Assembly (NCBI GenBank): GCA_964342815.1
Contig: CAYFHS010000019.1
Span: 10,285-74,284, forward strand
From: an uncultured archaeon
GTDB lineage: Archaea > Thermoplasmatota > Penumbrarchaeia > JASLWR01
Length of the DNA: 64,000 nucleotides
Direction: 5' to 3'
Shown here: positions 1-64,000 of the stretch, one piece after another
How positions within the stretch are numbered: the stretch's first letter is position 1
How the letters are laid out: each line of letters begins with the position of its first letter
Program-made: the position numbers and the translations under genes
Notes under the pieces: model-generated
Told to the model about the DNA's origin: nothing
Database searches by the model: none
What the model saw: the letters and a program-made list of their open reading frames with translations, nothing else

Positions 1-25
1 CGCGAAATAATAACGAACCGTTGTA

Positions 26-1426
26 TCATTGAATTTTCAAGTTTTCAACGGAATCAAAATCACTGATAATAAATAACGATGTGCATGAATCTCCTATGGG
101 ATAATTTCTAAGCACATTATTTACGTCTTCAACAGTCTTCCTGATTCCTTCAGCTTCTAAATCAGAGATTAAAACGAATATTACTGCTTTAGAGAAATCC
201 TCACTTACAAACAAATCTCGGATCTCGTCAGTTATTGCATCGTAGAATGCGTTTAACAGATCTGTTCTCACGCTATTGTCCAGGTTTGGCTTATGAAGTA
301 TCCCCCAAAAATTGTCGTTATTAAATAAAGTGTAAAACAACTCTTTCAATATAGGGACGTTTTCGAATAATTCCCCGATCTGCTCGATCCCCGTGATATT
401 CGGCATCTGTATGGCCTTCATGATGTCGATTATACCGATGGATACTGCATTTGCTATTCCGTGATCGTCGGGTTTGTTGGGATTGCCGTTTATCTGAACC
501 TGGAGATAATCCAGGTTGTCCAACAATTCAACGTCCTTCAAACTGTACCTGGCCTCAAACTGATCGATCCGGCCATTGTTGTCATTGTCCTCAACAGGTC
601 TTGCCCTAATTAAAGATAATCTCAATCCACCCTCTCCAATACTATTCGAATATTCACCAGGCCGATTTCTCATTCCCTTGGCCATAGAAATACCACCGGT
701 CGAGGTAATTGTGCAGAATTTTGTATCTGCGATTCCTTTTTTAATCATCTTAGTTAACATACCTGAATCCGTTTCAGGAGATGGGGCTATTATAACAAAT
801 GATGAATCATAGATTCCATCATTATTAGTATCTGAAACGAAAGAATCTCTTAATTCAAGAGGTATCTGTTTGAACATAATGTCTACCAAATACTGGTTAT
901 CAGGTATTTCGTATTCTCCTGGTATCAATAGATGCTCAGGATTGTCGAACTCAGGGGGAAGAATCTCGTTAATGATGGCGTTAGTGAGCCTTGAAGGAGT
1001 AGAATTCAGTTCCTTGAGTAGAGTGGATACCGAGAGGATAAAAAGCACCCCATCGTTCTTCCCCTTATCTCCTCTATGTAAGTTTATTGTTTCTTCTATA
1101 TCGGAAATTTCCTTTAACACTTTTACATCAGTGATGTTAGTCTCGTCCATACGGTCGTTCACATTGTTTGTTTCCACATACAACATTATGATATTTGGTG
1201 CATCTAAATCCGAATCTTGTAGATACCACCAAAAACCCCATAAAATTCCACCTATTATAAGTAACACCACAGAGAGAATTACTAATACCTTATTTCGGTC
1301 GTTCACATAACTTAGCAATATAATAAGGATATAATAAGTTATCGCATTATGTGTTTTCCTTATAACAAAAAACCTTAAGGTTTGCTCTATTAATATTACA
1401 TGAGCATTTTTAATAGCATGTGCCAC
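26..1426 (-). CDS. hypothetical membrane-anchored protein with a large extracytoplasmic domain
   Basis: 466-codon ORF. It has one strong hydrophobic segment (VLVILSVVLLIIGGILWGFWWYL) near the N-terminus, and the rest is hydrophilic. The region is AT-rich. I recognised no catalytic motif. Confidence 0.5.
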   Translation of the reverse strand: MAHAIKNAHVILIEQTLRFFVIRKTHNAITYYILIILLSYVNDRNKVLVILSVVLLIIGGILWGFWWYLQDSDLDAPNIIMLYVETNNVNDRMDETNITDVKVLKEISDIEETINLHRGDKGKNDGVLFILSVSTLLKELNSTPSRLTNAIINEILPPEFDNPEHLLIPGEYEIPDNQYLVDIMFKQIPLELRDSFVSDTNNDGIYDSSFVIIAPSPETDSGMLTKMIKKGIADTKFCTITSTGGISMAKGMRNRPGEYSNSIGEGGLRLSLIRARPVEDNDNNGRIDQFEARYSLKDVELLDNLDYLQVQINGNPNKPDDHGIANAVSIGIIDIMKAIQMPNITGIEQIGELFENVPILKELFYTLFNNDNFWGILHKPNLDNSVRTDLLNAFYDAITDEIRDLFVSEDFSKAVIFVLISDLEAEGIRKTVEDVNNVLRNYPIGDSCTSLFIISDFDSVENLKIQ

Positions 1427-1653
1427 TTATTTTTTTCTTTTTACTGATTAAACGAAGTGACAAAATGCTTAGATTTTCGGTGTTAACCTGTAATGCAATT
1501 CAGGTATTTTGTATAACCTTCTGGGAACTTGCTTGGGCTGGTACAAAGCTGTTTAATAGTATTGGTGCTAAAGCAATTTGGAATGCAGAACAAGATTTAC
1601 TTAATCGCTGGAAATGCCTTTAGAATTAGGATAACACGTGGATGTTCCAGATA

Positions 1654-3015
1654 TCATTTCCTAATCACCTTTTCAAGCCATACGATTGCCAGTAAACCCG
1701 CCATACCGAAAGCGATTGCCACACCAATGAATACACCCCTCGCACCCATAAAAACAGCCCCCATCAGCGCAAGGGGCAGCAGCAGCACAACGACCCTGAT
1801 AATGGTAATAACGAAGGAAGGAAACGGTTTTCCAAGAGCATTGAACGAGTTGGTCACGATGTAACTGATCGCGAGACCCATCCACCCCAGGCCGCCCAGC
1901 CATAGGTAGTAGCAGAAATTTCTTATTACTTCCGGGTTCGAGCTGAACATACGGGCTGAAAGGGGAGCGGTAACGGAGAAAATGGAATATACTATTATCG
2001 CATAGGCAAGTCCAGCTTTGTAACCCAGGCGAATGGCTTTTCGAACCCGATGTATTTTTCCCGAACCGAAATTCTGCCCTACAAATGGAACCAGAGCAGT
2101 ACAGAATGCTATTGTCGGCATAATCACTATGGCTTCCAGCCGTGTTGCGGCTCCGTACCCTGCAACCACGTTCTTACCCATTGATGATATTACGCCGGTT
2201 ATCACACCCAGGGAAACCGGCGTCAAAGCACTTACAAAAGCATTGGGTCCACCGACATATAATACGTCCCACCACGACCTAATCAATTCGCGGAACGTAG
2301 GAAGTTTCCAATTGACCATTTTTTTTATCTTTACCAGAACGTATATCGAAAGGAACGTTGTGACCATCCTGGCGCTTACCGTGGCCACAGCGGCGCCCCG
2401 AATGCCCATACGCGGAAACGGGCCGATACCGAATATCAGAAAAGGGTCGAGTATGATGTTCAGTCCCACGGCGAATAACATTATCTTCATGGGGATCTTG
2501 GTATCGCCTGTGGCCCTGATGATTGCGTTCCCAACCATGGGGATGACAACGGCCGGTATGCCAAAATACCAGATTTCCATGTAACTTTTCACCATAGGGA
2601 ATAGGTCCGGATTGACGTTCAGAATCCTGAAAAGTGGTTCGATCGTGGCCAGGCCCACCAACATGCTGATGACCGCCACGGTGATTGCCAACAAAAGCGA
2701 ATCTGTTGTTAAACGAGCGGCGCGCTCCTTGTCGCCAGCACCCAGGGTCCGGGATATAATGGAGGTGGCGCCCATGCCCAGCCCTCCCATGATGGACGCA
2801 AAGAAGAAAACTACCGGAAACGTGAAAGTGATGGCTGCCAATTCATCCCTTCCAAGCTGGCCTACATATACAGCATCCACGAAATTAAAGAGGACCATGG
2901 CCATCATGGCGAATACCATTGGAATTGTCAACTTCCACATGGTGGTGGAAACCTTACCGTTAAGAAGGTCCATGCTTCCTTTTTGGGGCTTTCCGCCATG
3001 AGAATCCTTACTCAT
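1654..3015 (-). CDS. MATE family multidrug/toxin efflux transporter
   Basis: About 12 hydrophobic segments and MATE-like sequence (LGRDELAAITFTFPVVFF, ISRTLGAGDKERAA). The ATG at 3015 is preceded by GGTGAGGG and lies 2 nt after the MarR stop. The longest ORF extends to 3039. Confidence 0.85.
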   Translation of the reverse strand: MSKDSHGGKPQKGSMDLLNGKVSTTMWKLTIPMVFAMMAMVLFNFVDAVYVGQLGRDELAAITFTFPVVFFFASIMGGLGMGATSIISRTLGAGDKERAARLTTDSLLLAITVAVISMLVGLATIEPLFRILNVNPDLFPMVKSYMEIWYFGIPAVVIPMVGNAIIRATGDTKIPMKIMLFAVGLNIILDPFLIFGIGPFPRMGIRGAAVATVSARMVTTFLSIYVLVKIKKMVNWKLPTFRELIRSWWDVLYVGGPNAFVSALTPVSLGVITGVISSMGKNVVAGYGAATRLEAIVIMPTIAFCTALVPFVGQNFGSGKIHRVRKAIRLGYKAGLAYAIIVYSIFSVTAPLSARMFSSNPEVIRNFCYYLWLGGLGWMGLAISYIVTNSFNALGKPFPSFVITIIRVVVLLLPLALMGAVFMGARGVFIGVAIAFGMAGLLAIVWLEKVIRK

Positions 3016-3478
3016 TTCCCTCACCGGAGAACCCCCCAAATGTTACATTCTCGTGAACCCTGGTAAGAAATAAAATGAATTTCTCCCGCTCATCTGGGGC
3101 GAATCCCTTAACCATTCGCTCTGTGCTTTCCCCAAGAATTCTTAGAATTACCGGAACTAGCTCACGCCCCTTTTTCGTCAGATGGATTAAATAGGAACGG
3201 TTGTCTGAGGGGTCGGTTTCTCTCTGAACGATACCGAGAGCCAGAAGTTTGGCCACTGCCCGGGCGGTGGTGGTCTTGTCAAGTTCGAGAAGCTGGCTTA
3301 GCTGCTCCTGGTTGATTCCCTCGTTTCGGGATAGTAACAAAATATAGCGGAACTGACCCGCTCCGATGCCATGTGGAGCCAATCGTTTCTCTATGTAGGC
3401 TATGTTGTGGCGGTCGATCATCCAAATCCATTTGCCTATGGATTTATTTGGGTCGTGTTGTTTTGGTACGGGACTCAT
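3008..3478 (-). CDS. MarR family winged-helix transcriptional regulator
   Basis: MarR-type wHTH (INQEQLSQLLELDKTTTARAVAKLLALGIVQRETDPSDNRSYLIHLTKKGRELV). The first ATG is at 3478 (MSPVPKQ...). The track start at 3496 is a TTG inside an operator-like palindrome. The gene sits directly upstream of the MATE gene, so an operon is likely. Confidence 0.85.
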   Translation of the reverse strand: MSPVPKQHDPNKSIGKWIWMIDRHNIAYIEKRLAPHGIGAGQFRYILLLSRNEGINQEQLSQLLELDKTTTARAVAKLLALGIVQRETDPSDNRSYLIHLTKKGRELVPVILRILGESTERMVKGFAPDEREKFILFLTRVHENVTFGGFSGEGNE

Positions 3479-3482
3479 ATTT

Positions 3483-3525
3483 AGTTGTATATGCAACTAA
3501 ATTATATATAGTTGTACGTGTAACT
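3483..3525 (-). promoter_or_regulatory. MarR promoter: TATA-like box flanked by two 16-bp inverted repeats (operator candidates)
   Basis: AGTTGTATATGCAACT (3483-3498, perfect 5+5 palindrome), then AAATTATATAT (3499-3509), then AGTTGTACGTGTAACT (3510-3525, imperfect palindrome). The element lies 5-47 nt upstream of the ATG at 3478. Confidence 0.5.
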
Positions 3526-3711
3526 GTTTGGGGTGGTGAATATGAGTGGGATATACATCGGAAATTAATATAATGTGTGGAATAACAGACTTCCAATTTC
3601 GTTACAAAGTATTAGTTTTCCTTTTAACTAATAAATGAGAAATGTATCATATAAATGTAAAAAAACATTTATATCATATATCTTAATAAATATCATATGG
3701 GGGATTGAATA

Positions 3712-4029
3712 ATGAAAGAAACGTCTTTTGAGAACAAGGAAAAAAGTAATACAATGTTGAAAATTTGTGTAATAATTGGTCTTGCAATTTTTAGTTTCGG
3801 TCTATTAGTTCATCAATTTGGGACTAATTTTGAACAATCAAATCTGCTAAATGATGGAAGTGTTGTGGATTTCATTGGAAAATTTATTATTTTAATTGGT
3901 ATGATTATGACTTCAATTATACTGATGTCAATAGCACTATTTAAAACGAAAGTTGATGTTACTATTCGATTTGGTTGTTTACTAGTCGGGGGAATAGTAA
4001 TTGCCTTTGAAATGATCGCATTTGTATGA
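3712..4029 (+). CDS. small integral membrane protein (about 3 TM segments)
   Basis: 105-codon ORF with three hydrophobic segments in a very AT-rich island. It is followed 19 nt later by the next same-strand ORF. Confidence 0.5.
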   Translation: MKETSFENKEKSNTMLKICVIIGLAIFSFGLLVHQFGTNFEQSNLLNDGSVVDFIGKFIILIGMIMTSIILMSIALFKTKVDVTIRFGCLLVGGIVIAFEMIAFV

Positions 4030-4048
4030 TCGCAAGGTGTGAAATCTA

Positions 4049-5113
4049 ATGATTAATCAAAAATTGCTTCAGATATATTCAGGTACTTTTATCGTATTAT
4101 TTGTAATTATTAGTGGAATGTCTTTAACTCCTGGTTCTGTAATGAAAGGAATTTTCATAAGTTCACAAGATGAATATGAAGCCGGTCAGATTCTCGATGA
4201 AGGGAATAAATATTTTGAGAAAGAGGATTACGATAAAGCGATTGAGATTTGGATGGTAGTCTACGATAATTATATAGGAACAACATCTTGGGGGAAAGCT
4301 GCATGGAATATCGGGCTTGCATATTCACGATTAGGGCAATATGAAACAGCAATTGATTATTATATAGCAATACTTGAAAGCGATGTTAATGATTTCGAAC
4401 CGGGTGCTTCTGTAATGGAGGCATATAGAAATTATCGACATAAAGCCGCAAGTAGCATATCTCAATGTTATGAGATGTTAGAAGAATATGATTTAGCTAT
4501 TGAATATGCAATATTGGCTAGAGATGTATATAGATACGAAAGCTGGTGTGGTACTTGCGCCAGTGGTGCCGCGAGACAACAGAAATTGTTGATAGATCGT
4601 CTGACATTATTCAATGAATGGAGCTTTAATAAAGAAATAATATGTGATTTTGAACTAACATACAGCATTTCTGTTGATACTGATATCCAATATAACTTAC
4701 ATCTTCCTGCACCATTGGCAGTTGATAATAGTACCTCTTTCTTTATGAATATATCAAAGGTTATTGAAGGTAACCCGACCTATGAAATAATTGAAACTAA
4801 GTGGGGTACTGCTCTAAATATATCATGTATGGGTCCTTTTTCAATTCAGATGAAATATATGATATCAGCAACAGAAGAGTATAATGAAAGTAAGCTTTTT
4901 CAAGGTTTCTCAATGGAGGTTTGGGAAAGGTCAAACCAATTTTTTACATTTTCTTCATATGGTGGTGAGACTTGGAGAGATAACCTTAAGCTTTCTTTAA
5001 ATGGCCATTGGATAAAATATCCACCTGATTGGGAATATGATCAATGGGAAGGAAGAGAATATTCCATAAGCAAGGGATGGGATGAATCCAGGATTTTCGA
5101 TGATTATTGGTAG
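4049..5113 (+). CDS. N-terminally anchored TPR-repeat protein
   Basis: N-terminal TM (IYSGTFIVLFVIISGMSL). TPR-like repeats are present (EGNKYFEKEDYDKAIEIW..., AAWNIGLAYSRLGQYETAIDYYIAILE, QCYEMLEEYDLAIEYAILA). Confidence 0.6.
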   Translation: MINQKLLQIYSGTFIVLFVIISGMSLTPGSVMKGIFISSQDEYEAGQILDEGNKYFEKEDYDKAIEIWMVVYDNYIGTTSWGKAAWNIGLAYSRLGQYETAIDYYIAILESDVNDFEPGASVMEAYRNYRHKAASSISQCYEMLEEYDLAIEYAILARDVYRYESWCGTCASGAARQQKLLIDRLTLFNEWSFNKEIICDFELTYSISVDTDIQYNLHLPAPLAVDNSTSFFMNISKVIEGNPTYEIIETKWGTALNISCMGPFSIQMKYMISATEEYNESKLFQGFSMEVWERSNQFFTFSSYGGETWRDNLKLSLNGHWIKYPPDWEYDQWEGREYSISKGWDESRIFDDYW

Positions 5114-5264
5114 AATTGTATAACTTAAATGAGTCAATAGTCGAAAAACCCTTTGCTAATCCGGCGTATATTCAGGATAAGCAATAATTTCTCGTTGAAT
5201 ATTTTGTATTCTATTCTTCGTACAGTAAAGAAGGAAAACAAGGGCACCCAACCCACAAACCCTT

Positions 5265-6107
5265 TCACCCGCCGATCATCCCGTTTAGTACCATCATTGT
5301 AATAGCGATTACCAATCCGATCACTGCTGGCAGGATTCCCACCGCGCTCAACATCAATTTCTTTGTGAATATCCTCTTTTCATATATTTCGCCTTCCACC
5401 TGATAGGGAAGGTAACCCGCCAGGAGTGAAGGAACGCAACTGGCGGCGAATATCAGACCGATGGTCTCTGCCTCGTCCACATTGGTGGCGTTGATGGCAA
5501 ACTCGTTGTCGATCACAGTTTTATTGGATGAGGATGCATCGGCGTCCACCTCCCTACTTGCTCCCCAAAGCCCGACACCCATAAATAAAAATAATGTTAT
5601 CAAAAAGGCGAATACCGCAATGCATTGTGGCATAACTGCCACCACCAGATGTTTCGGGAAAGTATACTTCTTCATTGCTTTTTTATTCTTCCTCATCCAT
5701 TCGTTCCTTTTCTCGAAGTCAGTGGGCATTTTCATATTGATCTTCGCGTCTTGGGGAATATCTGCGACCCCTTTCGATATTAAAAGTCCCTGGGCAATGA
5801 GTGAGATTACGCCGGCACTTCCCAATATATACCCGCCGGTTAAAGCAATACGGCCCTGAGGGGCATCCGCTTGGGGCGCCATCATGTAAAATATAATAAA
5901 AAGGATTCCGTAGATCACGGCCGGGGCAAGAAGGTAAAGGAACACAATTATCTTTGAGCGGGTGTAAGGGCGTGCTTTTTCCCAGAATGGTTCTCTTTGT
6001 AACTTTTCAATTGCATCGCGGTACTTGGAAAATATCCACATACCGAGCATTACAGCTGTCACGAGAGGGAGAGCTACGTAAAGCACCAGCAACAATAGAA
6101 TATCCAT
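5265..6107 (-). CDS. hypothetical polytopic membrane protein
   Basis: 280-codon ORF with 6 or more hydrophobic segments. No family was recognised. Confidence 0.6.
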   Translation of the reverse strand: MDILLLLVLYVALPLVTAVMLGMWIFSKYRDAIEKLQREPFWEKARPYTRSKIIVFLYLLAPAVIYGILFIIFYMMAPQADAPQGRIALTGGYILGSAGVISLIAQGLLISKGVADIPQDAKINMKMPTDFEKRNEWMRKNKKAMKKYTFPKHLVVAVMPQCIAVFAFLITLFLFMGVGLWGASREVDADASSSNKTVIDNEFAINATNVDEAETIGLIFAASCVPSLLAGYLPYQVEGEIYEKRIFTKKLMLSAVGILPAVIGLVIAITMMVLNGMIGG

Positions 6108-6463
6108 TTTTCCAATTCATCCCAACGGTTTAGTCTGTTTCGAAATTCAGGACGTTGAACAGCAATATCAATATAATTCTGCAATCTATATCAATGTTCA
6201 CATCGTTTCGCTCGGCCATGGAATCTGATAATCCTGGGCCTGGGAATTTATGTCGAACAATCACCTTATCCCTGACACTGCGTTATCTCTAGGTACTTTC
6301 ACCCATTAAGACGTTCTTCCACAAGGGTGGCGAATATCCTGTTCATTTGTTGAAATGTTCACCGTGGAAATAACAAGGCAAATTTTATCTTTCCCCATGA
6401 ACATAGAGCCGACGGAACAACAAACTCCAGCGCCAATGATATTATCCGCCCTTTGGTGTCGTT

Positions 6464-9400
6464 ATGAAAAAGAACGTGAAAATAACGATCATGTGCTTTT
6501 GCGCATTCCTTCTACTTATGACGCAGATCGAGATGTTTGTCCTCGACGGTCGAAATACGTTCGATTCCGAGCTTACCGTACGAAATTATGATATTCGGAG
6601 CGCAAAGTCCACAGAGGATGTGAGATCCGTAGAGTATTATCCCGAAAAACACACAGGAGACACCTTCAATCATCGGGCAATATTCGTTCGTCAGGATGAC
6701 TCGACATATCTCGATGACATGCTCTTTTGCGCAGCGGTTCCGGCTGCTGTCCACTGGGAGGGCGAAACGCGATCGAACTCAATGATGATATCCGATGAAC
6801 GTACAAGAGAAAACGGAAACCTCATTGGGGATTATTCGGAATATCTTCGGAAAATTGAGGCGCGCCCCGATATAGATTTCATCGGTAACGTTACTGAGGA
6901 GAGGAAATCTGCTCTTGCCGGTTATTTTTCGGACGTGGAAAGTTCCAATAATATTACCACTGCCAGTAATATATATGACGGCGCCTGCGATATAGCAAAG
7001 TATTACTGGATGAACGAGAGAAGATTGGGTACGGATACTGCGGTTCTTTCTCATGTCCCCAACTCTGATGGCGGAGTTGAGGTCCAGCGTGACACTTCTG
7101 GCGCGAATTTCGGCCAATTCGAGGTCAACACCGATCTTAATTCCGACGAGGTATCGTGGCTGAAATTCTCAATCGACTGGTCTGACCCTGAGGCGGATAC
7201 GGATTACCGCATCGAGATTCGGGATCCCCTTGCATTGCACGAGCGCAGTTATTCCAATGCAGGGAATGTAGGGCAGGTCAATCCCACCAATAACCGACTG
7301 TATTCCAATGCCGGACATTGCGAGGTGGGGGTGTCGCCATATTATTCCTATTTACCCTATTCGATAGATAACGACCCTCAAGGATATGAACAGGTAGCTT
7401 ACAGGGGAGAACTCGTACAATCTGACAGGTCCGTATATCCCATCGAAGGTGCGGCGGATCACAAAACTTTCCAATTCGGCCCTGTAAAGGCCGGACAGTG
7501 GATAGGTGTCGTGACCAACTGGACCCATTATGTTGTTAATGAATCCAAATACCGGGACTTTGATACATTTGTGTACCGACCAAACCAGGGGCCCGGTGAT
7601 GATCATCTGCTGGAGATCGCCTACAATCCCGGATTACCCGGCTACCATCTGGGAACCACCCCGGAAACGGGTTATTGTTATGCGGATGTGGACGGCTATT
7701 ACTCCGTTACCGTTCATCCCTATAATACGTCCATCGGGGGTTCATTTACCACAGGTGTTTACTGGGGCGGTCTGGATGAGGAGTCCATGTGGACCGCGAA
7801 ACAGATAAATCACGGCACCGATCCCGTTCAATACCACCTGGAGGAATACGCCATGACAGATGACCATGTGATCGAATCGGTGACCAACGGCGCAGTTGTG
7901 GCGTCACTTAATAATATTCCACTTTTTTACACCGCAGGAGGGCAGCCGGAACCAAACGTCGCAGCCACTCTTCAGGATATGGGTATTACTAAACTGATAG
8001 TTATCGACCCCGGAAACAAGATTTCTACCCTAGAATGGGAGGGGAAGGGATTTTCCCTAGATCATGTGAAGGGAGACAAGGAGGTTTTCAATTACATTTA
8101 TGATCTGTCCGTTACAAAAAAAATTCACAAGGGTACGGTAATTAATGCACAGGGAGGGCCGTGGTTCACCGGTGCGGCGCTGACCGGAGCCTATCACGGC
8201 GTTCCGATTCCGGCACTGGACGATCCGGAGATGGTCCACATTCAGAATCAGGCGACGACGACCTGGTGGCAGATGATCCAGCTTACCGACGTATATGATT
8301 TTTATCCGTATAACCGGTACCAGGCTCCGAACCAGGCCAATATGGAGGACCTGGCCGATGACTTTTTCAGCTGGATCGAAGGATTCCATCCCGATTATAA
8401 TCCTGATTGCGGCGATAAAAATGGTGACGGCATCCCGGATAACGGTAATTACTGGGATTATTCCGAAGATGTGGAAATATTTGTGATCTCACCCCTGAAC
8501 GCTCTCAAACCGGCACTGGATCGGGCCATCAACGGAAAGGCTTCGGTTGGCAGGATCCCAATTGCCGATCCATCGGCTCTCTGGGCGGTAGTTAACCGTG
8601 AAATGCTCTATTGGAAAGTGGGATATTCGCGAGCCGACAATCCCGAGGACCCCGATGACAGCCCGCCGGTGGGGGACCACTGGAAACGAGCCGGGTGGAC
8701 CTTCAATTCCTATGCGCACGACGATGGCATTATGGATAACGACAGCGGTGACCAGGACGACGACGATTTTTGCGGCATGGATGACGGGGGAGCTAATCAT
8801 TTAACGTATCGGGGTCGAGAGACCTGGCCCACATTGGCCCAGAATTATGGCAAGATCAACGATTATAACACATATTACACGAACATAAGGGACATGCTTG
8901 AAAAAGGAACCTGTTACTGGAGCAATAACGGTCACGGACATCATTACAACATGATGGAGACTGGTATCGGCGCAACAGCCACAAGTATGGATTCTTCCAA
9001 TCCAAAATTTGCCGGCCCACCTCAATCCAACAGCTTCGTGGACCCACCTCTCGAGATGACGACCGGATGGGATTGGTATTATGGTATTGATAATATTCAT
9101 TCTGCTTTTTCTACGTTCCAATCCTGCCAGGTAGGCGGCTCCTCGCTGCCGGAATACTTTCTGAGACTTGGGGGTATAGCCGTTGTGGGCGGTACCGTAA
9201 CACGGTCGCTTATTGAAGCCACCATCCAGCACGACCGGACAGCAAGAGGGCTCTTTTCCGGTATGAGTTTTGGTGATTCCCATCGGTGGGGTGCGGACGA
9301 GACCGGCTGTATCTATTCACTCAAGGACCCCGGAACGAAAAATAAAAATTACGGCGAGGCAGGATTCGCAGACGATATGTGGGTTAGATACGGGGATACG

Positions 9401-11869
9401 GGCCAGACCATTCTCTACGGCGATCCCTCTCTCGTGATGATCGCGCCAACTTTGTGGACTGACGTGCGGTGGTCTTCGGGCGAATCGGCGGAGCACCTCA
9501 CCATCACGATCACCATCCGGGACCAGTACGGCCTCAAGGTGACCCCGGATTCCCTGGACATTAGCATGGATGGCGTTCAGACAGGATTTTCCGAGGAAGA
9601 GACCGGGATCTATTCCATTGATTGGCTTCCCACGGATTACGGCTCGCACAGCTTAAAACTTACAATAAGCAAAGAAGGTTATACTTCCCGGCAAGGCTCG
9701 CCTGTAATTTCACAGAATTACGATCTTTTTGTGCCGCGAGTACGGATCGACCCGTTTTCCATTTTATACACTCCTGGACTCGCCCAAACTCTGGATCTGA
9801 ACGTAAAAATCAATTATACGCATCCGGAGGATCGTCCCTTGACCGGGAGGGATTGTCATTACGTGAAGGCAGGAATTTTCAATGAAAATAATACCAATAC
9901 CGAATTGAAGTCCGAACTTATATATGACGATGATCGATGGGGGGTGAAAGGATGGAATGTTTCATCTCTTGCAACCGGTGATTATTATATCATGATAAGG
10001 GTATCTCCCCGCGACAGCTCATATTTAGAGAAAAAGACGGACATTTTTTCAGTGATTCATGGTATGCATTTCAACTCCCCCGAAATGGATTTCAATCACA
10101 GTTCGAAGCAGCTGAACTTGTGGAACCTGACGGCTACAAGTACCTGGTCGATACATGGTCGTCTCTCCCCTACCGAAATTTCCTTGATACGTTATGAAGT
10201 TATTTCGGACGATCCGACTGTTCCCGAAAATGTAAAGATCGAGGGTGAGCCGGACTACGATTATCGCTCGGAAAGTTTCGTAATCCTCAACGCGAGCATG
10301 GCACCGTTATTACCGGGCAGCTACCATCTGGAAATATTTATCTCAACCAGTTACTCTGAGGCTGAACCATTGAAGACAGAATCTTTTTCCATAAACAGCT
10401 CTTTTTATATATTCGGCCCAGATATCGAATATGTCGGTAGGATGACCCAGATGGTTTATCTTTCCAATGTCTTGTTGTCATCCAGCACCGATCCCCTGGA
10501 TTCCGGGTATGTGGGTAATTTGACCGAATATGCTTATAAATTATTTTCAGACGACGAAGCTTTTCAGGGGATTTCCGGGAACCTCACATTACATGATGGA
10601 TTATGGAACGCCAGTATAAATGTTTCCGGTCTCCATGAGGGAAGCTACTACGTTGAGGTAAGTTTCGTGGATGCAAAACTCGGATCGGCAGCCGCAAGGT
10701 CCGGCCGGTTCAACGTTAGCCATTATATTCAATCGACGGTCCCGGAAGTGAATTATGATCGAACGGCCGGAAATGTCAAAATATTCGTATCTTCGGTGCG
10801 ATCAAGTTACCGTTCTTTCCCCGTTATCGATGAGACCACGTCTGATTTGAACGATTTCAAGGTTTTCAATCAGGACGGAACGGAAACCGGTATCTTCGGG
10901 AAACTTTCCTGCGTAAAGGGAAAATGGTCTGCGGAGTTTTCCGCATCTGACCTGACGTTTGGAGCTTACTACATAAGCTGTTATTTCGGATATGCGGGTC
11001 ATGTGACGGAAGTGAACTCAAGCCTTTTTGATCTGGAGTTTCCGCTGCACGTGAACGAACCCCTGGTTATCTACAATCAGCTGGAGGATGAAATAAGGGT
11101 ATTCGGTATAAGGCCGTATTCGGATACCGCTACTATCGGATATCTCGATCCATACGGCGCTACCGAGATGTCGGTAAGGATACTGGATTTAAAAGGCGAA
11201 GTAGTGATGGAGGGGATTCTGGACTATGAGAACGGCGAATTTTACATAATATTCGGGAGGATTTCAAAAAGAGTTTTGGTTTCGGGTAGCTACTGGGCGG
11301 AGGTAACTTTCGCCACGGTAAATATTGATCCCGTTAGCAATCTATCGAAACCGTTCTCGATCCTGTATGACGAGGATGAAGGCGATAAAGAGGAAATTCC
11401 CCAGGAGGAGGGCTCCCGGGTACTGGGGCTTATAGGGGCTGTTTTCATTTTATTGATATTATTGGCTGCAATAATTCATTTTTTCATACGCAGGGACGGG
11501 AGGGGTACGACATCAGGCGTAAGAGATGGCGCAGCAGACCCGAGGACGGATTCGGATATGGTTGAAGATATAGGCAAAGAACCGCATCTGGAAACGTTTG
11601 TACCGCGCAGGGCGGCAACAGACCATGAAGGGAAATCTTCTGGAATGACGGGTACCAGGATTAGGAAACGGGGAAAAAAAGTCGACCCGGCTTTCAATGA
11701 GTTAATTACTCCGGTTGGAACCGTACGCAAAAAAGAGATCCATCGTATTAATTCCCTATTTTCCAATCGTCCTGCAAAGGAGATCGTCCTTGAAGAAACC
11801 GGGAAAGACGGCGATGGCGTGGAGAAGTTCGGGGATGATCATAGTGAAGATGACGATATTTCCCGTTAA
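6464..11869 (+). CDS. giant surface protein: signal/anchor, candidate clan-CD (gingipain/caspase-fold) cysteine peptidase region, about 6-7 Ig-like modules, C-terminal TM and about 125-aa cytoplasmic tail
   Basis: 1801-codon uninterrupted ORF with a hydrophobic N-terminus (ITIMCFCAFLLLMTQ). The motif NNGHGHH (8930-8944) is followed 62-64 residues later by FQSCQVGG (Cys codon at 9125-9127). Modules ending in G[SAD]Y[YHW]hEh recur (GDYYIMIRV, GSYHLEIFI, GSYYVEVSF, GAYYISCYF, GSYWAEVTF). The TM segment VLGLIGAVFILLILLAAIIHFFI lies near 11420-11490. Confidence 0.85.
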   Translation: MKKNVKITIMCFCAFLLLMTQIEMFVLDGRNTFDSELTVRNYDIRSAKSTEDVRSVEYYPEKHTGDTFNHRAIFVRQDDSTYLDDMLFCAAVPAAVHWEGETRSNSMMISDERTRENGNLIGDYSEYLRKIEARPDIDFIGNVTEERKSALAGYFSDVESSNNITTASNIYDGACDIAKYYWMNERRLGTDTAVLSHVPNSDGGVEVQRDTSGANFGQFEVNTDLNSDEVSWLKFSIDWSDPEADTDYRIEIRDPLALHERSYSNAGNVGQVNPTNNRLYSNAGHCEVGVSPYYSYLPYSIDNDPQGYEQVAYRGELVQSDRSVYPIEGAADHKTFQFGPVKAGQWIGVVTNWTHYVVNESKYRDFDTFVYRPNQGPGDDHLLEIAYNPGLPGYHLGTTPETGYCYADVDGYYSVTVHPYNTSIGGSFTTGVYWGGLDEESMWTAKQINHGTDPVQYHLEEYAMTDDHVIESVTNGAVVASLNNIPLFYTAGGQPEPNVAATLQDMGITKLIVIDPGNKISTLEWEGKGFSLDHVKGDKEVFNYIYDLSVTKKIHKGTVINAQGGPWFTGAALTGAYHGVPIPALDDPEMVHIQNQATTTWWQMIQLTDVYDFYPYNRYQAPNQANMEDLADDFFSWIEGFHPDYNPDCGDKNGDGIPDNGNYWDYSEDVEIFVISPLNALKPALDRAINGKASVGRIPIADPSALWAVVNREMLYWKVGYSRADNPEDPDDSPPVGDHWKRAGWTFNSYAHDDGIMDNDSGDQDDDDFCGMDDGGANHLTYRGRETWPTLAQNYGKINDYNTYYTNIRDMLEKGTCYWSNNGHGHHYNMMETGIGATATSMDSSNPKFAGPPQSNSFVDPPLEMTTGWDWYYGIDNIHSAFSTFQSCQVGGSSLPEYFLRLGGIAVVGGTVTRSLIEATIQHDRTARGLFSGMSFGDSHRWGADETGCIYSLKDPGTKNKNYGEAGFADDMWVRYGDTGQTILYGDPSLVMIAPTLWTDVRWSSGESAEHLTITITIRDQYGLKVTPDSLDISMDGVQTGFSEEETGIYSIDWLPTDYGSHSLKLTISKEGYTSRQGSPVISQNYDLFVPRVRIDPFSILYTPGLAQTLDLNVKINYTHPEDRPLTGRDCHYVKAGIFNENNTNTELKSELIYDDDRWGVKGWNVSSLATGDYYIMIRVSPRDSSYLEKKTDIFSVIHGMHFNSPEMDFNHSSKQLNLWNLTATSTWSIHGRLSPTEISLIRYEVISDDPTVPENVKIEGEPDYDYRSESFVILNASMAPLLPGSYHLEIFISTSYSEAEPLKTESFSINSSFYIFGPDIEYVGRMTQMVYLSNVLLSSSTDPLDSGYVGNLTEYAYKLFSDDEAFQGISGNLTLHDGLWNASINVSGLHEGSYYVEVSFVDAKLGSAAARSGRFNVSHYIQSTVPEVNYDRTAGNVKIFVSSVRSSYRSFPVIDETTSDLNDFKVFNQDGTETGIFGKLSCVKGKWSAEFSASDLTFGAYYISCYFGYAGHVTEVNSSLFDLEFPLHVNEPLVIYNQLEDEIRVFGIRPYSDTATIGYLDPYGATEMSVRILDLKGEVVMEGILDYENGEFYIIFGRISKRVLVSGSYWAEVTFATVNIDPVSNLSKPFSILYDEDEGDKEEIPQEEGSRVLGLIGAVFILLILLAAIIHFFIRRDGRGTTSGVRDGAADPRTDSDMVEDIGKEPHLETFVPRRAATDHEGKSSGMTGTRIRKRGKKVDPAFNELITPVGTVRKKEIHRINSLFSNRPAKEIVLEETGKDGDGVEKFGDDHSEDDDISR

Positions 11870-11958
11870 TGAAAAGATAGTATTTGCAGAAGATTACTAT
11901 TCCTGAACGATCTCTTTCACTCGTTTGAAATCCATTGGCCAACTCTCGCGGTATTTCG

Positions 11959-12600
11959 TTATAATCGGTCCCACAGTTCGGTCATTCGGTCCGTCATCTC
12001 GTCGAAAAAACTTGATTTGTATGCTGTTAATATTTTAAATACGAGCTTTGGGTTCCTGATAGTATAAAAGGTATTTCTCCCTCTGACCTCGTCTTTTAAA
12101 ATATCAGCTCGAATCATTTTTCTCAGATAGTAGGACAGGGTCGACGGCGGCATATCGAACTCGTTCAACATGTCCTTGTTGCATGAAAACGGATTAAAAT
12201 ACAAAAATAAAACGATATGCCTTGGAACCTTCAACCTTAAAAGCGATATAATTATTTTTTCCTGAGGGCTTATTTTATCTCTAATGAAGTATCTTGTGTA
12301 ATATCCGTCCTTTTTCTTCACTATCAGTTCCTGTTTGTCAAGAATGTCAAGTTGATATTCTAATACACCTATCCTGATATCGAGCTTTCGCGCGATCTCT
12401 CTGAAATGCAGTCCCGGAGATTTGAATATCAGTTCGTAGATCCTTCTTCTGGTATCCAACTGCAGTACATCGCTTTTTTTCATGTTTTCGGAACTATCGC
12501 TCAGACTCCTTTTTGCATTTCTGCGGGCCGTCCGTCCGGTGAAAAAGCGATCTTTCATACAGTTCCCTTTTTTATGCTTATTTTCTGGTAATGGCGGCAT
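11959..12600 (-). CDS. transcriptional regulator with two tandem winged-helix (ArsR-like) domains
   Basis: wHTH 1 is RRRIYELIFKSPGLHFREIARKLDIRIGVLEYQLDILDKQELIVKKKDGYYTRYF. wHTH 2 is PRHIVLFLYFNPFSCNKDMLNEFDMPPSTLSYYLRKMIRADILKDEVRGRNTFYT. It is a paralog of the C-termini of 37911..40118 and 58324..62193. The start is uncertain (ATG at 12600 or 12558). See the finding on a possible fusion with 12578..12868. Confidence 0.8.
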   Translation of the reverse strand: MPPLPENKHKKGNCMKDRFFTGRTARRNAKRSLSDSSENMKKSDVLQLDTRRRIYELIFKSPGLHFREIARKLDIRIGVLEYQLDILDKQELIVKKKDGYYTRYFIRDKISPQEKIIISLLRLKVPRHIVLFLYFNPFSCNKDMLNEFDMPPSTLSYYLRKMIRADILKDEVRGRNTFYTIRNPKLVFKILTAYKSSFFDEMTDRMTELWDRL

Positions 12601-12868
12601 ATATGCAGATAAGGATTAGAAAATCGATGCCCAGCCAGTAGCTGTTTGCCGGGATATCCTCGAAAAATGAGTAGAAATTTCCCAGTAATAAACAAAGTCC
12701 TCTAATGAAGAACAGAATGAAAGCCCCACTCAATATCAGAAGTTTCGAGCTCTTGGCAAGTCGATAAGATATCATGGTCATTATAAGGATCACAAGAGCA
12801 GCTCCCATTACTACTATTTCCAGGAAAATTTCTATATCATTCATGTCGATCTCTCCGCCAGTCCGCAA
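12578..12868 (-). CDS. small 3-TM membrane protein, possibly the detached membrane anchor of the downstream double-wHTH regulator
   Basis: 96-codon ORF with three hydrophobic segments. It overlaps the next ORF by 23 nt in another frame. Confidence 0.55.
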   Translation of the reverse strand: MRTGGEIDMNDIEIFLEIVVMGAALVILIMTMISYRLAKSSKLLILSGAFILFFIRGLCLLLGNFYSFFEDIPANSYWLGIDFLILICIYAAITRK

Positions 12869-12974
12869 TTTTTCGTCGATATATAAGGCTTATGGTACAA
12901 ACGCTGTTCAGTCCAGCTTTTGTACCAAATCTGATTTATATACATAGATTAATCGGATTGTCAGGTGATATCCC

Positions 12975-15668
12975 ATGAAAAGAACGATAATAACGATTAT
13001 TATGATAGCAATGTTGGCCTTGACCTTCGGACAATTTATTATTCCTGCCAGCTCCGCCCGGCAGGAAAACCACATTCCCGCTGCTGAGATCACAGATCCC
13101 AATCACGGTGCAAATGTGTTCGGGGTGATCGAGATAGGAATCCGTGCAACTGATCGGGACGGGGTCGAGGATATCGAGAACGTTCATGTAAGGATCGATG
13201 AAGGTGAGTGGAAATATGCCGATTTCATCGAAGCGGATCAAGAACACAAGTTCTACCAGGCTGCGTGGGATACAAGTACTGTGGATAACGGTTGGCACCA
13301 TATACATGCCAGAACCTACGACGGAAAGAACTATTCTGAAGTAAATATGATCGGGGTACAGGTAGGTAACGAGCCCCCCCATAATCAGGTTCCGAGAGTC
13401 GAGATAATGGAACCCGCAATGGATGAAACCGTCAGCGGAGAGGTGGAAATACTCCTTGCTGCCATGGACCCCGATGGTAATGATGAGCTTGAGCGGGTGC
13501 AAATTCGAGTGGGAGATGGAGAATGGCTCAATACGGAGTTTATGGGACTGGAGGGAAATCACAGCTGGTGGTCACGTACGTGGAATACCGCCGAATTCGA
13601 GAACGGAGTATATCACCTGCGGGCAAGAGCCTGGGACGGGGGGGACGAACATTCCGATGTTGACGTGGTTGAGGTCGTAGTCCATAATGGAGAGGAAAAT
13701 CACATACCCGAAGCCAAGATAGTGGAGATACAGCAGGGAGCCACCGTCAGCGGGGTGGTCCAAGTATTTATCAGAGCATCGGACGCCAATGGGAGAGATG
13801 ATGTCGAAAAGGTAATGGTTAGGATCGATGAGCTGTATTGGAACGAGGCGGAATTCCATCGAAACGGTGACGCTGAAGAAGTTTCAATATGGATTTACGA
13901 TTGGAATACGACTCCTTTCGAGGACGGCGAGCACCATATTAGCGCAAAAGCATTTGATCAAGAGGATGACAGTGAGGCGGATGTAATCGGTGTGATCGTT
14001 GATAATATAGAGGAGAATCACCGCCCGGTTGCGGAAATTGTCGAAATACAACAGGGAGCTACCGTCAGTGGTGTGGTAGAAGTGTGGATCAGGGCGGCGG
14101 ACGCTAACGGGATGGATGATATCGAGCATGTATTTGTCTGGATCGACGATAATGAATGGCAGAATGCAACCTTTGTAAGAAATGGCGAGGGGCATTCGTT
14201 CTGGGTTTACGAGTGGGATACCACTGCCTTTGAGAACGGTGAGCATCACATATGGACAATAGCTTATGATGGCGTTGATGAAGGTGAGGAGAACTGGGTC
14301 GGGGTCTTTGTGGAAAATATCGTGGAGAACGGGATTCCAAAAGTCGAGATAATAGAGCCAGGTCGGGGTGCGCAGCTTCACGGCGTAGTTAGAGTGTCAG
14401 TAGCGGCTTCGGATCCTGACGGCAACGATCATCTGGAAATGGTTTTCGTAAGAATCGATAACGGTGAATGGCAAAATGCGACCTTCCATGATCATGAAAA
14501 CGGAAATGCAGTGTGGATAATTGAGTGGAATACGAGCGCCGTTGAGAACGGCGAGCACAAGATACATGCAATTGCCTTTGATGGGGAGGACGAATCTGAG
14601 GTACATGCCGTGGGAGTATTGGTTCATAATGAGATCCATGAGAACCACCCCCCAACAGCAAGAATAATTGACGTGGAGCCCATAATCGACGGGCATTTAC
14701 AGGGTGTCGTAAACGTATGGATTCGAGTGTCAGACCTGGACGGCCTTGATGAGATAGTGCTGGTGGAAGCACGTATCGACGAGGGACCGTGGCAGCCGGC
14801 CCGGCAGGTTGCACATGATCGCGAATTTACATTGTGGAGCTATGTATGGGACACCACAACCGTACGGGATGGGCGGCACTTGATTTCTGCAAGAGCTGCG
14901 GACGGAGAAAGCCTTTCTCGTGTGTCTACTGAAAATTACATGGTTCGACAGGCAAACGACGACGAGCCTCACCATGACGAGAGATTCAGCAGGCTTGACG
15001 AGACCTGGGAGAATATTTATGAAAAACCTATCGAATCAGGTATCGAGAATGGAACCGTGGGCGCTGAGATGACCATTTCCAAGGACCTGGGGAAACCTGC
15101 ATCGAATTTTGTCAGCTATCTGCCGGGAATGGAGATGGAGATGGAATTGGTTTCGGATGGGCGGATCGATATCACCGTACGAGGTGATTTTAGTACCGGG
15201 AAAGTTGTAATTCTGAATATCGACGAAACCATGCTGGATATAACAAACTTCGAGGATATAATCGTTAAATTCGACGGCTCAGAGATAGATTATTCCAATG
15301 TAAATGTCGTTCTTGCGGAGGATGGAAATGAACCGATATACTGCCTGACCATGGGGAATGACGGTCTACGGGTATTGATCTACATACCGCATTTCTCGGA
15401 GCATGTTATAACCATCGAATCCGGTTCATTCATATCGGCACCCTTGACCTTGGCAGCCGAGGGATCCACGGTGTCATTTTGGATAGTCGCCATTATCGCT
15501 GGTGCTGTAATCGTCATATTACTGATCGTAAATGTAATGCGCATCGGGAAAAGAGAACATAGATTGATCGCAAACGATGAAAGAATACCAGGCTTGTCAC
15601 CCATGTACAACCTGATGGATCGAAACTTTGATGACGAAGAAGAGCCCGAAGATGAATGGGAATTTTAA
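12975..15668 (+). CDS. surface protein with six tandem Ig-like repeats, a C-terminal TM anchor and an acidic tail
   Basis: N-terminal signal/anchor (IITIIMIAMLALTFGQFIIPASSA). Six repeats of about 106 aa are present. The TM segment is FWIVAIIAGAVIVILLIVNVM and the tail is acidic (DDEEEPEDEWEF). Confidence 0.85.
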   Translation: MKRTIITIIMIAMLALTFGQFIIPASSARQENHIPAAEITDPNHGANVFGVIEIGIRATDRDGVEDIENVHVRIDEGEWKYADFIEADQEHKFYQAAWDTSTVDNGWHHIHARTYDGKNYSEVNMIGVQVGNEPPHNQVPRVEIMEPAMDETVSGEVEILLAAMDPDGNDELERVQIRVGDGEWLNTEFMGLEGNHSWWSRTWNTAEFENGVYHLRARAWDGGDEHSDVDVVEVVVHNGEENHIPEAKIVEIQQGATVSGVVQVFIRASDANGRDDVEKVMVRIDELYWNEAEFHRNGDAEEVSIWIYDWNTTPFEDGEHHISAKAFDQEDDSEADVIGVIVDNIEENHRPVAEIVEIQQGATVSGVVEVWIRAADANGMDDIEHVFVWIDDNEWQNATFVRNGEGHSFWVYEWDTTAFENGEHHIWTIAYDGVDEGEENWVGVFVENIVENGIPKVEIIEPGRGAQLHGVVRVSVAASDPDGNDHLEMVFVRIDNGEWQNATFHDHENGNAVWIIEWNTSAVENGEHKIHAIAFDGEDESEVHAVGVLVHNEIHENHPPTARIIDVEPIIDGHLQGVVNVWIRVSDLDGLDEIVLVEARIDEGPWQPARQVAHDREFTLWSYVWDTTTVRDGRHLISARAADGESLSRVSTENYMVRQANDDEPHHDERFSRLDETWENIYEKPIESGIENGTVGAEMTISKDLGKPASNFVSYLPGMEMEMELVSDGRIDITVRGDFSTGKVVILNIDETMLDITNFEDIIVKFDGSEIDYSNVNVVLAEDGNEPIYCLTMGNDGLRVLIYIPHFSEHVITIESGSFISAPLTLAAEGSTVSFWIVAIIAGAVIVILLIVNVMRIGKREHRLIANDERIPGLSPMYNLMDRNFDDEEEPEDEWEF
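13062..14951 (+). repeat. six in-frame tandem repeats of about 318 nt (about 106 aa) inside CDS 12975..15668
   Basis: The recurring pattern is ENH(I/R)P.A.I.E...GATVSG.V.V.IRA.D.(N/D)G.D.(I/V)E.V.VRID.GEW.NA.F........W.Y.W(N/D)T....(N/D)G.H.I.A.A.D.... Repeats 3 and 4 are also clearly similar at the nucleotide level (13687 versus 14006). Confidence 0.85.
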
Positions 15669-15680
15669 TCTAACCTTTCA

Positions 15681-16685
15681 TCATCCGTAGAATTTCGCAA
15701 GTACGCTGAGAGCTCGCAGGGTGACCCACTTGCTGGGTTTACCCTTTTTTTCAATATTCGCTGCCATTCGGCCGTTCATTGAGTTCTGCAAGAGCCATCT
15801 GCCCTGTTCATTTTGTTTTTCTGCCGCCATGTCCATGGCATCCTGCATCCTGGGATCCCGGTACCCAAAGCCGGTGAGCAAGTCCAGTAACTCGAGAACG
15901 TCGGACTGGTACATGAGAGGGAATCCGAATCTCAGCCATCCCGGTTTGCTGACTTTCGAAAGATCGTGGCTCCGTTTATATATGTGATGAAGAAGGAAGT
16001 ACTCTGCACCATTTTCCAGAGTTTTTTTCATCCCTTCCGTTCTCTTACCCGGGTGTACTTCTATAAGAGCTTTCAATGCTTTAGCCGCACCCATGTGACA
16101 AGTGTGTTTGCCAAAGCAGTTCTCATATCTGTTATACGGCCATTCATCCGGAGTTTCGCTGCAATCGTCGAAGCGCTGGTAGGTGCTTATGTAATCAATG
16201 GCCCTTTGGGTCCGTGGATCGTTCTCATACCCGAAGCGGAGCAAACTGAAGACCATGTTCCCGGTAAGGCACGGCAGAACCCCGCTGTGCCTGCCTCCGT
16301 TCTTTTCCATCCCCATATATGAAAAACCACCGCTCTGTCTATCCTGTGACCATGCGAATATGAACTCCGCAGCCTTCCGTATCCTCACGTCCTCTCCATG
16401 AGCACCCAGCTCCGCAAGTAGCAGAAAAGACCAGACGGTACCCTTGTATTTTGATCGTACATAGAAATCCTCGGGTTTCCCCCAATGGCCACCTGGTTCC
16501 TGCTTTTCCATTATCTTCGTCACGGGCACTGATTCCATAATTTTCATTCGTGCATCTTTTACTATAGAATCGTTTTCTTTTTTGCCCAGTAACTGTTTCA
16601 ATGCTAAATATCTAACCGACGGATTTTCCTCTTCCAGCAGCCATTCCGTTGGGTCCGATTTCAAATAGGATTTCCAGTTTTTCAT
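15681..16685 (-). CDS. alpha/alpha-toroid-like (prenyltransferase/terpenoid-cyclase-like repeat) protein of unknown function
   Basis: The likely start MKNWKSYLK at 16685 overlaps the upstream stop as ATGA. The sequence has periodic aromatic/Gly-rich helix-hairpin character (GGHWGKPEDFY, QSGGFSYMG, GTVWSFLLLAELG). The family assignment is from memory of similar proteins and was not verified. Confidence 0.45.
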   Translation of the reverse strand: MKNWKSYLKSDPTEWLLEEENPSVRYLALKQLLGKKENDSIVKDARMKIMESVPVTKIMEKQEPGGHWGKPEDFYVRSKYKGTVWSFLLLAELGAHGEDVRIRKAAEFIFAWSQDRQSGGFSYMGMEKNGGRHSGVLPCLTGNMVFSLLRFGYENDPRTQRAIDYISTYQRFDDCSETPDEWPYNRYENCFGKHTCHMGAAKALKALIEVHPGKRTEGMKKTLENGAEYFLLHHIYKRSHDLSKVSKPGWLRFGFPLMYQSDVLELLDLLTGFGYRDPRMQDAMDMAAEKQNEQGRWLLQNSMNGRMAANIEKKGKPSKWVTLRALSVLAKFYG

Positions 16686-17194
16686 TTTGCCGCGCTCCCC
16701 GGACAAATATATTTCATCTTGCATCGCTCGCAACTCTTCTTTCTTCCGATGGCACCACTGTATGACGAAACAGACAACAGGAGAACCAACACGATAATTT
16801 TTATCATAGAAAAACTCACTATCATTGAGATGATGGTGGATGCAAGCGGTATGACGAGGAGCAGTCCATAGGTCAAAGGAGGTAGTGTTTTGACAACGCC
16901 GGTGCTGAAATTTTCCATGTTAACTTTCTTGAAAAACAGTGCCGAGAGTTTACCCCACCCCGAATGACACCATTTGTCGTAGTAATAACACTTGGTGCAG
17001 ACGAGTTTTCTAAGAACGAAGTAGATCATTGTAATTGCCCAGGCAAGATATATTGCTGCCAATAACGATGAAATGAAACAGCACCCCATGAAACCCAGCC
17101 CTATCCACAGAATCATCATTAAATTATCAACAATAATTCTTCCGGCCGGACTTTTTTCTAATCCCTCCTCGAATAATTTAACTTGATTTTTCAA
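16682..17194 (-). CDS. hypothetical 4-TM membrane protein with Cys-rich motifs
   Basis: 170-codon ORF with four hydrophobic segments. Cys motifs are CTKCYYYDKWCH and CERCKMKYICPG. It is tightly packed with its neighbours: its stop overlaps the start of the next gene by 4 nt. Confidence 0.55.
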   Translation of the reverse strand: MKNQVKLFEEGLEKSPAGRIIVDNLMMILWIGLGFMGCCFISSLLAAIYLAWAITMIYFVLRKLVCTKCYYYDKWCHSGWGKLSALFFKKVNMENFSTGVVKTLPPLTYGLLLVIPLASTIISMIVSFSMIKIIVLVLLLSVSSYSGAIGRKKSCERCKMKYICPGSAAK

Positions 17195-17896
17195 TTAAGC
17201 CCGCCTCGCTTCCTTCTCTTGTAACCGTTTATGAATCTTCTCGCTGGTTAACTCCCGCAACACGTCTGAAGCGATCCATCTTGCTGCCTTCGAATCCAAT
17301 TTTTGTATCTTTCCCCCCACCTCGATAGCCTCCCGGTTCAGCTCCATATTCTTTTTTCCTATATTTCTAAGAGCCCAGCTAATGGCCTTTTTTACAAGAA
17401 TTCTCTCATCGTTGGATTCCCTTACCATCAACGGATAGAATTTTTTAAATCGTTCGTTATCTGCCGCCTTGTCTTTCCATCCGAAACAGGCCATAAGAGC
17501 GAAACCGGCCCTTTTTTCGAATTCCTTTGTCCGAGCACTCCACTCCACTGCCTTTTTGTCGGCGAATGGAAGCCGCCAAAAGAGGTTCATACAGCATTGG
17601 TCGCATATTTCCCAGTAATCGAATTCTTTTATCCATGCATCCGCTTGCGCCTCGCTAACAAGCAGGGGATCGTCGATGATGCTTGCCAGTATCCTGGTTT
17701 CGCGGTAACCGGCTTCCCACAATTGTTGTGCTAGGTCATGGTCAATCCCGATCTCCTTGCCGAGCTTTCTCAGATTTGGCATGGAGACTCCAAATGTTTT
17801 ATCGGGGGTGATACCAAACCTTGCCATACCCTCTATTGCTTCAGGGGTTCCAAGAGCTTTCAGCTTTGCAAGAATATCTGTAAGGTTCATTTTCAC
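17195..17896 (-). CDS. DNA alkylation repair protein (AlkD-like HEAT-repeat family)
   Basis: The N-terminus LKALGTPEAIEGMARFGI...FGVSMPNLRKLGKEIGIDHDLAQQLWEAGYRETRILA matches my recollection of the DNA alkylation repair enzyme family (PF08713-like). Confidence 0.7.
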   Translation of the reverse strand: MKMNLTDILAKLKALGTPEAIEGMARFGITPDKTFGVSMPNLRKLGKEIGIDHDLAQQLWEAGYRETRILASIIDDPLLVSEAQADAWIKEFDYWEICDQCCMNLFWRLPFADKKAVEWSARTKEFEKRAGFALMACFGWKDKAADNERFKKFYPLMVRESNDERILVKKAISWALRNIGKKNMELNREAIEVGGKIQKLDSKAARWIASDVLRELTSEKIHKRLQEKEARRA

Positions 17897-17907
17897 ACCG
17901 GCTCTAA

Positions 17908-18957
17908 TTAATCAACTTTAACGAGCTTGTATTTTCTGGTACCCAACCCAATCTTCTCGGCGTACTCCAGCAGATGCCTTCCCCCGAATTTCTTCTTCCC
18001 GGCCCTCTTGTCGATCAGGTCTAGGCATGCCTGGTCTATTGCAACCGGATCGGTGGAAGCGAACACTCCAAGGTCCGGCAGTATGATCTTCATCTTCCGA
18101 CCCATACAGTCGCAGCCTCTGGTTATGTTGAATACAAATGTCATGTAGATGTTACGCTTGTCTTTCTGAGCGGCTAATGCATATTCGGCAAGTCTTTCCC
18201 CGAAGGTCTTGAACAGATTAATGGAGGTCCACCGCACCTTTGCGGCTTTCACGGGGCAAACTGCAATGCAGGAAGCACAGCCAACGCATTTATCAAGGTC
18301 GATCCTGTGCGCCTTTCCCTTCACGTATATTGCATCCACGGGACATTGTTTAGCGCAGGTACCACAATTATTGCATTTTCTGCGGACTATCTTTGGTTTC
18401 GAGGAATGATGCATGGTCAGCTTTCCGCCTCTAGCGGCACATCCCATTCCCAGCTGTTTTATGGCTCCGCCAAAACCTGACAGCATATGCCCTTTGAAAT
18501 GGGCTATAATTAATAATTGGTCATGATCACCGATTAATTTTCCAACCTTACAGCGTTTAAAATGTTTTTCATCGATAGTAACTTCATCGAAATCATTCCC
18601 GTGATCTCCATCGGCGATCACCACCGGAACCCGTGTGAAACCATGATCCTTTGCGAGTTTGATATGCTTATCCCGGGTCATGCGCTGTCCGGAATACAGC
18701 ACGTTCGTGTCAGTATAGAATGTGCTTATCTCGTTTTCATCGAGATAATCGATGATACCGTCATAATTATCTGCTGACAAGTAAGTTATGTTCCCCTTCT
18801 CTCCGAAATGGACCTTCAGGGGGATTTTCTTTGACAACTCCACTTTTTCTTTCTCCACCAGCCGTTCCAGAAGAAACCTGCCTGCGGCACTTATCTCCTT
18901 CGTCTTTGAGTAAGAATCGATCGCTTTAAAGTAGACCGTCGCCATTTGACCGCTCAT
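17908..18957 (-). CDS. DUF362 domain protein with an inserted 2x[4Fe-4S] ferredoxin domain
   Basis: Two CxxCxxCxxxCP motifs are present (CNNCGTCAKQCPVDAI and CVGCASCIAVCPVKAA). The flanking sequence is typical of DUF362 (KVHFGEKGN, VVIADGDHG). Confidence 0.75.
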   Translation of the reverse strand: MSGQMATVYFKAIDSYSKTKEISAAGRFLLERLVEKEKVELSKKIPLKVHFGEKGNITYLSADNYDGIIDYLDENEISTFYTDTNVLYSGQRMTRDKHIKLAKDHGFTRVPVVIADGDHGNDFDEVTIDEKHFKRCKVGKLIGDHDQLLIIAHFKGHMLSGFGGAIKQLGMGCAARGGKLTMHHSSKPKIVRRKCNNCGTCAKQCPVDAIYVKGKAHRIDLDKCVGCASCIAVCPVKAAKVRWTSINLFKTFGERLAEYALAAQKDKRNIYMTFVFNITRGCDCMGRKMKIILPDLGVFASTDPVAIDQACLDLIDKRAGKKKFGGRHLLEYAEKIGLGTRKYKLVKVD

Positions 18958-19187
18958 TGGACGAGAAATAATGGATTATTATAAAGGTTTTATCTATCTA
19001 TTATACGTGCTTCCGGAGATTCGAATCCAGAGCTGAAATCCTTGATGGCAGGTTCTCTGTCGCATTAACTTGATGTGGATACTGATAAGGAGATTTTCTA
19101 TTCCAAAACGTAAAATAACACGAATGCGATTCAGCCGCAGCTGCACTGATCAATTAATCAAAACATTGAATTGAGCGGGGTTCACCC

Positions 19188-20912
19188 ATGTCTAAGCAAA
19201 GCAACTCAACGGATTCAGGAAATCAATATACTCCTATAATATCCTACGAACACGGCGCATACACCGTACCTCTCCTTGGTGAGAGCGTACAGCACTGTCT
19301 GTTCCGCATTGCGGATCGTTATCCCGACCGAGATGCTCTAATATCGATCCATCAGAACCGGCGCTTCACCTACCGAGAGATCAAGAAGATAGTTGATAAT
19401 GCTGCCAAAGCGTTTCTCGCTCTTGGTATCGGCAGGGGCGACCGGGTGGCCATATGGTCGACGAACAACTATGAATGGTGGGTCACGCAGTTTGCCACGG
19501 CCCGTATAGGTGCAATTCTAGTTACTATCAATCCCGCCTACCGCACTCACGAGCTGGAATACGTTTTGAAAAAATCCAAGGCGAAGGCATTACTCCTTAT
19601 CGAATCGTTCAAAACCTCCAATTATGTGGATATGTTGTACAAGGTATGCCACGAGATCAAAGAGGCGGAACCCGGTCGCATCGATTCATGGCGTTTCCCT
19701 CATTTGAAATCGGTAATATTCATCGGCAGTGACCAGCATCCTGGTATTTTCACCCGGCGTGAGTTCGCCGAGCTGGGGCCGACCATGTCCGACGAAGAAC
19801 TGGAACGAGTTGCCCATGGGCTTGAGATAGATGATGCAATCAATATTCAGTACACATCCGGTACAACGGGATACCCAAAGGGGGTTGTACTCACCAACCA
19901 TAACATAATAAACAACGCCTATCTCACCGCACTCGAAATGGGTCTTACGCATGAGGATCGCCTGTGTATGCCGGTTCCGCTCTATCACTGCTTCGGCATG
20001 GTGCTCTCGAGCCTCTCTTGTGTTACTGTTGGCGCCGCTCTCGTCATCCCCGGCCCGGTATTCAATGTCGAGGAAACTCTCATGGCGATCCACCAGGAGC
20101 GGTGTACTGCTCTTCACGGAGTACCCACCATGTTCATAGCCGAACTGGAGCATCCAAACTTCGAAAAGTACGACCTTACAAGCTTGAGAACAGGAATAAT
20201 GGCCGGGGCGCCGTGTCCCATAGACGTGATGAAAAAGGTACATGACAGCATGAACATGAAAGAGATATTGATCGGGTACGGGCAGACGGAGTGCTCTCCG
20301 ATTGCCACACTTACGCGGCCGGACGACCCCCTTGAAAGACGTGTCAGCACTGTTGGGAAGGTGGCACCGCATGTAGAACTGAAGGTCGTCGATCCTGAGA
20401 CGGGCTGGACGCTTCCGAGGGGCAAGAAAGGAGAAATTTGTTTTCGCGGATATAATGTTATGAGGGGATATGATAACATGCCCGAGGCCACCGCCGAGGC
20501 CGTTGACGAGGATGACTGGCTTCATTCCGGAGACCTTGGTGTAATGGAGATCGACGGTTTTGTAAAGATCACTGGACGCTTGAAAGAGATGGTCATTCGA
20601 GGCGGGGAAAATCTATTTCCCAAGGAGATCGAGGAGTATTTAAGAACCCTGGATATAATTTACGACGTCTACGTGGTTGGTATTCCTGACGAGAGAATGG
20701 GTGAGGAACTGCTGGCCTGCGTGAAGCTTCGGAAAGGTGTGGAAGTGCCGGAACCTGAAGAATTCCGCGCATTGTGCAGGGGAAATATAGCGCATTTCAA
20801 GATACCGCGATACTGGCTGGTTGTGGATGATTACCCCATGACGGTGACTGGCAAGATACAGAAGTTCAAGCTTGTGGAGTGGGGAATCCGGGAACTGGGA
20901 CTTCAGGGCTGA
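19188..20912 (+). CDS. AMP-dependent acyl-CoA synthetase/ligase
   Basis: AMP-binding signature IQYTSGTTGYPKGVVLTNHN, followed by YGQTE, GDLG and the C-terminal GKIQK motif. Confidence 0.9.
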   Translation: MSKQSNSTDSGNQYTPIISYEHGAYTVPLLGESVQHCLFRIADRYPDRDALISIHQNRRFTYREIKKIVDNAAKAFLALGIGRGDRVAIWSTNNYEWWVTQFATARIGAILVTINPAYRTHELEYVLKKSKAKALLLIESFKTSNYVDMLYKVCHEIKEAEPGRIDSWRFPHLKSVIFIGSDQHPGIFTRREFAELGPTMSDEELERVAHGLEIDDAINIQYTSGTTGYPKGVVLTNHNIINNAYLTALEMGLTHEDRLCMPVPLYHCFGMVLSSLSCVTVGAALVIPGPVFNVEETLMAIHQERCTALHGVPTMFIAELEHPNFEKYDLTSLRTGIMAGAPCPIDVMKKVHDSMNMKEILIGYGQTECSPIATLTRPDDPLERRVSTVGKVAPHVELKVVDPETGWTLPRGKKGEICFRGYNVMRGYDNMPEATAEAVDEDDWLHSGDLGVMEIDGFVKITGRLKEMVIRGGENLFPKEIEEYLRTLDIIYDVYVVGIPDERMGEELLACVKLRKGVEVPEPEEFRALCRGNIAHFKIPRYWLVVDDYPMTVTGKIQKFKLVEWGIRELGLQG

Positions 20913-20915
20913 TTA

Positions 20916-22022
20916 TTATAGGTTAATCTTTATCTCATTTAGTCCTTCGCCAAGCGCCGCAAGACCCGCCTTTACTTCATTTACCGGGCCCACAGCCGTA
21001 AGCCGAAAATGGCCATCGAGCCCAAAATATTTCCCCGGTGATATTAAAACTCCGGTTTTATCCAGCAGTTTTCGACAGAGCGTGACAGAATCAATTTCGA
21101 GAGAATACCTGGGAAAGCACATAATCCCACCTGCAGGCGAAACATAGTTCATTATGTCTTTTCTTTCGTCCATCCAGTTCTTCACTATGGCCATGTTCCT
21201 GTTTGCGATATTTTTAAACCGTTCTAACAATTTTTCTCTTGCTGTCAACACGACTGATTTACTAATAACTTCCGAGATGTATGGTGATGCTGCGCTTGCC
21301 ATTGACTTGGCCTGCTGGCACAGCTTTGCCGTTTCCTTTTCGGCGATTATCCATCCTGTCCGGAATCCTCCCAGCCCGTAGAGTTTCGTCACGCTGCAGG
21401 TGACAATGATCCCCTCGATTCCCGCCGCTGAACTACAGGGAAAATTCGAGGCATCGAGGAACATCTCGTCAATGAGAACGTGGGCTCTGTTATCCCGGGC
21501 GATCCCAGCCACTGCTTCCATGGTCTTCCGGGAAGTGAGAACGCCGCTGGGATTGTGAAGGTTCGTAAGGACTATCAATTTCTTACTGGGGGATATGATC
21601 TCGTTCAATTCGTCGAGGTCCAGCTGAAAATCATCGTCGAATTTCCTTTCCCACTTTTCGATCTTCCCGCCGAGCATGGCCGGGACCCTATACATGGGTT
21701 CGTAACCGGGATTCTCAACTATGACCTCGTCACCTGCTTCGATAGTTGCAAGATATGCAAGAAAATTAGCCTCGCTGCCCCCGGTTGCGGTTACGATATT
21801 ATCTGAATCCCATTTGTATATCCCAGCTAGAGCCTCGCGAAGATTTTCCTCACCGAAATGGTCGTTCTTCCCGAGATCGAAATCGGCCGGAATCTCATAA
21901 CCCGTAAGCTCCTGAAGTTCCGAGAAAAGCAGGCCGGGAATGTTGCTAATGCCGAAATCGTATCTTGCGTCCTTTTCGTTTTCCAGCAGCCAATCCAGAA
22001 GTTCGAAGGGAGGTATTTTCAT
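20916..22022 (-). CDS. PLP-dependent aminotransferase, class I/II
   Basis: Fold-type I motifs are present: GYEPMY, NLHNPSG, and SVTKLYGLGGFRTGW with the candidate PLP lysine. Confidence 0.8.
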   Translation of the reverse strand: MKIPPFELLDWLLENEKDARYDFGISNIPGLLFSELQELTGYEIPADFDLGKNDHFGEENLREALAGIYKWDSDNIVTATGGSEANFLAYLATIEAGDEVIVENPGYEPMYRVPAMLGGKIEKWERKFDDDFQLDLDELNEIISPSKKLIVLTNLHNPSGVLTSRKTMEAVAGIARDNRAHVLIDEMFLDASNFPCSSAAGIEGIIVTCSVTKLYGLGGFRTGWIIAEKETAKLCQQAKSMASAASPYISEVISKSVVLTAREKLLERFKNIANRNMAIVKNWMDERKDIMNYVSPAGGIMCFPRYSLEIDSVTLCRKLLDKTGVLISPGKYFGLDGHFRLTAVGPVNEVKAGLAALGEGLNEIKINL

Positions 22023-22337
22023 ACTTGAGTTATCTACAGTTATGTATTTTTGATTTGTCGTTTTTTAGGCTTGTGCGAGTGATCGTTTCTCCAATAATCC
22101 ATAGAGGGCCTGCGAGCTCCAGCCAAACGCAGGCCGGGTCTAAAAAATAGTTACACATAAAATAAATTCAAATCCTGATTACCTACGATTCCGAGCAGAC
22201 TCTGGGGGTGAGGCGTCTTACAGCACACCTGCTGGAAGATACAGGGCCGTTTGCGGAGCAAATGGACCAGTATGAGCCGGCGCAGGAATCGGGTGGGGGC
22301 TTGGGATGGCTATTCCTCCGCTTCACATAACGAAGTA

Positions 22338-23258
22338 TTATTTTTCCTCCCGGACGAGTCGGAAACCTATGATAATGAACACGGCGTCGGGGGAGTCACC
22401 GTTCCTCCGAGATGAAAAGGAAAATTTAACATCATTTTGGTTCCAGTCACTACCACGAAAAACCCGATTAGAACCCGATGTTGGTCCCTGCGGATCGTTA
22501 TTAGTCGAGTTCTCATAATAATATTTATCATACCAATCCTGGCACCACTCGCATACGTTACCATGCATATCATACAGACCCCAGTCATTAGGTAACTTTT
22601 CACCAACTGGGTGTGTTTTACCTTTTGAATTTAGACCATACCATGCATACATATCTATTTTTTCTTCATCATCCCCAAAGCTATAGTCACTCTCTCTCCC
22701 TGCACGGCAACAGTATTCCCATTCCGCCTCTGTTGGTAATCGATAAGTATAGTTAGTATCAAGCTTGTTCAGCCTTGAACTGAACAATTGGCAGTCATTC
22801 CAGGAAACCGAATAAATTGGATGATTATCGCCAATTCCATATTCAAAATCGTTATATGGATTTAAATCCCATTTCCCCATAACCTCTTCCCATTGAGACT
22901 GTGTTACCTCGCAACTTAGCATTTGAAAACCTTTGGAAATCGTTACTTGATGTGCCGGTTTTTCATATGAATAACCTTTTGAATTACCCATGATGAAAGT
23001 ACCTGGTGATATATCAACCCAGTTGAAATCGTCTGGGAATCGAGGCGTATGGGAAGGTTCTTTTGGAAAAAGAAATAGATATCCACCAATCCAAACAGCG
23101 ATCAACACAAATATGACTATATGCCTTCTGACAAACACCTTTTTACCTCTTTTCTTATGTTGAGCTAGTTTATCCTCCCCATTTTCCCTTTCAGGCTCCG
23201 GTTTTGCACCTGGTGATAAGGATTCCTCTGGACAATTAGAAGGGATTTCATTAGCCAT
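22338..23258 (-). CDS. membrane-anchored formylglycine-generating enzyme (FGE/SUMF1) family protein
   Basis: A cytoplasmic N-terminus plus TM (IVIFVLIAVWIGGYLFLF) is followed by an FGE-sulfatase signature (RLPTEAEWEYCCRAG, THPVGEKLPNDWGLYDMHGNVCEWCQDWY, RVFRGSDW). Confidence 0.85.
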   Translation of the reverse strand: MANEIPSNCPEESLSPGAKPEPERENGEDKLAQHKKRGKKVFVRRHIVIFVLIAVWIGGYLFLFPKEPSHTPRFPDDFNWVDISPGTFIMGNSKGYSYEKPAHQVTISKGFQMLSCEVTQSQWEEVMGKWDLNPYNDFEYGIGDNHPIYSVSWNDCQLFSSRLNKLDTNYTYRLPTEAEWEYCCRAGRESDYSFGDDEEKIDMYAWYGLNSKGKTHPVGEKLPNDWGLYDMHGNVCEWCQDWYDKYYYENSTNNDPQGPTSGSNRVFRGSDWNQNDVKFSFSSRRNGDSPDAVFIIIGFRLVREEK

Positions 23259-23356
23259 AGATACAAATATGTGTTATACATATAAAAAGTTGTTCGAAAG
23301 TTTGTATATTCCAGTCATATCCGGTTAATACATTGAAGAAAGGAGGCGGATTTGAT

Positions 23357-23391
23357 CCCCAAAATTAAGAAGAAAGGGGGCTTACCCCCTT
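23357..23391 (-). terminator. hairpin plus T-rich tract downstream of thiDN
   Basis: On the minus strand the sequence reads AAGGGGG-TAAG-CCCCCTT followed by TCTTCTTAATTTT. It lies about 130 nt downstream of the thiDN stop. Confidence 0.4.
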
Positions 23392-23437
23392 GGTCGGTAC
23401 CGACCTTATGCAATATTCTAAATATTATTTTTATGTC

Positions 23438-23479
23438 GGGCCTGCGTTTCTTACGTCGCAGGCCCTCTTTTGTTTTTTT
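23438..23479 (+). terminator. intrinsic-terminator-like hairpin with a T-run (plus-strand orientation)
   Basis: GGGCCTGCG-N10-CGCAGGCCC is followed by TCTTTTGTTTTTTT. No annotated plus-strand gene lies upstream. The stem is shared with a second hairpin at 22103-22135. Confidence 0.4.
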
Positions 23480-23517
23480 AGTCCGCACTGGCCAGCGCAG
23501 CACCAACCCAAAAAGGC

Positions 23518-24864
23518 TTAGATTTCGCGCCAGATCGCCAATACCTTTTCAAGCAGCCCTCGGGAAGAATCCGCCAGCACCCTTATCATGGGTTCCTTGC
23601 CAACTCCTCCCTCGTCTATCACTATATCCGGCGCCTTATCCCGACCTTTCATTACGTAAGCCGCTGCCCAATCCATAGTCCGGCGTTCCCTTTCTGCTGA
23701 CGAAGCGGGTTCCTCATCTCTCGGTGCGAAGGCGATATCAAGATCCAGTTCCTCGCATATTTTCCGGGTCTCTTCGTTAAGTTTGATGTTCATTGAGCTT
23801 CTAACCGATCTATCGTGCGTTTGAATGGTCAGCAGAAAACGGGCTACATGATCCGATACCCCGTACCACGGAACGTGGGCGTGAATCCGCTCCTTCAAGC
23901 GGACGATCCGCCCCTCGACACCTACGGCTTCTTCCGGACCGATAGCATAAGGCAGCGTCGTGACAAAGTTGGATGCCACTTCTGGAATAAGCTCAAATAT
24001 ATTTTTTGCCTCCAGCTCCCGAACACATTCACGCACCTCCTTCAAAACCGGGTAGCGGGCAGCTTCATTAATCAAATGGGTCAGAGGGCTCACCATTGTC
24101 CCGCCTTTTGTTTCAAAGGGAAAACGGATGGACCTGTTAACGTGATTTGCAGCGTGCTCCACGGCATATCCAAGATCACTTCCCTTGGCAAGATATGCCG
24201 TGATACCTGCGGATAACATACAGCCGGTACCGTGGGGATCATTTCCGGGAATAAATTTCCGTTCGTATTCCCGCACTCCTTTCTCATCCACAAGTAAGTC
24301 CGTAATCCGGTCATTTTCAAAATGACAGCCGGTGACCAGCACAGCATCGGCTCCGGTCTCCATTATCTTCCCAGCGGCTACTATGGCATCATTCTTGTTT
24401 CTGATCGGTACGCCGGAAAGGAGTTCCGCCTCCCTTATATTCGGTGTAACGAGAGCCGCCATTGGTAATAACAATTTTTTTAGCTCCATCACACCGCTAT
24501 CGTCCAGCAAAGAATGACCGGTGCTCGATCGTATCACGGGATCGATTACCAGCCGTACGTTATATTTCTCAAGAGTTTTCGACACCGCCTTTACTATTTC
24601 TCCGTCCACCAGCATCCCCGTTTTCACCGTATCCACCCCGATATCCTCCATGACTGATTCTATCTGTCCGGAAACTATACGTGGCTCTATTCGGACCACT
24701 TCCCGTACACCAAGCGTATTCTGGACCGTTATGGCCGTAACTGCGGAGCTTGCGTGTACGCCAATAGATTCAATGCTCAAGATATCAGCCTGAATGCCTG
24801 CTCCCCCGCTGGGATCGGAGCCTGCGATTGTCATGGCCGAGGGGTTTTCTCGCTTCCGGATCAT
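23518..24864 (-). CDS. thiDN: bifunctional hydroxymethylpyrimidine/phosphomethylpyrimidine kinase - thiamine-phosphate synthase (ThiD-ThiN fusion)
   Basis: The N-terminal ThiD signature is MTIAGSDPSGGAGIQADI...GTGCMLSAGITA. A C-terminal region of about 180 aa is typical of the archaeal ThiN domain. Confidence 0.9.
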   Translation of the reverse strand: MIRKRENPSAMTIAGSDPSGGAGIQADILSIESIGVHASSAVTAITVQNTLGVREVVRIEPRIVSGQIESVMEDIGVDTVKTGMLVDGEIVKAVSKTLEKYNVRLVIDPVIRSSTGHSLLDDSGVMELKKLLLPMAALVTPNIREAELLSGVPIRNKNDAIVAAGKIMETGADAVLVTGCHFENDRITDLLVDEKGVREYERKFIPGNDPHGTGCMLSAGITAYLAKGSDLGYAVEHAANHVNRSIRFPFETKGGTMVSPLTHLINEAARYPVLKEVRECVRELEAKNIFELIPEVASNFVTTLPYAIGPEEAVGVEGRIVRLKERIHAHVPWYGVSDHVARFLLTIQTHDRSVRSSMNIKLNEETRKICEELDLDIAFAPRDEEPASSAERERRTMDWAAAYVMKGRDKAPDIVIDEGGVGKEPMIRVLADSSRGLLEKVLAIWREI

Positions 24865-25165
24865 ACTTTTCCAACCTTTCCTTCATACATATTGAGGGTC
24901 GTATAATGAATAATTCGGGGATTATTCCTTAGAACTACCGCCAACCGAGGTCAGCAGGGTTGGCAGCTTGGATCGGGGATTTCGGGATAATAATTCACTC
25001 ATATAACAAAGCATCGGCGTAACTCCTATGCAGCCATGTCGAATATGAAATAGCTCTTTTCGGACACAGCATACATATAACAATATTTTAGTATTATGAG
25101 ATTGTATATGGATTGAGTATTCTGTTGAATTAACTCAATTAGTCTCACTTAATAACGGTGTTCAT

Positions 25166-27952
25166 ATGGCTGTAGTATCCGAGAAACCAAATAGAAAGAC
25201 TCTAAACATCGATGGTATGAAAACCTTGATAATAGTTGCATCGTTGATATTATCGGCCATAGGAATACTTGCCGTATTTTCTCCGTTACTGGCGGAGCCG
25301 GGCACACGAACCGTGCATCCTCCCGGAAAACCATCTAATCCTATGCCTGCAAACGATGAGAAAGGGATTACGGGCAGCACCATCTCCTTATCATGGTCCC
25401 CAAGTCCGGCCTACCGAGGCGATCACTTGGCCATAACGGACAACTGGTTAAAAATATCGACACAGGGTCCCTGTAACAGCGATGGTGCCACAGCGAACGT
25501 GTTCAATGGAGCGTTAGGACCTTCATCCAGCTACCAGATATCCGGCTCTGCAGTGAAAATGGGTACTACCTACTACTGGGCAGTCAAGAACCAGGACGAG
25601 GACGGCTGGAGTCCCTATTCCAATTGGAAGTTCTCCACCAACGCACTTCCCGTGGCTTCGATCACCTCCATTACTCCATCCCAGGCAAGAGAGGGACAGG
25701 AAGTTCTTTTCGTCGGGGAAGGTGCCGATAATATCGATAATGACGACATCACCGCTTACAAATGGGAATCCAATATCGATGGAGAGCTCAGCGCGGAGAA
25801 GAGCTTTTCCAGTCTGGATCTTGATAAAATGTTAACCCCTGAAGTCCACAAGATCACCTTTCAGGTCCAGGATAGTAACGAGCTGTGGTCGGAGATAACC
25901 TCCCAGTGCAAACGAAATCTTGAAATCACGGTCAACACACCTCCGAGCAAACCCACTGCTCTCGAGGTGGACGGAGATTCCGTGATCGATGATGGTGAGC
26001 TGTCGACCCACAAGCTTTCACCAAGGATCAAATGGAGGGCTTCAACAGACCCGGACCCAGAAGATTCCGTGACTTATTTTATCAGCATCAGCGCTCAGCG
26101 AACTTACGAGCGGTCGATCGCAGACGACGAACAGGTCAACGTGCCGGAATACCCAGTGCCGTCAGTGCTATCCTATGGGACTCTGGATAGCTATACCAAC
26201 ACAATGACCAATACATACTATCTGGAAATATATTCGTCCGACGGCTACAAGAAATCAGAAATTAAAACCGAGGAGTTCAAGGTGGTCAACCATCCGCCGG
26301 ATGAACCGATTATCGAGATAGAACCTTCAGCCCCCACCAGCAGCGACTACATATTATGCCACATTGGAGAGGAAACGGCTTCGGAAGACATGGATGGCGA
26401 CAAGGTCCAGTACACTTACAATTGGTACAAGAACGACAAGTTTCAGGATAAACTCTCCGGCAAGGGGATCGACTATGCCGGGATCGATAAGAAAGAAACG
26501 AATCATTTTGACTCGTGGAAAGTGAGGGTGACTCCCAGCGACGGATTCATCGACGGTGAAAGCGCAGAGATGGAGATAGTCATCGGGAACGAGCCCCCGG
26601 TGGCAAGGATCACCAATCCATACAAGATATCCGGCGGCCCCATATATCTCGAAGACGCATTCTATACTATCGAGGAAATAAGTTTCGACGGTACTGGCAC
26701 TACCGAGCCGGACAACGACCCCATTGTGGAATACCTGTGGACATCCAACATCTCGGGGCAGTTGGGCAAAGGAGATTCCCTGAAGCGTAAACTCGAAAAA
26801 CCAGGTCATCATCTCATTACGCTGAAGGTTACTGATCAGCAAGGCGCCAGCAGTAACGCCACAGTGTTGATCCAGGTGGTAGAGCCTCCCAAACCGGTCC
26901 TAACACCCGAATTCATCGTGGAATCCACGGGTCCCTTCAAAAAGGGAGACAAGGTGGGACCTATAACCATTATGATACACAACCGCGGTACCGACATGGC
27001 TAACAGCCTTACCATAAGCATTACCAATAACGGCCTGAAAGCGGCTACAATACCGGCGCGCACCGGTGTATCGATTGCCCGGAATATGACATATCCGTTG
27101 GAGATTCCCGAGTACTTGATCAGGACTGATATCGTAAAGCTGGAGGTGAAGATCGTTGGGAACAACAGTTTCGGCGTTCCTTTATCCGAGAGCCGAGGCG
27201 AGTTGAACTATACCAGGAACGTCTGGTCTCCTGTTATCAGCGGTTCGGGAAGCGGTGGGGAAACCGGATCCAAGGGAGCCCTGATCGATAACTGGGTCTG
27301 GATAGTACTGGGTGTCCTGGTTCTCTTCCTGATAGTGGCGATTATTGTTTTCATATTAATTCGATACAGGGAAAAGGAAGAGGAGTATGAGGACCAACCG
27401 GTACCCACCAGCGTTGGATTGGATGGACAGGGTCCGGTGGAGGGTTATTCCATCGGTTCGGGTGGTTCAGCTCAACCTTTACCCCCTTTTCCGGGTGCTA
27501 TGCCCCCCCCATCTATGTTCATGCAGCCTCCCTTTGGGCCCATGCCGCATGGAGATCGAGACCCAGGACGTGGAATGATGTTTCCCCCACCCCATCAACT
27601 GGCTTTGCCAGCTGGGCCTGAAGGTTCCCAACCTCCTCGAGGAGTATTGCCCCCGCGTCCCTTTCCTGCTCTTATGCCTCCAATGGGAATGATGCCTGGG
27701 ATCCCGGGTTTTCAGGCAGGTCCCCCTGCCCCATTTTCCATGCATTTCCCTCCACCCCCCTATCGGGATATGGAACCTTCGCGGCCACCTTCCCAATTCC
27801 CTTCCGTTGAAAAACCTGAAATACCGGAAATATTCGCGGAAATTTCACCAAACGATAGGACAAATACGGACTCCCCATCCTGCCCGAACTGCGATGCAGG
27901 GGTTCAGGAAGGTTGGTTGATGTGTCCTCAGTGTAAAAAACGGCTAAGATGA
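25166..27952 (+). CDS. type-I membrane protein: extracellular FN3/PKD-like Ig modules, TM, Pro/Met/Gly-rich cytoplasmic tail and C-terminal zinc ribbon
   Basis: N-terminal anchor (MKTLIIVASLILSAIGILAVF). FN3-like PGKPSNPMPANDEKGITGSTISLSWSPS is followed by several Ig-like modules. The TM helix is at 27293-27361. A low-complexity P/M/G segment spans 27470-27830. The CPNCDAG...CPQCKKRL motif is at 27881-27949. The true start may be the MKTL codon at 25217. Confidence 0.85.
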   Translation: MAVVSEKPNRKTLNIDGMKTLIIVASLILSAIGILAVFSPLLAEPGTRTVHPPGKPSNPMPANDEKGITGSTISLSWSPSPAYRGDHLAITDNWLKISTQGPCNSDGATANVFNGALGPSSSYQISGSAVKMGTTYYWAVKNQDEDGWSPYSNWKFSTNALPVASITSITPSQAREGQEVLFVGEGADNIDNDDITAYKWESNIDGELSAEKSFSSLDLDKMLTPEVHKITFQVQDSNELWSEITSQCKRNLEITVNTPPSKPTALEVDGDSVIDDGELSTHKLSPRIKWRASTDPDPEDSVTYFISISAQRTYERSIADDEQVNVPEYPVPSVLSYGTLDSYTNTMTNTYYLEIYSSDGYKKSEIKTEEFKVVNHPPDEPIIEIEPSAPTSSDYILCHIGEETASEDMDGDKVQYTYNWYKNDKFQDKLSGKGIDYAGIDKKETNHFDSWKVRVTPSDGFIDGESAEMEIVIGNEPPVARITNPYKISGGPIYLEDAFYTIEEISFDGTGTTEPDNDPIVEYLWTSNISGQLGKGDSLKRKLEKPGHHLITLKVTDQQGASSNATVLIQVVEPPKPVLTPEFIVESTGPFKKGDKVGPITIMIHNRGTDMANSLTISITNNGLKAATIPARTGVSIARNMTYPLEIPEYLIRTDIVKLEVKIVGNNSFGVPLSESRGELNYTRNVWSPVISGSGSGGETGSKGALIDNWVWIVLGVLVLFLIVAIIVFILIRYREKEEEYEDQPVPTSVGLDGQGPVEGYSIGSGGSAQPLPPFPGAMPPPSMFMQPPFGPMPHGDRDPGRGMMFPPPHQLALPAGPEGSQPPRGVLPPRPFPALMPPMGMMPGIPGFQAGPPAPFSMHFPPPPYRDMEPSRPPSQFPSVEKPEIPEIFAEISPNDRTNTDSPSCPNCDAGVQEGWLMCPQCKKRLR

Positions 27953-27999
27953 ATTTGAAAATTCATCGCACTAGGCAATTGAACTCTTGAAGGTCTGTA

Positions 28000-28275
28000 C
28001 TACCAATCCTTATTTTTCTGACCTTTACTCTTTTTAACGATCCATCCTACAATAAAAATGGGGATGAATAGACCAAGGCAGATAATCTCGATCCAGTCCG
28101 AGTCCCAGTAACTGTCTTCCTCGTCATCGTCATCATCACTTCCGGAACGGTAATAAACACCACCACCTGTATTGTAGCTGCTTCCCCCGCTGCTCCCTCC
28201 TTTCGCAGCCGCTATTGGTATGAGTAAGGAAGCCAGAAGAAGTAATACAAATGCCATCGTTACAGTTCTCTTCAT
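28000..28275 (-). CDS. small secreted/anchored protein (signal peptide, Gly/Ser-rich, poly-acidic, C-terminal TM)
   Basis: MKRTVTMAFVLLLLASLLIPIAAAKGG... is followed by SGSDDDDDEEDSYWDSDW and then the TM segment IICLGLFIPIFIVGWIV plus a basic tail. Confidence 0.55.
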   Translation of the reverse strand: MKRTVTMAFVLLLLASLLIPIAAAKGGSSGGSSYNTGGGVYYRSGSDDDDDEEDSYWDSDWIEIICLGLFIPIFIVGWIVKKSKGQKNKDW

Positions 28276-28561
28276 GGGCTGGCTCCGTGTTTGGGATTAT
28301 TAATGTTCATTATCTTTTTGTCTTTATCCGCAGGAAACAGCAGAATACCCCTGTTTTTAAACGAGGGATGAATGCTCCTCCGGTCGTTTCCGAGGATGAT
28401 TCGAAAGATGTGCATCTTTCTTCATCCTCGGCTTGTGAGCCTGCGGATGCAGTTGCATCTTGATGCAACGGAGTGATAACGGGCAAATGTGGGTTGTTCA
28501 TTAAATTTCGTGGTACATTTATAAAAGGATTCTCTCACTTCATCATATAAGGTCCTTCTGG

Positions 28562-29137
28562 TCAAAGTTCTTCATCCTCATCCATTTCATATATGTATTC
28601 TATTACGCTGGTCTTGGCCTCTCTCCGTTTTCTTTCGAGGTACCCGTATACCGAAGCATGCTTGGATCCGGACAGCACCATGTCCACGGCCGTTCGGGAT
28701 ATATCAATACTTACATAGTCCCCAATTATGGCAACCGTGTGACCGTAAATCGATAATTTACAGTCACCCAATTGCTCGATTATACGTTTGGTCTTCCCCT
28801 CTTTTCCTATCATGCGGCCCTTCATCTCTCTTATGCGTTTTGGTTTCTTTCCCGTATACTCTCTAATGTCGACAAGTGCGAAATACAGGTCCCGGTCTAT
28901 TATATCCATGGCCTTTTCAGGACTGAAACCCCTTGCAATGGCCTTCACAACATCCCGCACCTTTAGGGCGAAAAGGGGATCTTTGACATTGGTTTCATCA
29001 AGATCAACAGTCCCTTCCTCCGAATCGATGGTCACTCTGATCCCGGTCTTTCTTTCGATCTCTCGTTTCACCTCACCGTTGGTACCGACAAGTATTGGAA
29101 TCCGCTCATGAGGGATCTTTAGATACAGCATTTTCAT
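28562..29137 (-). CDS. KH-domain RNA-binding protein (archaeal Dim2/Pno1-like, two KH domains)
   Basis: KH motifs are IPILVGTNGEVKREIERKTG and MIGKEGKTKRIIEQLG. The gene lies immediately downstream of the RIO kinase, as in the conserved archaeal aIF1A-Rio-Dim2 cluster. The longest ORF extends to 29185 and overlaps the RIO gene. Confidence 0.85.
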   Translation of the reverse strand: MKMLYLKIPHERIPILVGTNGEVKREIERKTGIRVTIDSEEGTVDLDETNVKDPLFALKVRDVVKAIARGFSPEKAMDIIDRDLYFALVDIREYTGKKPKRIREMKGRMIGKEGKTKRIIEQLGDCKLSIYGHTVAIIGDYVSIDISRTAVDMVLSGSKHASVYGYLERKRREAKTSVIEYIYEMDEDEEL

Positions 29138-29156
29138 CGCCTGATATATTATTGGA

Positions 29157-29960
29157 TCAAATCGAAAATATTTTTTTATCATCACCGGCCATTATATATT
29201 TAACAGCTTTTTTCCAGTCTGTAACAGCTCCTCTTCTTTCGAAAAATCGGGAAATGTTCTTCATATCCCGGAGGAACCATCTTCCCGCTTCGGGATGTTC
29301 TCTTACCACACATTGACCTATGTCAATTATTACCATTCCCCCTTCCTCGGTGAGAAGTATATTGTATTCACTGAGGTCGGCATGGACGAGGAGGGCGTGG
29401 TTGTAAACTTTGAAATATTCCCCGATGATTTTCCTGTAAAGGTCGTCAGGATCTTCCATGATTACGTCTTTCAACATCGGCGCCGCCCCAAATTCATTCC
29501 CTATGTACTCCATCACCAGGATATTTTTTGACACGTGAACCGGCCGGGGCACACGCACATTATTTTTTATCAATCTCGAAAGATTGTTATATTCCTTTTT
29601 TGCCCATACCGAGATCAATTGACGTCTCTTTCGTGGGATGTTCCTGTAACGTGGATTTCCGTCTATGTATTTCAATATATTTTTGAATGTTGCTGTAGAA
29701 GTGCGATATATTTTCACCGCAAGAAATTCCCCGTCCGGGCTCGTTGCACGATAGACGTTCCCCTCCTTGCCAGTGGATATGGGGTGATCTAGGCTTCCTA
29801 TAACCTCATTTGTGATAAGCTTGTAAAGACAAAGAAGGGCGGCATGGTCGAATACCTCGTCGTAGGTCTTCCGTTGATTTGCATCCTTCTTTCTCGATTC
29901 AGATTTGGTATAACCGTCGATCCTTTCTTCAAGGATGTCGTACATTTCTTGAGAAGACAT
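29157..29960 (-). CDS. rio1: RIO-type serine/threonine protein kinase
   Basis: The ATP loop is ISTGKEGNVYRA and the catalytic loop is LVHADLSEYNILL, followed by IIDIGQ. Confidence 0.9.
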   Translation of the reverse strand: MSSQEMYDILEERIDGYTKSESRKKDANQRKTYDEVFDHAALLCLYKLITNEVIGSLDHPISTGKEGNVYRATSPDGEFLAVKIYRTSTATFKNILKYIDGNPRYRNIPRKRRQLISVWAKKEYNNLSRLIKNNVRVPRPVHVSKNILVMEYIGNEFGAAPMLKDVIMEDPDDLYRKIIGEYFKVYNHALLVHADLSEYNILLTEEGGMVIIDIGQCVVREHPEAGRWFLRDMKNISRFFERRGAVTDWKKAVKYIMAGDDKKIFSI

Positions 29961-29997
29961 TCATTCCACCGTTTTAGTGATGGATGGCGGATCAGGC

Positions 29998-30360
29998 CTA
30001 AAATACATCTATGATCTCCGGAAGCTTTCTTTTCTTGGACAGATAATACGCTTGGGTCTTCGTGTATCTGTATGCGACATCGGCTTTGTCGTCCTGAAAC
30101 TCCCATGGTTTGACGATGAGGAGATCTCCCACACGTATCCACATGCGTCGTTTCATCCTGCCAGGGATCCTTGCCATCCTGGATTTCCCGTCCTCGCACA
30201 TGGCAATGAGCCTTGAGCCACCCAACAACTGCTCCGCTACTGCAAAAATCTCGCTTTTCTTTCTGTTCGGCAGTTTTACCCGGATGTACTCCGGTCGCAC
30301 TTCGGTTTTCGGCTTTGCCAGATAAATCCCTCTATTTTTAGTTTCTAATATTAAAAACAA
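29998..30360 (-). CDS. eif1a: translation initiation factor aIF-1A
   Basis: S1-like core: VAEQLLGGSRLIAMCEDGKSRMARIPGRMKRRMWIRVGDLLIVKPWEFQDDKADVAYRY. There is no ATG upstream of the core. The track start is TTG at 30360, and a GTG (VRPEYIRV) about 60 nt downstream is an alternative. Confidence 0.85.
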   Translation of the reverse strand: MFLILETKNRGIYLAKPKTEVRPEYIRVKLPNRKKSEIFAVAEQLLGGSRLIAMCEDGKSRMARIPGRMKRRMWIRVGDLLIVKPWEFQDDKADVAYRYTKTQAYYLSKKRKLPEIIDVF

Positions 30361-30495
30361 AATCTATTCGACATTGTAAAGAGTATATTAGTAGTTTTGG
30401 TCCGGACTATCTCCCTTGCAGCGGCGTGAAGCTGGCACAAGAGCCGCCAGACAAGGATGCAGTATGGAGAATTACTGCAAGTTCGACGGATAATG

Positions 30496-30879
30496 TCATT
30501 CGAATCGGTCTATCCTTTCAAGCAGTTTTCTAGTTTCGGCCATCCGAATCTTGGGCGTTGTCTTTCCATACCACAGTACGAGACGTTTACCTAGTATTCT
30601 TAAAAGCCGCTGCTTGGATATCCTCTTTCCCTTTATCGTGGGTCTCCTCAGAAGTACTCTGCTGCATTTTTCCCAAGGAAGCGATGGGTGTGTGGCCTTT
30701 TCGTCCAGGCGGGGCGACAGTTTGACGTATCTGCTGATAAGGGCGATCTCGGCCGTCGAAGGGGATGGAACTGAATTTAGCTTCGAAACCCTTCTCCCGT
30801 CCTTCCGGGATCTGGTAGCATCGAAATACTGGGGCCATATAACAAGGTAGCCGTCCCTCTTTGAGACCGTGATTATCAC
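30496..30879 (-). CDS. srp19: signal recognition particle protein SRP19
   Basis: The N-terminal signature is LVIWPQYFDATRSRKDGRRV. Confidence 0.8.
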   Translation of the reverse strand: MIITVSKRDGYLVIWPQYFDATRSRKDGRRVSKLNSVPSPSTAEIALISRYVKLSPRLDEKATHPSLPWEKCSRVLLRRPTIKGKRISKQRLLRILGKRLVLWYGKTTPKIRMAETRKLLERIDRFE

Positions 30880-30895
30880 CTATCTATTATGACGA

Positions 30896-31315
30896 TTATT
30901 TCTTCTTCCCTCTTTTCTTGGTCTTATCGCGTTGACCGGTGTATATGGCGTTTATTATGCCGTGCTGCCCGGGTCGTGACGTTACCTTTGCCAGTTTTTC
31001 ACCTTCCACCTCTATTACCGCGCCTTTGGTAATGATGTTCCTTCTAACGTAATGAGGATTGGCCGTGTTTTCCACAACCCCGATGATCCTCAATTTCTCG
31101 GACCGTTTATTCGTCTGATCCACAACGTTGGCCCAGTGGGCTCCCAATAGACGGAGTTTTTTACCGCCTCCCGTTGTTCTGATCCTCTTTTTTCTCTCGT
31201 CTCGTACGAAGGTATGCAGTATTTCTCTGCCTATCTCAGTTTTCCGTTTTTTCCGTAAACTACGGTAACGACCGCCTGTAGGTTTCCTTCTTGATCGCCC
31301 TTGCCAAATTCCCAT
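30896..31315 (-). CDS. rps8e: 30S ribosomal protein S8e
   Basis: MGIWQGRSRRKPTGGRYRSLRKKRKTEIGRE... The ATG at 31315 is more plausible than the upstream track start at 31375. Confidence 0.9.
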   Translation of the reverse strand: MGIWQGRSRRKPTGGRYRSLRKKRKTEIGREILHTFVRDERKKRIRTTGGGKKLRLLGAHWANVVDQTNKRSEKLRIIGVVENTANPHYVRRNIITKGAVIEVEGEKLAKVTSRPGQHGIINAIYTGQRDKTKKRGKKK

Positions 31316-31618
31316 TGCTTTCACCTGCAAGTTTTTCCCAAGAACAATAAATTTCATATTAAAAGGTTGTTGCACGCTTTATTTATAAGGAAAAAGAAAG
31401 GAAATCCTCTTTTTTAGCCATACTCAATCAAGAAAGGGAACCTAATATGTCATGTGAGCGCCAGGAAAAAATCTATACTAATCCTTGTGTCTTGAAAAAA
31501 AATTAATATCTGAAATTCAAAGAACAATATTTCTATAATTTAAACGGGTTTCTCCCCGAGTTCAGTTGATCAGCTTAGGTTACACGAATAAAATAAATTC
31601 ACATCGATGTGAAAAAAA

Positions 31619-34600
31619 ATGACCAAAGCAGTTGTCGTAAAAAAAAATAAAATCCTCGCAGGTATCGACGCCGGCTCAACCACAGCCAAGATATCGATTC
31701 AATCAGCAGAAGGTGAAGTGCTATTCAGTGATTATAGAAGGCATCTTGGTGATATTCCCAAGACCCTGATTGACATAATTATGAGAGCGAAACAGGAAAT
31801 GGGCGACATCGAAATATCTCTAGCCGTTACAGGTTCAGCTGGAATGGGATTAGCCGAGCGCATGGGTTTCCCTTTCGTTCAAGAGGTGGTTGCAACAGCC
31901 AGCTACATCAGGAAATATCATCCCGAAGTAAGAACCCTTATCGACATTGGGGGGGAGGATTCCAAGATAATATTGTTCGATGCGGAGGGAAGGCCCGATA
32001 TGCGAATGAACGGGAACTGCGCTGGCGGAACGGGTTCCTTCATTGATCAGATGGCCTCACTTCTAAATGTAGAGATAGGGGAGATGAACGATCTGGCGGA
32101 GGAATCGGGAACTGTTCAGACTATAGCTTCGAGATGTGGTGTTTTCGCCAAGACCGACGTACAGAACCTGCTTTCCCGGAGAATATCCAAGGAAGATATC
32201 TCGGCCTCCATCTTTCATGCTGTAGCGGTCCAGGCTGTCTCTACCCTTGCCAGGGGTTACGATCCGGGACCGAAGGTAATGTTCTGCGGCGGTCCATTAA
32301 CATTTCTTCCAATGCTCAAGAAAGCCTTCCTTGATTTTCTCGGTTTTACAGAAGAGGACGAACTTATTCCTGAAAATCCCCTGTTCATTCCTGCCATGGG
32401 AACTGCGTTATACAAAGAGACCCCTCACCTTGAAATCAAATTATCCGAACTGGGTGCTGTTATAAAGGCGGCTTCCGAGATTGACAACAAGGTGGAAGGG
32501 CGCCTTGACCCCCTCTTCACCGATGAATCTGAATTCATGGATTGGAATGCGGCAAGAATGGTGGAGATCGGGGAGAACACCGACATCTCGACCCTGAACA
32601 ATAAAAATTGCTTTTTGGGTATTGATTCTGGTAGTACGACCACCAAGATAGTGATCATCGATGAGAGGAGCCGATTGGCCTTTGGCTATTATGAAGGAAA
32701 CAAAGGAGATCCGGTGGGTGCCGTAATCAAGGGTCTCGAAAAACTTTCCCGGATCTGTGATGATGGTGGGATCGAGCTGAACATCGTAAATTCATGCGTC
32801 ACCGGTTATGGGGAGGACCTAATAAAGGCAGCGTTTTCCGTTGATATGGGGATAGTGGAAACCCTTGGACACTTCAGGGCAGCGTCCAAATTTATAAAGG
32901 GCGTTTCATTTATATTAGATATCGGCGGCCAGGACATGAAGGCCATATTCATCGAGAACGGCGTCATTACGGATATCGAGATCAATGAAGCATGTTCTTC
33001 GGGTTGCGGCTCATTCATTGAGACCTTTGCAAGGTCTCTAGGTTACGAAGTGGAAGAGTTCGCGAGAAGAGCGGCGTATTCCAAGGCTCCGTCGGACCTA
33101 GGGACTAGATGCACGGTCTTTATGAATTCCAAGGTGAAGCAGTCCTTCAGGGAAGGGGCGACGGTTGAGGATATCTCTGCCGGGCTTGCTTTCTCGGTGA
33201 TCAAGAACTGTCTTTATAAGGTGTTGAAAATAAAGGATACTTCAGTTCTGGGTGAAAAAATTGTGGTGCAGGGCGGTACCTTCCGTAATCCAGCGGTCCA
33301 CAGGGCATTGGAGCTTATTCTTGGGCAAAAAGTTGTCTGCTCTTCTGCTCCCGAACTTATGGGTGCGTACGGGGCTGCCCTAAAAGCTCTGGACCGGTGG
33401 AAGGAAGATTCCAGCATGATTTCCACTTTCGTGGGGATGAAGGGTATCGATGGGGCGCGAACGTGCGAGGCAAAACACGTTAGATGCAAGGGATGCGAGA
33501 ACCGCTGTACCGTTACAATGCTGAAATTCGATCCAAAACATTTATTCTATACCGGCAATAAATGCGAGAGATACTTTTCGAACAGGGGGGCGGATCACAG
33601 GAGGGGTGAGAATCTGCTGGCGTACAAATTGGATCTTCTGTTCGGCATCCAAAAAGAACCGGAGGGAGAGCCTCTGGCAACTGTGGGTATTCCCCGCGTG
33701 CTCAACATGTTCGAAAATTATCCTTTCTGGCACACTCTTTTTGTGGAATCTGGTATCAAAGTGGTTCTTTCACCTCCCTCCGAACAAAAGATATTGGAAT
33801 TGGGCGCCCGGACGGTGATGTCGGAGAACATATGTTTTCCTGCGAAGTTGACGAACGGGCATATATTCGCCCTCGCGCAGATGGGCGTGGACCGAATATT
33901 CTACCCGATGGTTGTGTTCGAGGAACAGGAGTACGACGATTCTCTGAACCAGTTCAACTGTCCCATCGTGACCAGTTATCCTGACGTGATAAGGAATGCC
34001 ATAATGCCAGATGTGAAATTCGGCATACCCTTCGATACACCACCGGTCTCCTTCGGGAGCATGAAACTACTCAAGGCCGTATGCTGGAAATACCTTAAGG
34101 GATTGGGAGTAAGGAAAAAAAGTTTCGAGAGAGCCTTTCGTGAAGCCTTAACGGCAAAACGGGAGTTCAAGGAGAAGCTGCGAAAACGCAGTTCCGAGAT
34201 AATTGATAAGGCGCGGAAGGAGGGACGGATGGTTGTGCTGCTTCTGGGAAGACCGTATCATCTGGATCAGTTCATCAATAAGAAGGTACCTGAAATGATC
34301 GCCGACCTTGGTGTCGATGTAATAAGCGAGGATTCGATCCCTTCTGACAGCGGTAAAGGATTGGATGATGTGGATGTGCTTACCCAGTGGGAATATCCGA
34401 ACCGAATATATGCTGCTGCAAGATGGGCGGTCACAAAGCCGGGTGTCGAGGTTGTTCAGCTTAATTCTTTCGGCTGCGGGCCGGACGCCCTGATATGTGA
34501 CGAGGCCAAGACGATACTGGGGCGAAAAGGGAAAACCCATACGCTCATCAGGATAGACGAGGTTTCGAGTCCGGGCTCCATTAAGCTAAGGCTGCGTTCA

Positions 34601-35905
34601 ATGATGGAATCGCTGGACCAGAGGCGCTCGGGTTCAGGTGCCGCTTTGTTGCCTGATCAGAAGAACAAACCCTTTTTGGAAGCCGATAAGGAGAAGACCC
34701 TGATTATACCGTACTTTTCTCCTTTCCATTCCACCCCTCTCGAGGAAGCCCTGAAAACTATGGGTTATAATTTTCACACACTTCCACCACCCGATCGGGA
34801 AAGCGTTGACGTGGGACAGAAATATACCAATAACGAGATCTGCTATCCGGCCACCATTGTAATAGGCGATCTGATAAAGGCACTTCAGTCCGGCGATTGG
34901 GATCTAGACAAGGTTGCAGTGGGATTGTCCCAGACCGGGGGGCAGTGCAGGGCGTCGAGCTACCTGTCCCTTCTTAAAAAGGCGTTGTTGTCCGCGGGTT
35001 TCGGCGACATTCCCGCCGTTACGGTGCATTTTTCAGATGAAAAATTGAACTATCAGCCCGGATTCCAGATCAGCAAGAAGAAGCTCGCACGTCTTGGTCT
35101 TTTGGGTGCGTTACTTTCCGATTCCATAATGCAGTTCCACCAGGCCACGGAGGTCCGTGAAAAGAAAAAAGGCAGTACACAGAAACTTACCGAACGCTGT
35201 CTCGATAGAATGAGCAAGATGATCACTGGAGAACTGAAAACAACACACTTGGCCTTGCTGCGTGAGGCGGTTGACGAGTTCAATCGTATCGAGACCCATG
35301 ACGGGGATTATCCGGCAGTAGGATTTGTTGGTGAAATTTACGTGAAATACAATCCTTTCGCCAATTTCCGGATGTGCGATTGGCTGAAGGACAAGGGTAT
35401 CGAAGTGGTTATCCCTCCCATGGTTGATTTCTTCACACAGGGTCTGATAAATACGCGGGAGAACCATAAAGCCAACATTCAACGTAGCAACAAGAATTAT
35501 TTCATGTCCTACCCCGTTCAATGGTTTATCAACTATCATCATAATCGCTTCGAGAAGATCAAAAAGAATTTCAAGTATTACAGGCGAACCCACAAGATCG
35601 ACGAACTGGCAGAGAAGGCATCGAAGATAGTCAGCCTTACCAATCAATTCGGCGAGGGATGGCTGATACCTGCGGAGATCGCCGCCTTTTACGAGGACGG
35701 AATTAAAAATATAATATGCGTTCAACCCTTCGGCTGCATAGCGAACCACGTGATAGGCAAGGGAATCGAAAGAAGAATGAAGGAGATATACCCGGACCTG
35801 AACATTTTGTACCTGGACTGCGACATGGGCTCTTCCGAGGTAAACGTCTTTAATAGATTGAATTTTCTCATCGAGTACGCGAGAGAGACCGTGGGGATGG
35901 TTTAA
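31619..35905 (+). CDS. acyl-CoA dehydratase activase-related fusion protein (two BcrA/BadF/HgdC-type ATPase domains plus a dehydratase-like C-terminal region)
   Basis: Two ASKHA-type activase modules are present (GIDAGSTTAKI...NGNCAGGTGSF and GIDSGSTTTKIV...NEACSSGCGSF). They are followed by about 800 aa of the region usually fused to them (DUF2229/HGD-D-like, from memory). Confidence 0.85.
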   Translation: MTKAVVVKKNKILAGIDAGSTTAKISIQSAEGEVLFSDYRRHLGDIPKTLIDIIMRAKQEMGDIEISLAVTGSAGMGLAERMGFPFVQEVVATASYIRKYHPEVRTLIDIGGEDSKIILFDAEGRPDMRMNGNCAGGTGSFIDQMASLLNVEIGEMNDLAEESGTVQTIASRCGVFAKTDVQNLLSRRISKEDISASIFHAVAVQAVSTLARGYDPGPKVMFCGGPLTFLPMLKKAFLDFLGFTEEDELIPENPLFIPAMGTALYKETPHLEIKLSELGAVIKAASEIDNKVEGRLDPLFTDESEFMDWNAARMVEIGENTDISTLNNKNCFLGIDSGSTTTKIVIIDERSRLAFGYYEGNKGDPVGAVIKGLEKLSRICDDGGIELNIVNSCVTGYGEDLIKAAFSVDMGIVETLGHFRAASKFIKGVSFILDIGGQDMKAIFIENGVITDIEINEACSSGCGSFIETFARSLGYEVEEFARRAAYSKAPSDLGTRCTVFMNSKVKQSFREGATVEDISAGLAFSVIKNCLYKVLKIKDTSVLGEKIVVQGGTFRNPAVHRALELILGQKVVCSSAPELMGAYGAALKALDRWKEDSSMISTFVGMKGIDGARTCEAKHVRCKGCENRCTVTMLKFDPKHLFYTGNKCERYFSNRGADHRRGENLLAYKLDLLFGIQKEPEGEPLATVGIPRVLNMFENYPFWHTLFVESGIKVVLSPPSEQKILELGARTVMSENICFPAKLTNGHIFALAQMGVDRIFYPMVVFEEQEYDDSLNQFNCPIVTSYPDVIRNAIMPDVKFGIPFDTPPVSFGSMKLLKAVCWKYLKGLGVRKKSFERAFREALTAKREFKEKLRKRSSEIIDKARKEGRMVVLLLGRPYHLDQFINKKVPEMIADLGVDVISEDSIPSDSGKGLDDVDVLTQWEYPNRIYAAARWAVTKPGVEVVQLNSFGCGPDALICDEAKTILGRKGKTHTLIRIDEVSSPGSIKLRLRSMMESLDQRRSGSGAALLPDQKNKPFLEADKEKTLIIPYFSPFHSTPLEEALKTMGYNFHTLPPPDRESVDVGQKYTNNEICYPATIVIGDLIKALQSGDWDLDKVAVGLSQTGGQCRASSYLSLLKKALLSAGFGDIPAVTVHFSDEKLNYQPGFQISKKKLARLGLLGALLSDSIMQFHQATEVREKKKGSTQKLTERCLDRMSKMITGELKTTHLALLREAVDEFNRIETHDGDYPAVGFVGEIYVKYNPFANFRMCDWLKDKGIEVVIPPMVDFFTQGLINTRENHKANIQRSNKNYFMSYPVQWFINYHHNRFEKIKKNFKYYRRTHKIDELAEKASKIVSLTNQFGEGWLIPAEIAAFYEDGIKNIICVQPFGCIANHVIGKGIERRMKEIYPDLNILYLDCDMGSSEVNVFNRLNFLIEYARETVGMV

Positions 35906-36027
35906 TCCAGATCATTTCTGTAATGGGATGGATCCCAGTGGCAGTTCTGGAAGATGAATAAAATTATGATAATGAACATGTGTGTATTAGAAAACGGTTG
36001 TTGTCAGTATATTATTCTATATTTATT

Positions 36028-37005
36028 TCAGGGTAATTCAATCATAACCTTTATGCAAATATAATCGAAATATATGACAGGTGTTGAAACGAGTCCACCA
36101 TGATTTTCATACCTTAAATCAATGTCTTCGATATTTATTGTATGCAAATCAAGTCTTTCGGAAATGTCAATCCTTACTTCAATCTCGTTTTCAGTGGAAT
36201 TAAACGAATATCCCGTATCAATAATAGAATCAGAATATATTATTTTTAGTGTATTCAAATTTGAATATGAAGGATCAGTTTTATATTTTATTTGTATTGT
36301 AAGTCCTTCTATCTTACCAGAGAAGGAATCATTGCCAAAATCCGTTACTTGAAGAATATGAGGGCCTAAACCCCCCCCTCCGACATAATAATATATATCA
36401 TCATCTTCAATCAATCTTTGTTCATTTTCTGGGGTGAAATAATAAACACCTATGTTAATCGATTCAGAGTCTAATACTTTTATCAAATCGCTACAAATCT
36501 TATTCAAATTTTGATATCCCTTCTGAATATCGTTATTTCCTTCGATCCATACTCGTGTATACTCCTCTTCGACATCTACATGAAATTTATGACTATTGAA
36601 CTTTCCCTCGACAACCACATTTCCATTATCATCTATCATCTCGATGGGCCTATCAGCTATGCACATACAAAATAAATCCGGATCATTCCCCTTTTTTTCC
36701 AATAATCCTTTCACCAATGGGAACCAGATGTCATTTCCGATGGAACAATTGTAATCATTTTTTATTTCATATAATACTATTTCCGAAGTCCTGTTAAACA
36801 TTTTAGCTGTGATCTCAATAATATCAGTTTTAAAAATGATTGCGAAATCATAGGACATATCAGATGAGTAATTGTCATATTGAATATGGATTTCACCAGG
36901 ATTTGGTATGATTATATCCTCCTCCGACCAAAATACAGAAAACCCAACTATTAGCAGAGTGACGATAAGCAAAGAGGGCAGTAAAACCATTAACTTCTTA
37001 TTCAT
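36028..37005 (-). CDS. hypothetical N-terminally anchored protein
   Basis: 325-codon ORF in a very AT-rich segment with an N-terminal TM (LMVLLPSLLIVTLLIVGFSVFW). No family was recognised. Confidence 0.55.
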   Translation of the reverse strand: MNKKLMVLLPSLLIVTLLIVGFSVFWSEEDIIIPNPGEIHIQYDNYSSDMSYDFAIIFKTDIIEITAKMFNRTSEIVLYEIKNDYNCSIGNDIWFPLVKGLLEKKGNDPDLFCMCIADRPIEMIDDNGNVVVEGKFNSHKFHVDVEEEYTRVWIEGNNDIQKGYQNLNKICSDLIKVLDSESINIGVYYFTPENEQRLIEDDDIYYYVGGGGLGPHILQVTDFGNDSFSGKIEGLTIQIKYKTDPSYSNLNTLKIIYSDSIIDTGYSFNSTENEIEVRIDISERLDLHTINIEDIDLRYENHGGLVSTPVIYFDYICIKVMIELP

Positions 37006-37265
37006 AAATCCTTCCTCGGTAATAAATAATTACAGGTCATGTAGAACAGGAATCCCCTCTTTTAATATTTTATGCGGAATCAGCCCTCCGGCCACTATTC
37101 ATAGACTTCCTTCCATTTACTATTCTGTATAATAAAGTTCATAAAGATAAAGTTTTTGGGTTTAAACCGTATGGCGATGCTGAAATTGCACATAAATTCT
37201 TCGAACTCTGCTAGAATATCCCACTTTGCACTTTGTTATGTCCAAGCTCATTCCTGCGGAAGGAA

Positions 37266-37691
37266 TCAGGGTACGCAGATAGTTTTTACTTCGGGTTCTT
37301 TCCGGGGGCGGGCGCAATGTTCAGCAAACAGGTTAACGCCATGATAAACATACCACGCCCTGAACGAACACATTTTATCTTCAAGACAGATATCTTTCAA
37401 GATTTGATCTGCGCGCTTCCTGTGACCCTTATGATCCAGTGCGCTTAGACGCATTAATTGATACAAAGCGTCATGGACCAGAGACCCACGCATGAAGGTC
37501 TTTGTATCAAAGGTAGGTCCGCTAGGTCCATCCCATGCGTAACCCTTCTTGATAGTTAAAATCCCTTCGGCAGACAATGAGATAAATTCGAATTCTTTAT
37601 GTTCACTTGGCTTGATATCAATTTGAATGACATAATCTTTCATCAACTGATACTTGTAGTTCCCAAGTTCTCTGTAGCAAGCCTTGTCCAT
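37266..37691 (-). CDS. DUF1353-like protein
   Basis: The core KKGYAWDGPSGPTFDTKTFMRGSLVHDALYQLMR...RKRADQILKD resembles the DUF1353 pattern (G-[FY]-x-[WT]-D-G-x-S-x-P ... HD-x-x-Y) as I recall it. Confidence 0.55.
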   Translation of the reverse strand: MDKACYRELGNYKYQLMKDYVIQIDIKPSEHKEFEFISLSAEGILTIKKGYAWDGPSGPTFDTKTFMRGSLVHDALYQLMRLSALDHKGHRKRADQILKDICLEDKMCSFRAWYVYHGVNLFAEHCARPRKEPEVKTICVP

Positions 37692-37865
37692 CGATATATC
37701 CTCCTGTATTGAAACTCTAAGTAATTGTAGAAGTAAAAAAACTTATGTCATAAATAAGTAATTACCTTTAATAACTTTTGATATTTCGGGCCGAAATAAG
37801 AAGAGGGGTCGTGCGAGTAATCGTGTTGTTCCAGTATCTTAGGTAAAGTAGGTTAAGCTATATCA

Positions 37866-37892
37866 TAAAACTCAGCTTTGATGAACAAAGCT
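37866..37892 (-). terminator. hairpin plus T-run about 20 nt downstream of the stop of CDS 37911..40118
   Basis: On the minus strand the sequence reads AGCTTTG-TTCAT-CAAAGCT followed by GAGTTTTATG. Confidence 0.45.
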
Positions 37893-37910
37893 CTCCCCTT
37901 TATTCCATTT

Positions 37911-40118
37911 TTATTTTATTACTCCGTGGTCAGATAACGTGAACCATACCTGGTTCCCATTCATCTTTTCCGAGTTGACGATGCCTTTTGTAGAAAGATT
38001 TCCAAGATGATAGTATACTGTTCGAATGGAGGTTCCGTATTCATCCGCGACCTCCTTTGCGGATGAGCCGGGTTTTTTCCTAATGATCTCTATAATCCGC
38101 CTTTCAGCAGGTGTTAGATTGAATGGGTTTTTCTGAGCATTTGTAGGATAAAAATACCTGAATTTTCCGCCATTCGTAGAGCTTATCATCTTTCCCTTGT
38201 CTAACTTCCCAAGGTGATATGTCAAAGTCCCCCTTGACATGTCCAACTCTCTCTTCATTTCCGAATAATGTTTTCCCGGATTATTCTCAATATATGTAAG
38301 GATGCGCTTTCTGGTCTTATTACCAAGTATTGCCCTGCCTTTTATCCTGCTATAGATAAAAAGTCCCCCGAGAACGAGAACAAAAAACAGACCCAAGTAC
38401 AACCCGATCTCCAATTTTTTGCCACTCTTTTCCTTTACCCATCTGGTCGAATCGCGAGGATAAGCGTCATTTTCATTGGCCACTCCGTCGCCATCCCAGT
38501 CGAGTGGGGTGGAGTTCGGGTCATTCGGGTCACTCCCTGCTTCCTTTTCTTCAGCATCGGTCCAACCATCACTGTCGGTATCATTTTGAACACCAGGCGG
38601 CTCGTTTTGATTTCCTTCGAGAACGGTAACGATAAGGTCATCCATGTCTTTGAGCCCTGTTGCATCCGTGACGGTGAGGGTAACGGTAAAGTTCCCCGTT
38701 TTTTCAAATTTGAATGAACTTTTTACACCACGAAGGGAACGAACATTCCCGCTATAGTAAAAAGACCATGTATAATTTACGATCCCAACATTATCATAAC
38801 TGTCATTTCCGTTAAAATAGGCGGTACCACCCTGAATAATGGTAACGTTGTGGCCCGCTCTTGCAATTGGAGGGGTGCTATCCGCCTCCAATACAGTGAC
38901 CATAAAGGTATCTGTGGCCTGGTTTCCAGCATTATCAAAAATAATCAGACTTATCGTAAAGTTTCCTGTTCTGGTGAACGTGTACTGCGCTGTAATACCA
39001 TACCGAAATTGTTTCCCCCCGTCATCCAGGGACCACGTATAGTTCGTCACACCCACGTTGTCCGAACTGCCGCTGCCGTCGAAGGTTACGGTACCCCCTT
39101 GTACCACAGTAAGGTTCACCCCTGCATATGCCAAGGGTTTTGTGATGTCCATTACCGTGACGACTATCGAATCGGTTCCCTGGTTTCCCGCCACATCAGT
39201 AACTTTCAAGGCAACCGGGAAGCTTCCGGCATTGAAGAAAGAATATCCGGGCGACACTCCGAAGAGGGTAACTAGCCCTTTATCGTTAAAGGTCCATGAA
39301 TAATTCACCAGTCCATTATTATCGGTACTGCCATTAGCTATGAGATGTACCCTGTCTTTCTGGTTGATCGTCCTGTCCGGCCCGGCATCTGCTACCGGGA
39401 GGATAATGTCATATCCGCATTTAGTGTAGTTTAGCTTGGGTGACTGTTCCTTATTTCCAGCAGTATCGTTTGCTATCGAATAAAACCTGTAATGGCCATT
39501 ACCGTCGGAGAAATTAAATTGAAACGTCCATGGTGAAGAATTTTTCGATCCATAAAGAGACCAATCCCCCCAGCTTTTATTATCGGGACTGAATCGATAC
39601 CTTAGAGCCACATCACCTACCGCGGCATTTCCGGGAACGGCGTTCACGGTAATATTCAGGGAGGGTGAGTTGGTCCAGTATGGATAAATAAAATTGGCCC
39701 AGGATCTCGGTCTGATAGCGTTATATCCACATTCCGCATCCTTGAAGGCCGGGGCGTCCTCCCGGTTACCCTGCGCATCATTGGCTACCGAATAAAATTC
39801 ATAATTACCGCTGCCGTTCGGAAAAATAAATTCGTAAGACCACGGCGGTAGAAAGTCTGTTGCAAAGAGTCTCCATTCACTCCATGTCGAGTTGTCAACA
39901 CTGAATCGGTACCAGAGTTCTACGTTTTTGATAATGCTAAGATTGTCCCTTGCCGTAACGGTAATCTCGAACGGAACAACTTCTCTCAAATAAGGGATGA
40001 TGGGATCAACCCATGAGCGAGGGGGTTCATTATCCTGAACAACATCTTTATGCGCATACTTCAATCCACTGTTGGAATAATAACTGACATGAGGGCTGTT
40101 CGAGAGGTCTAATGCCAA
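37911..40118 (-). CDS. C-terminal part of a membrane-tethered regulator: 2 Ig-like modules, 3 PKD domains, TSP3-like Ca-binding module, TM, two cytoplasmic wHTH domains
   Basis: The track start is TTG and there is no signal peptide. Its first residues continue the repeat of the upstream ORF. The PKD pattern is DAGPDRTINQKD...GSTDNNGLVNYSWTF, three times. The Ca-binding module is DTDSDGWTDAEEKEAGSDPNDPNSTPLDWDGDGVANENDAYPRD. The TM is IGLYLGLFFVLVLGGLFIY. The wHTH domains are KRILTYIENNPGKHYSEMKRELDMSRGTLTYHLGKLDKGKMI and ERRIIEIIRKKPGSSAKEVADEYGTSIRTVYYHLGNLSTKGIV. Confidence 0.8.
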   Translation of the reverse strand: MALDLSNSPHVSYYSNSGLKYAHKDVVQDNEPPRSWVDPIIPYLREVVPFEITVTARDNLSIIKNVELWYRFSVDNSTWSEWRLFATDFLPPWSYEFIFPNGSGNYEFYSVANDAQGNREDAPAFKDAECGYNAIRPRSWANFIYPYWTNSPSLNITVNAVPGNAAVGDVALRYRFSPDNKSWGDWSLYGSKNSSPWTFQFNFSDGNGHYRFYSIANDTAGNKEQSPKLNYTKCGYDIILPVADAGPDRTINQKDRVHLIANGSTDNNGLVNYSWTFNDKGLVTLFGVSPGYSFFNAGSFPVALKVTDVAGNQGTDSIVVTVMDITKPLAYAGVNLTVVQGGTVTFDGSGSSDNVGVTNYTWSLDDGGKQFRYGITAQYTFTRTGNFTISLIIFDNAGNQATDTFMVTVLEADSTPPIARAGHNVTIIQGGTAYFNGNDSYDNVGIVNYTWSFYYSGNVRSLRGVKSSFKFEKTGNFTVTLTVTDATGLKDMDDLIVTVLEGNQNEPPGVQNDTDSDGWTDAEEKEAGSDPNDPNSTPLDWDGDGVANENDAYPRDSTRWVKEKSGKKLEIGLYLGLFFVLVLGGLFIYSRIKGRAILGNKTRKRILTYIENNPGKHYSEMKRELDMSRGTLTYHLGKLDKGKMISSTNGGKFRYFYPTNAQKNPFNLTPAERRIIEIIRKKPGSSAKEVADEYGTSIRTVYYHLGNLSTKGIVNSEKMNGNQVWFTLSDHGVIK

Positions 40119-41990
40119 AGATATTATCTTTCAAACCCCTTGGAATCCACTATTTCCTTCTGCCATACGCTGCCGTTCCAGAAAGCATATTTCAAATAAT
40201 AATTGGGCCAGTAATCATAGTAAGCTATATGCGGCCGGTCGTTAGAGTCGACGGCAATGGAAGTATACTCTCCGACATAGCCATTTGAATCCACTGTCTC
40301 AATTATCCATGCACCACCGTTGTGGTGAGCGTATTTCAAGTCCCGGTTGGGAAGGCCGTCGTAATAACTGATATGAGGCCGATTGGCTGAATCCAATGAT
40401 AAGGAAGAGAACGCACCTACAATGCCTTGTGCATCCACGGTCTCTACAGACCATGAATTACCGTCGTAATAAGCATATTTCAGGTCATCATTATTGCCCC
40501 CATCCTGATAACTGATGTGGACATTATCGTTCTGGTCCACCGCAATCGAACTCCACATCCCAACCCGACTCTCGGAATCTACCGTCTCGTTATGCCAGGA
40601 CAAGCCATCCCAATATACATATTTCAGATCGCCTTCGGGCCATTCTCCCACACAGCAACTGAAATGGGGCCGGTCATTGGAATCCAACGCGATAGAGGTG
40701 GAATAATAGGTCTTTATACCCAAAGAAGTAATATTCCAATTATTTCCGTCGTAATAAGCATATTTCAAGTAACTATTCTCCCAATCACCGGTACAATAAA
40801 CGATATGGGGCCGGTCATTTGAATCTATAGCAATGACGCTGGTATTGTATGTATCACCTATGGAATCTACTGTATCCGTATGCCACTGGGCTCCATCATA
40901 ATAAGAATATTTCAGTTTGTCATCTGAACCATTGTAATAGGTGATATGGGGCCGGTTGCTTGAATCCATGGCAATGGAGGAAAACTCCCCATATCGATCG
41001 TCTATCGATAGAATGGTCCAATCGTTGGGAGGATTGTTGTATGCGTATTTTAGCCATGTATCCGGCCAATCGGAATCATCACTATAACAAATATGCACTT
41101 GGTCACTTTCATCTATGGCCAAAGAAAAAAATCCCAAAACCTCGGAATCCTCATCTACTGTCTCGATATTCCATACTCCCCCATCCCAGTATACATATTT
41201 CAGATAAAAATCGGGCCAGCGATCTAAATAAGCTATATGCGGTCGGTCATTAGAGTCAATGGCTAAAGAAGTATGACGATCAACATAACTATCGGAATCG
41301 ACCGTTTCATTATTCCAAACATTTCCATCGTAATATGTATATTTCAGATCATAGTCGGGCCAATACCTGAGATAACTGATATGCGGTCTGTCGTTGGAAT
41401 CAAGAGCGATGGAAGTATAAAACCCCACATTCATCCGCGGATCCGCAGTCTCGTTATGCCACGTATTCCCATCGAAGTAGGCATATCTCAGTTTGAAATA
41501 ATTCCAAACACCGGCACTATACGCTATATGCGGCCGATCGTTAGAATCCACAGCAATGGAATTATAACCTCCCACATCCCATTGGGTTTCAAGTGTTTCA
41601 TTTTGCCACGCTATACCATCCCAATGCGCATACATCAGGTTGCGATCAGGCCAATTACCGATACAATAACTTATATGAGGTTTGTCGTTCGAGTCCAATG
41701 AAAGTGAGGCTGAATCCACATAGATATCTAAAATAGTAATATTCCACGAATTATTGAAGTGTGCATATTTTAAGGATTGATTATACCATCCACCTGTGCA
41801 ATAAGTGATATGCGGCCGGTCATTCGTATCCAACGCGAGGGTTGTGCTATTGTATTTCAGGCCAACATTGTCCACAATTTCGATTTGCCACTGAGCTCCA
41901 TCGTTATAAGCATATTTCAATTTGGAATTTTGATGATCTAAATAACTGATATGCGGTCGACCATTTGAATCAAGAGCTATGGATGTATAA
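40040..41990 (-). repeat. 14 in-frame tandem repeats of about 141 nt (RPH...LKYAY...W units) spanning the junction of ORFs 40124..42202 and 37911..40118
   Basis: I counted 13 D(S/T)xDxPH(I/F)x(Y/C) cores in the upstream ORF. A 14th core (DLSNSPHVSYYSNSGLKYAH) lies at the start of the downstream ORF. Confidence 0.8.
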
Positions 41991-42202
41991 TCACTATAAG
42001 TATCTACCGTATTGATCGACCAGCCACTGGCCTTGACACTGCTTCTGAGGTTTTTTTCACGATTCTGACTGTCAGGATACTCTTTGATATTTGACGATTG
42101 ATCTTTTTCATTTCCAATGATTGGTTGGCCGATTCCAATAAAGATAAGGAGGAGAGCGATCAACAGCCCCCCGATTTGGGATTTTATTTTTATCATCTCC
42201 AT
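40124..42202 (-). CDS. N-terminal part of the same protein: signal peptide plus 13 tandem repeats of about 47 aa (beta-propeller-like)
   Basis: The signal/anchor is IGGLLIALLLIFIGIGQPIIG. Thirteen units of the form S(I/L)A(L/V)DSNDRPHI(S/A)Y........LKYAY.DG..W..E.VD....VG.. follow. The ORF stops in mid-repeat. Confidence 0.8.
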   Translation of the reverse strand: MEMIKIKSQIGGLLIALLLIFIGIGQPIIGNEKDQSSNIKEYPDSQNREKNLRSSVKASGWSINTVDTYSDYTSIALDSNGRPHISYLDHQNSKLKYAYNDGAQWQIEIVDNVGLKYNSTTLALDTNDRPHITYCTGGWYNQSLKYAHFNNSWNITILDIYVDSASLSLDSNDKPHISYCIGNWPDRNLMYAHWDGIAWQNETLETQWDVGGYNSIAVDSNDRPHIAYSAGVWNYFKLRYAYFDGNTWHNETADPRMNVGFYTSIALDSNDRPHISYLRYWPDYDLKYTYYDGNVWNNETVDSDSYVDRHTSLAIDSNDRPHIAYLDRWPDFYLKYVYWDGGVWNIETVDEDSEVLGFFSLAIDESDQVHICYSDDSDWPDTWLKYAYNNPPNDWTILSIDDRYGEFSSIAMDSSNRPHITYYNGSDDKLKYSYYDGAQWHTDTVDSIGDTYNTSVIAIDSNDRPHIVYCTGDWENSYLKYAYYDGNNWNITSLGIKTYYSTSIALDSNDRPHFSCCVGEWPEGDLKYVYWDGLSWHNETVDSESRVGMWSSIAVDQNDNVHISYQDGGNNDDLKYAYYDGNSWSVETVDAQGIVGAFSSLSLDSANRPHISYYDGLPNRDLKYAHHNGGAWIIETVDSNGYVGEYTSIAVDSNDRPHIAYYDYWPNYYLKYAFWNGSVWQKEIVDSKGFER

Positions 42203-42390
42203 TCCTCCTGGACACCTGTTTGGCGGGTGCCGACGTCAGTTGGATTATTTAATTTCTAAACCCTTTCTAATCTCTCTATGCAAATATTGTATATATATGA
42301 AAATTGGTCCAATCTTATCATTGGCAACTTTTTTGCTTCTGTCAATGTCCAATTTCATCGAAAGTTCGACTCCATTCACTTGAAAACGGT

Positions 42391-45078
42391 CTATTTCCTC
42401 CTTCGTATTATTGTAAAGAGTATCGCCATCATTGAAAAGAAAAAAATAATTCCGATCGACCACCACCATACCGCGGTATTCCTCGAAATCTTTAGCTTCC
42501 CCCTGTCGGGGTCGTCCGGGAATAAATCATCTTCATTAGAAATATTGTCGCCGTCCCTATCGGGATCAAGCGAATCGGGTATACCGTCTCCGTCCGAGTC
42601 CCGCGGGACCGAGAGCTTGTTCCGGGGATCCGTACCCACTTGAGTTTCGATGGTGTTCTTCCATCCGTCCCCGTCGATATCACTATCCATATAATCAAGA
42701 ATCCCATCATCATCTATATCTGTATAATACACAATAATCGCTAGGGTTGTATAATTCGTGGAGTTGTCATCATCCATAATGGAGAGATTTACATAATATA
42801 CTCCGGCATTTGGATAGGCATGCATCGGGTTTATTGCATAGCTAAAGGAATCGTCTCCAAAATTCCACGAATAATTTAGAACCTCGCCGTCCATATCATA
42901 AGAGTTTGAACTAAATTGTATTATCTCGTTTTCATATACTGCAAGATTATTGGCAGTGACATTGACTATCGGCGGTCGATTGAGTACCGTTATCAGCATT
43001 TTTGAATAAACCTTCGAGCCATCATCATCTTCAATTTTTAGATGTACCGTATAAACGCCATTATCGGAGTAGCTATGTACCGGATTTGGTGATGTGCTGA
43101 TATTTTCATCTCCGAAGTCCCAACTATATGTCATAGTTCCATCAAAGTCATTTGCATTTGCTTTAAATTCTATTGGAACATATGTGTAAACGATAATTTC
43201 ATTTGCCGTAGGCGAGACAGTAGGTGGTCGATTAAGTACAGTTATCGCTTGCGTGATCCAATCACTTTCAATGAACAGGTCTCGTACCTTTAGCTTTGTT
43301 TCATAAACCCCATCATCGGAATAGTTATGATTTACAATAGAATTGTTGATCCAGCTAGTCGTATTTCCGTCACCAAAGTCAAAATAATACTGTATCGGGC
43401 CATTATCAGTTGAGTTAGATGCGTTGAAATTAACTTTTTCCAGGGTATGTACTATTTGAGGATAGACCGTAAAAAGAGGAGTTGGGATTGCATTGACATT
43501 GATATTTAATACGAATACATTATTATCTTCATCGCTTTCATTAATATTGTTATCGCGATCCACCATAATTTCTAATTTATGTTCTCCTGCTACGGCTACC
43601 CATTGAAATGATATAAATTGTGAAGTATTTACATGCAGAAAATTTACCGTTGTCCTGTTGATGGTTTTATTATCCACTGCGAACTCAACCGGAATTTCCA
43701 TAGCATCCAAGCGGCCCAAATTCCGTACTGTTGTATTTATATACACTAGCTCATTCTCGGTTACATTATTGGGTGAGTGTGAGATACGATCAGGTTTAAG
43801 GTCCGGTTTGCGTGTCCGAACACCAAAGACATAAAGATGTTCTTTACCACCAATAATAACTTCTTTTCGAGAATCATCATCAACATTCCCGGTGGCTACA
43901 ACAGGGGTAAGATATGGATATTCGCCATAAAAAACGTCCAAGTCATATTCCCACAATATTTCAAAATTCGTTGCGTCAAAAATGTATATCTTCTCATTAC
44001 CGCTGCCATTGGTAATATTGCTTACAGTCCCAACGATAATTTCATTTTTAGTGTCATTATCCAGATCATCAACAACTAAATGGCCAGTGTGATATAAATT
44101 ATCACTTCGCCGTTCCAGGTCATGTGTCGACCCGTTTAACAGATAAATATATCCTCGTTGAGGGTAAACATCTACAACACTGATCAATATCCCGCCCGAA
44201 ATGGTCATACCCATACATCGGTCCCCGTAGAAATCTCCAGCCATATACAAAGGGTAGATCCATTCGGGTTCATGGCTTATACCATCAAAGACATATAAGG
44301 ATACACCGCAACCACTTGTTGCTGCAATAATCTCGCAAACACCATCGTTATCCACATCGGCAATCTCTATTTTTGCTGCGATCAGACCAAAACCACAAGG
44401 ATCAGTTCCCATACCCTCAAGATGTACTTCCTCTAAACTGGGACTCTTCCATTCGAGAGTGTGGTTAATAGCGTCGAATATATAGATATAACCCTCCTGA
44501 TCAGAGTATTCCCCATGCCCGGTAGCCAGGATGAGTTCTTTTGCACCGTCAGAATCAACATCGCCTACAGCAATATCATAAATGGGATCCAAGGATCCAT
44601 TTACGTTGTTACTATCGATCACCCATTTTTCCGTATAGCCAGTACCATTATACTCAAAACCACGTATCCAACCCGACCAATAGTAGACACCATAAATAAT
44701 AATTTCCGGAGTTCCATTGTCGTTTATGTCTTCTACTAAAATACCGCGACATTGCCGGTTACGTTGAGAGATGTACTTCCATTTCACACTACCGTTTATA
44801 CCATCCCAAACATAGATATATGAAACATCCTCTCGACGATTAAAGTCACCTGTAACTATGTCATTTATACCATCCTGATCTACATCGCCCAATGCTAAAT
44901 AACTAACATTTATCTTTTTCTGCCATTTCAATGCCGCATATTCCTCTAGGGCGCGTACCCGGTTTAACTCATAAGGTATTTCATCATTATCATCCGATCT
45001 TACGGTTTTAAAAGCAAACAGTTGGAGTAATATAATTAGGAGGCATAGGAATACTTTTCTGTTAGTTCCCATATTCAT
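42391..45078 (-). CDS. surface protein: FG-GAP/VCBS beta-propeller, CARDB, 3 PKD domains, TSP3-like Ca-binding module, C-terminal TM
   Basis: The signal peptide is VFLCLLIILLQLFAFKTVRS. FG-GAP Ca-loops are GDVDQDGINDIVTGDF, VGDVDSDGAKELILAT, IADVDNDGVCEIIAAT, VDDLDNDTKNEIIVGT and GNVDDDSRKEVIIGG. The CARDB region is KPDLKPDRI...VRNLGRLDA...ESDEDNN. The PKD pattern is FDFGDGNT.../WDFGDENI.../WNFGDDSF. The protein ends in a TM segment followed by RRRK. Confidence 0.9.
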   Translation of the reverse strand: MNMGTNRKVFLCLLIILLQLFAFKTVRSDDNDEIPYELNRVRALEEYAALKWQKKINVSYLALGDVDQDGINDIVTGDFNRREDVSYIYVWDGINGSVKWKYISQRNRQCRGILVEDINDNGTPEIIIYGVYYWSGWIRGFEYNGTGYTEKWVIDSNNVNGSLDPIYDIAVGDVDSDGAKELILATGHGEYSDQEGYIYIFDAINHTLEWKSPSLEEVHLEGMGTDPCGFGLIAAKIEIADVDNDGVCEIIAATSGCGVSLYVFDGISHEPEWIYPLYMAGDFYGDRCMGMTISGGILISVVDVYPQRGYIYLLNGSTHDLERRSDNLYHTGHLVVDDLDNDTKNEIIVGTVSNITNGSGNEKIYIFDATNFEILWEYDLDVFYGEYPYLTPVVATGNVDDDSRKEVIIGGKEHLYVFGVRTRKPDLKPDRISHSPNNVTENELVYINTTVRNLGRLDAMEIPVEFAVDNKTINRTTVNFLHVNTSQFISFQWVAVAGEHKLEIMVDRDNNINESDEDNNVFVLNINVNAIPTPLFTVYPQIVHTLEKVNFNASNSTDNGPIQYYFDFGDGNTTSWINNSIVNHNYSDDGVYETKLKVRDLFIESDWITQAITVLNRPPTVSPTANEIIVYTYVPIEFKANANDFDGTMTYSWDFGDENISTSPNPVHSYSDNGVYTVHLKIEDDDGSKVYSKMLITVLNRPPIVNVTANNLAVYENEIIQFSSNSYDMDGEVLNYSWNFGDDSFSYAINPMHAYPNAGVYYVNLSIMDDDNSTNYTTLAIIVYYTDIDDDGILDYMDSDIDGDGWKNTIETQVGTDPRNKLSVPRDSDGDGIPDSLDPDRDGDNISNEDDLFPDDPDRGKLKISRNTAVWWWSIGIIFFFSMMAILFTIIRRRK

Positions 45079-45156
45079 TTCTTTTACTCCTTTTATCCAT
45101 ATCGAATTATACTTCAGTTATATTGTAATAAGATTTTGTTCTTTCTCTAGTACCGT

Positions 45157-48100
45157 TTATTCCTCTCTTCCAACCCTCCCGAGTTCTTCCTCCACACAAT
45201 CCAAATTATCCTCCTCACCTATCCTCTCTCTCCTTTTCGTAACCAACACAACTCCCAAAACTATCCCAAGCACCAATACCAAAATCCCAACTCCCACGAG
45301 CCACCACATCCCGCTATTTCCTCCTTTCATATTTTCCGATCCTTCCCACCGCTCCCTGTCATCCGGATAAGCGTCGTCCACGTTCGCCACTCCATCTCCG
45401 TCCCTATCGGGATCAAGCGAATCGGGTATGCCATCAGCGTCCGAGTCCCGCGGGACCGAAAGATTACTCAGAGGATTCGTGCCCACTTGCGATTCGACGG
45501 AATTATTCCAGCCGTCGCCGTCCCAATCTATGGGTGTGGAGAGTGGGTCGTAGGGATCACTGCCCTGTTCAAGTTCATAAGTGTCGTTGTAGGTGTCGTT
45601 GTCGGAATCAGCATCAGGAAATGGATTAATTTCACTTTCAACCATAATAACAATAGAATCCGTTACGGTAATGCCGTTATCCACAATAATCGACAAAGTT
45701 ACAGTATAGTTTCCAGGACTTACAAATACATGGATAGGATTCGACTCAAGGCTCGTATTCCCATCTCCAAAATTCCAGAAATACTGGACATCCATATTTC
45801 CGTTAGTATTGTTCAGTATGCCTTCGAAGGAAACGTTCAATGGGCTAACACCATGCGTTGGATTTGCTATAATTTCTACAATTGGTGTATTATTGGGAGA
45901 TTCCCTTGCTACGGATATCGCCATCTCGGCCTTACCAAAATCTCCATCGTCATCGGTAATGTTCAACGATACAAAATATGTTCCTGGTACTGAATAAACA
46001 TGTGATGGATTTTGCTGGTGACTCGTATTTCCATCTCCAAAGGACCAATTCCAGGAGACAATTGTACCGTCCGGATCAATGGACCCTGTGCTGTTGAACT
46101 CGACTATCTCGTCAATATCCGGGTGAATTGGTGTGAAAGAAATATTAATGATTGGAGGAACATTCAGAACCGCTATTGATTTTGTTGTATTATTTCCCCA
46201 TCCCTCATTATCACGTACCGCTAGGGTCACATTATATTCTCCGTCATCATTGAATAAATGCACCGGGTTCTGATCATAGGATATATTTTCGTCCCCAAAA
46301 TTCCAGGTCCAATTTACAATAGAATTTGTATCATTTGCATCGGGGTCTACGGAAGTATCTAAAAATTGAATTTCATCCATATCGGTAGGATCTATCGGTA
46401 GGTATGAAAAATCAGCCATAGGAGTGACATTTACCACTTCAATCTCTCTTGTTAACTTGACAGATAAACCATCATTATCCGTGACCACCAGTTGTACTGC
46501 GTAAATGCCTTCATCAGAATACTGATGGATCGGATTTTGAAAAGCGGAGGTATTTCCATCCCCGAAATTCCAGAACCATGATTCTATGGATCCATCAAAA
46601 TCTGACGAAGTATCGCTGAATCTCACATTTTTCATGGCAATTAGTATGTGGGGATCATAAGAAAAGTTGATGGCGGGCGGAATTAGCGGCCAGACTACAT
46701 GGATATCAACGGGGATCATTAATGGATACTCATCTCTGTTATATCGACCGTCACTAATATTATACGGCGTATCTCCTATACCATCACTTTCCGGTTCATC
46801 TTGATTCACACCGGAGAATGTGTCATTACCGGAATAATTACTCCAGTAATTACCTCCCGATGGATAAGTATCATTCCAGTAATTCTTGCCACCAAAGTCG
46901 CCTGCCTGCCCATTCTCATCCAAATTGCCGATTATATTATTGTGATGTATGATATTGTTTTCACCACCGCCAATGCATCTCTCCAATAAAATTGCCAAGC
47001 CATCATTCCGGGATATATTATTGTATTTAATAAGATTATCAGAAGAAGTGATCATATAGATCCCACGTCCATTATATGAGATATTATTATATAAAACAAC
47101 ATTTTCACTATGATGAGCACCGCCGAGATGGGTGAAGTGTATACCATCGTATGTATTAAAAATAATTGAATTATACTGAATTATGTTGTTATCACTATTT
47201 TCTTTACCATCCATTTGACTGCCAAATATAATGCCAAATCGGTTCTTTATAATTGTATTGTTTTCAATACAGCCGTTTGTTACATTAATGAAGACTATGC
47301 CATCACTGACATTATTTCCACTATGGATGCAGCAGTTTTTAATTACAAAATATTTGCTAACGTTTCGAATTTCAATTCCCGCTTGGTTGGATGCATTAAT
47401 AACCCAATCCTTAATTATGTAGGGATCATTCGGTGTACCTCTGCCTGAGCTAACGCCATTTTCCAATGTGAAATTTTCATGGCCGACGATCCTTATCGGC
47501 TCATGGGCCCAATATATAGGGACATTGATTTGAGCATCGTTTTCAGGTACATTTGGGTCGGTACCTTTAACATATTCTTCAAGATTGGTCTCTCCATCGT
47601 TGTCGGGGTCTTCATTTGCATCGCTGGAATCATTGGGATTCAATCCATGGTCGATTTCCCAATTATTAGGCATCCCGTCCCAATCCAGGTCCTCTGGAAG
47701 AAATGGCTCAATTCGTTCACTCCAATTCGTATCACAATAATCTATTGAATCAGAAGGATTGATCAGCGGATAATAATCGACATCATGCCAAGGGAGGTTT
47801 GTATCACCGATGCCATCTTCGTTTTCATCAGTTCCATTGTAATCAGACCAATGGTTACCATGCCCTGCTGTATCATTCCATGTGTTAGACGATTGTGGCC
47901 ATCCGATCTTTTTATTATAAGTACAGTTAATAAAGTTATTAAAAAAAGCTTTATTACCCGCAGATTGTATTATTAACGGATCAGTATTGTTAATGAAATT
48001 ACATTCAATGACAGAATTGTTCCTCGGACCAGGGATGCAATCCAAATCAGGGTCTTCATCCATTACGATCCCCTTACAAGAATAGAAGTTACATCTATAA

Positions 48101-48591
48101 AATAAAATATTCGACGTACCTCGAAAAAGAAAATTCATATTAAAGAAGTCACAATAGTTATAATTTAAAGTCCCAGGTGAGATATTTCCGCTTAGGTCCT
48201 TACTATAAGAAAAAAGAAAAATTCTATTGCTTTGCGTTCCATTTAGTACTATTGAGTCCGGCCGTCCGAATCCAAGGCTCGAATGAGGATAAAAAATTAT
48301 TACTGTTCCCGGTTCAATCGTTAGAGTAGAATTGTTTTTTATTCCGATAAAATCAATAATGTAATATGGACTATTTTCCTTTGTCCAGGTCGTGTTTTCG
48401 ATTATTTTTTCAAAAACAATCGTTCCCGGATCACCACGGGGGACCATGGATTCTGTGTTGGGAATCGGTTTGAAAAAGGATGGGTCATTTTCCGATTTTT
48501 TCGTTATATCAAAGGTTGAAATGAGATTGAATACCAGAATGACAGTTATGAGTATGTTTAGACCGTGTCTCTGCATTTCGCCTCTTGTCAT
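45157..48591 (-). CDS. surface protein: two right-handed beta-helix (NosD/PbH1-like) regions, 5 PKD domains, TSP3-like Ca-binding module, TM
   Basis: PbH1-like periodicity is seen (NCCIHSGNNVSDGIVFINVTNGCIENNTIIKNRFGIIFG...YNNISYNGRGIYM...YNNISRNDGLAIL). Five W(N/S)FGDGNTS PKD cores are present. DSDADGIPDSLDPDRDGDGVANVDDAYPDD is followed by the TM segment WWLVGVGILVLVLGIVLGVVLV. Confidence 0.9.
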   Translation of the reverse strand: MTRGEMQRHGLNILITVILVFNLISTFDITKKSENDPSFFKPIPNTESMVPRGDPGTIVFEKIIENTTWTKENSPYYIIDFIGIKNNSTLTIEPGTVIIFYPHSSLGFGRPDSIVLNGTQSNRIFLFSYSKDLSGNISPGTLNYNYCDFFNMNFLFRGTSNILFYRCNFYSCKGIVMDEDPDLDCIPGPRNNSVIECNFINNTDPLIIQSAGNKAFFNNFINCTYNKKIGWPQSSNTWNDTAGHGNHWSDYNGTDENEDGIGDTNLPWHDVDYYPLINPSDSIDYCDTNWSERIEPFLPEDLDWDGMPNNWEIDHGLNPNDSSDANEDPDNDGETNLEEYVKGTDPNVPENDAQINVPIYWAHEPIRIVGHENFTLENGVSSGRGTPNDPYIIKDWVINASNQAGIEIRNVSKYFVIKNCCIHSGNNVSDGIVFINVTNGCIENNTIIKNRFGIIFGSQMDGKENSDNNIIQYNSIIFNTYDGIHFTHLGGAHHSENVVLYNNISYNGRGIYMITSSDNLIKYNNISRNDGLAILLERCIGGGENNIIHHNNIIGNLDENGQAGDFGGKNYWNDTYPSGGNYWSNYSGNDTFSGVNQDEPESDGIGDTPYNISDGRYNRDEYPLMIPVDIHVVWPLIPPAINFSYDPHILIAMKNVRFSDTSSDFDGSIESWFWNFGDGNTSAFQNPIHQYSDEGIYAVQLVVTDNDGLSVKLTREIEVVNVTPMADFSYLPIDPTDMDEIQFLDTSVDPDANDTNSIVNWTWNFGDENISYDQNPVHLFNDDGEYNVTLAVRDNEGWGNNTTKSIAVLNVPPIINISFTPIHPDIDEIVEFNSTGSIDPDGTIVSWNWSFGDGNTSHQQNPSHVYSVPGTYFVSLNITDDDGDFGKAEMAISVARESPNNTPIVEIIANPTHGVSPLNVSFEGILNNTNGNMDVQYFWNFGDGNTSLESNPIHVFVSPGNYTVTLSIIVDNGITVTDSIVIMVESEINPFPDADSDNDTYNDTYELEQGSDPYDPLSTPIDWDGDGWNNSVESQVGTNPLSNLSVPRDSDADGIPDSLDPDRDGDGVANVDDAYPDDRERWEGSENMKGGNSGMWWLVGVGILVLVLGIVLGVVLVTKRRERIGEEDNLDCVEEELGRVGREE

Positions 48592-48856
48592 ATATTCATC
48601 TATTGTCCTGGTATTATATAAGATTTGTAGAACAAAGTTCGAACCCCCCTAGAACAATTTTCGAACAAAAACAAATTCTTTTCCATGTTGGTCATCCCGA
48701 TCGTCTATGACAGTATAAAAAAAAACCATGAATACTGCTCGGTCCACACCGACCGTGGGAGCAAGCTCCCCACTATGTTTTTCACTTTTATATTATTATA
48801 TCGGCCCGCCGTTTGCTGGAGCTCGGCGGCCCTCTTTATGAAGAGAACCCAACAAA

Positions 48857-49495
48857 CTATGGAATAAAATCGAATAGCTCGGGCCCGATCATAACGGAGA
48901 TCATATACTTGTTGTCATAAATATGGAAATCCTTCATTTGTACGTTCTTCATCTTCGCTATCTCGAATGAGAATTTATTCATTTCCGGTATCGAACTGAA
49001 ACTGAACATCAGTTTTTGTTCCGAGAGGACCTTGTCCCGCAGATCGTTAACGAGCTTCAGCGCGGCTTTGACCTCGTCAATGGTGGTAACTTTCTCCGAT
49101 TCCCGCTGGTCCTTCCGCTTCAATGCCTCGGAAACCGTCAGCATCAGCTCGTCGTTATCCCAGGGTTTGCCTATGTAACTGTATACGTGGGCCTTGTTAA
49201 TAGCTTCCTTTGCTATGTCTATGTCTGAAAAACCAGTAACTAGTATTCTTATTGTGCTGGGCCAGATCTCCTTTGCTCTTCCCAGAAGTTCCACGCCGGT
49301 CATTCCCGGCATCTTGTAATCAGCGAGAATAAGGTCATATTCCTTTTCCACCAGCTTTCCGAGAGCTTCATTTCCATTGGATGATGTGGTAACCTCACAT
49401 TTAAAATCATCAGAAAATTCCAGAATCTTCGATAGAGAGTCCAAAATATTCTCCTCGTCGTCCACTACCATTATACGATAGGTTTTCTTGGCCAC
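48857..49495 (-). CDS. response regulator: receiver domain plus an uncharacterised C-terminal domain of about 90 aa
   Basis: The REC domain is YRIMVVDDEENILDSL...DLILADYKMPGMTGVELL...ILVTGFSD...KPW. I did not recognise the C-terminal part. Confidence 0.85.
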   Translation of the reverse strand: MAKKTYRIMVVDDEENILDSLSKILEFSDDFKCEVTTSSNGNEALGKLVEKEYDLILADYKMPGMTGVELLGRAKEIWPSTIRILVTGFSDIDIAKEAINKAHVYSYIGKPWDNDELMLTVSEALKRKDQRESEKVTTIDEVKAALKLVNDLRDKVLSEQKLMFSFSSIPEMNKFSFEIAKMKNVQMKDFHIYDNKYMISVMIGPELFDFIP

Positions 49496-49532
49496 TTGAT
49501 CCGCTCCTAGGTCGCTTATCTACTATAGTTAT

Positions 49533-50702
49533 TCAGGACGTTATTGGAACTTTAATCGTCATTGATGTCCCCTTCCCTGCCTTGCTTTCCACCTGAATGT
49601 CGCCGTCATGGTCCTTTATTGTCCGATAGCTTATACTGAGTCCGAAACCGGTACCGCTGTCCTTGGTGGTGAAGAAGGGATCGAATATCTTGCTTATTAT
49701 ATCCTCGGGTATTCCCTTACCGTTATCTCGTATCTGGATATAAATATTTTGGCCATCACGCCAGGTTTTTATCCATATGTCTCCCTTTCCCATGGACTGG
49801 GAGGCATTGATGATCACGTTCATGAACACCTGGTTCAGTTGGCCAATGTTGCACTTGGTCTTGGGAATGTCGCCGTAATCGTCGTGTATCTCGATCCGGT
49901 GTTTCAACCGGTTGGTCAAGATTATAAGAGTGTCGGCAATCCCCTCGTTTATATCGGCAGATGCCTTTCCGCCCGTATCCGGTCTCGCAAATCTCTTCAA
50001 TGTTTGCGTTATCTTCGATATCCTGTTGATCCCCTCTATGTTAATCTTAATGTCCTTGTCGATCTGCTCCAGGATCTCCGTATCTATCTTCTTTCCGTCC
50101 CAGCGCCTTTTCAATACCGATATCTTCTTTTCTATGAACTGGGTGTTGGATTTGATGTATGCCAGAGGATTGTTCACCTCGTGTGCGACGCCTGCCACAA
50201 GCTGGCCAAGTGCCGCCATCTTTTCCGATTGAATAAGACCGTATGTCTGCTGCCTTACTTCCTCTTCCAGGTGTTCGGTGTATTTGATAATTTTTTCTTC
50301 CATCTGTTTGCGCTCGATTGCATATCGTATGGACCGCACCAGAAAATAGCTGTTGACCTTTCCCTTGATGAGATAGTCCTGCGCTCCCACCTGTACGGCT
50401 CGTAGACCCAGCGATTCATCCTCGAAACCGGTCAGGACTACTATAGGTACGGTGGGTTCCCTTTCGTATATCCTTCCCACGGTCTCAAGACCTTGACTGT
50501 CCGGTAATGTGAGGTCCAGAAGTGTCACGTCGAACCAATTTTCCTTGAGTTTAAGGAGAGCTTCATCGAGACGCTCCACGTGAACCAGTCTGAACTGGGC
50601 CGCGGGTTTCGCATCCGCCAGCATTTCCCTGATCAATCGGGCGTCCCCGGGATTGTCTTCCACCAGCAGTATCCTGATCGCCCTCACCGTCATATAATTC
50701 AC
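49533..50702 (-). CDS. hybrid response regulator - histidine kinase (REC-HisKA-HATPase_c)
   Basis: The REC domain is [13 protein letters not shown]...[13 protein letters not shown]. The H-box is [12 protein letters not shown], the N-box is [11 protein letters not shown]1 is RDNGKGI and G2 is GTGFGLSI. The ATG overlaps the upstream stop (ATGA at 50699-50702). Confidence 0.9.
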
Positions 50703-51145
50703 TCCTTTGGCAGTCGTACTATGGTCAGCCAGAACTCTTCAATGGACTTTACCACCTTGATGAACTGGTTCAGGTCCACAGGTTTTGTCACGTAACAATT
50801 GGCTCCAAGGCCGTAACTCTTCAAGATATCGATCTCCGCGTTCGAGGTAGTCAATACAACCACGGGTATACGCTTCAAATTATTATCACCCTTTATCTCG
50901 GCCAGAACCTGCCGCCCGTCCATTTTTGGCAGGTTCAGATCCAGCAAGATAAGGTCGGGACGAGGAGCTTTGTCATACTTGCCTTCACACCGGAGAAATG
51001 TCATTGCCTCTTCACCGTCTCTCACCACACAGAGATTGATCCGCATCTTTCCTTCTTCCAGCGCTTCGATGGTAAGACGCACGTCCCCGGGATTGTCTTC
51101 CACCAGCAGTATCTCGACTATCCTGCCGTAATCATCAACGTTCAT
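50699..51145 (-). CDS. single-domain response regulator (CheY/Rcp1-like)
   Basis: [18 protein letters not shown]...[18 protein letters not shown]...VVVLTTS...KPVD. The likely start MNVDDYG at 51145 overlaps the end of the kinase gene by 11 nt. The track start at 51199 is less likely. Confidence 0.85.
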
Positions 51146-52871
51146 ACTCGTTCGCCTCTTTCCTTTTAGGTATGGTGAAGTAGAAGGTGGAGCCCTCACC
51201 CGCTTTCGAAATCACCCATATGCGTCCACCGTGCCGTTCCACGATTTTCTTGCAGACCGCGAGGCCGATACCTGTTCCTGGATATTCCGCTTTTGTGTGT
51301 AGGCGTTGGAATACCTGAAATATCCTATCGGCGTGCTGGGTTTCGATCCCTATGCCATTGTCCCGGACGGTGAAACAGTACGCCTCTTCATTCTCCTTTA
51401 CCGAAATGTGTACGCTGGGACTCTCCTTCCCCCGGAACTTTATCGCGTTTCCAATGAGGTTCAGGAATAGCTGGGCAAGCTGGGTGTCATCGGCCATAAC
51501 AGTGGGCAACGTACCCCGGGTTACAACGGCACCGTTCTCCTTAATTGACATTTCCAGATCGCTCAAAGTTTGATCCACAACCTTTGAACAGTCAGTTGCT
51601 AAAAACGGCTTTTTACGCGTTCCTACCCGGGAGTATGTCAATAGGTCATTGATAAGCCTTTTCATTCTCGTAGCCCCGTCCACGGCGTAAGCTATGAATT
51701 CGAGGGCATTCTTGTCCAGTTTGTTCTTGTATCGACGCTCCAGCAACTGAACGTAACTGGCCACCATTCGCAGAGGTTCCTGAAGATCGTGAGATGCGAT
51801 ATAGGCAAACTGCTCTAACTCCTTATTAGACCGGCTCAACTCCTCGGTTCGCGCTTTGATCTCGTCCTCGAGGTGGCTCCGGTGCTCCATCAATTCTTCT
51901 TCGGCCCGCACCCGTTCACCTATCTCGAGTTGCAATTGGACATTGGCTTCCGTCAACTGGGCGGTACGCTCCTTCACCATATCCTTCAGTGCATCCCGAT
52001 ACATCTTCAGTTCCGCTTCAGCCTGCTCCCGCTCGTCGATCCCGCTTTGCATTTCCGCCTGAATTCGCTTTGATGCTTTATACGATATAAAAAGAATGAC
52101 TAAACCCGATATTATGAAAATTATGGATAGTATTTCTGGATAGCCGAAGTAATTATTTTTTTCCTTTTCAGGGAGGTCCATGGGAAGAGTGGGACAATCG
52201 AGCATGGTGAATATCTCTACCGCCGCGTAAGTGGAATACATATCCCTGCCGTACTGACCTGGACCCGCTTTCTGATCCATGATGAAGTGGAGAATGGGTA
52301 AGCGCTCCAGTGCCTTTGTTTGTCCGGAATTCTCAAAAAAACGCACCGCGGCATATGTACCGTGAAGCGAAACATTCCCATCAATTTCATGAATATATCC
52401 CGCAAAAGCACCTGTTCCCGAGCGCTGATATTTTTTTATTATATAATCTGTGATTTTTTCCAGTGACATTTTCCCCTCCACAAAATCCAATTTCTCGGTT
52501 TCGTTATTACCACCGAGCCACCACAGGGCATTAAAGGCATTATATGTTCCGTAGATCTCGGAGGCTTTTTCTCCAGGTTTGTCCGAGTATCCGCCATCAA
52601 CAGAAGAAAGACTGCTGTCGACGAAACTTGCCACGTTGATAATATAGCTTGACTCGAAGTTCTTACCCTGGTGCCCGTTTATTATTCCCAATGCATTTAT
52701 GGCTTTAGAGGTGCATTTCATGGTTGAAGTCATTCCATCTTCCGTGTATTCCTCATCCCAGAAACCCCCGTCGGGATTCCTGTGAGCATTGATGAAATTT
52801 TCGATGCGGGTCAGGTTCAGTTCCGGCTGGTCCAATCCACCAAGCATTTCAAGTGACTTCAATGCCTCCAA
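51135..52871 (-). CDS. sensor histidine kinase: extracytoplasmic alpha/alpha-repeat-like sensor part, TM, coiled coil, HisKA, HATPase_c; the N-terminus appears truncated
   Basis: The track start is TTG. The TM is [18 protein letters not shown]. The H-box is [16 protein letters not shown], the N-box is [10 protein letters not shown]1 is RDNGIGI and G2 is GTGIGLAVC. The ORF has no N-terminal TM or signal, although about 230 residues lie before the only TM. Confidence 0.85.
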
Positions 52872-53440
52872 TGTTGTCCTGATTCCCGGTGAGTTCTCAT
52901 AGCTTCCCCGAAATCCTGCAAAACGTTCCCTTCACCCGGCTTGTGATAGCTTATGTTACCAAGCAAACTATGGGTAAATTCGATATTTGGAACATAGCAG
53001 TCCATTAGATAATTCAAAGTAGCTTTGTGGTCTATGGACTCGAGGGAATCGAATAAAGAAAGAATGGATATGGCAAATCTCGTTGTTATCAAAGTCTTTG
53101 AATTTCTTTCATCCGGCTCATTAACAAGATCCGGATTATTCACGAAGTAACCCTGGGAGTTCTGACAGGACGCGATATATTCCACGATCTCTCCGGGATC
53201 ATAATGAACATTTTCCTGCCTGTATTTTTCCATAGCTTCCCGGTACTCGGCATCTTCGTCCTCATCCTGTGACTGACGCACGGATGAATAGGCCCAAAGG
53301 TAAACTCCGGAAAATATTAAGCTCAACGCCAGCACAAGTGCATACATTGACCTTGATTTCAATTTCACCATGCAATCGACTCTTCCTTCCCTTTGTTCTT
53401 TCCCCCGCCGGAGAACTTTTGGGAAGCTTATTCCCAACAA
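52859..53440 (-). CDS. N-terminal fragment (TM1 plus the start of the extracytoplasmic sensor domain) probably belonging to the histidine kinase 51135..52871
   Basis: The TM is MYALVLALSLIFSGVYLWAY. The following soluble sequence overlaps the kinase ORF by 13 nt in another frame. The kinase frame is already open for 60 nt upstream of its TTG. Confidence 0.6.
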   Translation of the reverse strand: MLGISFPKVLRRGKEQREGRVDCMVKLKSRSMYALVLALSLIFSGVYLWAYSSVRQSQDEDEDAEYREAMEKYRQENVHYDPGEIVEYIASCQNSQGYFVNNPDLVNEPDERNSKTLITTRFAISILSLFDSLESIDHKATLNYLMDCYVPNIEFTHSLLGNISYHKPGEGNVLQDFGEAMRTHRESGQHWRH

Positions 53441-53454
53441 ATTGTACCTTTATA

Positions 53455-55275
53455 TTAATAAAGAGCATGATCCTTTGCTCTCTTGTAAGACTTTTCGGCC
53501 TCTTCCAATCTCACCTCGTCACCAATCTTTCTTGAAATGGCCATCTCCTGCTCGAAACATTCCATTGCCTGGGGGAACATCAGCCAATAAATATAGATCT
53601 CACCTTTGAAATGAAGTATCGAAGCCAGTTCCATTTGGGATATGTCCTTATCCTCGAGAACTTCGAGGATGTTCAAGAACTCCTCGAAATGATGATCTGC
53701 CATGATGTCCATTCCCTTTTCTTTGACTTCATTCAACGCATTTCTGAAATCCCCGGCCTTCATCAGATGGTACACCGCTTCCAGTGAATCCTTGGAATCA
53801 TCCTCTTCAAGATAGAGCCCGGCCACCCATGTATGATATCTGTTCTTCAATGACGGATTGACCCTTCGTATCAGGAATTCTCTGATGAGATCATGCTGCT
53901 CTATGCCGTCCTTACCTTCAAAAAGAAGATATTTTTCCAGCAGTGAGTCAATATGGTCGAAAGAAACCTCTTCATCGATGAAGAGATATTCGGGTGGAAA
54001 TGGTCTTCTGAACACCGAGGCAAGTTCCAGTATTCTCTTTTCCTCTGCGTTAAGTTTCGAAAATATCTCTTCGTGGATGTACCGGGAGACGTCTTTCATA
54101 CCCTTCGGCGCTTTGTCTCTGCCTCCCGAACCTATGAGTTCGATAGATAACGGATGTCCTTCGGTTATCCGGTATATGTCTGAGAGAAGCTCTTCGTCGT
54201 CCGTGCCAAGCCCGAGCATCAACCTGGAGTCCTCCTTGCTAAGACCCTGCAGTTTCAGTTCGAATATATTGTTTCCAACCACGGCCTCCGTGCGATCGTA
54301 GCATGACGGTCTTTCACGGCCAATGATCATGAATTTGACATTCGTGAGAGGCCTTATCTTCTTCAAAGCTTCATGAACGAAAGCGGAAATCCTGGGTGAG
54401 CATTTCTGATAGTCGTCGAGAACGAACAGCGCCTTGAAATCCTTGAGTGTGTTCAGGGTTATTTTAAGGGCGGAATCTATATCGAGGGAAACCGTGGAAT
54501 CGAGGTACTGTGGAAGCTCTGGATAACCTGCTTTTGCAAGAAAAAAAGCGAATTCCCTGCCTATCTTCCTTAAAGTGTCGAATTCTCTGAAGCGGTGATG
54601 AAAAATATGGACATTTCCCTGCATTTCCTCTACGATTCTCATGGCTACCGATGTCTTGCCAATGCCCGCGATACCGGTTATGGTGATCATCTGGACCTCG
54701 TCAATCCCCAGCTGCTCCCGGATCTGGAAAAGTTCTTTTTTTCTCCCGCAGAACTGCTTCGCTTTCGGAATGTCCTCGGGATAAACACAGAATTCTTCCC
54801 CTTTCTTTCCATCAGTATTCGAGCTCTCCATATAGGAGGCCGGATCGAACACACCCACCGGGATAAGACAGCCTATAAGGTCCAACAGGCTCATCCCTTC
54901 CGGAACATTGTCCCTTATCTCACCCAGTGTTCTCTCCACCAGTGTATTATTCTCCTTTACCAATACCCTGGAGTTCAGCACACGTGATGATATTTCTTTG
55001 GCAGTGGCGGCTCCATTTTGATTTAGGTAGTAAACCTTCCGCTTTCTCCTAGCTCCCTGAACGTGGCGGCTGACCTCTTGGATGAGACCCAATTCCATCA
55101 AGCGTTTCATGGAACGGGGAATGTGCGTCCGATTGATACCTATGGCATCCGCTATACCCTCCTGGGCAAGTTCCATGGGAGCATTGAACTCGTCTATTCG
55201 GGAGGGATCGTGGCATAATAGATGCAGCAAAATCTTCTCTTCTACCTTTATGGGTACGATTTCTGCAGGGGACAT
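53455..55275 (-). CDS. STAND-type regulator: N-terminal wHTH, P-loop NTPase, C-terminal helical (TPR-like) repeats
   Basis: The wHTH is LAQEGIADAIGINRTHIPRSMKRLMELGLIQEV. Walker A is ITGIAGIGKTSVA and Walker B is ALFVLDDYQ. The C-terminal part is helical repeats (LEAVYHLMKAGDFRNALNEVKE...). Confidence 0.75.
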   Translation of the reverse strand: MSPAEIVPIKVEEKILLHLLCHDPSRIDEFNAPMELAQEGIADAIGINRTHIPRSMKRLMELGLIQEVSRHVQGARRKRKVYYLNQNGAATAKEISSRVLNSRVLVKENNTLVERTLGEIRDNVPEGMSLLDLIGCLIPVGVFDPASYMESSNTDGKKGEEFCVYPEDIPKAKQFCGRKKELFQIREQLGIDEVQMITITGIAGIGKTSVAMRIVEEMQGNVHIFHHRFREFDTLRKIGREFAFFLAKAGYPELPQYLDSTVSLDIDSALKITLNTLKDFKALFVLDDYQKCSPRISAFVHEALKKIRPLTNVKFMIIGRERPSCYDRTEAVVGNNIFELKLQGLSKEDSRLMLGLGTDDEELLSDIYRITEGHPLSIELIGSGGRDKAPKGMKDVSRYIHEEIFSKLNAEEKRILELASVFRRPFPPEYLFIDEEVSFDHIDSLLEKYLLFEGKDGIEQHDLIREFLIRRVNPSLKNRYHTWVAGLYLEEDDSKDSLEAVYHLMKAGDFRNALNEVKEKGMDIMADHHFEEFLNILEVLEDKDISQMELASILHFKGEIYIYWLMFPQAMECFEQEMAISRKIGDEVRLEEAEKSYKRAKDHALY

Positions 55276-55466
55276 GGGATCAGCGTATCATATTAGTATT
55301 CGACGATTTCTTTCGTATTATTGCCCTATTATTAATATTTCTTTCGAGATTATTGTTGTACTTTCGATATATGATTTCGAACATTGCCTTGATCGGTACA
55401 GTGTAATTGATCGATTTAGGATAAAAACAAACGTGTAATTGTACTTCAGATGTCCTGGCCCGAACA

Positions 55467-57014
55467 TCATCTTCTTTTTGCCCTTATCACCATGAAACAC
55501 ATCAATATCAGTATCACAAGAATTAGTAGCACCGGCCAAAACCAACCGGAACTTTCCGCCGATTCGCCGTTACCGTTCACCAAAACGTCTAACTTCATCT
55601 CCACGGACCGTTGAAAATCCATCTTTGTTGTGGCTGTGTTGCTGTCGCTTCCATAAGTCGCTTCCGCCTTGTAGAATCCTTTAAACTCTTCTCCATCTGC
55701 TTCAATTAAGCTCGATAGAACATCCATAACGGCTCTTCCGTCGCTATCAGTGAATCCTGTGTACAACGTCTCGTCGCCGATGTCCTCGAATACTTTCACC
55801 TCCGCACGGGGAATTGGTGTGTTTTTACGGTCGGTAACCAGTACCTCGAGTGTTCGGTACAGCTCGATACGGCCCTGATCGAACACCCGGAGGTCTGGAG
55901 TGACATAGTCATCTCCCACCAGTTCGGTCTTGCCGTGCCAGTTGTGCAGGGAGACGTGGGAATTCTCTCTTACTTCCAGCTCCGGTGCGCTAATATTCGA
56001 TAAATAGGCCGACGTCGTACCGCGTAAATATAAAGGATAGGAAAACGAAGCGCCGCGCTGAGCACGGAACTGCTCTGCACTGCACAGACTGTCAACGAAT
56101 CCTTTTTTTCCGGGTGATACAGCACCACCGGAGATCAAGATGCTGGGCATCACATCCACCACCACATCTTCAAGGGTGCAGTTATGGAACTCCAGGCCGG
56201 CTTCGGCCCCGGTTCCGGTAGACTCGACTATCCATATACGCCTGAAGTAGCTTGTATGTGCCCGCAAGGCCCCGCAGGATTGTACAGTAAGATTGTTGAC
56301 GGTAGAATTGTCCAATTCAACAGTTCCCTCACAGGTGTATATCCAAGAGTCATCCAAAACAGTAGAATTTCGGAAAATCACAGATCCTGCGGAGTCCACA
56401 ATAAGCTCTTCAACCTCGCAATCGGTTATGCTAAGCTGAGTTCTGCATTCCTCCACGCGCTGCGGCTTCAATTTCTTAGCCCCACTTAGCGATACCAGAT
56501 TGAGTTCATCAAGCTCGTTAATCGAAATATCGTTCACATCAAGGACACTGTTGTCAAGGGTGAGGGTTACGCCAACTCCATGAGCGGAGAACGAAGTGGA
56601 TTTTAAAGACGAATCGTTACGGAGTTCAAGGGTGGCACTGTCACTAATATAGATATTGATGGGTTTGTTGCTTTTTATCGTACCACGGTCCAGAATGAGG
56701 GTGCCGCGGTCCCGGACAATGATGGAATACTGAAAATCAGAGTCTTGAATTATGTTGATGGTGGAGTTGATAACTTGGAGAGAGGCGTCATCTTCAACGA
56801 TTATGGATTCCTTCACCACCCTGTCGGAAGTGTCTTTAAGATCTCCCGAGCGGAAGTCGGAGAATGTCCAGGAACTGTCGCGACTTCGGGTGGATGACTC
56901 GGAAGAAGCCGCTGCCATAGAGGGTAAGATCGAAAGAAAGATCACAATCAGGAGCATTGTGGATATGAGACCTGTGATTACTTGATTTCTCATGTTGATC
57001 CGCGAAATTTTCAT
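55467..57014 (-). CDS. secreted, C-terminally anchored protein with beta-helix-like repeats and a carboxypeptidase-regulatory-like (CarboxypepD_reg-like) beta-sandwich
   Basis: The probable start MKISRINMRNQVITGLISTMLLIVIFLSILPSMAAA is at 57014, while the longest ORF extends to 57185. A CarboxypepD_reg-like segment is LEVLVTDRKNTPIPRAEVKVFEDIGDETLYTGFTDSDGRAVMDV. The C-terminal TM is WFWPVLLILVILILMCFMVI. Confidence 0.7.
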   Translation of the reverse strand: MKISRINMRNQVITGLISTMLLIVIFLSILPSMAAASSESSTRSRDSSWTFSDFRSGDLKDTSDRVVKESIIVEDDASLQVINSTINIIQDSDFQYSIIVRDRGTLILDRGTIKSNKPINIYISDSATLELRNDSSLKSTSFSAHGVGVTLTLDNSVLDVNDISINELDELNLVSLSGAKKLKPQRVEECRTQLSITDCEVEELIVDSAGSVIFRNSTVLDDSWIYTCEGTVELDNSTVNNLTVQSCGALRAHTSYFRRIWIVESTGTGAEAGLEFHNCTLEDVVVDVMPSILISGGAVSPGKKGFVDSLCSAEQFRAQRGASFSYPLYLRGTTSAYLSNISAPELEVRENSHVSLHNWHGKTELVGDDYVTPDLRVFDQGRIELYRTLEVLVTDRKNTPIPRAEVKVFEDIGDETLYTGFTDSDGRAVMDVLSSLIEADGEEFKGFYKAEATYGSDSNTATTKMDFQRSVEMKLDVLVNGNGESAESSGWFWPVLLILVILILMCFMVIRAKRR

Positions 57015-57416
57015 TTCCCTCCTCGTATTATATGAAATGATATCCCCGGTGGGATGCCGTACTCGCGAGGATTTCACCATACTCGAACTATAAAAGCTTT
57101 TTTGGGAAAATACTTTCGGGACTAAATTTTGTGGGGTTTGTGAGAGTAAGGGAAATCTTTGGGAGGTTATCTGGGAGTTAGCCATCGAATGAGATTTCTC
57201 GTTGCGGTCAGCCGTGGATTTGAATTGGAAATGCTATAATATCCTTTATTGAATACAATCGATCCGGGTAAGAGATGGGTGATTTAATGGCTGTGTAGAG
57301 TCAATATCATTGAGTGAATTTTTTTTATATATTGGGATAATAATCGTGTGATATACAAACCAAAATGAGGAATGAAAAGAAATTAAAAAGAGGATTTACT
57401 TCGGGAATTTGATATC

Positions 57417-58007
57417 TTACCAGGCAGGGGCCAGTATTATGTTATCTAAGCAAAAGGGTGGCGAATCTCCATATGCGCATTTTATATGGAGATACCCTTC
57501 ATTCACCCCATCCAGATCTCCTAAATACATAACACCAACTTCAACGGTTCGACCCTTTTCCCAACGGGTATGATCTCCTCCGTTAAATTCATCTGATAGG
57601 TCGATAGCTGGAATGTATAAACTTACACGTTCAGGACCATAATAGTAAATGCAGAGTTCTAGGATATCATCCCAACCAAACCTTTTAGCAAGAGTTAAGT
57701 ATATTCTATAGGCCCCGCCCTCCACATCATCGAGATCATAGTTCATCCATCCATTCCACCCAACAGTAATATATTTATCTCCGCTTGCATAAGAATCCAC
57801 GTAATCGTTCCAGTTCCCATCGTGTGGCCATTCTCCCGAATTCGTAGCATCTTCGGCTTCGATGACAAGCATATTTACCTCTCCGGAATATTCATTCGAT
57901 GCCGGATCATAATCCACGGCTTCAATATTGAAAGCCATTGCAACCATGATTATAGTGACCAGAATCGCTATGATCAATCCATACTTACTTTTTTCATTCA
58001 TTTCCAT
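57417..58007 (-). CDS. secreted protein with a CBM6/CBM35-like carbohydrate-binding fold (tentative)
   Basis: The signal/anchor is YGLIIAILVTIIMVAMAFNIEA. The segment LVIEAEDATNSGEW...DSYASGDKYI...GGAYRIYLTLA resembles the EAE...G.Y pattern of CBM6-type modules. A GGAGG sits 8 nt upstream of the ATG. Confidence 0.6.
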   Translation of the reverse strand: MEMNEKSKYGLIIAILVTIIMVAMAFNIEAVDYDPASNEYSGEVNMLVIEAEDATNSGEWPHDGNWNDYVDSYASGDKYITVGWNGWMNYDLDDVEGGAYRIYLTLAKRFGWDDILELCIYYYGPERVSLYIPAIDLSDEFNGGDHTRWEKGRTVEVGVMYLGDLDGVNEGYLHIKCAYGDSPPFCLDNIILAPAW

Positions 58008-58271
58008 TTTGTTTTCCTCCTTTTTTTTTTATTTTTTTTATTTTTTCCTTAACATTTCATTTATCCAGAAGTAAATCCCGACAACAATCCCTTATCAAAA
58101 AGATTGCTCAATATCTATTATTTCCGTATCAGTATATATTGTTTTTAGGGCAAGATTCGAAATCGTTTTGGGGAATTATTTTCCTGATTTTTTTCTCGTT
58201 GGGATTCAATATCATCCAGACAATTATTTCAATTATTAAATAAAATTGAGAAAAATTTTTTGTCATGAGGG

Positions 58272-58286
58272 GAAAAAATAAAAAGT
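58272..58286 (-). terminator. oligo-T tract about 40 nt downstream of the stop of CDS 58324..62193
   Basis: The minus strand reads CTTTTTATTTTTTCC, which fits archaeal oligo-T termination signals. Confidence 0.4.
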
Positions 58287-58323
58287 ATCACCCAAATCTC
58301 GAATTGCCCTCACCCACTGGACT

Positions 58324-61300
58324 CTAATGTTTTTTCACGTAAAGATGAATGACCCCGTTTTTCCTTTCCTTTAATACAACACCTTTATCGCTAAGAGTTG
58401 CAAGATGATAGGAAATGGTGACATAGGAAAGATTCATCTTTTGGATCAATTCTTTGTAGGTTATCCCGGATTGATTTCCGATCAAGTTGACAATTTTCTC
58501 CTGCATCGGGGTGAGTGGTTTATGATGATTGAGCGAGTTCCCGTAATAGCACCGCATAAAATATCCGTCGTATACTGTGTTTATTACCTCGGCCTCTTTT
58601 AGTTTCCGGATATGATGCTCCAAGGTGCTGGAATTAATCTCGAGCTTTCGTGATAGTTCACGGAAATGCATTCCGGGATTTTGCCGGATATATGAGCATA
58701 TTTTCTCACGCTTTCCATTCTGAAAGATTTTTTTATAGCCGATCCGGGTGTACCCAATGAAGCAGATCAGCAAGACGATCACTCCCAGTCCGAGATATAC
58801 GGCAATTTTCAGTCTCCTGAATTCCTTCTTTTTTGTCCATCTGCCAGGATCGCGGGGATAGGCATCCTGTCCGTTTGGGACCCCATCCCCATCCCAGTCA
58901 AGGGGAGTCGATCGATTATCGTAAGGATCGCTTCCGGTTTCCTTTTCTTCAGCATCGGTCCAACCATCACTGTCGGTATCATTTTGAACACGCGGCGGCT
59001 CTTCATCCTCTTTTACAAATACCATCAGAGTGTCGGTACCGACGTTTCCTTCCAGGTCCCTGACCAGCAGGATCACAAGATAATCTCCGAGTTCATCGAA
59101 TTTGAATGAGGTTTTCTGTCCGTATAACTGGATGTGTCGATTATTATACCCAAAGATCCAGGAATAATTCTCGATACCGACATTGTCCGAACTCCCGTTT
59201 CCATTCAAGAACACCGGCTCTCCCGGCACGACTTCGATATCCTTCCCAGCCCTAGCAGTTGGTTTTTCAATGTCCCGGACCTGAATTGTTGTAGAATTTT
59301 CTGCCCAGTTATCATGGAAATCCACAACCCTCAGGGTTATCTCGTAAAGACCAGGCAAGGAAAAATTAAAGCTGACATTCACGCCGTACAGGAGTATAAC
59401 TTTACCTCCATATTCTAATGCCCATGTGAAGTTGGCAATTCCAATATTATCGGAACTGGCCGAGCCGTCGAATGCAACAGAAGTGTACTGGTCGACAAGC
59501 AAATCCGGACCGGGATGGGCTACAGGTGGGATTGTATCGCCGACGAAAACCATAAGTTCATCGATTCCCCACAAACCATCCGCATCAGACACGTTCAAGG
59601 TTACATAAAAGTAGCCCGTTTCGACAAAACGGAATTCGACCTTTTCACCAAATAAATATATTATCTCACCGCTGTAAAAAAACGACCAGGTATAGTTTAT
59701 AATTCCGTTATCATCATAACTTCCACTTCCGTCAAATTGGGCGATCTCATGTGGTTCGATAGTGATATCGTCCCCGGCTACTGCCACGGGCTTCGGTGAA
59801 CTCTTTATAGTTTGAATCCCCCAGTCATACAATATGGGACTCTCGGATTGACTGGATTGAAAATATGCCTGAAGGTAGATATCTCTGTGTTCGCTTGGAT
59901 TAATGCCTGACATATCAAGAACAAGACGTTTCGTATTTTGCGTATTCCTTATTAAAACCTCACCCGTGTTCGCATCATGGACCGAGATGTTTAGGTAGGC
60001 ATTTTCGGGAACGAAACGATTGGCCTGGAAAGAATTCCATTTTTTCCCTTCGGCAATTTCGATATTCTGAGAACGGACCGACGCATTATATTGAATTAAC
60101 TTTGAGTGAGCGATTATTTCCTGAGTGGTAAGAGCACGGTTATAGATGGCCACCTCATCGATAATTCCTTCATAGTTGCGAAGGTAATTATGAGTTGCGC
60201 CGATATAAAACTCTAGGGAGGTATCGTTCATGGTCGTGGAAGTCCCGGTATCGGTCAGAACTCCATCGACATACAATTTTATTATCTGTCCGGAGCGAAG
60301 TGCTGCTATATGATGCCAGACTCCGTCATTTACCGGTTCCGCCGAGTAGATATTTTCATCACAAATGAACCTTATTCGCCCGTCCGATCCGATTCTCATT
60401 GTCCAGGGATCGTATCCGTCAGGATATTTATTCAGTATCACTATCCCGTTGGGATCCGAATGGACCTGGGTGGTTTTTATCCATGCTTCCAAGGTGAAAT
60501 CACCTTTTTCCACACTGATTATATCGCTGTCTGATATAGATACACAATCATCGATACCGTCAAATTCCAGAGCTTTTCCACGGATCCCCTTAACCCAGTC
60601 GTTCTTATCCATATTTTGCAGAGACCCGTTATTTCCATTTCCACTCCTATCATGCAAAATATTACCTCTACCTTCATCGAAATCCCACAGTCCAACCATA
60701 CCCGGTTCCGGCAATAATTGATTATCTGACAACAGGAGCTGCCCACCGGATATGTTAAAATCACCAATCAATTTGCCATTACCTATAAAACTATCTCTCC
60801 AGGCATTTTCAGCGATCCACTCTACACCCCATGAATACATGACAGGAGAAGAATTGTCGTAATTTTCCCCGAAATTGGCCTTCAAGTTGATGCTTGTGAG
60901 ATCCATCTGATTTAAAGGTGACAGATCGATATTCTCGTGGGTCAAATTCTCGAATCCGGGAATGATGGCACCGGTAGCATTGTTAATAACCGAGATGTTA
61001 ATATGTGTACCAGATGTTTCATCCTTGGATATCGACAAGATATCCCAGAGATAAACGGCCGGTTTTTCAATATCCTTTGAGATGAAGTACGAACTTTCGG
61101 GTTTTACGATAACAATGGGTTCCCTGGGAATGTGTTTTCTTATAGCAATATCATCGAAAAAGATTGCCCAGTTTCCATCCCAGCACAAGGTATACAATGT
61201 CTCCAATTCCAGGTCCGTGATTGAGCCCTGGTAAGTTCCGTTTGCTAGAGTAAAATCGGTCCAAGAGCTGATATTTTCACTGAAAATTTTGGTTCCGTCA

Positions 61301-62193
61301 ACACTCAAATTCCCATACCACGGTTTTGTTTTATTATGATAACTGGGGTCCATATAAATCCTGACATCATATGAGTCCGGTGGAAGATTGACCTTTTTGC
61401 AAGCCACGGTGGATTCGGTTGTCCCAAACTGGGATGTCGCTATTAGAGTAACGTAAAAGGCTTTCCGGTTTCCTCTGAGAGTTGGCCAGATCCTGATCTC
61501 TTGATTTGGCTGGGTTTCTGATTTGATGAACCATCCTCCTGGATTCGTTTGATTAAAAGGGTAATCTTTAGCGTCTTCAAAGAAGACAAATGTGGCGTGG
61601 CCATCGCTTTTATTGGGGGCACGGGGATTTCCATGGTACATCCAGATTGTTGTGATGGAATCTGCAGTAAGGTCTTTTACCTTCACCCATATCTTGCATC
61701 CGCTTGTGATATTCCATTTCTCAATCCAGAAATCCAACGGATTACCATTATCGTCCACAAACCTGATATCGCTGCCGTTCAGAAGAATCCTCGAAAAGTT
61801 GAAGTTACCGGAGTCAATGGTAATGGGGACCTGAAAATCCGTGAGATGACTGCCGCTTCTCTCGACGATTTCGATGGACCTACGGTATTTCCAATCGGGA
61901 AGGTCCCATTCCCTGATACCAACAGCTCCATTCTCGATGATAATGTCATCTGTCGCTCTATCCATCCCTTTCTCATCTTCGAAATCGTCTAACCAGGAAC
62001 CCCCGAACTCATGGGATTCGATCAAGGTATCCCTCATTTCGGTGTTATCGGTCATCTTTTGATGGACTCCTGGTTCGTCATAACCCCTTACTTTTATGTC
62101 CTCTTGTTTTTCAGTCGAAGTTTGAAATCCCATGAGAACCTGGGTTAGTAACAGAATGAGGAGGACTGTTGCCAGCTTAATATTAAAAGACAT
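58324..62193 (-). CDS. membrane-tethered regulator: signal peptide, DUF2341-like domain, LamG/concanavalin-like domain, 3 PKD domains, TSP3-like Ca-binding module, TM, two cytoplasmic wHTH domains
   Basis: The signal is LATVLLILLLTQVLMGFQ. The DUF2341-like region is WKYRRSIEI...FQVPITID...GSDIRFVDDNGNPLDFWIEKWN...IWVKV...TTIWMYHGNP. The LamG_3-like region is GLWDFDEGRGNILHDRSGNGNNGSL...GKALEFDGIDDCVSI...FTLEAWIK...DEVAIYNRALT. PKD occurs three times. The Ca-binding module is DTDSDGWTDAEEKETGSDPYDNRSTPLDWDGDGVPNGQDAYPRD. The TM is IAVYLGLGVIVLLICFIGY. The wHTH domains are REKICSYIRQNPGMHFRELSRKLEINSSTLEHHIRKLKEAEVI and QEKIVNLIGNQSGITYKELIQKMNLSYVTISYHLATLSDKGVV. Confidence 0.9.
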   Translation of the reverse strand: MSFNIKLATVLLILLLTQVLMGFQTSTEKQEDIKVRGYDEPGVHQKMTDNTEMRDTLIESHEFGGSWLDDFEDEKGMDRATDDIIIENGAVGIREWDLPDWKYRRSIEIVERSGSHLTDFQVPITIDSGNFNFSRILLNGSDIRFVDDNGNPLDFWIEKWNITSGCKIWVKVKDLTADSITTIWMYHGNPRAPNKSDGHATFVFFEDAKDYPFNQTNPGGWFIKSETQPNQEIRIWPTLRGNRKAFYVTLIATSQFGTTESTVACKKVNLPPDSYDVRIYMDPSYHNKTKPWYGNLSVDGTKIFSENISSWTDFTLANGTYQGSITDLELETLYTLCWDGNWAIFFDDIAIRKHIPREPIVIVKPESSYFISKDIEKPAVYLWDILSISKDETSGTHINISVINNATGAIIPGFENLTHENIDLSPLNQMDLTSINLKANFGENYDNSSPVMYSWGVEWIAENAWRDSFIGNGKLIGDFNISGGQLLLSDNQLLPEPGMVGLWDFDEGRGNILHDRSGNGNNGSLQNMDKNDWVKGIRGKALEFDGIDDCVSISDSDIISVEKGDFTLEAWIKTTQVHSDPNGIVILNKYPDGYDPWTMRIGSDGRIRFICDENIYSAEPVNDGVWHHIAALRSGQIIKLYVDGVLTDTGTSTTMNDTSLEFYIGATHNYLRNYEGIIDEVAIYNRALTTQEIIAHSKLIQYNASVRSQNIEIAEGKKWNSFQANRFVPENAYLNISVHDANTGEVLIRNTQNTKRLVLDMSGINPSEHRDIYLQAYFQSSQSESPILYDWGIQTIKSSPKPVAVAGDDITIEPHEIAQFDGSGSYDDNGIINYTWSFFYSGEIIYLFGEKVEFRFVETGYFYVTLNVSDADGLWGIDELMVFVGDTIPPVAHPGPDLLVDQYTSVAFDGSASSDNIGIANFTWALEYGGKVILLYGVNVSFNFSLPGLYEITLRVVDFHDNWAENSTTIQVRDIEKPTARAGKDIEVVPGEPVFLNGNGSSDNVGIENYSWIFGYNNRHIQLYGQKTSFKFDELGDYLVILLVRDLEGNVGTDTLMVFVKEDEEPPRVQNDTDSDGWTDAEEKETGSDPYDNRSTPLDWDGDGVPNGQDAYPRDPGRWTKKKEFRRLKIAVYLGLGVIVLLICFIGYTRIGYKKIFQNGKREKICSYIRQNPGMHFRELSRKLEINSSTLEHHIRKLKEAEVINTVYDGYFMRCYYGNSLNHHKPLTPMQEKIVNLIGNQSGITYKELIQKMNLSYVTISYHLATLSDKGVVLKERKNGVIHLYVKKH

Positions 62194-62515
62194 CTGACTA
62201 CCTTTTTTTTATAATGAGATACATTTTGACAATTAATTAAAGATTATGACGCATATAAATATTATGGGACAAGATTCGAAAAGACCGGAAATCCCGTCCA
62301 GAATATCGATATGGGATTTGTTGAGCCAGATTGTTAAGATATTGAAGTAAAAAGAAGAATCCCACAGTTTTCATAAGCGCCGGAATACTTATAATTGCCC
62401 TTGTCCATACGATGATAGGATCTTTATTTTTACTGAGATAAAAAAATGTCCATGGAGACCACGATATCGAATCGATTGGGATGTACGTAACCCTTGAATG
62501 AAATAAAGCGAGTTG

Positions 62516-64000
62516 ATGATTATGGGGTATAATAGTATTTGTGCAATTACTGTGGGTATCATTATTTTCTCACTATTATCTCCAATAATCTCGGGGGAAT
62601 CCGGTAGGACCGAAATCAATTCACCGATAACCAGGTCTTCACAGAAGACAATCGTCAACGGCTCCGGCAGCGGGGATTACACCCATATCCAAGGGGCTAT
62701 CGACAATGCAAGCGAGGGGGATACGGTTTTCGTGCAGGCTGGGACGTACCACGAAAATGTCTTGATAAGCAAGACGATAACACTTGTTGGACAGGGAAGC
62801 GAAGATACTATCATAAACGGTGGGGGTGAGAGCGATGTGATTCATATCAAAGCGAATCATGTGAATGTCAGCGGTTTCAATATCACTAATTGCGGTGATG
62901 ACTATGAGCGGGACATGGGTATCGAATTGAACTTTTCTTCGTACTCAAAGATCGAGAACAACGTTATTTTTTCGAATTATTTCTCAGGGATTTCTCTCTC
63001 ATCTTCGGACAATATTACCGTCGCCAACAACACATGTCACTCGAATGGTATCGGGATAGTGGTAAGATGGAACAGTTCCGACAATATCATCACGAACAAT
63101 ACCTGTTATTGGAACTATGAAAGGGGGATTTCGGTTCACGGGGCCAGGAACCGGATCGATAACAATACATGCAAATCAAACGGATGGTCGGGTATTGCAG
63201 TGGGATCCTGGGGAAACACCTTGGCAGATAATAATTGCTCTTCAAGCCAGAATGGAATATCCCTGGATGGAGCTTATGGGAATAATGTTATTCGCAATAC
63301 GTGTCTTCTAAACAATTACGGAATAGAATTATCTGGCTCGGGATATAATAATATTTCAGAAAACCGCTGCTTCCGGAATAATAATGGTATTGCACTAGGC
63401 CAAGTGTCCAATGGGAACCTAATCACCTCCAATAATGTTTTCAATAATGTCAATTGGGGTTTGGGGATCAATTACTATCCGTATTTTTGTGAGGTCGGAT
63501 GCGGAGGTAATCTGGTATATCAGAATAGATTCATCAATAATAATAACGGCAGTATCCAGGCGGTGGATAACAGCTCTGGGAATTCATGGAACCATACATC
63601 AATCGGCAACTACTGGTCCGATCTACCGATGATTGATGAGGACGAGGATGGGATAATCGATCAGGTGTATGCCATCAGCGGTCTTTCCGGTATATTCGAT
63701 TTTTTCCCTCTATCAGCTGACTTCGATTCCTCAAAACCCGTGGCGTTCGGTGGAATGAATAAAATTATCACTGTAAATACTCTGTTCCAGTTCAATGCTT
63801 CCAATTCCTATGACGATGCTCCCATAGCATATTATACCTGGACCTTCGCATATAATGAAACTCAAATTACTCTGTACGGATCCGATCCTATTTTCCTATT
63901 TGGGGAATCCGGAAACTACACTGTGTCGCTGAGAGTTGAGGATAAAGACGGAAACACGGATTCGGACCTTTTTGATATAAAAGTAAATCCCGTTTCGAAT
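62516..64000 (+). CDS. partial (3'-open) surface protein: signal/anchor, NosD/PbH1-like right-handed beta-helix, then the first PKD domain
   Basis: This ORF is absent from the supplied track because it has no stop in the window. The frame is open from 62507 to 64000, with ATGs at 62516 and 62522. My translation reads MGYNSICAITVGIIIFSLLSPIISG...GDYTHIQGAIDNASEGDTVFVQAGTYHENVLISKTITLVGQG. Periodic NN.(C/I)..N..GI motifs follow, and then KPVAFGG...FNASNSYDD...YTWTF...GNYTVSLRVEDKDGNTDS. Confidence 0.8.
   Translation, partial: MIMGYNSICAITVGIIIFSLLSPIISGESGRTEINSPITRSSQKTIVNGSGSGDYTHIQGAIDNASEGDTVFVQAGTYHENVLISKTITLVGQGSEDTIINGGGESDVIHIKANHVNVSGFNITNCGDDYERDMGIELNFSSYSKIENNVIFSNYFSGISLSSSDNITVANNTCHSNGIGIVVRWNSSDNIITNNTCYWNYERGISVHGARNRIDNNTCKSNGWSGIAVGSWGNTLADNNCSSSQNGISLDGAYGNNVIRNTCLLNNYGIELSGSGYNNISENRCFRNNNGIALGQVSNGNLITSNNVFNNVNWGLGINYYPYFCEVGCGGNLVYQNRFINNNNGSIQAVDNSSGNSWNHTSIGNYWSDLPMIDEDEDGIIDQVYAISGLSGIFDFFPLSADFDSSKPVAFGGMNKIITVNTLFQFNASNSYDDAPIAYYTWTFAYNETQITLYGSDPIFLFGESGNYTVSLRVEDKDGNTDSDLFDIKVNPVSN

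What the first reader, a model, noticed from the sequence alone, without database searches (positions are those of the whole stretch)
37911..42202. Giant extracellular sensor/adhesin fused through one TM helix to two cytoplasmic winged-helix domains (copy 1): candidate membrane-tethered one-component transcription factor
When read as one gene (see the separate frameshift finding), the locus encodes a modular protein. The order is signal peptide, 14 propeller-like repeats, 2 Ig-like modules, 3 PKD domains, a DxDxDG Ca-binding module, a single TM, a basic juxtamembrane stretch (YSRIKGRAILGNKTRKR) and two tandem ArsR-like wHTH domains. The signal peptide and positive-inside rule place the DNA-binding domains in the cytoplasm, with more than 1200 residues outside. 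This resembles ToxR/CadC-type transmembrane transcription factors, or Notch/SREBP-type proteolytically released factors. The ectodomain is of unusual size, and the context is archaeal. The same chassis recurs twice more in this window (58324..62193 and 11959..12868), always among giant surface-protein genes. That pattern suggests a dedicated system coupling surface sensing to transcription.
Basis: partly seen in the sequence, partly recalled or inferred. Interest (0 to 1): 0.8.

Follow-up and report, generated by a model that had tools for sequence, protein, structure and literature searches.

The report
Archaeal surface receptor fused to DNA-binding tail
This marine archaeal gene encodes a 1,428-residue cell-surface protein with a sugar-lectin-like outer part, one membrane helix and two DNA-binding-type domains inside the cell; it belongs to a large, unstudied archaeal family that probably links what the cell touches outside directly to gene control, although this copy is broken by a one-base deletion.

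Summary
Window 37911..42202 (-) is one gene broken by a single missing base near 40125. Another metagenome assembly (L005) carries the same DNA with that base present and encodes an uninterrupted 1,428-aa protein.

- an N-terminal hydrophobic signal
- 14 blades, modelled as two seven-bladed lectin-like propellers
- 2 Ig-like modules, 3 PKD domains and a TSP3 calcium stalk
- one TM helix
- two ArsR-like winged helices, in a basic, cysteine-free tail (AlphaFold pLDDT 91)

It is not unique. A profile of the TM-plus-tail module finds thousands of proteins. Of the best 150, 122 have a TM helix about 150 residues from the C-terminus, behind variable surface-type ectodomains. Genome-resolved relatives are archaeal: Thermoplasmata, Methanoregula and unclassified MAGs.

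It fits the published class of transmembrane transcription regulators. It differs from ToxR/CadC and ArnR in topology (N-out, C-terminal DNA-binding domain), type of DNA-binding domain and ectodomain size. DNA binding, signalling and proteolytic release are all untested.

Copy 2 (58324..62193) shares the chassis. "Copy 3" (11959..12600) is a soluble paralogue, not a membrane form.

Verdict: a new variant of a known kind, of moderate to high interest.

The parts
37911..42202 (-). Whole gene (copy 1). The intact allele encodes 1,428 aa (1,430 from the upstream ATG). In this window it is split into 692-aa and 735-aa ORFs.
40124..40126 (-). Site of the 1-bp deletion relative to the intact allele (GATATATATC becomes GATA-ATATC). 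It creates the TAA stop at 40126..40124.
   Evidence: L006 shares the deletion; L005 lacks it.
42113..42202 (-). N-terminal hydrophobic signal peptide or signal anchor (MEMIKIKSQIGGLLIALLLIFIGIGQPIIG).
   Evidence: hydropathy; helix 5-22
40044..42022 (-). Fourteen ~48-aa blades, forming two predicted seven-bladed, lectin-like beta-propellers.
   Evidence: (BNR_4)
39396..40019 (-). Two tandem ~104-aa Ig-like modules, 41% identical to each other.
   Evidence: (Big_13, weak)
38610..39395 (-). Three PKD domains.
   Evidence: PKD_4 E 4.7e-37, 3 stretches
38439..38585 (-). TSP3-type DxDxDG calcium-binding repeats plus the conserved AYPRDxxRW stalk that precedes the TM.
   Evidence: TSP3_bac 22.3 bits, below the cutoff of 25; 27.5 bits in orthologue P0002; the stalk motif is seen directly
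38352..38414 (-). Single transmembrane helix (LEIGLYLGLFFVLVLGGLFIY).
38322..38354 (-). Conserved juxtamembrane motif Y-[ST]-R-[IL]-K, modelled as a continuation of the TM helix.
38145..38321 (-). Winged helix 1, ArsR/HTH_20-like. Homologous to PDB 5duk.
37932..38117 (-). Winged helix 2, HTH_24/MarR/ArsR-like. Homologous to PH1932 (PDB 1uly).
42203..42334 (-). Upstream block conserved with the orthologue's upstream region, more strongly than the coding DNA. It holds a TATA-like CATATATATA flanked by the palindromes ATTGGACCAAT (42303..42313) and TGCAA-TAT-TTGCA. It is a candidate promoter and operator.
   Evidence: the palindrome is not repeated elsewhere in the window
58324..62193 (-). Copy 2: intact 1,289-aa paralogue with DUF2341, Laminin_G_3, PKD x3, TSP3 stalk, TM and 2 wHTH.
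11959..12600 (-). Soluble paralogue of the tandem-wHTH tail (213 aa, no TM). It is not the membrane chassis.

Best explanation
The gene encodes a type-I single-pass membrane protein. About 1,230 residues lie outside the cell: two lectin-like seven-bladed propellers, 2 Ig-like modules, 3 PKD domains and a Ca-binding stalk. One TM helix follows. Immediately after it comes a basic ~145-residue cytoplasmic tail made of two ArsR-like winged helix-turn-helix domains.

It belongs to a large archaeal family in which this constant TM+tail is fused to interchangeable surface or glycan-binding ectodomains. The most likely function is a one-component transmembrane transcription regulator. Binding of an external polymer, particle or surface by the ectodomain would change the clustering or orientation of the receptor. 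That in turn would change how the tandem wHTH tail engages operator DNA at the membrane, tuning genes for surface or degradative functions and possibly its own promoter.

Shown here: the architecture, the topology, the wHTH folds, the existence of the family and the archaeal host. Inferred: DNA binding, ligand sensing, signal transmission and target genes.

In this window the gene carries a 1-bp deletion that separates the secreted propeller part from the anchored part. This copy is therefore a recent null allele (or, less likely, an assembly error) of a gene that is intact elsewhere in the same population.
For: - Intact allele and collinear orthologue.
- Only two hydrophobic segments, with positive-inside bias across 39 members.
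- Pfam matches above the curated cutoffs: HTH_20 53.9 bits against 27, HTH_24 54.6 against 21.9, HTH_5 28 against 22, HTH_HVO_0163_N 64.2 against 31.
- The tail profile matches PDB 5duk 'putative DNA binding protein' at E 2.6e-16, and also ArsR-family and MarR-family repressors.
- The AlphaFold tail model has pLDDT 90.9 and shows two canonical wHTH units.
- Single-domain fold matches are to the DNA-binding repressors MecI, CzrA, SmtB, ArsR and SqrR, at rmsd about 1-1.6 A.
- Tails have median pI 9.8 and net charge +11, with the conserved recognition-helix motifs GTLxHHL and TxxYH.
- The same tandem-wHTH unit also exists as free soluble proteins, including one in this window, so it is an autonomous module.
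- Family size: 5,043 representatives at E<=1e-10. Of the top 150, 122 have a TM helix 135-205 residues from the C-terminus.
- Ectodomains are of binding or glycan-recognition kinds: PKD, NosD/beta-helix, Laminin_G_3, CarboxypepD_reg and a propeller lectin fold.
- The class 'transmembrane transcription regulators' is documented in archaea (PMC10269533).
Against: - No DNA target, ligand or regulon was identified. The palindromes in the conserved upstream block occur only once in the window.
- The best whole-tail fold matches are tandem winged-helix proteins that bind RNA or proteins: SelB, ScpB, RPC34/62 and ESCRT-II.
- The tether between the TM helix and wHTH1 is only a few residues. This may hinder DNA access from the membrane.
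- Gene neighbourhoods are not conserved between orthologues.
- The copy in the window is disrupted.
Confidence: 0.5

Rival explanations
1. Proteolytically released factor (Notch/SREBP/RIP-like). The receptor is inert while anchored. Ligand binding or mechanical pull on the giant ectodomain triggers juxtamembrane or intramembrane cleavage, and the freed tandem-wHTH fragment acts as a soluble transcription factor.
For: - The tether is extremely short, and the Y-[ST]-R-[IL]-K motif at the cytoplasmic face is nearly invariant.
- Soluble paralogues of the same tandem-wHTH unit exist, so the unit works untethered.
- The TM helix is Gly-rich.
- Adhesin-like ectodomains with a Ca-stiffened stalk would suit force transmission. 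This last point is inference.
Against: - No site-2 protease, rhomboid or other protease gene appears in any of the neighbourhoods examined.
- The conserved motif may simply cap the TM helix or form part of the first helix of the ArsR-like fold.
- There is no experimental evidence of cleavage.
Confidence: 0.2
2. It is primarily a structural surface adhesin or lectin. The tandem winged-helix tail would be a non-regulatory cytoplasmic anchor that binds a protein partner, RNA or the nucleoid non-specifically, as ScpB, ESCRT-II or SelB winged helices do.
For: - Whole-tail Foldseek hits are led by SelB, ScpB, RPC34/62 and ESCRT-II.
- Neighbouring paralogous surface proteins share the same PKD-TSP3-stalk-TM chassis without any HTH.
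- No operator was found.
Against: - Sequence profiles place both domains in the ArsR/MarR DNA-binding families above the curated cutoffs, and the nearest solved homologue is annotated as DNA-binding.
- The tail is strongly basic and its recognition-helix motifs are conserved.
- The closest free-standing relatives look like ordinary small transcription regulators.
Confidence: 0.15
3. The two ORFs are the real, functional arrangement in this strain: a secreted 692-aa propeller lectin plus a separate downstream protein. Alternatively, the break is read through by programmed -1 frameshifting.
For: The deletion appears in the window and again in the contig behind L006. The assemblies otherwise differ only by single-base indels, with zero substitutions.
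Against: - The break lies inside a propeller blade.
- The downstream ORF has no signal peptide and only a TTG start.
- The intact allele (L005) and the orthologues P0002 and P0160 are continuous.
- The site is not a slippery heptamer. It is a T lost from an (AT)n run.
Confidence: 0.07

Closest known systems
Transmembrane transcription regulators (TTRs) as a class (Demey et al. 2023, PMC10269533)
   Same: A predicted TM region and a DNA-binding domain sit in one polypeptide. Single-pass forms predominate. The class is reported in archaea (1,384 archaeal TTRs in 367 species), and HTH_20 and HTH_24 are among the DNA-binding domains listed.
   Different: The census defines the class only by TM plus DNA-binding domain. 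It does not describe this architecture: a giant N-terminal ectodomain, one TM helix and a C-terminal tandem ArsR-like wHTH. 'PKD' was not found in the held parts of its supplements. No member of the present family has been studied.
ToxR / CadC / TcpP bitopic regulators (bacteria)
   Same: They are single-pass membrane proteins that couple an extracytoplasmic sensor directly to a winged-helix DNA-binding domain, with no phosphorelay.
   Different: The topology is opposite: ToxR-type proteins have an N-terminal cytoplasmic DNA-binding domain and a C-terminal periplasmic sensor. Their DNA-binding domain is OmpR-type Trans_reg_C, which Pfam does not match here. They have one wHTH rather than two, small sensors and a longer linker (established knowledge of these families).
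ArnR / ArnR1 of Sulfolobus acidocaldarius (PMC6396743; Lassak et al. 2013, as cited in PMC4858521)
   Same: They are archaeal, membrane-bound, one-component wHTH regulators that control surface structures.
   Different: By my recollection of the ArnR papers, ArnR has an N-terminal cytoplasmic HTH and C-terminal TM helices. I did not test this, and PMC4858521 instead describes an N-terminal TM domain. ArnR has no large ectodomain and is a crenarchaeal family. No sequence relationship to it was detected here.
Bacteroides hybrid two-component systems such as BT4663 (description in PMC5121618; hybrid TTRs in PMC10269533)
   Same: The outer sensor is built from two seven-bladed beta-propellers followed by an Ig-like all-beta spacer, then a TM helix, with an HTH DNA-binding domain at the cytoplasmic C-terminus. 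These systems sense complex carbohydrates.
   Different: BT4663 inserts histidine-kinase and receiver domains between the TM helix and an AraC-type HTH. The archaeal proteins have no kinase or receiver and go straight from the TM helix into ArsR-like wHTH domains. The propellers show no detectable sequence relationship to BT4663: there is no Reg_prop Pfam hit and BT4663 is not among the top 50 fold matches.
ArsR/SmtB metalloregulators
   Same: Both tail domains match the HTH_5/HTH_20 profiles and superpose on CzrA, SmtB and ArsR at about 1-1.6 A.
   Different: There is no cysteine anywhere in the tail, and no helix after the wing in wHTH1. The tail is a covalent tandem rather than a homodimer. 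The NCBIfam HTH_metalloreg score is below its cutoff, 45.3 against 55. The protein is membrane-anchored.

Membership tests
Transmembrane transcription regulators (class, PMC10269533) | At least one predicted TM region in the same polypeptide as a DNA-binding domain | tested here: met
   The TM helix lies at residues ~1263-1288. HTH_20, HTH_24 and HTH_5 score above the Pfam cutoffs. The definition is quoted.
Transmembrane transcription regulators (class, PMC10269533) | Actually regulates transcription from the membrane | not testable with these tools
   This needs DNA-binding and expression experiments.
ToxR/CadC-type regulators | OmpR-type (Trans_reg_C) winged-helix DNA-binding domain | tested here: not met
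   There is no Trans_reg_C match at E<=0.01. The matches are to ArsR, MarR and HTH_24 types.
ToxR/CadC-type regulators | N-terminal cytoplasmic DNA-binding domain with a C-terminal periplasmic sensor (type II topology) | tested here: not met
   The order is reversed: the signal peptide and ectodomain are N-terminal and the wHTH pair is C-terminal.
ArsR/SmtB metalloregulators | HTH_5/HTH_20 winged-helix fold | tested here: met
   HTH_20 scores 53.9 bits (cutoff 27) and HTH_5 28 bits (cutoff 22). Fold matches include CzrA, SmtB and ArsR.
ArsR/SmtB metalloregulators | Metal- or thiol-sensing ligand residues (alpha3/alpha3N Cys motif or alpha5 His/Asp/Glu site) | tested here: not met
   The tail sequence contains no Cys. 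The model has no helix after the wing of wHTH1. NCBIfam HTH_metalloreg is below its cutoff.
Pfam PF24266 (HTH_HVO_0163_N) | Profile match above the gathering score | tested here: met
   The score is 64.2 bits against 31, with two stretches. All 72 scanned family members match. The family has no known function.
Notch/SREBP-type regulated-proteolysis factors | Signal-dependent cleavage that releases the cytoplasmic DNA-binding fragment | not testable with these tools
   No linked protease genes were seen, but such proteases need not be linked.
Bacteroides hybrid two-component sensors (BT4663-like) | Histidine kinase and receiver domains between the TM helix and the HTH | tested here: not met
   There is no HisKA, HATPase_c or Response_reg match in the protein.
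Beta-propeller lectin / BNR-type propeller (ectodomain) | Four-stranded blades arranged as seven-bladed propellers | tested here: met
   There are 14 repeats. The model has pLDDT 84.8 with four strands per repeat. The top Foldseek hits are the PLL/PHL seven-bladed lectins (E about 1e-13) and double propellers. Ligand specificity was not tested.

The most novel reading that the evidence does not exclude
Thermoplasmata-like and methanogen archaea may carry a large, unrecognised receptor family. Giant adhesin- or lectin-type ectodomains would sense contact with particles or polymers. The signal would then be transmitted Notch-style, by cleavage at the invariant Y-[ST]-R-[IL]-K juxtamembrane motif, which would release a tandem-wHTH transcription factor. 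This would be a prokaryotic counterpart of eukaryotic release-type membrane-bound transcription factors, and possibly a main route of environmental sensing in uncultured marine archaea.
Probability: 0.15. Interest if true: 0.85.

Novelty: new variant of a known kind. Interest (0 to 1): 0.55.

Why it matters
Uncultured marine and sediment archaea are thought to live on polymers and particles, yet how they sense them is almost unknown. Archaea have few classical two-component systems, and the only studied archaeal membrane-bound regulators (ArnR/ArnR1) have no large sensor.

A large family that wires interchangeable glycan- or protein-binding ectodomains directly to a DNA-binding tail would be a simple, modular sensing system. 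It would give concrete handles for experiments: a soluble ~145-residue tail for DAP-seq, a conserved juxtamembrane motif to mutate, and lectin-like propellers for glycan arrays.

It also extends the transmembrane-regulator concept to a type-I, C-terminal-DBD, tandem-wHTH design with ectodomains of more than 1,200 residues.

Tried and rejected
**Searches that gave nothing**
- The word-indexed protein search with the 172-aa tail found nothing. The exhaustive profile search was needed.
- The first genome-contig scan with the single protein found no relative.
- The 39-sequence alignment was too diverse for pattern design. A 6-sequence alignment worked.
- Exact-product look-ups for the split ORFs, and for the neighbour of copy 3, were not on record. 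Allele frequencies could therefore not be counted.
- There are no tRNA or Rfam features in the window.
- Literature searches found no description of this specific family or of PF24266.

**Readings rejected**
- Programmed frameshift: an intact allele exists and the site is not slippery.
- 'Copy 3' as a frameshifted membrane form: its relatives are TM-less.
- The upstream palindrome TTGGNCCAA as a shared operator: it occurs once, against about 1.6 expected by chance.
- Membership of the ToxR/CadC family and of the metal-sensing ArsR family: defining features were not met.

Full report
**1. Observation**

The region 37911..42202 holds two minus-strand ORFs: 40124..42202 (692 aa) and 37911..40118 (735 aa, TTG start). 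They are in different frames. The stop of the first falls inside the last of fourteen ~48-aa repeats, each carrying an xDSNDRPHIxY core and a YxDGxxW Asp-box-like motif. The repeat continues in the second frame.

The one-gene reading is directly proven. Looking up the neighbouring 895-aa gene retrieved independent metagenome contigs.
- In L005 (ENA ERZ17294083, 76 kb) the gene is a single 1,428-aa ORF.
- In L006 (ERZ17293550) it is split, as in the window.
- Over the gene, the only difference between L005 and the window is one T: GATATATATC against GATA-ATATC, near window 40125. The true junction reads ...VDSKGFERYISLALDLSNSPHVSYY...
- A more distant orthologue, P0002 (1,428 aa, from another sample), is 72.5% identical with zero gaps over 1,428 residues.
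- P0160 (1,175 aa) repeats the propeller...PKD...TM...2xwHTH order.

Across 22.7 kb the assemblies show zero substitutions. They differ only by three single-base indels: this one, plus A6/A7 at 52162 and G3/G4 at 52931. I cannot tell whether the deletion is a real recent null allele, which its recurrence in the window and L006 favours, or a technical artefact. Either way the functional gene product is the 1,428-aa protein.

**2. Anatomy**

Kyte-Doolittle hydropathy finds only two hydrophobic segments, residues 3-32 and 1263-1288. The modules, in order:
- *Propellers.* The N-terminal 692 aa model with pLDDT 84.8 as all-beta, four strands per repeat. The best fold matches are the seven-bladed propeller lectins PLL/PHL of Photorhabdus (E about 1e-13), tandem double propellers (Elp2, GH74, DDB1) and BNR-type glycosidase folds. 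Pfam gives BNR_4. The 14 repeats are therefore two seven-bladed, lectin-like propellers. This module alone has more than 3,200 homologues in bacteria and archaea, nearly all unnamed.
- *Ig-like modules.* Two ~104-aa modules follow, 41% identical to each other.
- *PKD domains.* Three, with PKD_4 at E 4.7e-37.
- *Stalk.* TSP3-type DxDxDG repeats (22.3 bits, just under the cutoff; 27.5 bits in P0002) and a conserved AYPRDxxRW stalk.
- *TM helix and tail.* One TM helix and a 147-residue tail.

Across 39 family members the 15 residues after the TM helix carry a net charge of +3.4, against +0.05 before it. Together with the extracellular-type domains on the N-terminal side, this places the tail in the cytoplasm.

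**3. The tail**

- Pfam matches HTH_HVO_0163_N (64.2 bits), HTH_24 (54.6), HTH_20 (53.9) and HTH_5 (28.0), all above their curated cutoffs and each over two stretches or two separate regions.
- A profile of 39 tails hits PDB 5duk ('putative DNA binding protein', E 2.6e-16) with wHTH1. It hits PH1932, ArsR and MarR/AdcR-type repressors with wHTH2.
- AlphaFold with that alignment gives pLDDT 90.9. One helix runs from the TM segment through the juxtamembrane YSRIKGRAIL (residues 2-34 of the fragment). Then come H-H-H-hairpin (38-95), an 11-residue linker, and H-H-H-hairpin (107-164).
- Individual domains superpose on MecI, CzrA, SmtB, ArsR and SqrR at about 1-1.6 A. The whole tandem is closest to tandem-winged-helix proteins: SelB, ScpB, RPC34/62 and ESCRT-II.
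- The tails are basic (median pI 9.8, net +11). They conserve the motifs Y-[ST]-R-[IL]-K, N..R..I..YI..NPG.H, GTL.HHL.KLE, LTP.Q and T..YH...L.
- The tail of copy 1 has no cysteine, so it is not a thiol or metal ArsR sensor.

**4. Family and host**

A profile of the three window tails was searched against 1.84 billion representatives. It found 10,721 proteins at E<=1e-3, 5,043 at E<=1e-10 and 41 at E<=1e-30. Among the best 150:
- 122 have a hydrophobic segment 135-205 residues from the C-terminus.
- 66 of those also have an N-terminal hydrophobic segment.
- The part before the TM helix has a median of 342 residues and reaches 1,374.
- 23 have no TM helix at all.

All 72 scanned members carry the HTH pair. 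Their ectodomains vary: PKD in 20, NosD in 10, TSP3 in 9, He_PIG in 8, beta-helix in 7 and CarboxypepD_reg in 6.

Genome-resolved relatives are archaeal. Four paralogues sit in one 'uncultured archaeon' MAG, and others are in Thermoplasmata MAGs and Methanoregula. Contexts contain TBP, Topo VI, ELP3, eIF-6, L31e and S19e. The window itself encodes ribosomal S8e, RIO1 and a Dim2-like KH protein. Copy 2 is found verbatim on Tara Oceans marine contigs. The host is therefore a marine archaeon, probably Thermoplasmatota; the phylum is an inference.

**5. The other copies**

Copy 2 (58324..62193, 1,289 aa) is intact. It has DUF2341, Laminin_G_3, three PKD domains, the stalk, a TM helix and two wHTH domains, and is 43% identical to copy 1 from the PKD region onward.

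The neighbours 42391..45078 and 45157..48591 share the PKD-TSP3-stalk-TM chassis but end in a short basic tail without any HTH.

'Copy 3' (11959..12600) has the two wHTH domains. Its closest relatives are the TM-less members, some with a third wHTH. The upstream 3-TM ORF (12578..12868) is a separate frame with no fused homologue. I read it as a soluble paralogue.

**6. Mechanism**

The shown facts fit a one-component membrane receptor whose output domain is a DNA-binding tandem wHTH. I favour action as a transmembrane transcription regulator, with ectodomain engagement changing clustering or orientation and hence operator binding (confidence about 0.5).

Release by proteolysis is a serious alternative (about 0.2). 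The tether is almost nil, the juxtamembrane motif is nearly invariant, and soluble versions of the same unit exist.

A non-regulatory anchoring role (about 0.15) is kept alive by the SelB/ScpB/ESCRT-II-like whole-tail matches and by the absence of any identified operator.

About 125 nt upstream of copy 1 is 84% identical overall to the orthologue's upstream region. A core of roughly 60 nt is nearly identical, whereas the gene DNA is about 79% identical. This block holds a TATA-like element flanked by ATTGGACCAAT and TGCAA-TAT-TTGCA. It is a candidate promoter and operator, but the palindrome is unique in the window, so it defines no regulon.

**7. Comparison with known systems**

The class 'transmembrane transcription regulators' (TM region plus DNA-binding domain) has been catalogued, including 1,384 archaeal proteins. 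HTH_20 and HTH_24 account for about 1.2% each (PMC10269533). The studied archaeal cases are ArnR and ArnR1 (PMC6396743).

This family meets the class definition but is not a ToxR/CadC relative: the DNA-binding domain type and the topology were both tested and not met.

The nearest functional analogue is the Bacteroides hybrid two-component sensor BT4663. Its sensor has two seven-bladed propellers plus an Ig-like spacer outside the cell and senses carbohydrates (PMC5121618). Hybrids of this class also carry a DNA-binding domain (PMC10269533). The archaeal proteins lack the kinase and receiver domains.

No paper in the searched library describes this family or PF24266.

**8. Verdict**

The thing itself is a new variant of a known kind: a type-I, C-terminal tandem-ArsR-wHTH, giant-ectodomain transmembrane regulator family of archaea, with the copy in this window disabled by a 1-bp deletion.

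Noticed in passing
window 52162 and 52931 (gene 51135..52871 and upstream ORF 52859..53440, minus strand): Independent assemblies of the same population differ from the window only by single-base homopolymer indels (A7/A6 and G3/G4), with zero substitutions. These indels fuse or split a histidine kinase that carries an unusual N-terminal prenyltransferase-like alpha-alpha toroid domain. Together with the copy 1 deletion, this suggests either indel-prone contingency sites or assembly noise.
   Followed up: partly
window 42203..42334: The upstream block of copy 1 is conserved with the orthologue's upstream region more strongly than the coding DNA. It has a TATA-like run flanked by two short palindromes (ATTGGACCAAT and TGCAA-TAT-TTGCA). 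The first palindrome is unique in the window.
   Followed up: partly
window 11959..12868: A soluble tandem-wHTH paralogue (213 aa) is preceded by a 96-aa three-TM ORF that overlaps it by 23 nt in another frame, at an A-rich run. The relatives of the wHTH protein are TM-less, and some carry three wHTH units.
   Followed up: partly
window 48857..52871: A cluster of two-component genes (three receiver-domain proteins, a receiver-HisKA-HATPase hybrid and the prenyltransferase-domain kinase) lies between the surface-protein genes. Such clusters are uncommon in many marine archaeal lineages (my recollection).
   Followed up: no
window 6464..11869: A 1,801-aa ORF has an N-terminal signal-like segment, a C-terminal TM helix and a cytoplasmic tail of about 150 residues. 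It has no Pfam match at all at E<=1e-4.
   Followed up: no
window 12975..15668, 25166..27952, 42391..45078, 45157..48591, 62.5 kb to the end: The window is dense with large surface-protein genes (Big_7 repeats, PKD, FG-GAP/CARDB, NosD/beta-helix). Several share the same TSP3-stalk-TM ending as the regulator genes but lack the HTH tail, which suggests domain shuffling on a common chassis.
   Followed up: partly
window 31619..35905: A 1,428-aa fusion of BcrAD_BadFG ATPase and DUF2229 (CoA-enzyme activase type) lies next to the surface-gene cluster.
   Followed up: no
L017 (ENA ERZ24794666 NODE_13283) 295..4560 and 6604..9948: Two further family members (1,421 and 1,114 aa) sit about 2 kb apart (divergently oriented) on one contig, next to a 2,334-aa LTD/PLDc giant. 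Four paralogues occur in one MAG (CAYRFL01). This indicates lineage-specific expansion.
   Followed up: partly

What the first reader, a model, noticed from the sequence alone, without database searches (positions are those of the whole stretch)
40116..40133. Frame break in mid-repeat joins ORFs 40124..42202 and 37911..40118 (1-nt loss in an A/T run)
The upstream ORF ends ...EIVDSKGFER-stop in the middle of its 47-aa repeat. The downstream ORF starts at a TTG and has no signal peptide. Its first residues (ALDLSNSPHVSYYSNSGLKYAH) form the next repeat unit. On the minus strand the junction reads ttt gaa aga TAA tat ctt tgg. The downstream frame is open only from 40130, because a TGA occupies 40131-40133. 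Both frames are therefore open only within 40127-40130. Adding one A to the AAA run (plus-strand TTT at 40129-40131) gives GFE-K-IISLALDLSNSPHVSY. This restores the repeat register (compare GYVGEYTSIAVDSNDRPHIAY) and brings the repeat count to 14, consistent with two 7-bladed propellers. The result is a single ORF of about 1430 aa.
Basis: seen in the sequence. Interest (0 to 1): 0.6.

Follow-up and report, generated by a model that had tools for sequence, protein, structure and literature searches.

The report
Polymorphic frameshift splitting an archaeal surface-sensor gene
A single missing base splits one large membrane-protein gene of an uncultivated marine archaeon into two reading frames, and public sequencing data show the broken and intact versions coexisting in the sea, so this is an ordinary natural loss-of-function variant, not an assembly mistake or a new mechanism.

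Summary
Minus-strand ORFs 40124..42202 (692 aa) and 37911..40118 (open from 40130) are two pieces of one gene. ORF A ends at TAA in the middle of its 14th ~48-aa repeat, and ORF B continues that repeat (29 bits against the repeat HMM; the best of 1000 shuffles scored 10.8). Three relatives encode one uninterrupted protein of 1421-1431 aa, and one sits in the same gene neighbourhood. Contigs from independent public marine runs carry one extra base at 40124/40125, inside the TAA, and read GFE-RYISLALD, which matches an ortholog's SRYVSLGLD. Both alleles occur in the public data: intact in X1, X5/X8 and X6/X10; broken in X2, X12, X6/X10 and the window. X6 shows a roughly 1:1 assembly bubble. Almost nothing else differs across the 52 kb compared. 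An assembly error is therefore unlikely. The best reading is a segregating, probably null, allele in a marine Thermoplasmatota population. The intact protein has a signal/anchor, two seven-bladed beta-propellers, Ig/PKD domains, a transmembrane helix and two cytoplasmic winged-helix domains. That makes it a transmembrane-transcription-regulator-type protein. Interest is low to moderate.

The parts
40124..42202 (-). ORF A (692 aa), the N-terminal fragment of the broken gene. It has a hydrophobic signal/anchor (residues ~3-31, about 42110-42196), then propeller units 1-13 (residues 63-683, about 40154-42016) and the first 9 residues of unit 14. It ends GFER-TAA.
40117..40131 (.). The site of the 1-nt deletion. 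The + strand reads AAAGATATTATCTTT, a 7+1+7 inverted repeat. The intact allele in public runs has one extra base between 40124 and 40125, which makes a 16-bp perfect palindrome AAAGATAT|ATATCTTT with a (TA)4 core.
40124..40126 (-). The TAA stop created by the deletion. In the intact allele these bases are part of TAT ATA (Tyr-Ile).
40131..40133 (-). A TGA in the ORF B frame that bounds the upstream end of that open frame.
37911..40130 (-). The ORF B open frame (739 codons; the listed ORF starts at TTG 40118), the C-terminal fragment of the broken gene. It has no signal peptide. The first in-frame methionine in the translation lies well downstream.
40044..40130 (-). The remainder of propeller unit 14 (ISLALDLSNSPHVSYYSNSGLKYAH).
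39426..40028 (-). Two Ig-like domains (weak Big_13 / DUF4625 matches). Boundaries are approximate.
38616..39398 (-). Three PKD domains (PKD_4 126 bits, three stretches). Boundaries are approximate.
38517..38582 (-). A TSP3-type acidic, calcium-binding-like repeat (22 bits, below the Pfam cut-off of 25).
38343..38417 (-). A transmembrane helix (LEIGLYLGLFFVLVLGGLFIY) followed by a basic stretch SRIKGR..KTRKR, which places the C-terminus in the cytoplasm by the positive-inside rule.
   Evidence: Kyte-Doolittle window; topology is inferred
37935..38333 (-). Two tandem winged-helix DNA-binding domains (HTH_HVO_0163_N 64 bits, HTH_24 55 bits, HTH_20 54 bits; ArsR/SmtB-like).

Best explanation
The window carries a real, naturally occurring one-nucleotide-deletion allele of a single ~1430-aa gene from an uncultivated marine Thermoplasmatota archaeon.

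The intact gene encodes a type-I membrane protein. From the N-terminus it has a signal/anchor, two seven-bladed beta-propellers (14 repeats), two Ig-like domains, three PKD domains, an acidic TSP3-like linker, one transmembrane helix and two cytoplasmic winged-helix DNA-binding domains. By architecture it is a one-component transmembrane transcription regulator with a large, probably ligand- or glycan-binding, extracellular head.

The deletion removes one base from a (TA)4 tract at the centre of a 16-bp palindrome. It turns TAT-ATA into TAA and cuts the protein just before the first three strands of blade 14. The exported fragment therefore cannot close its second propeller. The rest (stalk, membrane helix, DNA-binding tail) is left without a signal peptide or a proper start codon. 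The allele is most likely a null.

Both alleles coexist in the same wild population on an otherwise almost identical background, so the mutation is recent and segregating.

Shown: the break, the common origin, the intact allele, the coexistence and the fold. Inferred: loss of function, topology and regulator function.
For: One gene: orthologs P0001 (1431 aa, 82% identity, 100% coverage), P0002 (1428 aa, 73%) and P0003 (1421 aa, 41%) are uninterrupted. P0001's locus is followed by 141-aa and 326-aa genes, as in the window.

Intact allele: the contig of run X1 (12.5x) is identical to the window over 38564-42580 except for one extra base behind 40124. The same extra base appears in X5 and X8 (3.2x). 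It restores one 1430-aa ORF reading GFERYISLALD, matching P0002's SRYVSLGLD codon for codon.

Broken allele is real: contigs of X2 (7x, same sample as X1) and X12 (3.4x) match the window. X6/X10 show a bubble of 60-nt (2.5x) and 61-nt (2.3x) unitigs over 40095-40154, with flanking contigs ending at 40124 and starting at 40125. The X3 contig starts exactly at 40125.

Clean background: over 12001-64000 the X1 and X2 contigs differ from the window at few other places: a SNP at 19447, a T7/T6 run at 52156, a repeat region at 22.1-23.5 kb and a 38-nt insert at 28473. The assembly is therefore not indel-prone.

Fold: the AlphaFold model of the ortholog region has pLDDT 89. Half of it superposes on complete seven-bladed PLL/PHL lectins with target-normalised TM-score 0.72-0.73 and rmsd 3.7 A over 329 columns (PMC6943638 for 'seven-bladed'). 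The two halves are 50% identical and collinear, and P0004's halves are 96% identical.

Tail: a transmembrane helix plus wHTH domains above Pfam cut-offs.

Taxon: the ThiDN neighbour gene is 81% identical to that of a Thermoplasmatota MAG.
Against: Only assembled contigs (Logan), not raw reads, could be inspected. Allele frequencies, strand balance and base qualities at the site are therefore unknown.

That leaves about three independent observations per allele.

The second X1/X2 difference, at 52156, is also a 1-nt deletion in X2, in a T7 run. This leaves some room for a library-specific deletion artefact.

No RNA run holds the gene, so expression of either form is untested. Loss of function is inferred from domain logic only.
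Confidence: 0.72

Rival explanations
1. Sequencing or assembly artefact. The organism has only the intact gene, and the shorter form arises from a context-dependent deletion error at the AT-rich palindrome, which some assemblies pick up, including this window.
For: The site is a low-complexity, palindromic (TA)4 tract. X1 and X2 come from one sample yet give different consensus forms. X2 also carries a 1-nt deletion in a T7 run at 52156 that X1, X4 and the window lack.
Against: The shorter form is the sole assembled form in X2 (7x) and X12 (3.4x), and it is present at about half the depth in X6/X10. These come from different samples and studies. From general knowledge, Illumina indel errors do not approach 50-100% at an 8-bp AT tract. 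Elsewhere in 52 kb the assemblies agree base for base, apart from the T7/T6 indel at 52156, a 38-nt insert at 28473 and the 22.1-23.5 kb repeat region.
Confidence: 0.12
2. Functional gene fission. The two pieces now act as two proteins: an exported 13-blade propeller protein and a separate membrane-anchored regulator.
For: A TTG lies 6 nt after the TAA, so termination-reinitiation is conceivable. ORF A keeps its signal/anchor and one complete propeller.
Against: The break falls inside blade 14, not at a domain boundary. ORF B has no signal peptide, so its ~560-aa extracellular part could not be exported. No ortholog is split. The flanks are identical to the intact allele, so no adaptation such as a new start site or new signal peptide has occurred.
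Confidence: 0.07
3. A regulated switch. Either a programmed -1 ribosomal frameshift makes full-length protein from the short allele, or the site is a reversible phase-variation (ON/OFF) locus.
For: Both ON and OFF forms coexist in several samples on a nearly clonal background. The indel lies exactly at the centre of one of only 12 palindromes with arms of 7 or more in 64 kb, which suggests a site-specific mutational mechanism. The gene encodes a surface protein, the usual target of phase variation.
Against: There is no X XXY YYZ slippery heptamer in the zero frame (aag ggg ttt gaa aga taa). Orthologs are unshifted. The change is 1 nt within a dinucleotide tract, not a repeat-unit change, and the tract is short. 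A simple three-haplotype history (19447 T/intact, G/intact, T/broken) needs only one mutation event.
Confidence: 0.06

Closest known systems
Transmembrane transcription regulators (TTRs: one-component regulators with a DNA-binding domain and a transmembrane region; Demey et al. 2023, PMC10269533)
   Same: The protein has a single-pass membrane helix joined to predicted DNA-binding domains (two wHTH, ArsR/SmtB-like) and a large extracytoplasmic domain, in one polypeptide. That paper reports such proteins as widespread in archaea, about 4 per genome.
   Different: The best-studied members I know of (ToxR/CadC type, from my own knowledge) have an N-terminal cytoplasmic DNA-binding domain and a C-terminal periplasmic sensor. 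Here the order is reversed, with the exported head first and the wHTH tail last. The head is unusually large: a double propeller plus five Ig/PKD domains. DNA binding and signalling are untested.
[quoted passage not shown]
   Same: These are the best structural matches. One half of the modelled 14-repeat region superposes on the whole ~340-aa lectin (target-normalised TM-score 0.72-0.73, rmsd 3.7 A, 329 columns). Blades are ~47 aa with four strands.
   Different: Sequence identity is only 12-14%. The repeat motif (SIALDSNDRPHISY...LKYA..DG..W..ETVD) is different, and Pfam finds only partial BNR_4 and DUF7253 matches. Here there are two propellers in tandem on a membrane stalk. Sugar binding is untested.
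Frameshift pseudogenes and segregating loss-of-function alleles in microbial populations
   Same: A single-base deletion creates a premature stop inside a conserved domain. Intact orthologs and an intact allele exist.
   Different: Here both alleles are documented together in environmental samples of an uncultivated archaeon, on a background with almost no other variation.
Paralog in the same window, ORF 58324..62193 (-), 1289 aa
   Same: It has the same tail: PKD domains, then HTH_HVO_0163_N plus a second HTH at the C-terminus.
   Different: Its head is DUF2341 plus a laminin-G/concanavalin-like domain instead of a double propeller, and it is intact.

Membership tests
Transmembrane transcription regulator (TTR, as defined in PMC10269533) | A predicted DNA-binding domain | tested here: met
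   HTH_HVO_0163_N 64.2 bits (cut-off 31), HTH_24 54.6 (21.9) and HTH_20 53.9 (27), each with two stretches. The nearest solved relative is 5duk, 'putative DNA binding protein', E 3e-6.
Transmembrane transcription regulator (TTR, as defined in PMC10269533) | At least one predicted transmembrane region in the same polypeptide | tested here: met
   Hydrophobic 19-mers with Kyte-Doolittle score above 1.8 at residues 1263-1287 of the joined protein, directly before the wHTH domains. In the window's allele this holds only for fragment ORF B.
Transmembrane transcription regulator (TTR, as defined in PMC10269533) | Binds DNA and regulates transcription while membrane-bound | not testable with these tools
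   Needs ChIP/DAP-seq, localisation and reporter assays.
Seven-bladed beta-propeller fold (PLL/PHL-like) | Seven four-stranded blades closing a ring of ~330-340 residues | tested here: met
   Model of the ortholog P0001 region, pLDDT 89.3, with ~4 strands per 47-aa unit. Target-normalised TM-score 0.72-0.73 and rmsd 3.7 A over 329 columns to 6rfz/6rgg. The test was done on the 82%-identical ortholog, not on the window's own broken product.
PLL/PHL lectin family (homology and function) | Sequence-level family membership and fucose/O-methyl-sugar binding sites | tested here: not met
   12-14% identity in structural alignments and no Pfam or NCBIfam family shared. Binding itself is not testable here.
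Programmed -1 ribosomal frameshift | Slippery heptamer X XXY YYZ in the zero frame at the frame junction | tested here: not met
   Zero-frame codons are aag ggg ttt gaa aga taa; no heptamer of that form lies before the stop.
Programmed -1 ribosomal frameshift | Frame break conserved in orthologs | tested here: not met
   P0001, P0002 and P0003 are single uninterrupted ORFs.
Phase-variable contingency locus (slipped-strand mispairing) | A homopolymer or tandem-repeat tract that changes by whole repeat units | tested here: not met
   The tract is (TA)4 and the change is 1 nt, not 2. There is no homopolymer at the actual indel position.
Phase-variable contingency locus (slipped-strand mispairing) | In-frame and out-of-frame forms coexisting within one population | tested here: met
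   X1 versus X2 from the same sample, and the X6/X10 bubble.
Phase-variable contingency locus (slipped-strand mispairing) | Reversible, recurrent switching | not testable with these tools
   Needs haplotype-resolved reads or cultures.
Frameshift pseudogene / loss-of-function allele | Collinear intact homologs plus a premature stop inside a conserved domain | tested here: met

The most novel reading that the evidence does not exclude
The 1-nt indel at the centre of the 16-bp palindrome could be a recurrent, reversible ON/OFF switch. Alternatively it could be a loss-of-function allele kept at intermediate frequency by selection, for instance from viruses or grazers that use the propeller head as a receptor. 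Either way it would control a surface sensor-regulator in a wild, uncultivated marine archaeal population. That would be a form of contingency locus not based on repeat-unit slippage, in a group where phase variation is essentially undescribed.
Probability: 0.08. Interest if true: 0.6.

Novelty: new member of a known kind. Interest (0 to 1): 0.28.

Why it matters
For annotation: the two ORFs should be recorded as one frameshifted gene (a pseudogene allele) with its full architecture, not as two hypothetical proteins. The assembly should not be silently 'polished', because the broken form exists in nature.

For biology: the gene belongs to an uncharacterised archaeal family that joins a lectin-like double propeller to a membrane-tethered pair of DNA-binding domains. 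This family is a candidate route by which marine Thermoplasmatota sense particles or polysaccharides.

For population genomics: on an almost clonal background, two of the three single-site differences seen between the X1 and X2 contigs of one sample are 1-nt indels in signalling genes (this gene and a histidine kinase). That fits fast turnover of sensory and surface genes, but two cases prove nothing.

Tried and rejected
1. An exact-protein look-up of ORF A found no gene on record.

2. An exact-pattern scan for either allele (AATGCCAAAGATATN{0,1}TATCTTTCAAACCCCT) gave 0 hits in the JGI metagenome contigs and 0 in the GTDB species genomes. Allele counts could therefore come only from Logan contigs.

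3. A search for close relatives of P0001 in GTDB genomes found none. The taxon was placed instead through the ThiDN neighbour gene.

4. No RNA runs hold the gene, so there is no expression test.

The corresponding region of the intact ortholog was used instead, first without an alignment (pLDDT 67) and then with 31 sequences (pLDDT 89).

7. Programmed frameshifting was considered and rejected: there is no slippery site and the orthologs are unshifted.

8. A duplicated locus with one broken copy was considered and rejected: depth is flat across the gene and its flanks (12.1-12.5x in X1).

10. The literature search on HVO_0163 found only a proteomics list.
Full report
**What is in the sequence.** On the minus strand ORF A (40124..42202, 692 aa) ends ...VDSKGFER-TAA. 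ORF B is listed from TTG 40118 to 37911 (735 aa), and its frame is open back to 40130, just after a TGA at 40133-40131. ORF A begins with a hydrophobic signal/anchor. It then contains 13 complete units of 45-49 aa with the motif VDS.G.VG.YTSIALDSNDRPHISY....LKYAY.DG..W..ET, plus the first residues of a 14th. ORF B starts with ISLALDLSNSPHVSYYSNSGLKYAH, which is the rest of that unit. An HMM built only from the 13 ORF A units scores this N-terminus at 29.2 bits (E 3e-8); the best of 1000 shuffles reached 10.8 bits.

**One gene in relatives.** A search with the joined protein found three full-length collinear relatives with no interruption: P0001 (1431 aa, 82% identity, 100% coverage), P0002 (1428 aa, 73%) and P0003 (1421 aa, 41%). 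The P0001 locus is followed by 141-aa and 326-aa genes, like the window's 37266..37691 and 36028..37005 ORFs, so it is the syntenic ortholog. The P0002 contig carries archaeal ribosomal protein genes L31e and S19e. The window's ThiD-ThiN gene is 81% identical to that of a 'Thermoplasmatota archaeon' MAG. All runs holding the sequence are marine or seawater metagenomes.

**Where the base is missing.** Public data show otherwise. The Logan contig of run X1 (4018 nt, depth 12.5) is identical to the window across the whole gene except for one extra base behind 40124. The + strand GATAT|TATC becomes GATAT[A]TATC. On the coding strand this turns aga TAA tat ctt into aga tat ata tct. The lost base therefore lies inside what is now the stop codon. 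The joined ORF is 1430 aa and reads ...VDSKGFERYISLALDLSNSPHVSY.... P0002 has SKVYSRYVSLGLD at this point, encoded aga tat gta tct, a codon-for-codon match to the intact allele. In the intact allele the site is the exact centre of a 16-bp perfect palindrome, AAAGATAT|ATATCTTT. The window allele is 7+1+7. Only 12 palindromes with arms of 7 or more exist in the 64 kb, against 7.5 expected.

**Both alleles are in the sea.**
- Intact form: X1 (12.5x), and X5 and X8 (3.2x; these two look like the same data).
- Broken form, as in the window: X2 (7x, same sample as X1) and X12 (3.4x).
- Both forms: X6 and X10 (again apparently the same reads) show a textbook unresolved bubble. Contigs end at 40124 and start at 40125, bridged by a 60-nt unitig at 2.5x and a 61-nt unitig at 2.3x.
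- X3 has a contig starting exactly at 40125.
- X4, X7, X9, X11, X13 and X14 do not cover the site.

Depth is flat across the gene, so this is not a duplicated locus. Across 12001-64000 the X1 and X2 contigs differ from the window at only a few other places. These are a SNP at 19447 (X1 only), one T fewer in a T7 run at 52156 (X2 only), a repeat region at 22.1-23.5 kb and a 38-nt insertion at 28473/4. The assembly is thus accurate, and the population is nearly clonal with a few segregating sites. The window is a mosaic of X1-like and X2-like states. X5 carries 19447-T with the intact allele, X1 carries G with intact, and X2 and the window carry T with the broken allele. These three haplotypes need only one mutation each.

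I conclude that the frameshift was not invented by the assembler. It most likely is a true, recently arisen allele. Only contigs were available, not reads. A context-specific deletion artefact therefore cannot be fully excluded, and I give it about 0.12.

**What the gene encodes.** ORF B carries, in order:
- the end of unit 14;
- two weakly matching Ig-like domains;
- three PKD domains (126 bits);
- an acidic TSP3-like repeat (22 bits, below the Pfam cut-off);
- a hydrophobic helix followed by a basic stretch;
- two winged-helix domains (HTH_HVO_0163_N 64 bits, HTH_24 55 bits, ArsR/SmtB-like).

An AlphaFold2 model of the equivalent 696-residue region of the intact ortholog, made with a 31-sequence alignment, has mean pLDDT 89.3 and is all-beta, with four strands per unit. 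Its best PDB matches are the ~340-residue Photorhabdus PLL/PHL lectins. One half of the model covers the whole lectin at target-normalised TM-score 0.72-0.73 and rmsd 3.7 A over 329 columns. Those lectins are seven-bladed propellers (PMC6943638). The two halves of the repeat region align collinearly at 50% identity, unit similarity peaks at offset 7, and in homolog P0004 the two 7-unit halves are 96% identical.

Two seven-bladed propellers is therefore well supported. Units 7 and 14 both lack the final DG..W..ET strand, and each propeller is preceded by a W-x-I/L-x-x-V/I-D strand. This suggests 'Velcro' closure of the last blade by the first strand, which is an inference I could not verify from coordinates.

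By the definition of Demey et al. (PMC10269533: a DNA-binding domain plus a transmembrane region), the intact protein is a transmembrane transcription regulator. It has an exported N-terminal head and a cytoplasmic C-terminal tail. A paralog with the same tail but a DUF2341/laminin-G head lies at 58324..62193.

**Consequence of the break.** ORF A would yield an exported or anchored protein with one complete propeller and a second one lacking three of the four strands of its last blade. ORF B has no signal peptide and no ATG near its start, and its ~560-residue extracellular part could not cross the membrane. Sensor and DNA-binding tail are uncoupled, and I infer a null allele.

Programmed -1 frameshifting is unlikely. 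There is no X XXY YYZ site before the stop, and orthologs are unshifted. Classical slipped-strand phase variation does not fit a 1-nt change in a (TA)4 tract. A palindrome-centred hotspot cannot be excluded, and it remains the most novel open reading (about 0.08).

**Verdict.** The single-gene, 14-blade and 1430-aa interpretation is supported. The proposed repair site is wrong by about five bases, and the assembly-error reading is largely refuted. This is an ordinary kind of event, a segregating frameshift allele, in an uncharacterised but classifiable archaeal membrane regulator.

Noticed in passing
window 52156-52162 (inside ORF 51135..52871, minus strand): A second 1-nt indel polymorphism in the same sample. 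The X2 contig has T6 where the window, X1 and X4 have T7, and the X3 contig stops inside the run. The gene is a 578-aa histidine kinase (HisKA + HATPase_c), and the T6 form would frameshift it.
   Followed up: partly
window 19447 (ORF 19188..20912, plus strand, AMP-binding enzyme): A T>G SNP is fixed in the X1 contig (11.4x) but absent from X2, X5 and the window. It falls at a second codon position. Together with the indel it defines three haplotypes.
   Followed up: partly
window ~22100-23470 (around ORF 22338..23258, minus strand, 306 aa): Depth is doubled (~25x against 11x in X1). SNPs cluster at 22491-22690 with two alternative 130-nt unitigs, and X1, X2 and X3 show a joint '22144 <-> 23437 opposite strands'. 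This looks like a repeated, invertible or IS-like element.
   Followed up: no
window 28473/28474: The X1 and X2 contigs carry 38 extra bases here (ATAACGGGTAAGATCAGAAGAATCTTTGATTCTTCAGG) relative to the window. This may be a collapsed or skipped segment in the window assembly, or a structural variant.
   Followed up: no
window 58324..62193 (minus strand, 1289 aa): A paralogous architecture: DUF2341 + laminin-G/ConA-like + PKD domains, then HTH_HVO_0163_N and a second HTH at the C-terminus. This genome therefore has a family of head-stalk-membrane-wHTH proteins with interchangeable heads.
   Followed up: partly
window 42391..48591 (minus strand) and L001 1025-7834: The gene sits in a cluster of large surface proteins: FG-GAP/CARDB/PKD (895 aa) and NosD/beta-helix/PKD (1144 aa). 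The ortholog locus has NosD/beta-helix/PKD proteins upstream, so this is a conserved surface-protein island.
   Followed up: no
protein P0004 (homolog, 1175 aa): Its two 7-unit propeller halves are 95.8% identical over 336 columns. This is either a very recent tandem duplication of a whole seven-bladed propeller or an assembly repeat.
   Followed up: partly
window 40117-40131: The deletion lies at the exact centre of a 16-bp perfect palindrome (in the intact allele). The palindrome is not conserved in the orthologs (L001 has none; L003 has AGATATGTATCT with one mismatch).
   Followed up: partly
They are probably re-deposits or subsets of the same reads and should not be counted as independent.
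   Followed up: no

Follow-up and report, generated by a model that had tools for sequence, protein, structure and literature searches.

The question raised by this locus is what a protein might do that joins a giant adhesin-like ectodomain to a pair of winged helix-turn-helix (wHTH) domains on the other side of the membrane. Within the 64,000 nucleotides that we analysed (the window), the uninterrupted open reading frame 58324..62193 on the minus strand encodes such a protein of 1289 amino acids, here called p1. It spans the membrane once, in type-I orientation, and ends in a tandem wHTH; its host is an uncultured marine Thermoplasmatota archaeon. Marine Thermoplasmatota are abundant archaea that associate with particles and organic matter, and we know of almost no work on signal transduction in their uncultured members. 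From the N-terminus, p1 is composed of a signal peptide, a DUF2341 domain, a repeat module, a LamG domain, a second repeat module, three PKD domains, two DxDxDG motifs, a transmembrane (TM) helix and two wHTH domains:

62116..62193 (-), aa 1-26: N-terminal hydrophobic segment, read as a Sec-type signal peptide or anchor (hydropathy, sequence)
61915..62115 (-), aa 27-93: acidic linker, probably disordered (AF2 pLDDT <50)
61531..61914 (-), aa 94-221: DUF2341 beta-sandwich (Pfam PF10102; AF2 confident for aa 94-209)
61093..61530 (-), aa 222-367: ectodomain region without family match (low-confidence model)
60793..61092 (-), aa 368-467: repeat module A, all-beta, ~100 aa (AF2 confident)
60115..60711 (-), aa 495-693: LamG/concanavalin-like lectin jelly roll between modules A and B (Laminin_G_3, Foldseek)
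59797..60078 (-), aa 706-799: repeat module B (internal BLAST, AF2)
59008..59793 (-), aa 801-1062: three PKD domains (PKD_4 x3), start of the region shared with a paralog
58849..59007 (-): TSP3-like calcium module with DxDxDG motifs at aa 1072 and 1099 (motifs; TSP3_bac match in the paralog)
58735..58821 (-), aa 1125-1153: single TM helix (hydropathy; AF2 helix aa 1120-1156)
58543..58716 (-), aa 1160-1217: wHTH 1, ArsR/HVO_0163_N type (Pfam, AF2, PDB 5duk)
58336..58509 (-), aa 1229-1286: wHTH 2, MarR/ArsR type (Pfam, AF2, PH1932)

By hydropathy, the segments 1-26 and 1125-1153 are the only two hydrophobic ones in p1. The original prediction had described the head as DUF2341-like plus LamG-like, and both parts score far above the Pfam gathering thresholds: DUF2341 matches residues 139-221 with an E-value of 1.4e-22 (80.3 bits, threshold 23.4) and Laminin_G_3 (PF13385) residues 546-693 with 7.7e-28 (98 bits, threshold 27.6). 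Foldseek confirms the LamG fold, with matches to trans-sialidase lectin domains, clostridial neurotoxin binding domains and domain 4 of AbnA. PKD_4 (PF18911) is present in three copies (E = 9.3e-30, 103 bits, threshold 27). The repeat modules A and B are related to each other (28% identity, E = 1e-8 in an internal BLAST) and are conserved in the diverged relatives P0004, P0009, P0015 and P0152. The ectodomain of about 1,100 residues contains 28 N-x-S/T sequons, compared with 10.2 expected (97.5th percentile 16), and is, to judge from its sequence, probably N-glycosylated.

The wHTH assignment of the tail was likewise borne out by profile searches and by structure prediction. HTH_HVO_0163_N (PF24266; E = 4.1e-15, 56 bits, cut-off 31) and HTH_24 (E = 5.8e-15, 55 bits, cut-off 21.9) each match two stretches of p1 in Pfam, HTH_5 reaches 41 bits (cut-off 22), and MarR/HTH_11 cover residues 1227-1280 (MarR 31.4 bits, cut-off 24.6). 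In the AF2 model (pLDDT 90.3) the tail folds into two canonical three-helix-plus-wing units that superpose on ArsR/SmtB regulators at 1.1-2.5 Å. p1 is homologous to the ArsR/SmtB metalloregulators but not a member of them, with 47 bits against the NCBIfam profile NF033788 (cut-off 55) and without the flanking alpha1 and alpha5 helices in the model. Foldseek finds the tandem-WH proteins RPC34, ESCRT-II, ScpB and SelB as the best matches to the whole tail (TM-scores of about 0.3 for ScpB and ESCRT-II), among which ESCRT-II, ScpB and SelB bind proteins or RNA. The profile of the family described below matches 5duk (3.7e-16) and PH1932 (1.6e-8), and further the Phr heat-shock regulator 2p4w, ArsR and AdcR. 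To 5duk (a 'putative DNA binding protein' of 77 aa) and the HTH_HVO_0163_N proteins, wHTH 1 of p1 is a clear homolog; unlike p1, these proteins are soluble and single-domain or differently built, and we know of no published function for them. The tail is strongly basic (pI 9.8, net charge +13; family median pI 9.8 and +10), and throughout the family both wHTH domains retain an ArsR-like signature in the recognition helix, (T/V)Lx(H/Y)Hhxxh. The signature segments read YTRIG, NPGMH, TLEHH and TISYH in p1, where wHTH 1 begins about 4 residues past the end of the TM helix in the AF2 model.

The original prediction had suggested a survey of the number and head diversity of related genes, and this survey revealed a large family. 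A profile of the TM helix and the two wHTH domains detects 3,530 cluster representatives at E ≤ 1e-10. Nearly all of its top matches have the TM helix about 140 aa from the C-terminus, preceded by 0-1,900 aa of N-terminal sequence; among the top 150, 105 reach at least 300 aa and have the helix 130-180 aa from the C-terminus. We define the family (profiles A2/A4) by a TM helix at this distance of 130-180 aa, the juxtamembrane motif Y-[ST]-[RK]-[IL]-[KR] and two wHTH domains with NPGxH...(T/V)Lx(H/Y)H, and p1 has the TM position, the motif and both signature wHTH domains. Sixty long members match 69 Pfam families in total, tail HTH families included, and 59 of them match PF24266; their ectodomains include PKD, NosD/beta-helix, DUF2341, He_PIG, VWA and LamG. 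Almost all named members are proteins from Thermoplasmata/Thermoplasmatota MAGs that were automatically annotated as wHTH regulators. Short Thermoplasmata proteins of about 300 aa (P0046, P0178, P0198) are true members as well (the family profile gives E-values as low as 8.6e-56), with the same TM helix, juxtamembrane motif and tandem wHTH as p1; their ectodomain is one small CarboxypepD_reg beta-sandwich, whereas head and stalk of p1 together comprise some 1,100 aa. These short members are annotated as 'winged helix-turn-helix transcriptional regulator' or 'carboxypeptidase regulatory-like domain-containing protein'. The juxtamembrane motif behind the TM helix, together with [ILV][LF]xNxxR, is near-invariant across the family although the ectodomains vary greatly, and the recognition helices hardly change from one member to another even where the heads differ.

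What stays constant in the family is only the TM helix, the juxtamembrane motif and the two wHTH domains; the PKD/TSP3 portion is a generic anchor of surface proteins. p1 belongs to a gene island whose products are giant surface proteins with the same anchor. Since two neighbouring surface proteins in the window possess the PKD-TSP3-TM anchor without a wHTH tail, the ectodomain scaffold is generic surface equipment and not specifically that of a sensor. The combination of DUF2341 head and stalk recurs in P0004, P0009, P0015 and P0152 and has therefore been maintained in these diverged relatives. No conserved neighbour or partner gene was found among the loci of three relatives with a DUF2341 head. 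The tail also occurs on its own within the window:

11959..12600 (-): soluble 213-aa paralog of the tail, a tandem wHTH without TM helix (homology search)

A soluble tandem-wHTH protein is also encoded directly downstream of P0152. The existence of such paralogs indicates that the tail is a self-sufficient module.

A second membrane-bound copy is present in the window:

37911..42202 (-): paralog p2, with a propeller-repeat plus Ig head on a PKD-Ca-TM-2xwHTH stalk (BLASTP, Pfam, contig comparison)

Judged by their sequences, p1 and p2 are paralogs with a common PKD-Ca-TM-2xwHTH stalk and unrelated heads. Residues 802-1280 of p1 align with residues 241-721 of the ORF 37911..40118 at 43% identity (BLASTP, E = 9e-120, 6 gaps), colinearly across the three PKD domains, the calcium module, the TM helix and both wHTH domains. 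This is the paralogous C-terminal region of about 480 aa that had been predicted, and both peptides quoted at that time were located in the translations. Since the TSP3, TM and wHTH part of p1 alone still finds the paralog at 47% identity (tblastn, E = 1.5e-63), the similarity extends beyond generic PKD repeats. As predicted, the heads are unrelated, with no BLAST match at E ≤ 1e-3 between residues 1-800 of p1 and the intact paralog P0003. In the window, p2 is split into two ORFs by a 1-nt indel (a missing base) at ~40125; on contig L004 it is an intact ORF of 1428 aa, and the missing base is the only difference across 12.6 kb. A tract of 53 nt in the calcium module of p1 (58939..58991) is identical to 38541..38593. 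The "conserved signalling stalk" of the original prediction is indeed shared by p1 and p2, but only the TM helix, motif and wHTH tandem of it are constant in the family. The "modular receptor family" stands as far as a constant unit with many ectodomains is concerned, whereas sensing, signalling and a receptor role are what we infer from it.

With regard to function, we lean towards p1 being a one-component transmembrane transcription regulator that acts via its tandem wHTH under the control of a ligand of the head. The adhesin/lectin-type head is carried by the PKD domains and by a TSP3-like hinge that binds calcium. An extracellular ligand, which may be a glycan, a particle or a cell surface, would occupy or cluster the head, and in response the TM and juxtamembrane segment would change its oligomeric state or its conformation. 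This change could switch the binding of operator DNA by the tandem wHTH, which might serve as a built-in pseudo-dimer. The analysis establishes the domain architecture, the topology features, the paralogy, the wHTH folds, the basic charge of the tail and the extent and modularity of the family; DNA binding, regulation, ligand sensing and their coupling are proposed. The regulator reading is supported by the intact gene, the two hydrophobic segments, the sequons, the basic tail, the matches to DNA-binding families and structures and the conserved recognition-helix signature, by a large family with fixed TM spacing, diverse ectodomains and a self-sufficient tail module, by bacterial proteins with DUF2341, LamG_3 and MotA/ExbB, and by precedents, namely transmembrane transcription regulators (TTRs; PMC10269533) and ArnR/ArnR1 (PMC6396743). 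Counting against it, the spacing of about 4 residues between TM helix and wHTH 1 could hinder access to DNA, and the conservation of the recognition helices across different heads is unexpected for paralog-specific operators. The DNA-binding domains of ToxR and CadC are reportedly located much farther from the membrane than wHTH 1 of p1. The tandem-WH Foldseek matches, several of which bind proteins or RNA, also count against a regulator, as do the lack of a conserved neighbour, an upstream palindrome without enrichment, the anchor shared with proteins lacking wHTH domains and the NF033788 score below the cut-off.

TTRs as a class have already been described, and the architecture of p1 is uncharacterised. 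TTRs are a widespread class defined by Demey et al. 2023 (PMC10269533), with a DNA-binding domain and a TM region in one polypeptide, and p1 has both a predicted DNA-binding domain and at least one predicted TM region (Pfam, hydropathy, AF2). Like p1, 56% of the TTRs are single-pass (PMC10269533). HTH_24 and HTH_20 are among their domains, each with about 1.2% of 50,302 TTRs (PMC10269533). In the tabulated part of this census, the non-DNA-binding domains do not include PKD, DUF2341 or CarboxypepD_reg and include Laminin_G_3 in 12 proteins only, so the MAG-dominated Thermoplasmata family appears to be essentially unrepresented in this table (PMC10269533). Unlike the TTRs, the family of p1 combines a tandem wHTH with a giant adhesin-like ectodomain, and hardly any linker separates the wHTH domains from the membrane.

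ToxR, CadC and TcpP resemble p1 as one-component proteins with an extracytoplasmic domain, a single TM helix and, in the cytoplasm, a winged-helix domain that binds DNA; their site of action is the membrane, and proteolysis controls some of them. The topology of p1 is opposite, with the DNA-binding domain at the C-terminus, and p1 has two ArsR/MarR-type wHTH domains per chain and a huge ectodomain in place of the OmpR/PhoB-type Trans_reg_C domain and small periplasmic sensor of these proteins. Pfam gives no Trans_reg_C match in p1, and with its wHTH domains C-terminal to the TM helix we rejected it as a ToxR/CadC-like receptor. The only experimentally studied archaeal precedent that we found in the literature is ArnR/ArnR1 of Sulfolobus acidocaldarius, membrane-bound, HTH-containing one-component transcription factors, as proposed for p1 (PMC6396743). 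ArnR begins with an HTH, continues with a cytoplasmic HAMP-like and sensing domain, ends in two TM helices and has no ectodomain (PMC6396743); p1 is not of this type, since its domain order differs, it has no HAMP and there is no sequence relationship. The bacterial DUF2341-LamG_3-MotA/ExbB proteins (~600 aa), functionally uncharacterised as well (PMC12505986), carry the extracytoplasmic head pair of p1 on a membrane-embedded transducer, whose output is a proton-channel subunit and not a DNA-binding tail.

If the tail binds DNA, the family would provide a major link, and a very direct one, between cell surface and genome, on a scale of thousands of sequence clusters and with at least two membrane-bound copies and one soluble copy within 64 kb. 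Its ectodomain repertoire (lectin folds, beta-helices, VWA, propellers) would then be a catalogue of sensed cues, and the TTR concept would be broadened by an inverted topology, a tandem-wHTH pseudo-dimer as output and ectodomains that exceed 1,000 aa.

Action of the tail while tethered to the membrane is slightly favoured over release by cleavage. It is rather unlikely, but conceivable, that ligand binding or ectodomain shedding triggers a cut in or beside the TM helix and that the soluble tandem wHTH is released to act like the free paralogs of the same genomes, by a logic similar to that of Notch, SREBP or RsgI. A near-invariant juxtamembrane motif below such variable ectodomains would fit this, as would the soluble equivalents at 11959..12600 and downstream of P0152, and the very short linker would make DNA binding by a tethered tail sterically awkward. 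Proteolysis-dependent control is documented for bacterial CadC and TcpP (PMC11484849, PMC11323476). However, no protease gene linked to the gene was found at any examined locus, and the motif could just as well anchor the protein at the membrane interface, or by the positive-inside rule, and at the same time cap wHTH 1.

We likewise give little weight to the idea that p1 is a structural adhesin or envelope protein, whose tail is a cytoplasmic docking module and not a gene regulator; p1 would then be an ordinary surface protein whose anchor is unusual. The tail might bind a protein partner, as ScpB and ESCRT-II do, or it might hold nucleoid or plasmid DNA at the envelope in a non-specific manner. 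The tandem-WH scaffolds at the top of the Foldseek matches point in this direction, and recognition helices that hardly change between heads would suit one common partner. An adhesin- or lectin-like head agrees with it too: for DUF2341 an adhesin role at pilus tips has been proposed (PMC4858521), the LamG domain is similar to lectin domains of toxins and sialidases, and the neighbours of p1 are giant surface proteins. Nevertheless, by sequence the tail is homologous to bona fide DNA-binding regulators and not to ScpB or ESCRT-II, for which the Foldseek TM-scores reach only about 0.3; it is also strongly basic, and the ArsR-type signature is kept in both domains.

Going beyond the regulator reading for p1 itself, adhesin-like surface proteins of Thermoplasmatota might in general be transcription factors, forming a highly expanded, lineage-wide family of type-I receptors for contact- or particle-dependent outside-in signalling, with heads shuffled by recombination onto a single TM-plus-tandem-wHTH output and possibly a Notch-like release of the tail. 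We consider this doubtful. If it were true, the cues could be, for instance, glycans, marine particles or the cells of prey or partners, and the identical tract of 53 nt, where ectodomain and anchor of p1 and p2 meet, would be a mark of active cassette exchange.

That p1 is an artefact (a chimeric assembly, a two-gene read-through or a decaying pseudogene fusion) is hardly credible: the frame structure of other window genes does vary between assemblies, but gene callers report exactly the same 1289-aa product on 7 contigs of different marine metagenome assemblies, covering several samples and assemblers, P0004, P0009, P0015 and P0152 have the same head-stalk architecture, and the spacing between TM helix and C-terminus is the same in thousands of family members. 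The prediction of an intact ORF of 1289 codons, with an architecture that does not derive from the frame breaks elsewhere, has thereby proved right. A candidate palindrome upstream of p1 is not enriched within the 64-kb window. p1 is probably a transcription unit of its own: a TATA-like element precedes it by about 60 nt, and an oligo-T run follows its stop codon after about 45 nt.

The protein p1, encoded by the ORF 58324..62193 on the - strand, contains only two hydrophobic segments (aa 1-26 and aa 1125-1153), and the following parts can be recognized in it.

p1 aa 1-26: signal peptide or anchor (hydrophobic segment)
p1 aa 139-221: DUF2341 (Pfam E 1.4e-22)
p1 aa 546-693: Laminin_G_3 (Pfam E 7.7e-28)
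p1 aa 801-1060: PKD, three copies (Pfam E 9.3e-30)
p1 aa 1072 and 1099: two DxDxDG calcium-loop motifs
p1 aa 1161-1217: HTH_HVO_0163_N / HTH_24 / HTH_5 (Pfam E 4.1e-15 / 5.8e-15 / 1.8e-10)
p1 aa 1227-1280: MarR / HTH_11 (Pfam E 1.8e-7 / 1.6e-7)

The DUF2341-like plus LamG-like head of the original prediction is confirmed by these Pfam matches and, regarding the LamG fold, by Foldseek, and the HTH_HVO_0163_N, HTH_24 and MarR matches likewise support the assignment of the wHTH domains. The LamG domain resembles the lectin domains of trypanosomal trans-sialidases and the binding domains of clostridial neurotoxins, and also the carbohydrate-binding domain 4 of the arabinanase AbnA. It sits between two copies of one all-beta module of about 100 aa (~372-460 and ~708-796; 28% identity, E 1e-8). 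In the AF2 model of the head (mean pLDDT 66.9), confidence is high for DUF2341, LamG and the two repeat modules but low over aa 27-93 and 210-367. The ectodomain carries 28 N-x-S/T sequons, where shuffled sequences lead one to expect 10.2 (97.5th percentile 16); this suits an archaeal surface protein that is exposed and glycosylated.

The second protein of this kind in the window, p2 (37911..42202, - strand), shares the stalk but not the head. In a BLASTP comparison, p1 802-1280 aligns with 241-721 of the ORF 37911..40118 with 43% identity and only 6 gaps (E 9e-120), and the alignment stays colinear throughout the stalk, from the three PKD domains over calcium module and TM helix into both wHTH domains. 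The common region starts with the first PKD domain, and p1 1-800 gives no BLAST match to full-length p2 at E<=1e-3. Both the paralogy of the C-terminal regions and the unrelatedness of the heads are therefore borne out. The similarity is not limited to the PKD repeats, since calcium module, TM and wHTH domains alone yield an E-value of 1.5e-63.

A DUF2341 head on the same stalk also occurs in the diverged relatives P0004 (1404 aa), P0009 (950 aa), P0015 (1140 aa) and P0152/P0157 (1132 aa), among which only P0004 shares with p1 the LamG insert between two repeat modules. A further DUF2341-head relative, MDP6155404.1, originates from a Candidatus Thermoplasmatota MAG. Exact look-ups of P0004 and of a 692-aa fragment found no record. 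The pair of DUF2341 and LamG_3 also exists without wHTH domains, namely in giant archaeal surface proteins (Nanoarchaeota, Nanoclepta, Palaeococcus) and, fused to MotA/ExbB, in bacterial proteins of about 600 aa. DUF2341 has been proposed to be a pilus-tip adhesin domain (PMC4858521), and its function in MotA-like proteins is described as unknown (PMC12505986). No conserved partner or target gene was detected beside the DUF2341-head relatives among the loci compared, as the neighbors differ at each locus: a 196-aa secreted protein at p1, a soluble wHTH protein at P0152 and a DUF4178-like protein at P0015. The downstream proteins of 196 aa and 212 aa are not related to each other.

Searching the word index with the tail as a single sequence returned one TARA fragment and nothing more, so that an exhaustive profile search was needed; in a scan of genome contigs, the only match was an unrelated Brevibacillus wHTH. 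A family profile built from two sequences and covering TM and both wHTH domains was searched against 1.84 billion cluster representatives and gave 9,259 matches at E<=1e-3, of which 3,530 reach E<=1e-10. Among the best 150 matches, 105 are at least 300 aa long, with a hydrophobic helix located 130-180 aa before the C-terminus; their N-terminal parts range from almost nothing to ~1,900 aa, and an N-terminal hydrophobic segment is usual in the complete proteins. When a tail profile of 35 sequences was used in a word-indexed search, the commonest members turned out to be proteins of ~300 aa with one external CarboxypepD_reg domain. The taxonomy was taken from the source names of the relatives; where such names are given, they include 'winged helix-turn-helix transcriptional regulator [Thermoplasmata archaeon]' and 'DNA-binding MarR family transcriptional regulator'.

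The aligned tails (median pI 9.8; for p1 pI 9.8, net charge +13) have in common a juxtamembrane motif that is nearly invariant, Y-[ST]-[RK]-[IL]-[KR]-x3-[ILV][LF]xNxxR. In wHTH1 they share NPGxH and, after it, (T/V)Lx(H/Y)HLxxL, and in wHTH2 LTPxQ, PG and a helix with YH. In a Pfam scan of 60 long members, HTH_24 was found in all 60 and HTH_HVO_0163_N in 59. Among the matches in their ectodomains are PKD (22), NosD/beta-helix (10), InlK_D3 (8), DUF2341 (4), He_PIG (4), VWA (2) and LamG_3 (2), and 69 Pfam families were matched in total, the HTH families of the tail included.

The original prediction that heads are swapped on a constant stalk thus holds for the architecture, but the constant unit is smaller than supposed. 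The PKD-DxDxDG (TSP3)-TM anchor of p1 and p2 is also present in two neighboring giant surface proteins on the - strand, 42391..45078 (FG-GAP/CARDB/PKD) and 45157..48591 (NosD beta-helix/PKD), which have no wHTH tail and end 2-22 residues past the TM helix. Only TM, juxtamembrane motif and the two wHTH domains constitute the constant unit. The tail exists in soluble form as well, in a 156-aa paralog directly downstream of P0152 (L008 11605..12075) and in the following gene of the window.

11959..12600, - strand: soluble tandem-wHTH protein of 213 aa (HTH_HVO_0163_N), a homolog of the tails of the membrane proteins

The AF2 model of the tail (46-row alignment, pLDDT 90.3) consists of a single long helix (aa 1120-1156, the TM helix with a juxtamembrane extension), wHTH1 (aa 1160-1217, three helices and a beta-hairpin wing), a linker of about 10 residues and wHTH2 (aa 1229-1286). 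The single wHTH domains superpose on ArsR/SmtB regulators (SrnR, CadC, HlyU, MarR) at 1.1-2.8 A, and Foldseek with the whole tail retrieves the tandem-WH proteins RPC34, ESCRT-II, ScpB and SelB with TM-scores of only ~0.3. The family profile matches PDB 5duk, a 'putative DNA binding protein' (E 3.7e-16), and also PH1932, the Pyrococcus heat-shock regulator 2p4w, ArsR and AdcR. Judged from its sequence, the tail is homologous to the ArsR/SmtB family; it is no canonical member, since its score with the NCBIfam ArsR/SmtB model is 47 and lies below the cut-off of 55.

The best-supported reading, and to our mind a somewhat probable one, is that p1 is a one-component transmembrane transcription regulator. 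The PKD domains and the calcium hinge would hold the lectin/adhesin head away from the membrane, and the basic tandem wHTH behind the single TM helix could touch two half-sites as a built-in pseudo-dimer; since a pTM of 0.56 leaves the mutual orientation of wHTH1 and wHTH2 unsettled, this pseudo-dimer is conjectural. While the architecture itself is observed, we infer DNA binding, ligand sensing and the coupling of both. Accordingly, of the modular receptor family originally proposed, modularity is supported by the profile census and the head diversity, but the receptor function is presumptive.

Two observations sit uneasily with simple tethered DNA binding and keep two rival explanations alive: only about 4 residues separate wHTH1 from the end of the membrane helix, and the recognition helices hardly vary among members with different heads. 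The tail might be set free by proteolysis, which we regard as unlikely, although the invariant juxtamembrane motif and the soluble paralogs at 11959..12600 and beside P0152 speak in its favor. It is equally doubtful that the tail is a non-regulatory docking or tethering module on a structural adhesin. That the architecture of p1 is an artefact is effectively excluded: the ORF is, as originally predicted, an uninterrupted one of 1289 codons, and exactly the same protein was called on 7 contigs (20-200 kb) that stem from several assemblies of marine metagenomes, among them TARA Oceans PRJEB4352, so that it represents a real, intact gene and no product of the present assembly.

Proteins combining a TM region with a DNA-binding domain have been surveyed as transmembrane transcription regulators (TTRs) and are widespread, with 1,384 archaeal examples (PMC10269533). 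p1 has both and is by definition a TTR; its type-I topology, tandem-wHTH output and giant ectodomain are uncharacterised features. In contrast to ToxR/CadC, p1 has the opposite topology and no Trans_reg_C domain, and it is unlike ArnR, in which the HTH is N-terminal, the sensing domains are cytoplasmic, two TM helices lie at the C-terminus and an ectodomain is lacking. In the accessible part of the census, HTH_24 and HTH_20 each account for ~1.2% of the TTRs, Laminin_G_3 occurs in 12 proteins only, and PKD, DUF2341 and CarboxypepD_reg are absent (PMC10269533). As far as this part of the census goes, the MAG-dominated TM + tandem-wHTH family was therefore essentially missed. We found no paper describing the architecture of p1 in the literature on HVO_0163, on DUF2341 and on the combination of Thermoplasmatota, PKD and winged helix. 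The sequences of the family are already public and automatically annotated, and the existence of such proteins would not astonish a specialist. Because of its large size, its head diversity and the lack of a characterised member, the family is a worthwhile and directly testable target.

An oligo-T run ~45 nt beyond the stop codon of p1, a TATA-like element ~60 nt 5' of its ATG, and a separate TATA-like element and Shine-Dalgarno-like sequence in front of the next gene suggest that p1 forms its own transcription unit. On its 5' side lies the following region.

62194..62521: divergent intergenic region of 328 bp between p1 and a NosD/beta-helix/PKD gene on the + strand

Within it lie an operator-like candidate palindrome, TCCCATATCGAT, at 62305..62316, with the 10-bp palindrome ATATCGATAT in the same span, and a related ATCGAT-containing repeat upstream. 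We rejected TCCCATATCGAT as evidence for an operator: one exact copy exists, the 5 copies with one mismatch allowed (1.6 expected) are not obviously linked to promoters, and the motif shows no enrichment in other parts of the window and has no statistical support.

The stalks of p1 and p2 are ~35-40% identical in amino acids and ~45-50% in nucleotides, with the exception of the calcium module (83% and 84%, respectively). Within this TSP3-like module, 53 nt match exactly (58939..58991 and 38541..38593, both on the - strand); the tract was found nowhere else in the window, and a degenerate nucleotide search located the TSP3 motif in the two wHTH paralogs only. The tract looks like a short gene-conversion tract or a recombination joint at the junction of ectodomain and anchor.

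The gene for p2 is broken at ~40125, the junction of the ORFs 40124..42202 and 37911..40118, by one base missing in GATA(T)ATATC. This is the sole difference over 12.6 kb to contig L004, where p2 is an intact ORF of 1428 aa (P0003), and the broken allele is also present in a second assembly, L005. The indel must reflect either true polymorphism in the population, as pseudogenisation or an on/off switch, or else an error that recurs.

Further genes of the window are the following.

6464..11869, + strand: 1801-aa ORF, N-terminal hydrophobic segment, one TM helix (1648-1679), charged tail of ~120 aa
25166..27952, + strand: 928-aa protein, N-terminal hydrophobic segment, weak PKD match, TM helix 703-737
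48857..52871, - strand: compact two-component gene cluster, three receiver-domain proteins and two HisKA/HATPase kinases
51135..53440, - strand: prenyltransferase-like and histidine-kinase region, ORF structure differing between assemblies
53455..55275, - strand: 606-aa protein, N-terminal Crp-like HTH, weak AAA_22/NB-ARC/NACHT (STAND-type NTPase) matches

The ORF 6464..11869 has no Pfam match. The protein 25166..27952 has a proline-rich cytoplasmic tail of ~190 aa with a zinc-ribbon-like CPNC...CPQC motif at its end and is another surface protein whose tail might bind nucleic acid or protein. The two-component cluster, in which one kinase is fused to a receiver, lies between two blocks of surface-protein genes, and 53455..55275 is located two genes downstream of p1. 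The region 51135..53440 encodes 193+578 aa here and in contig L002, 439+305 aa in L001 and 193+249+305 aa in L004, so that several genes of the island vary by frame-changing indels.
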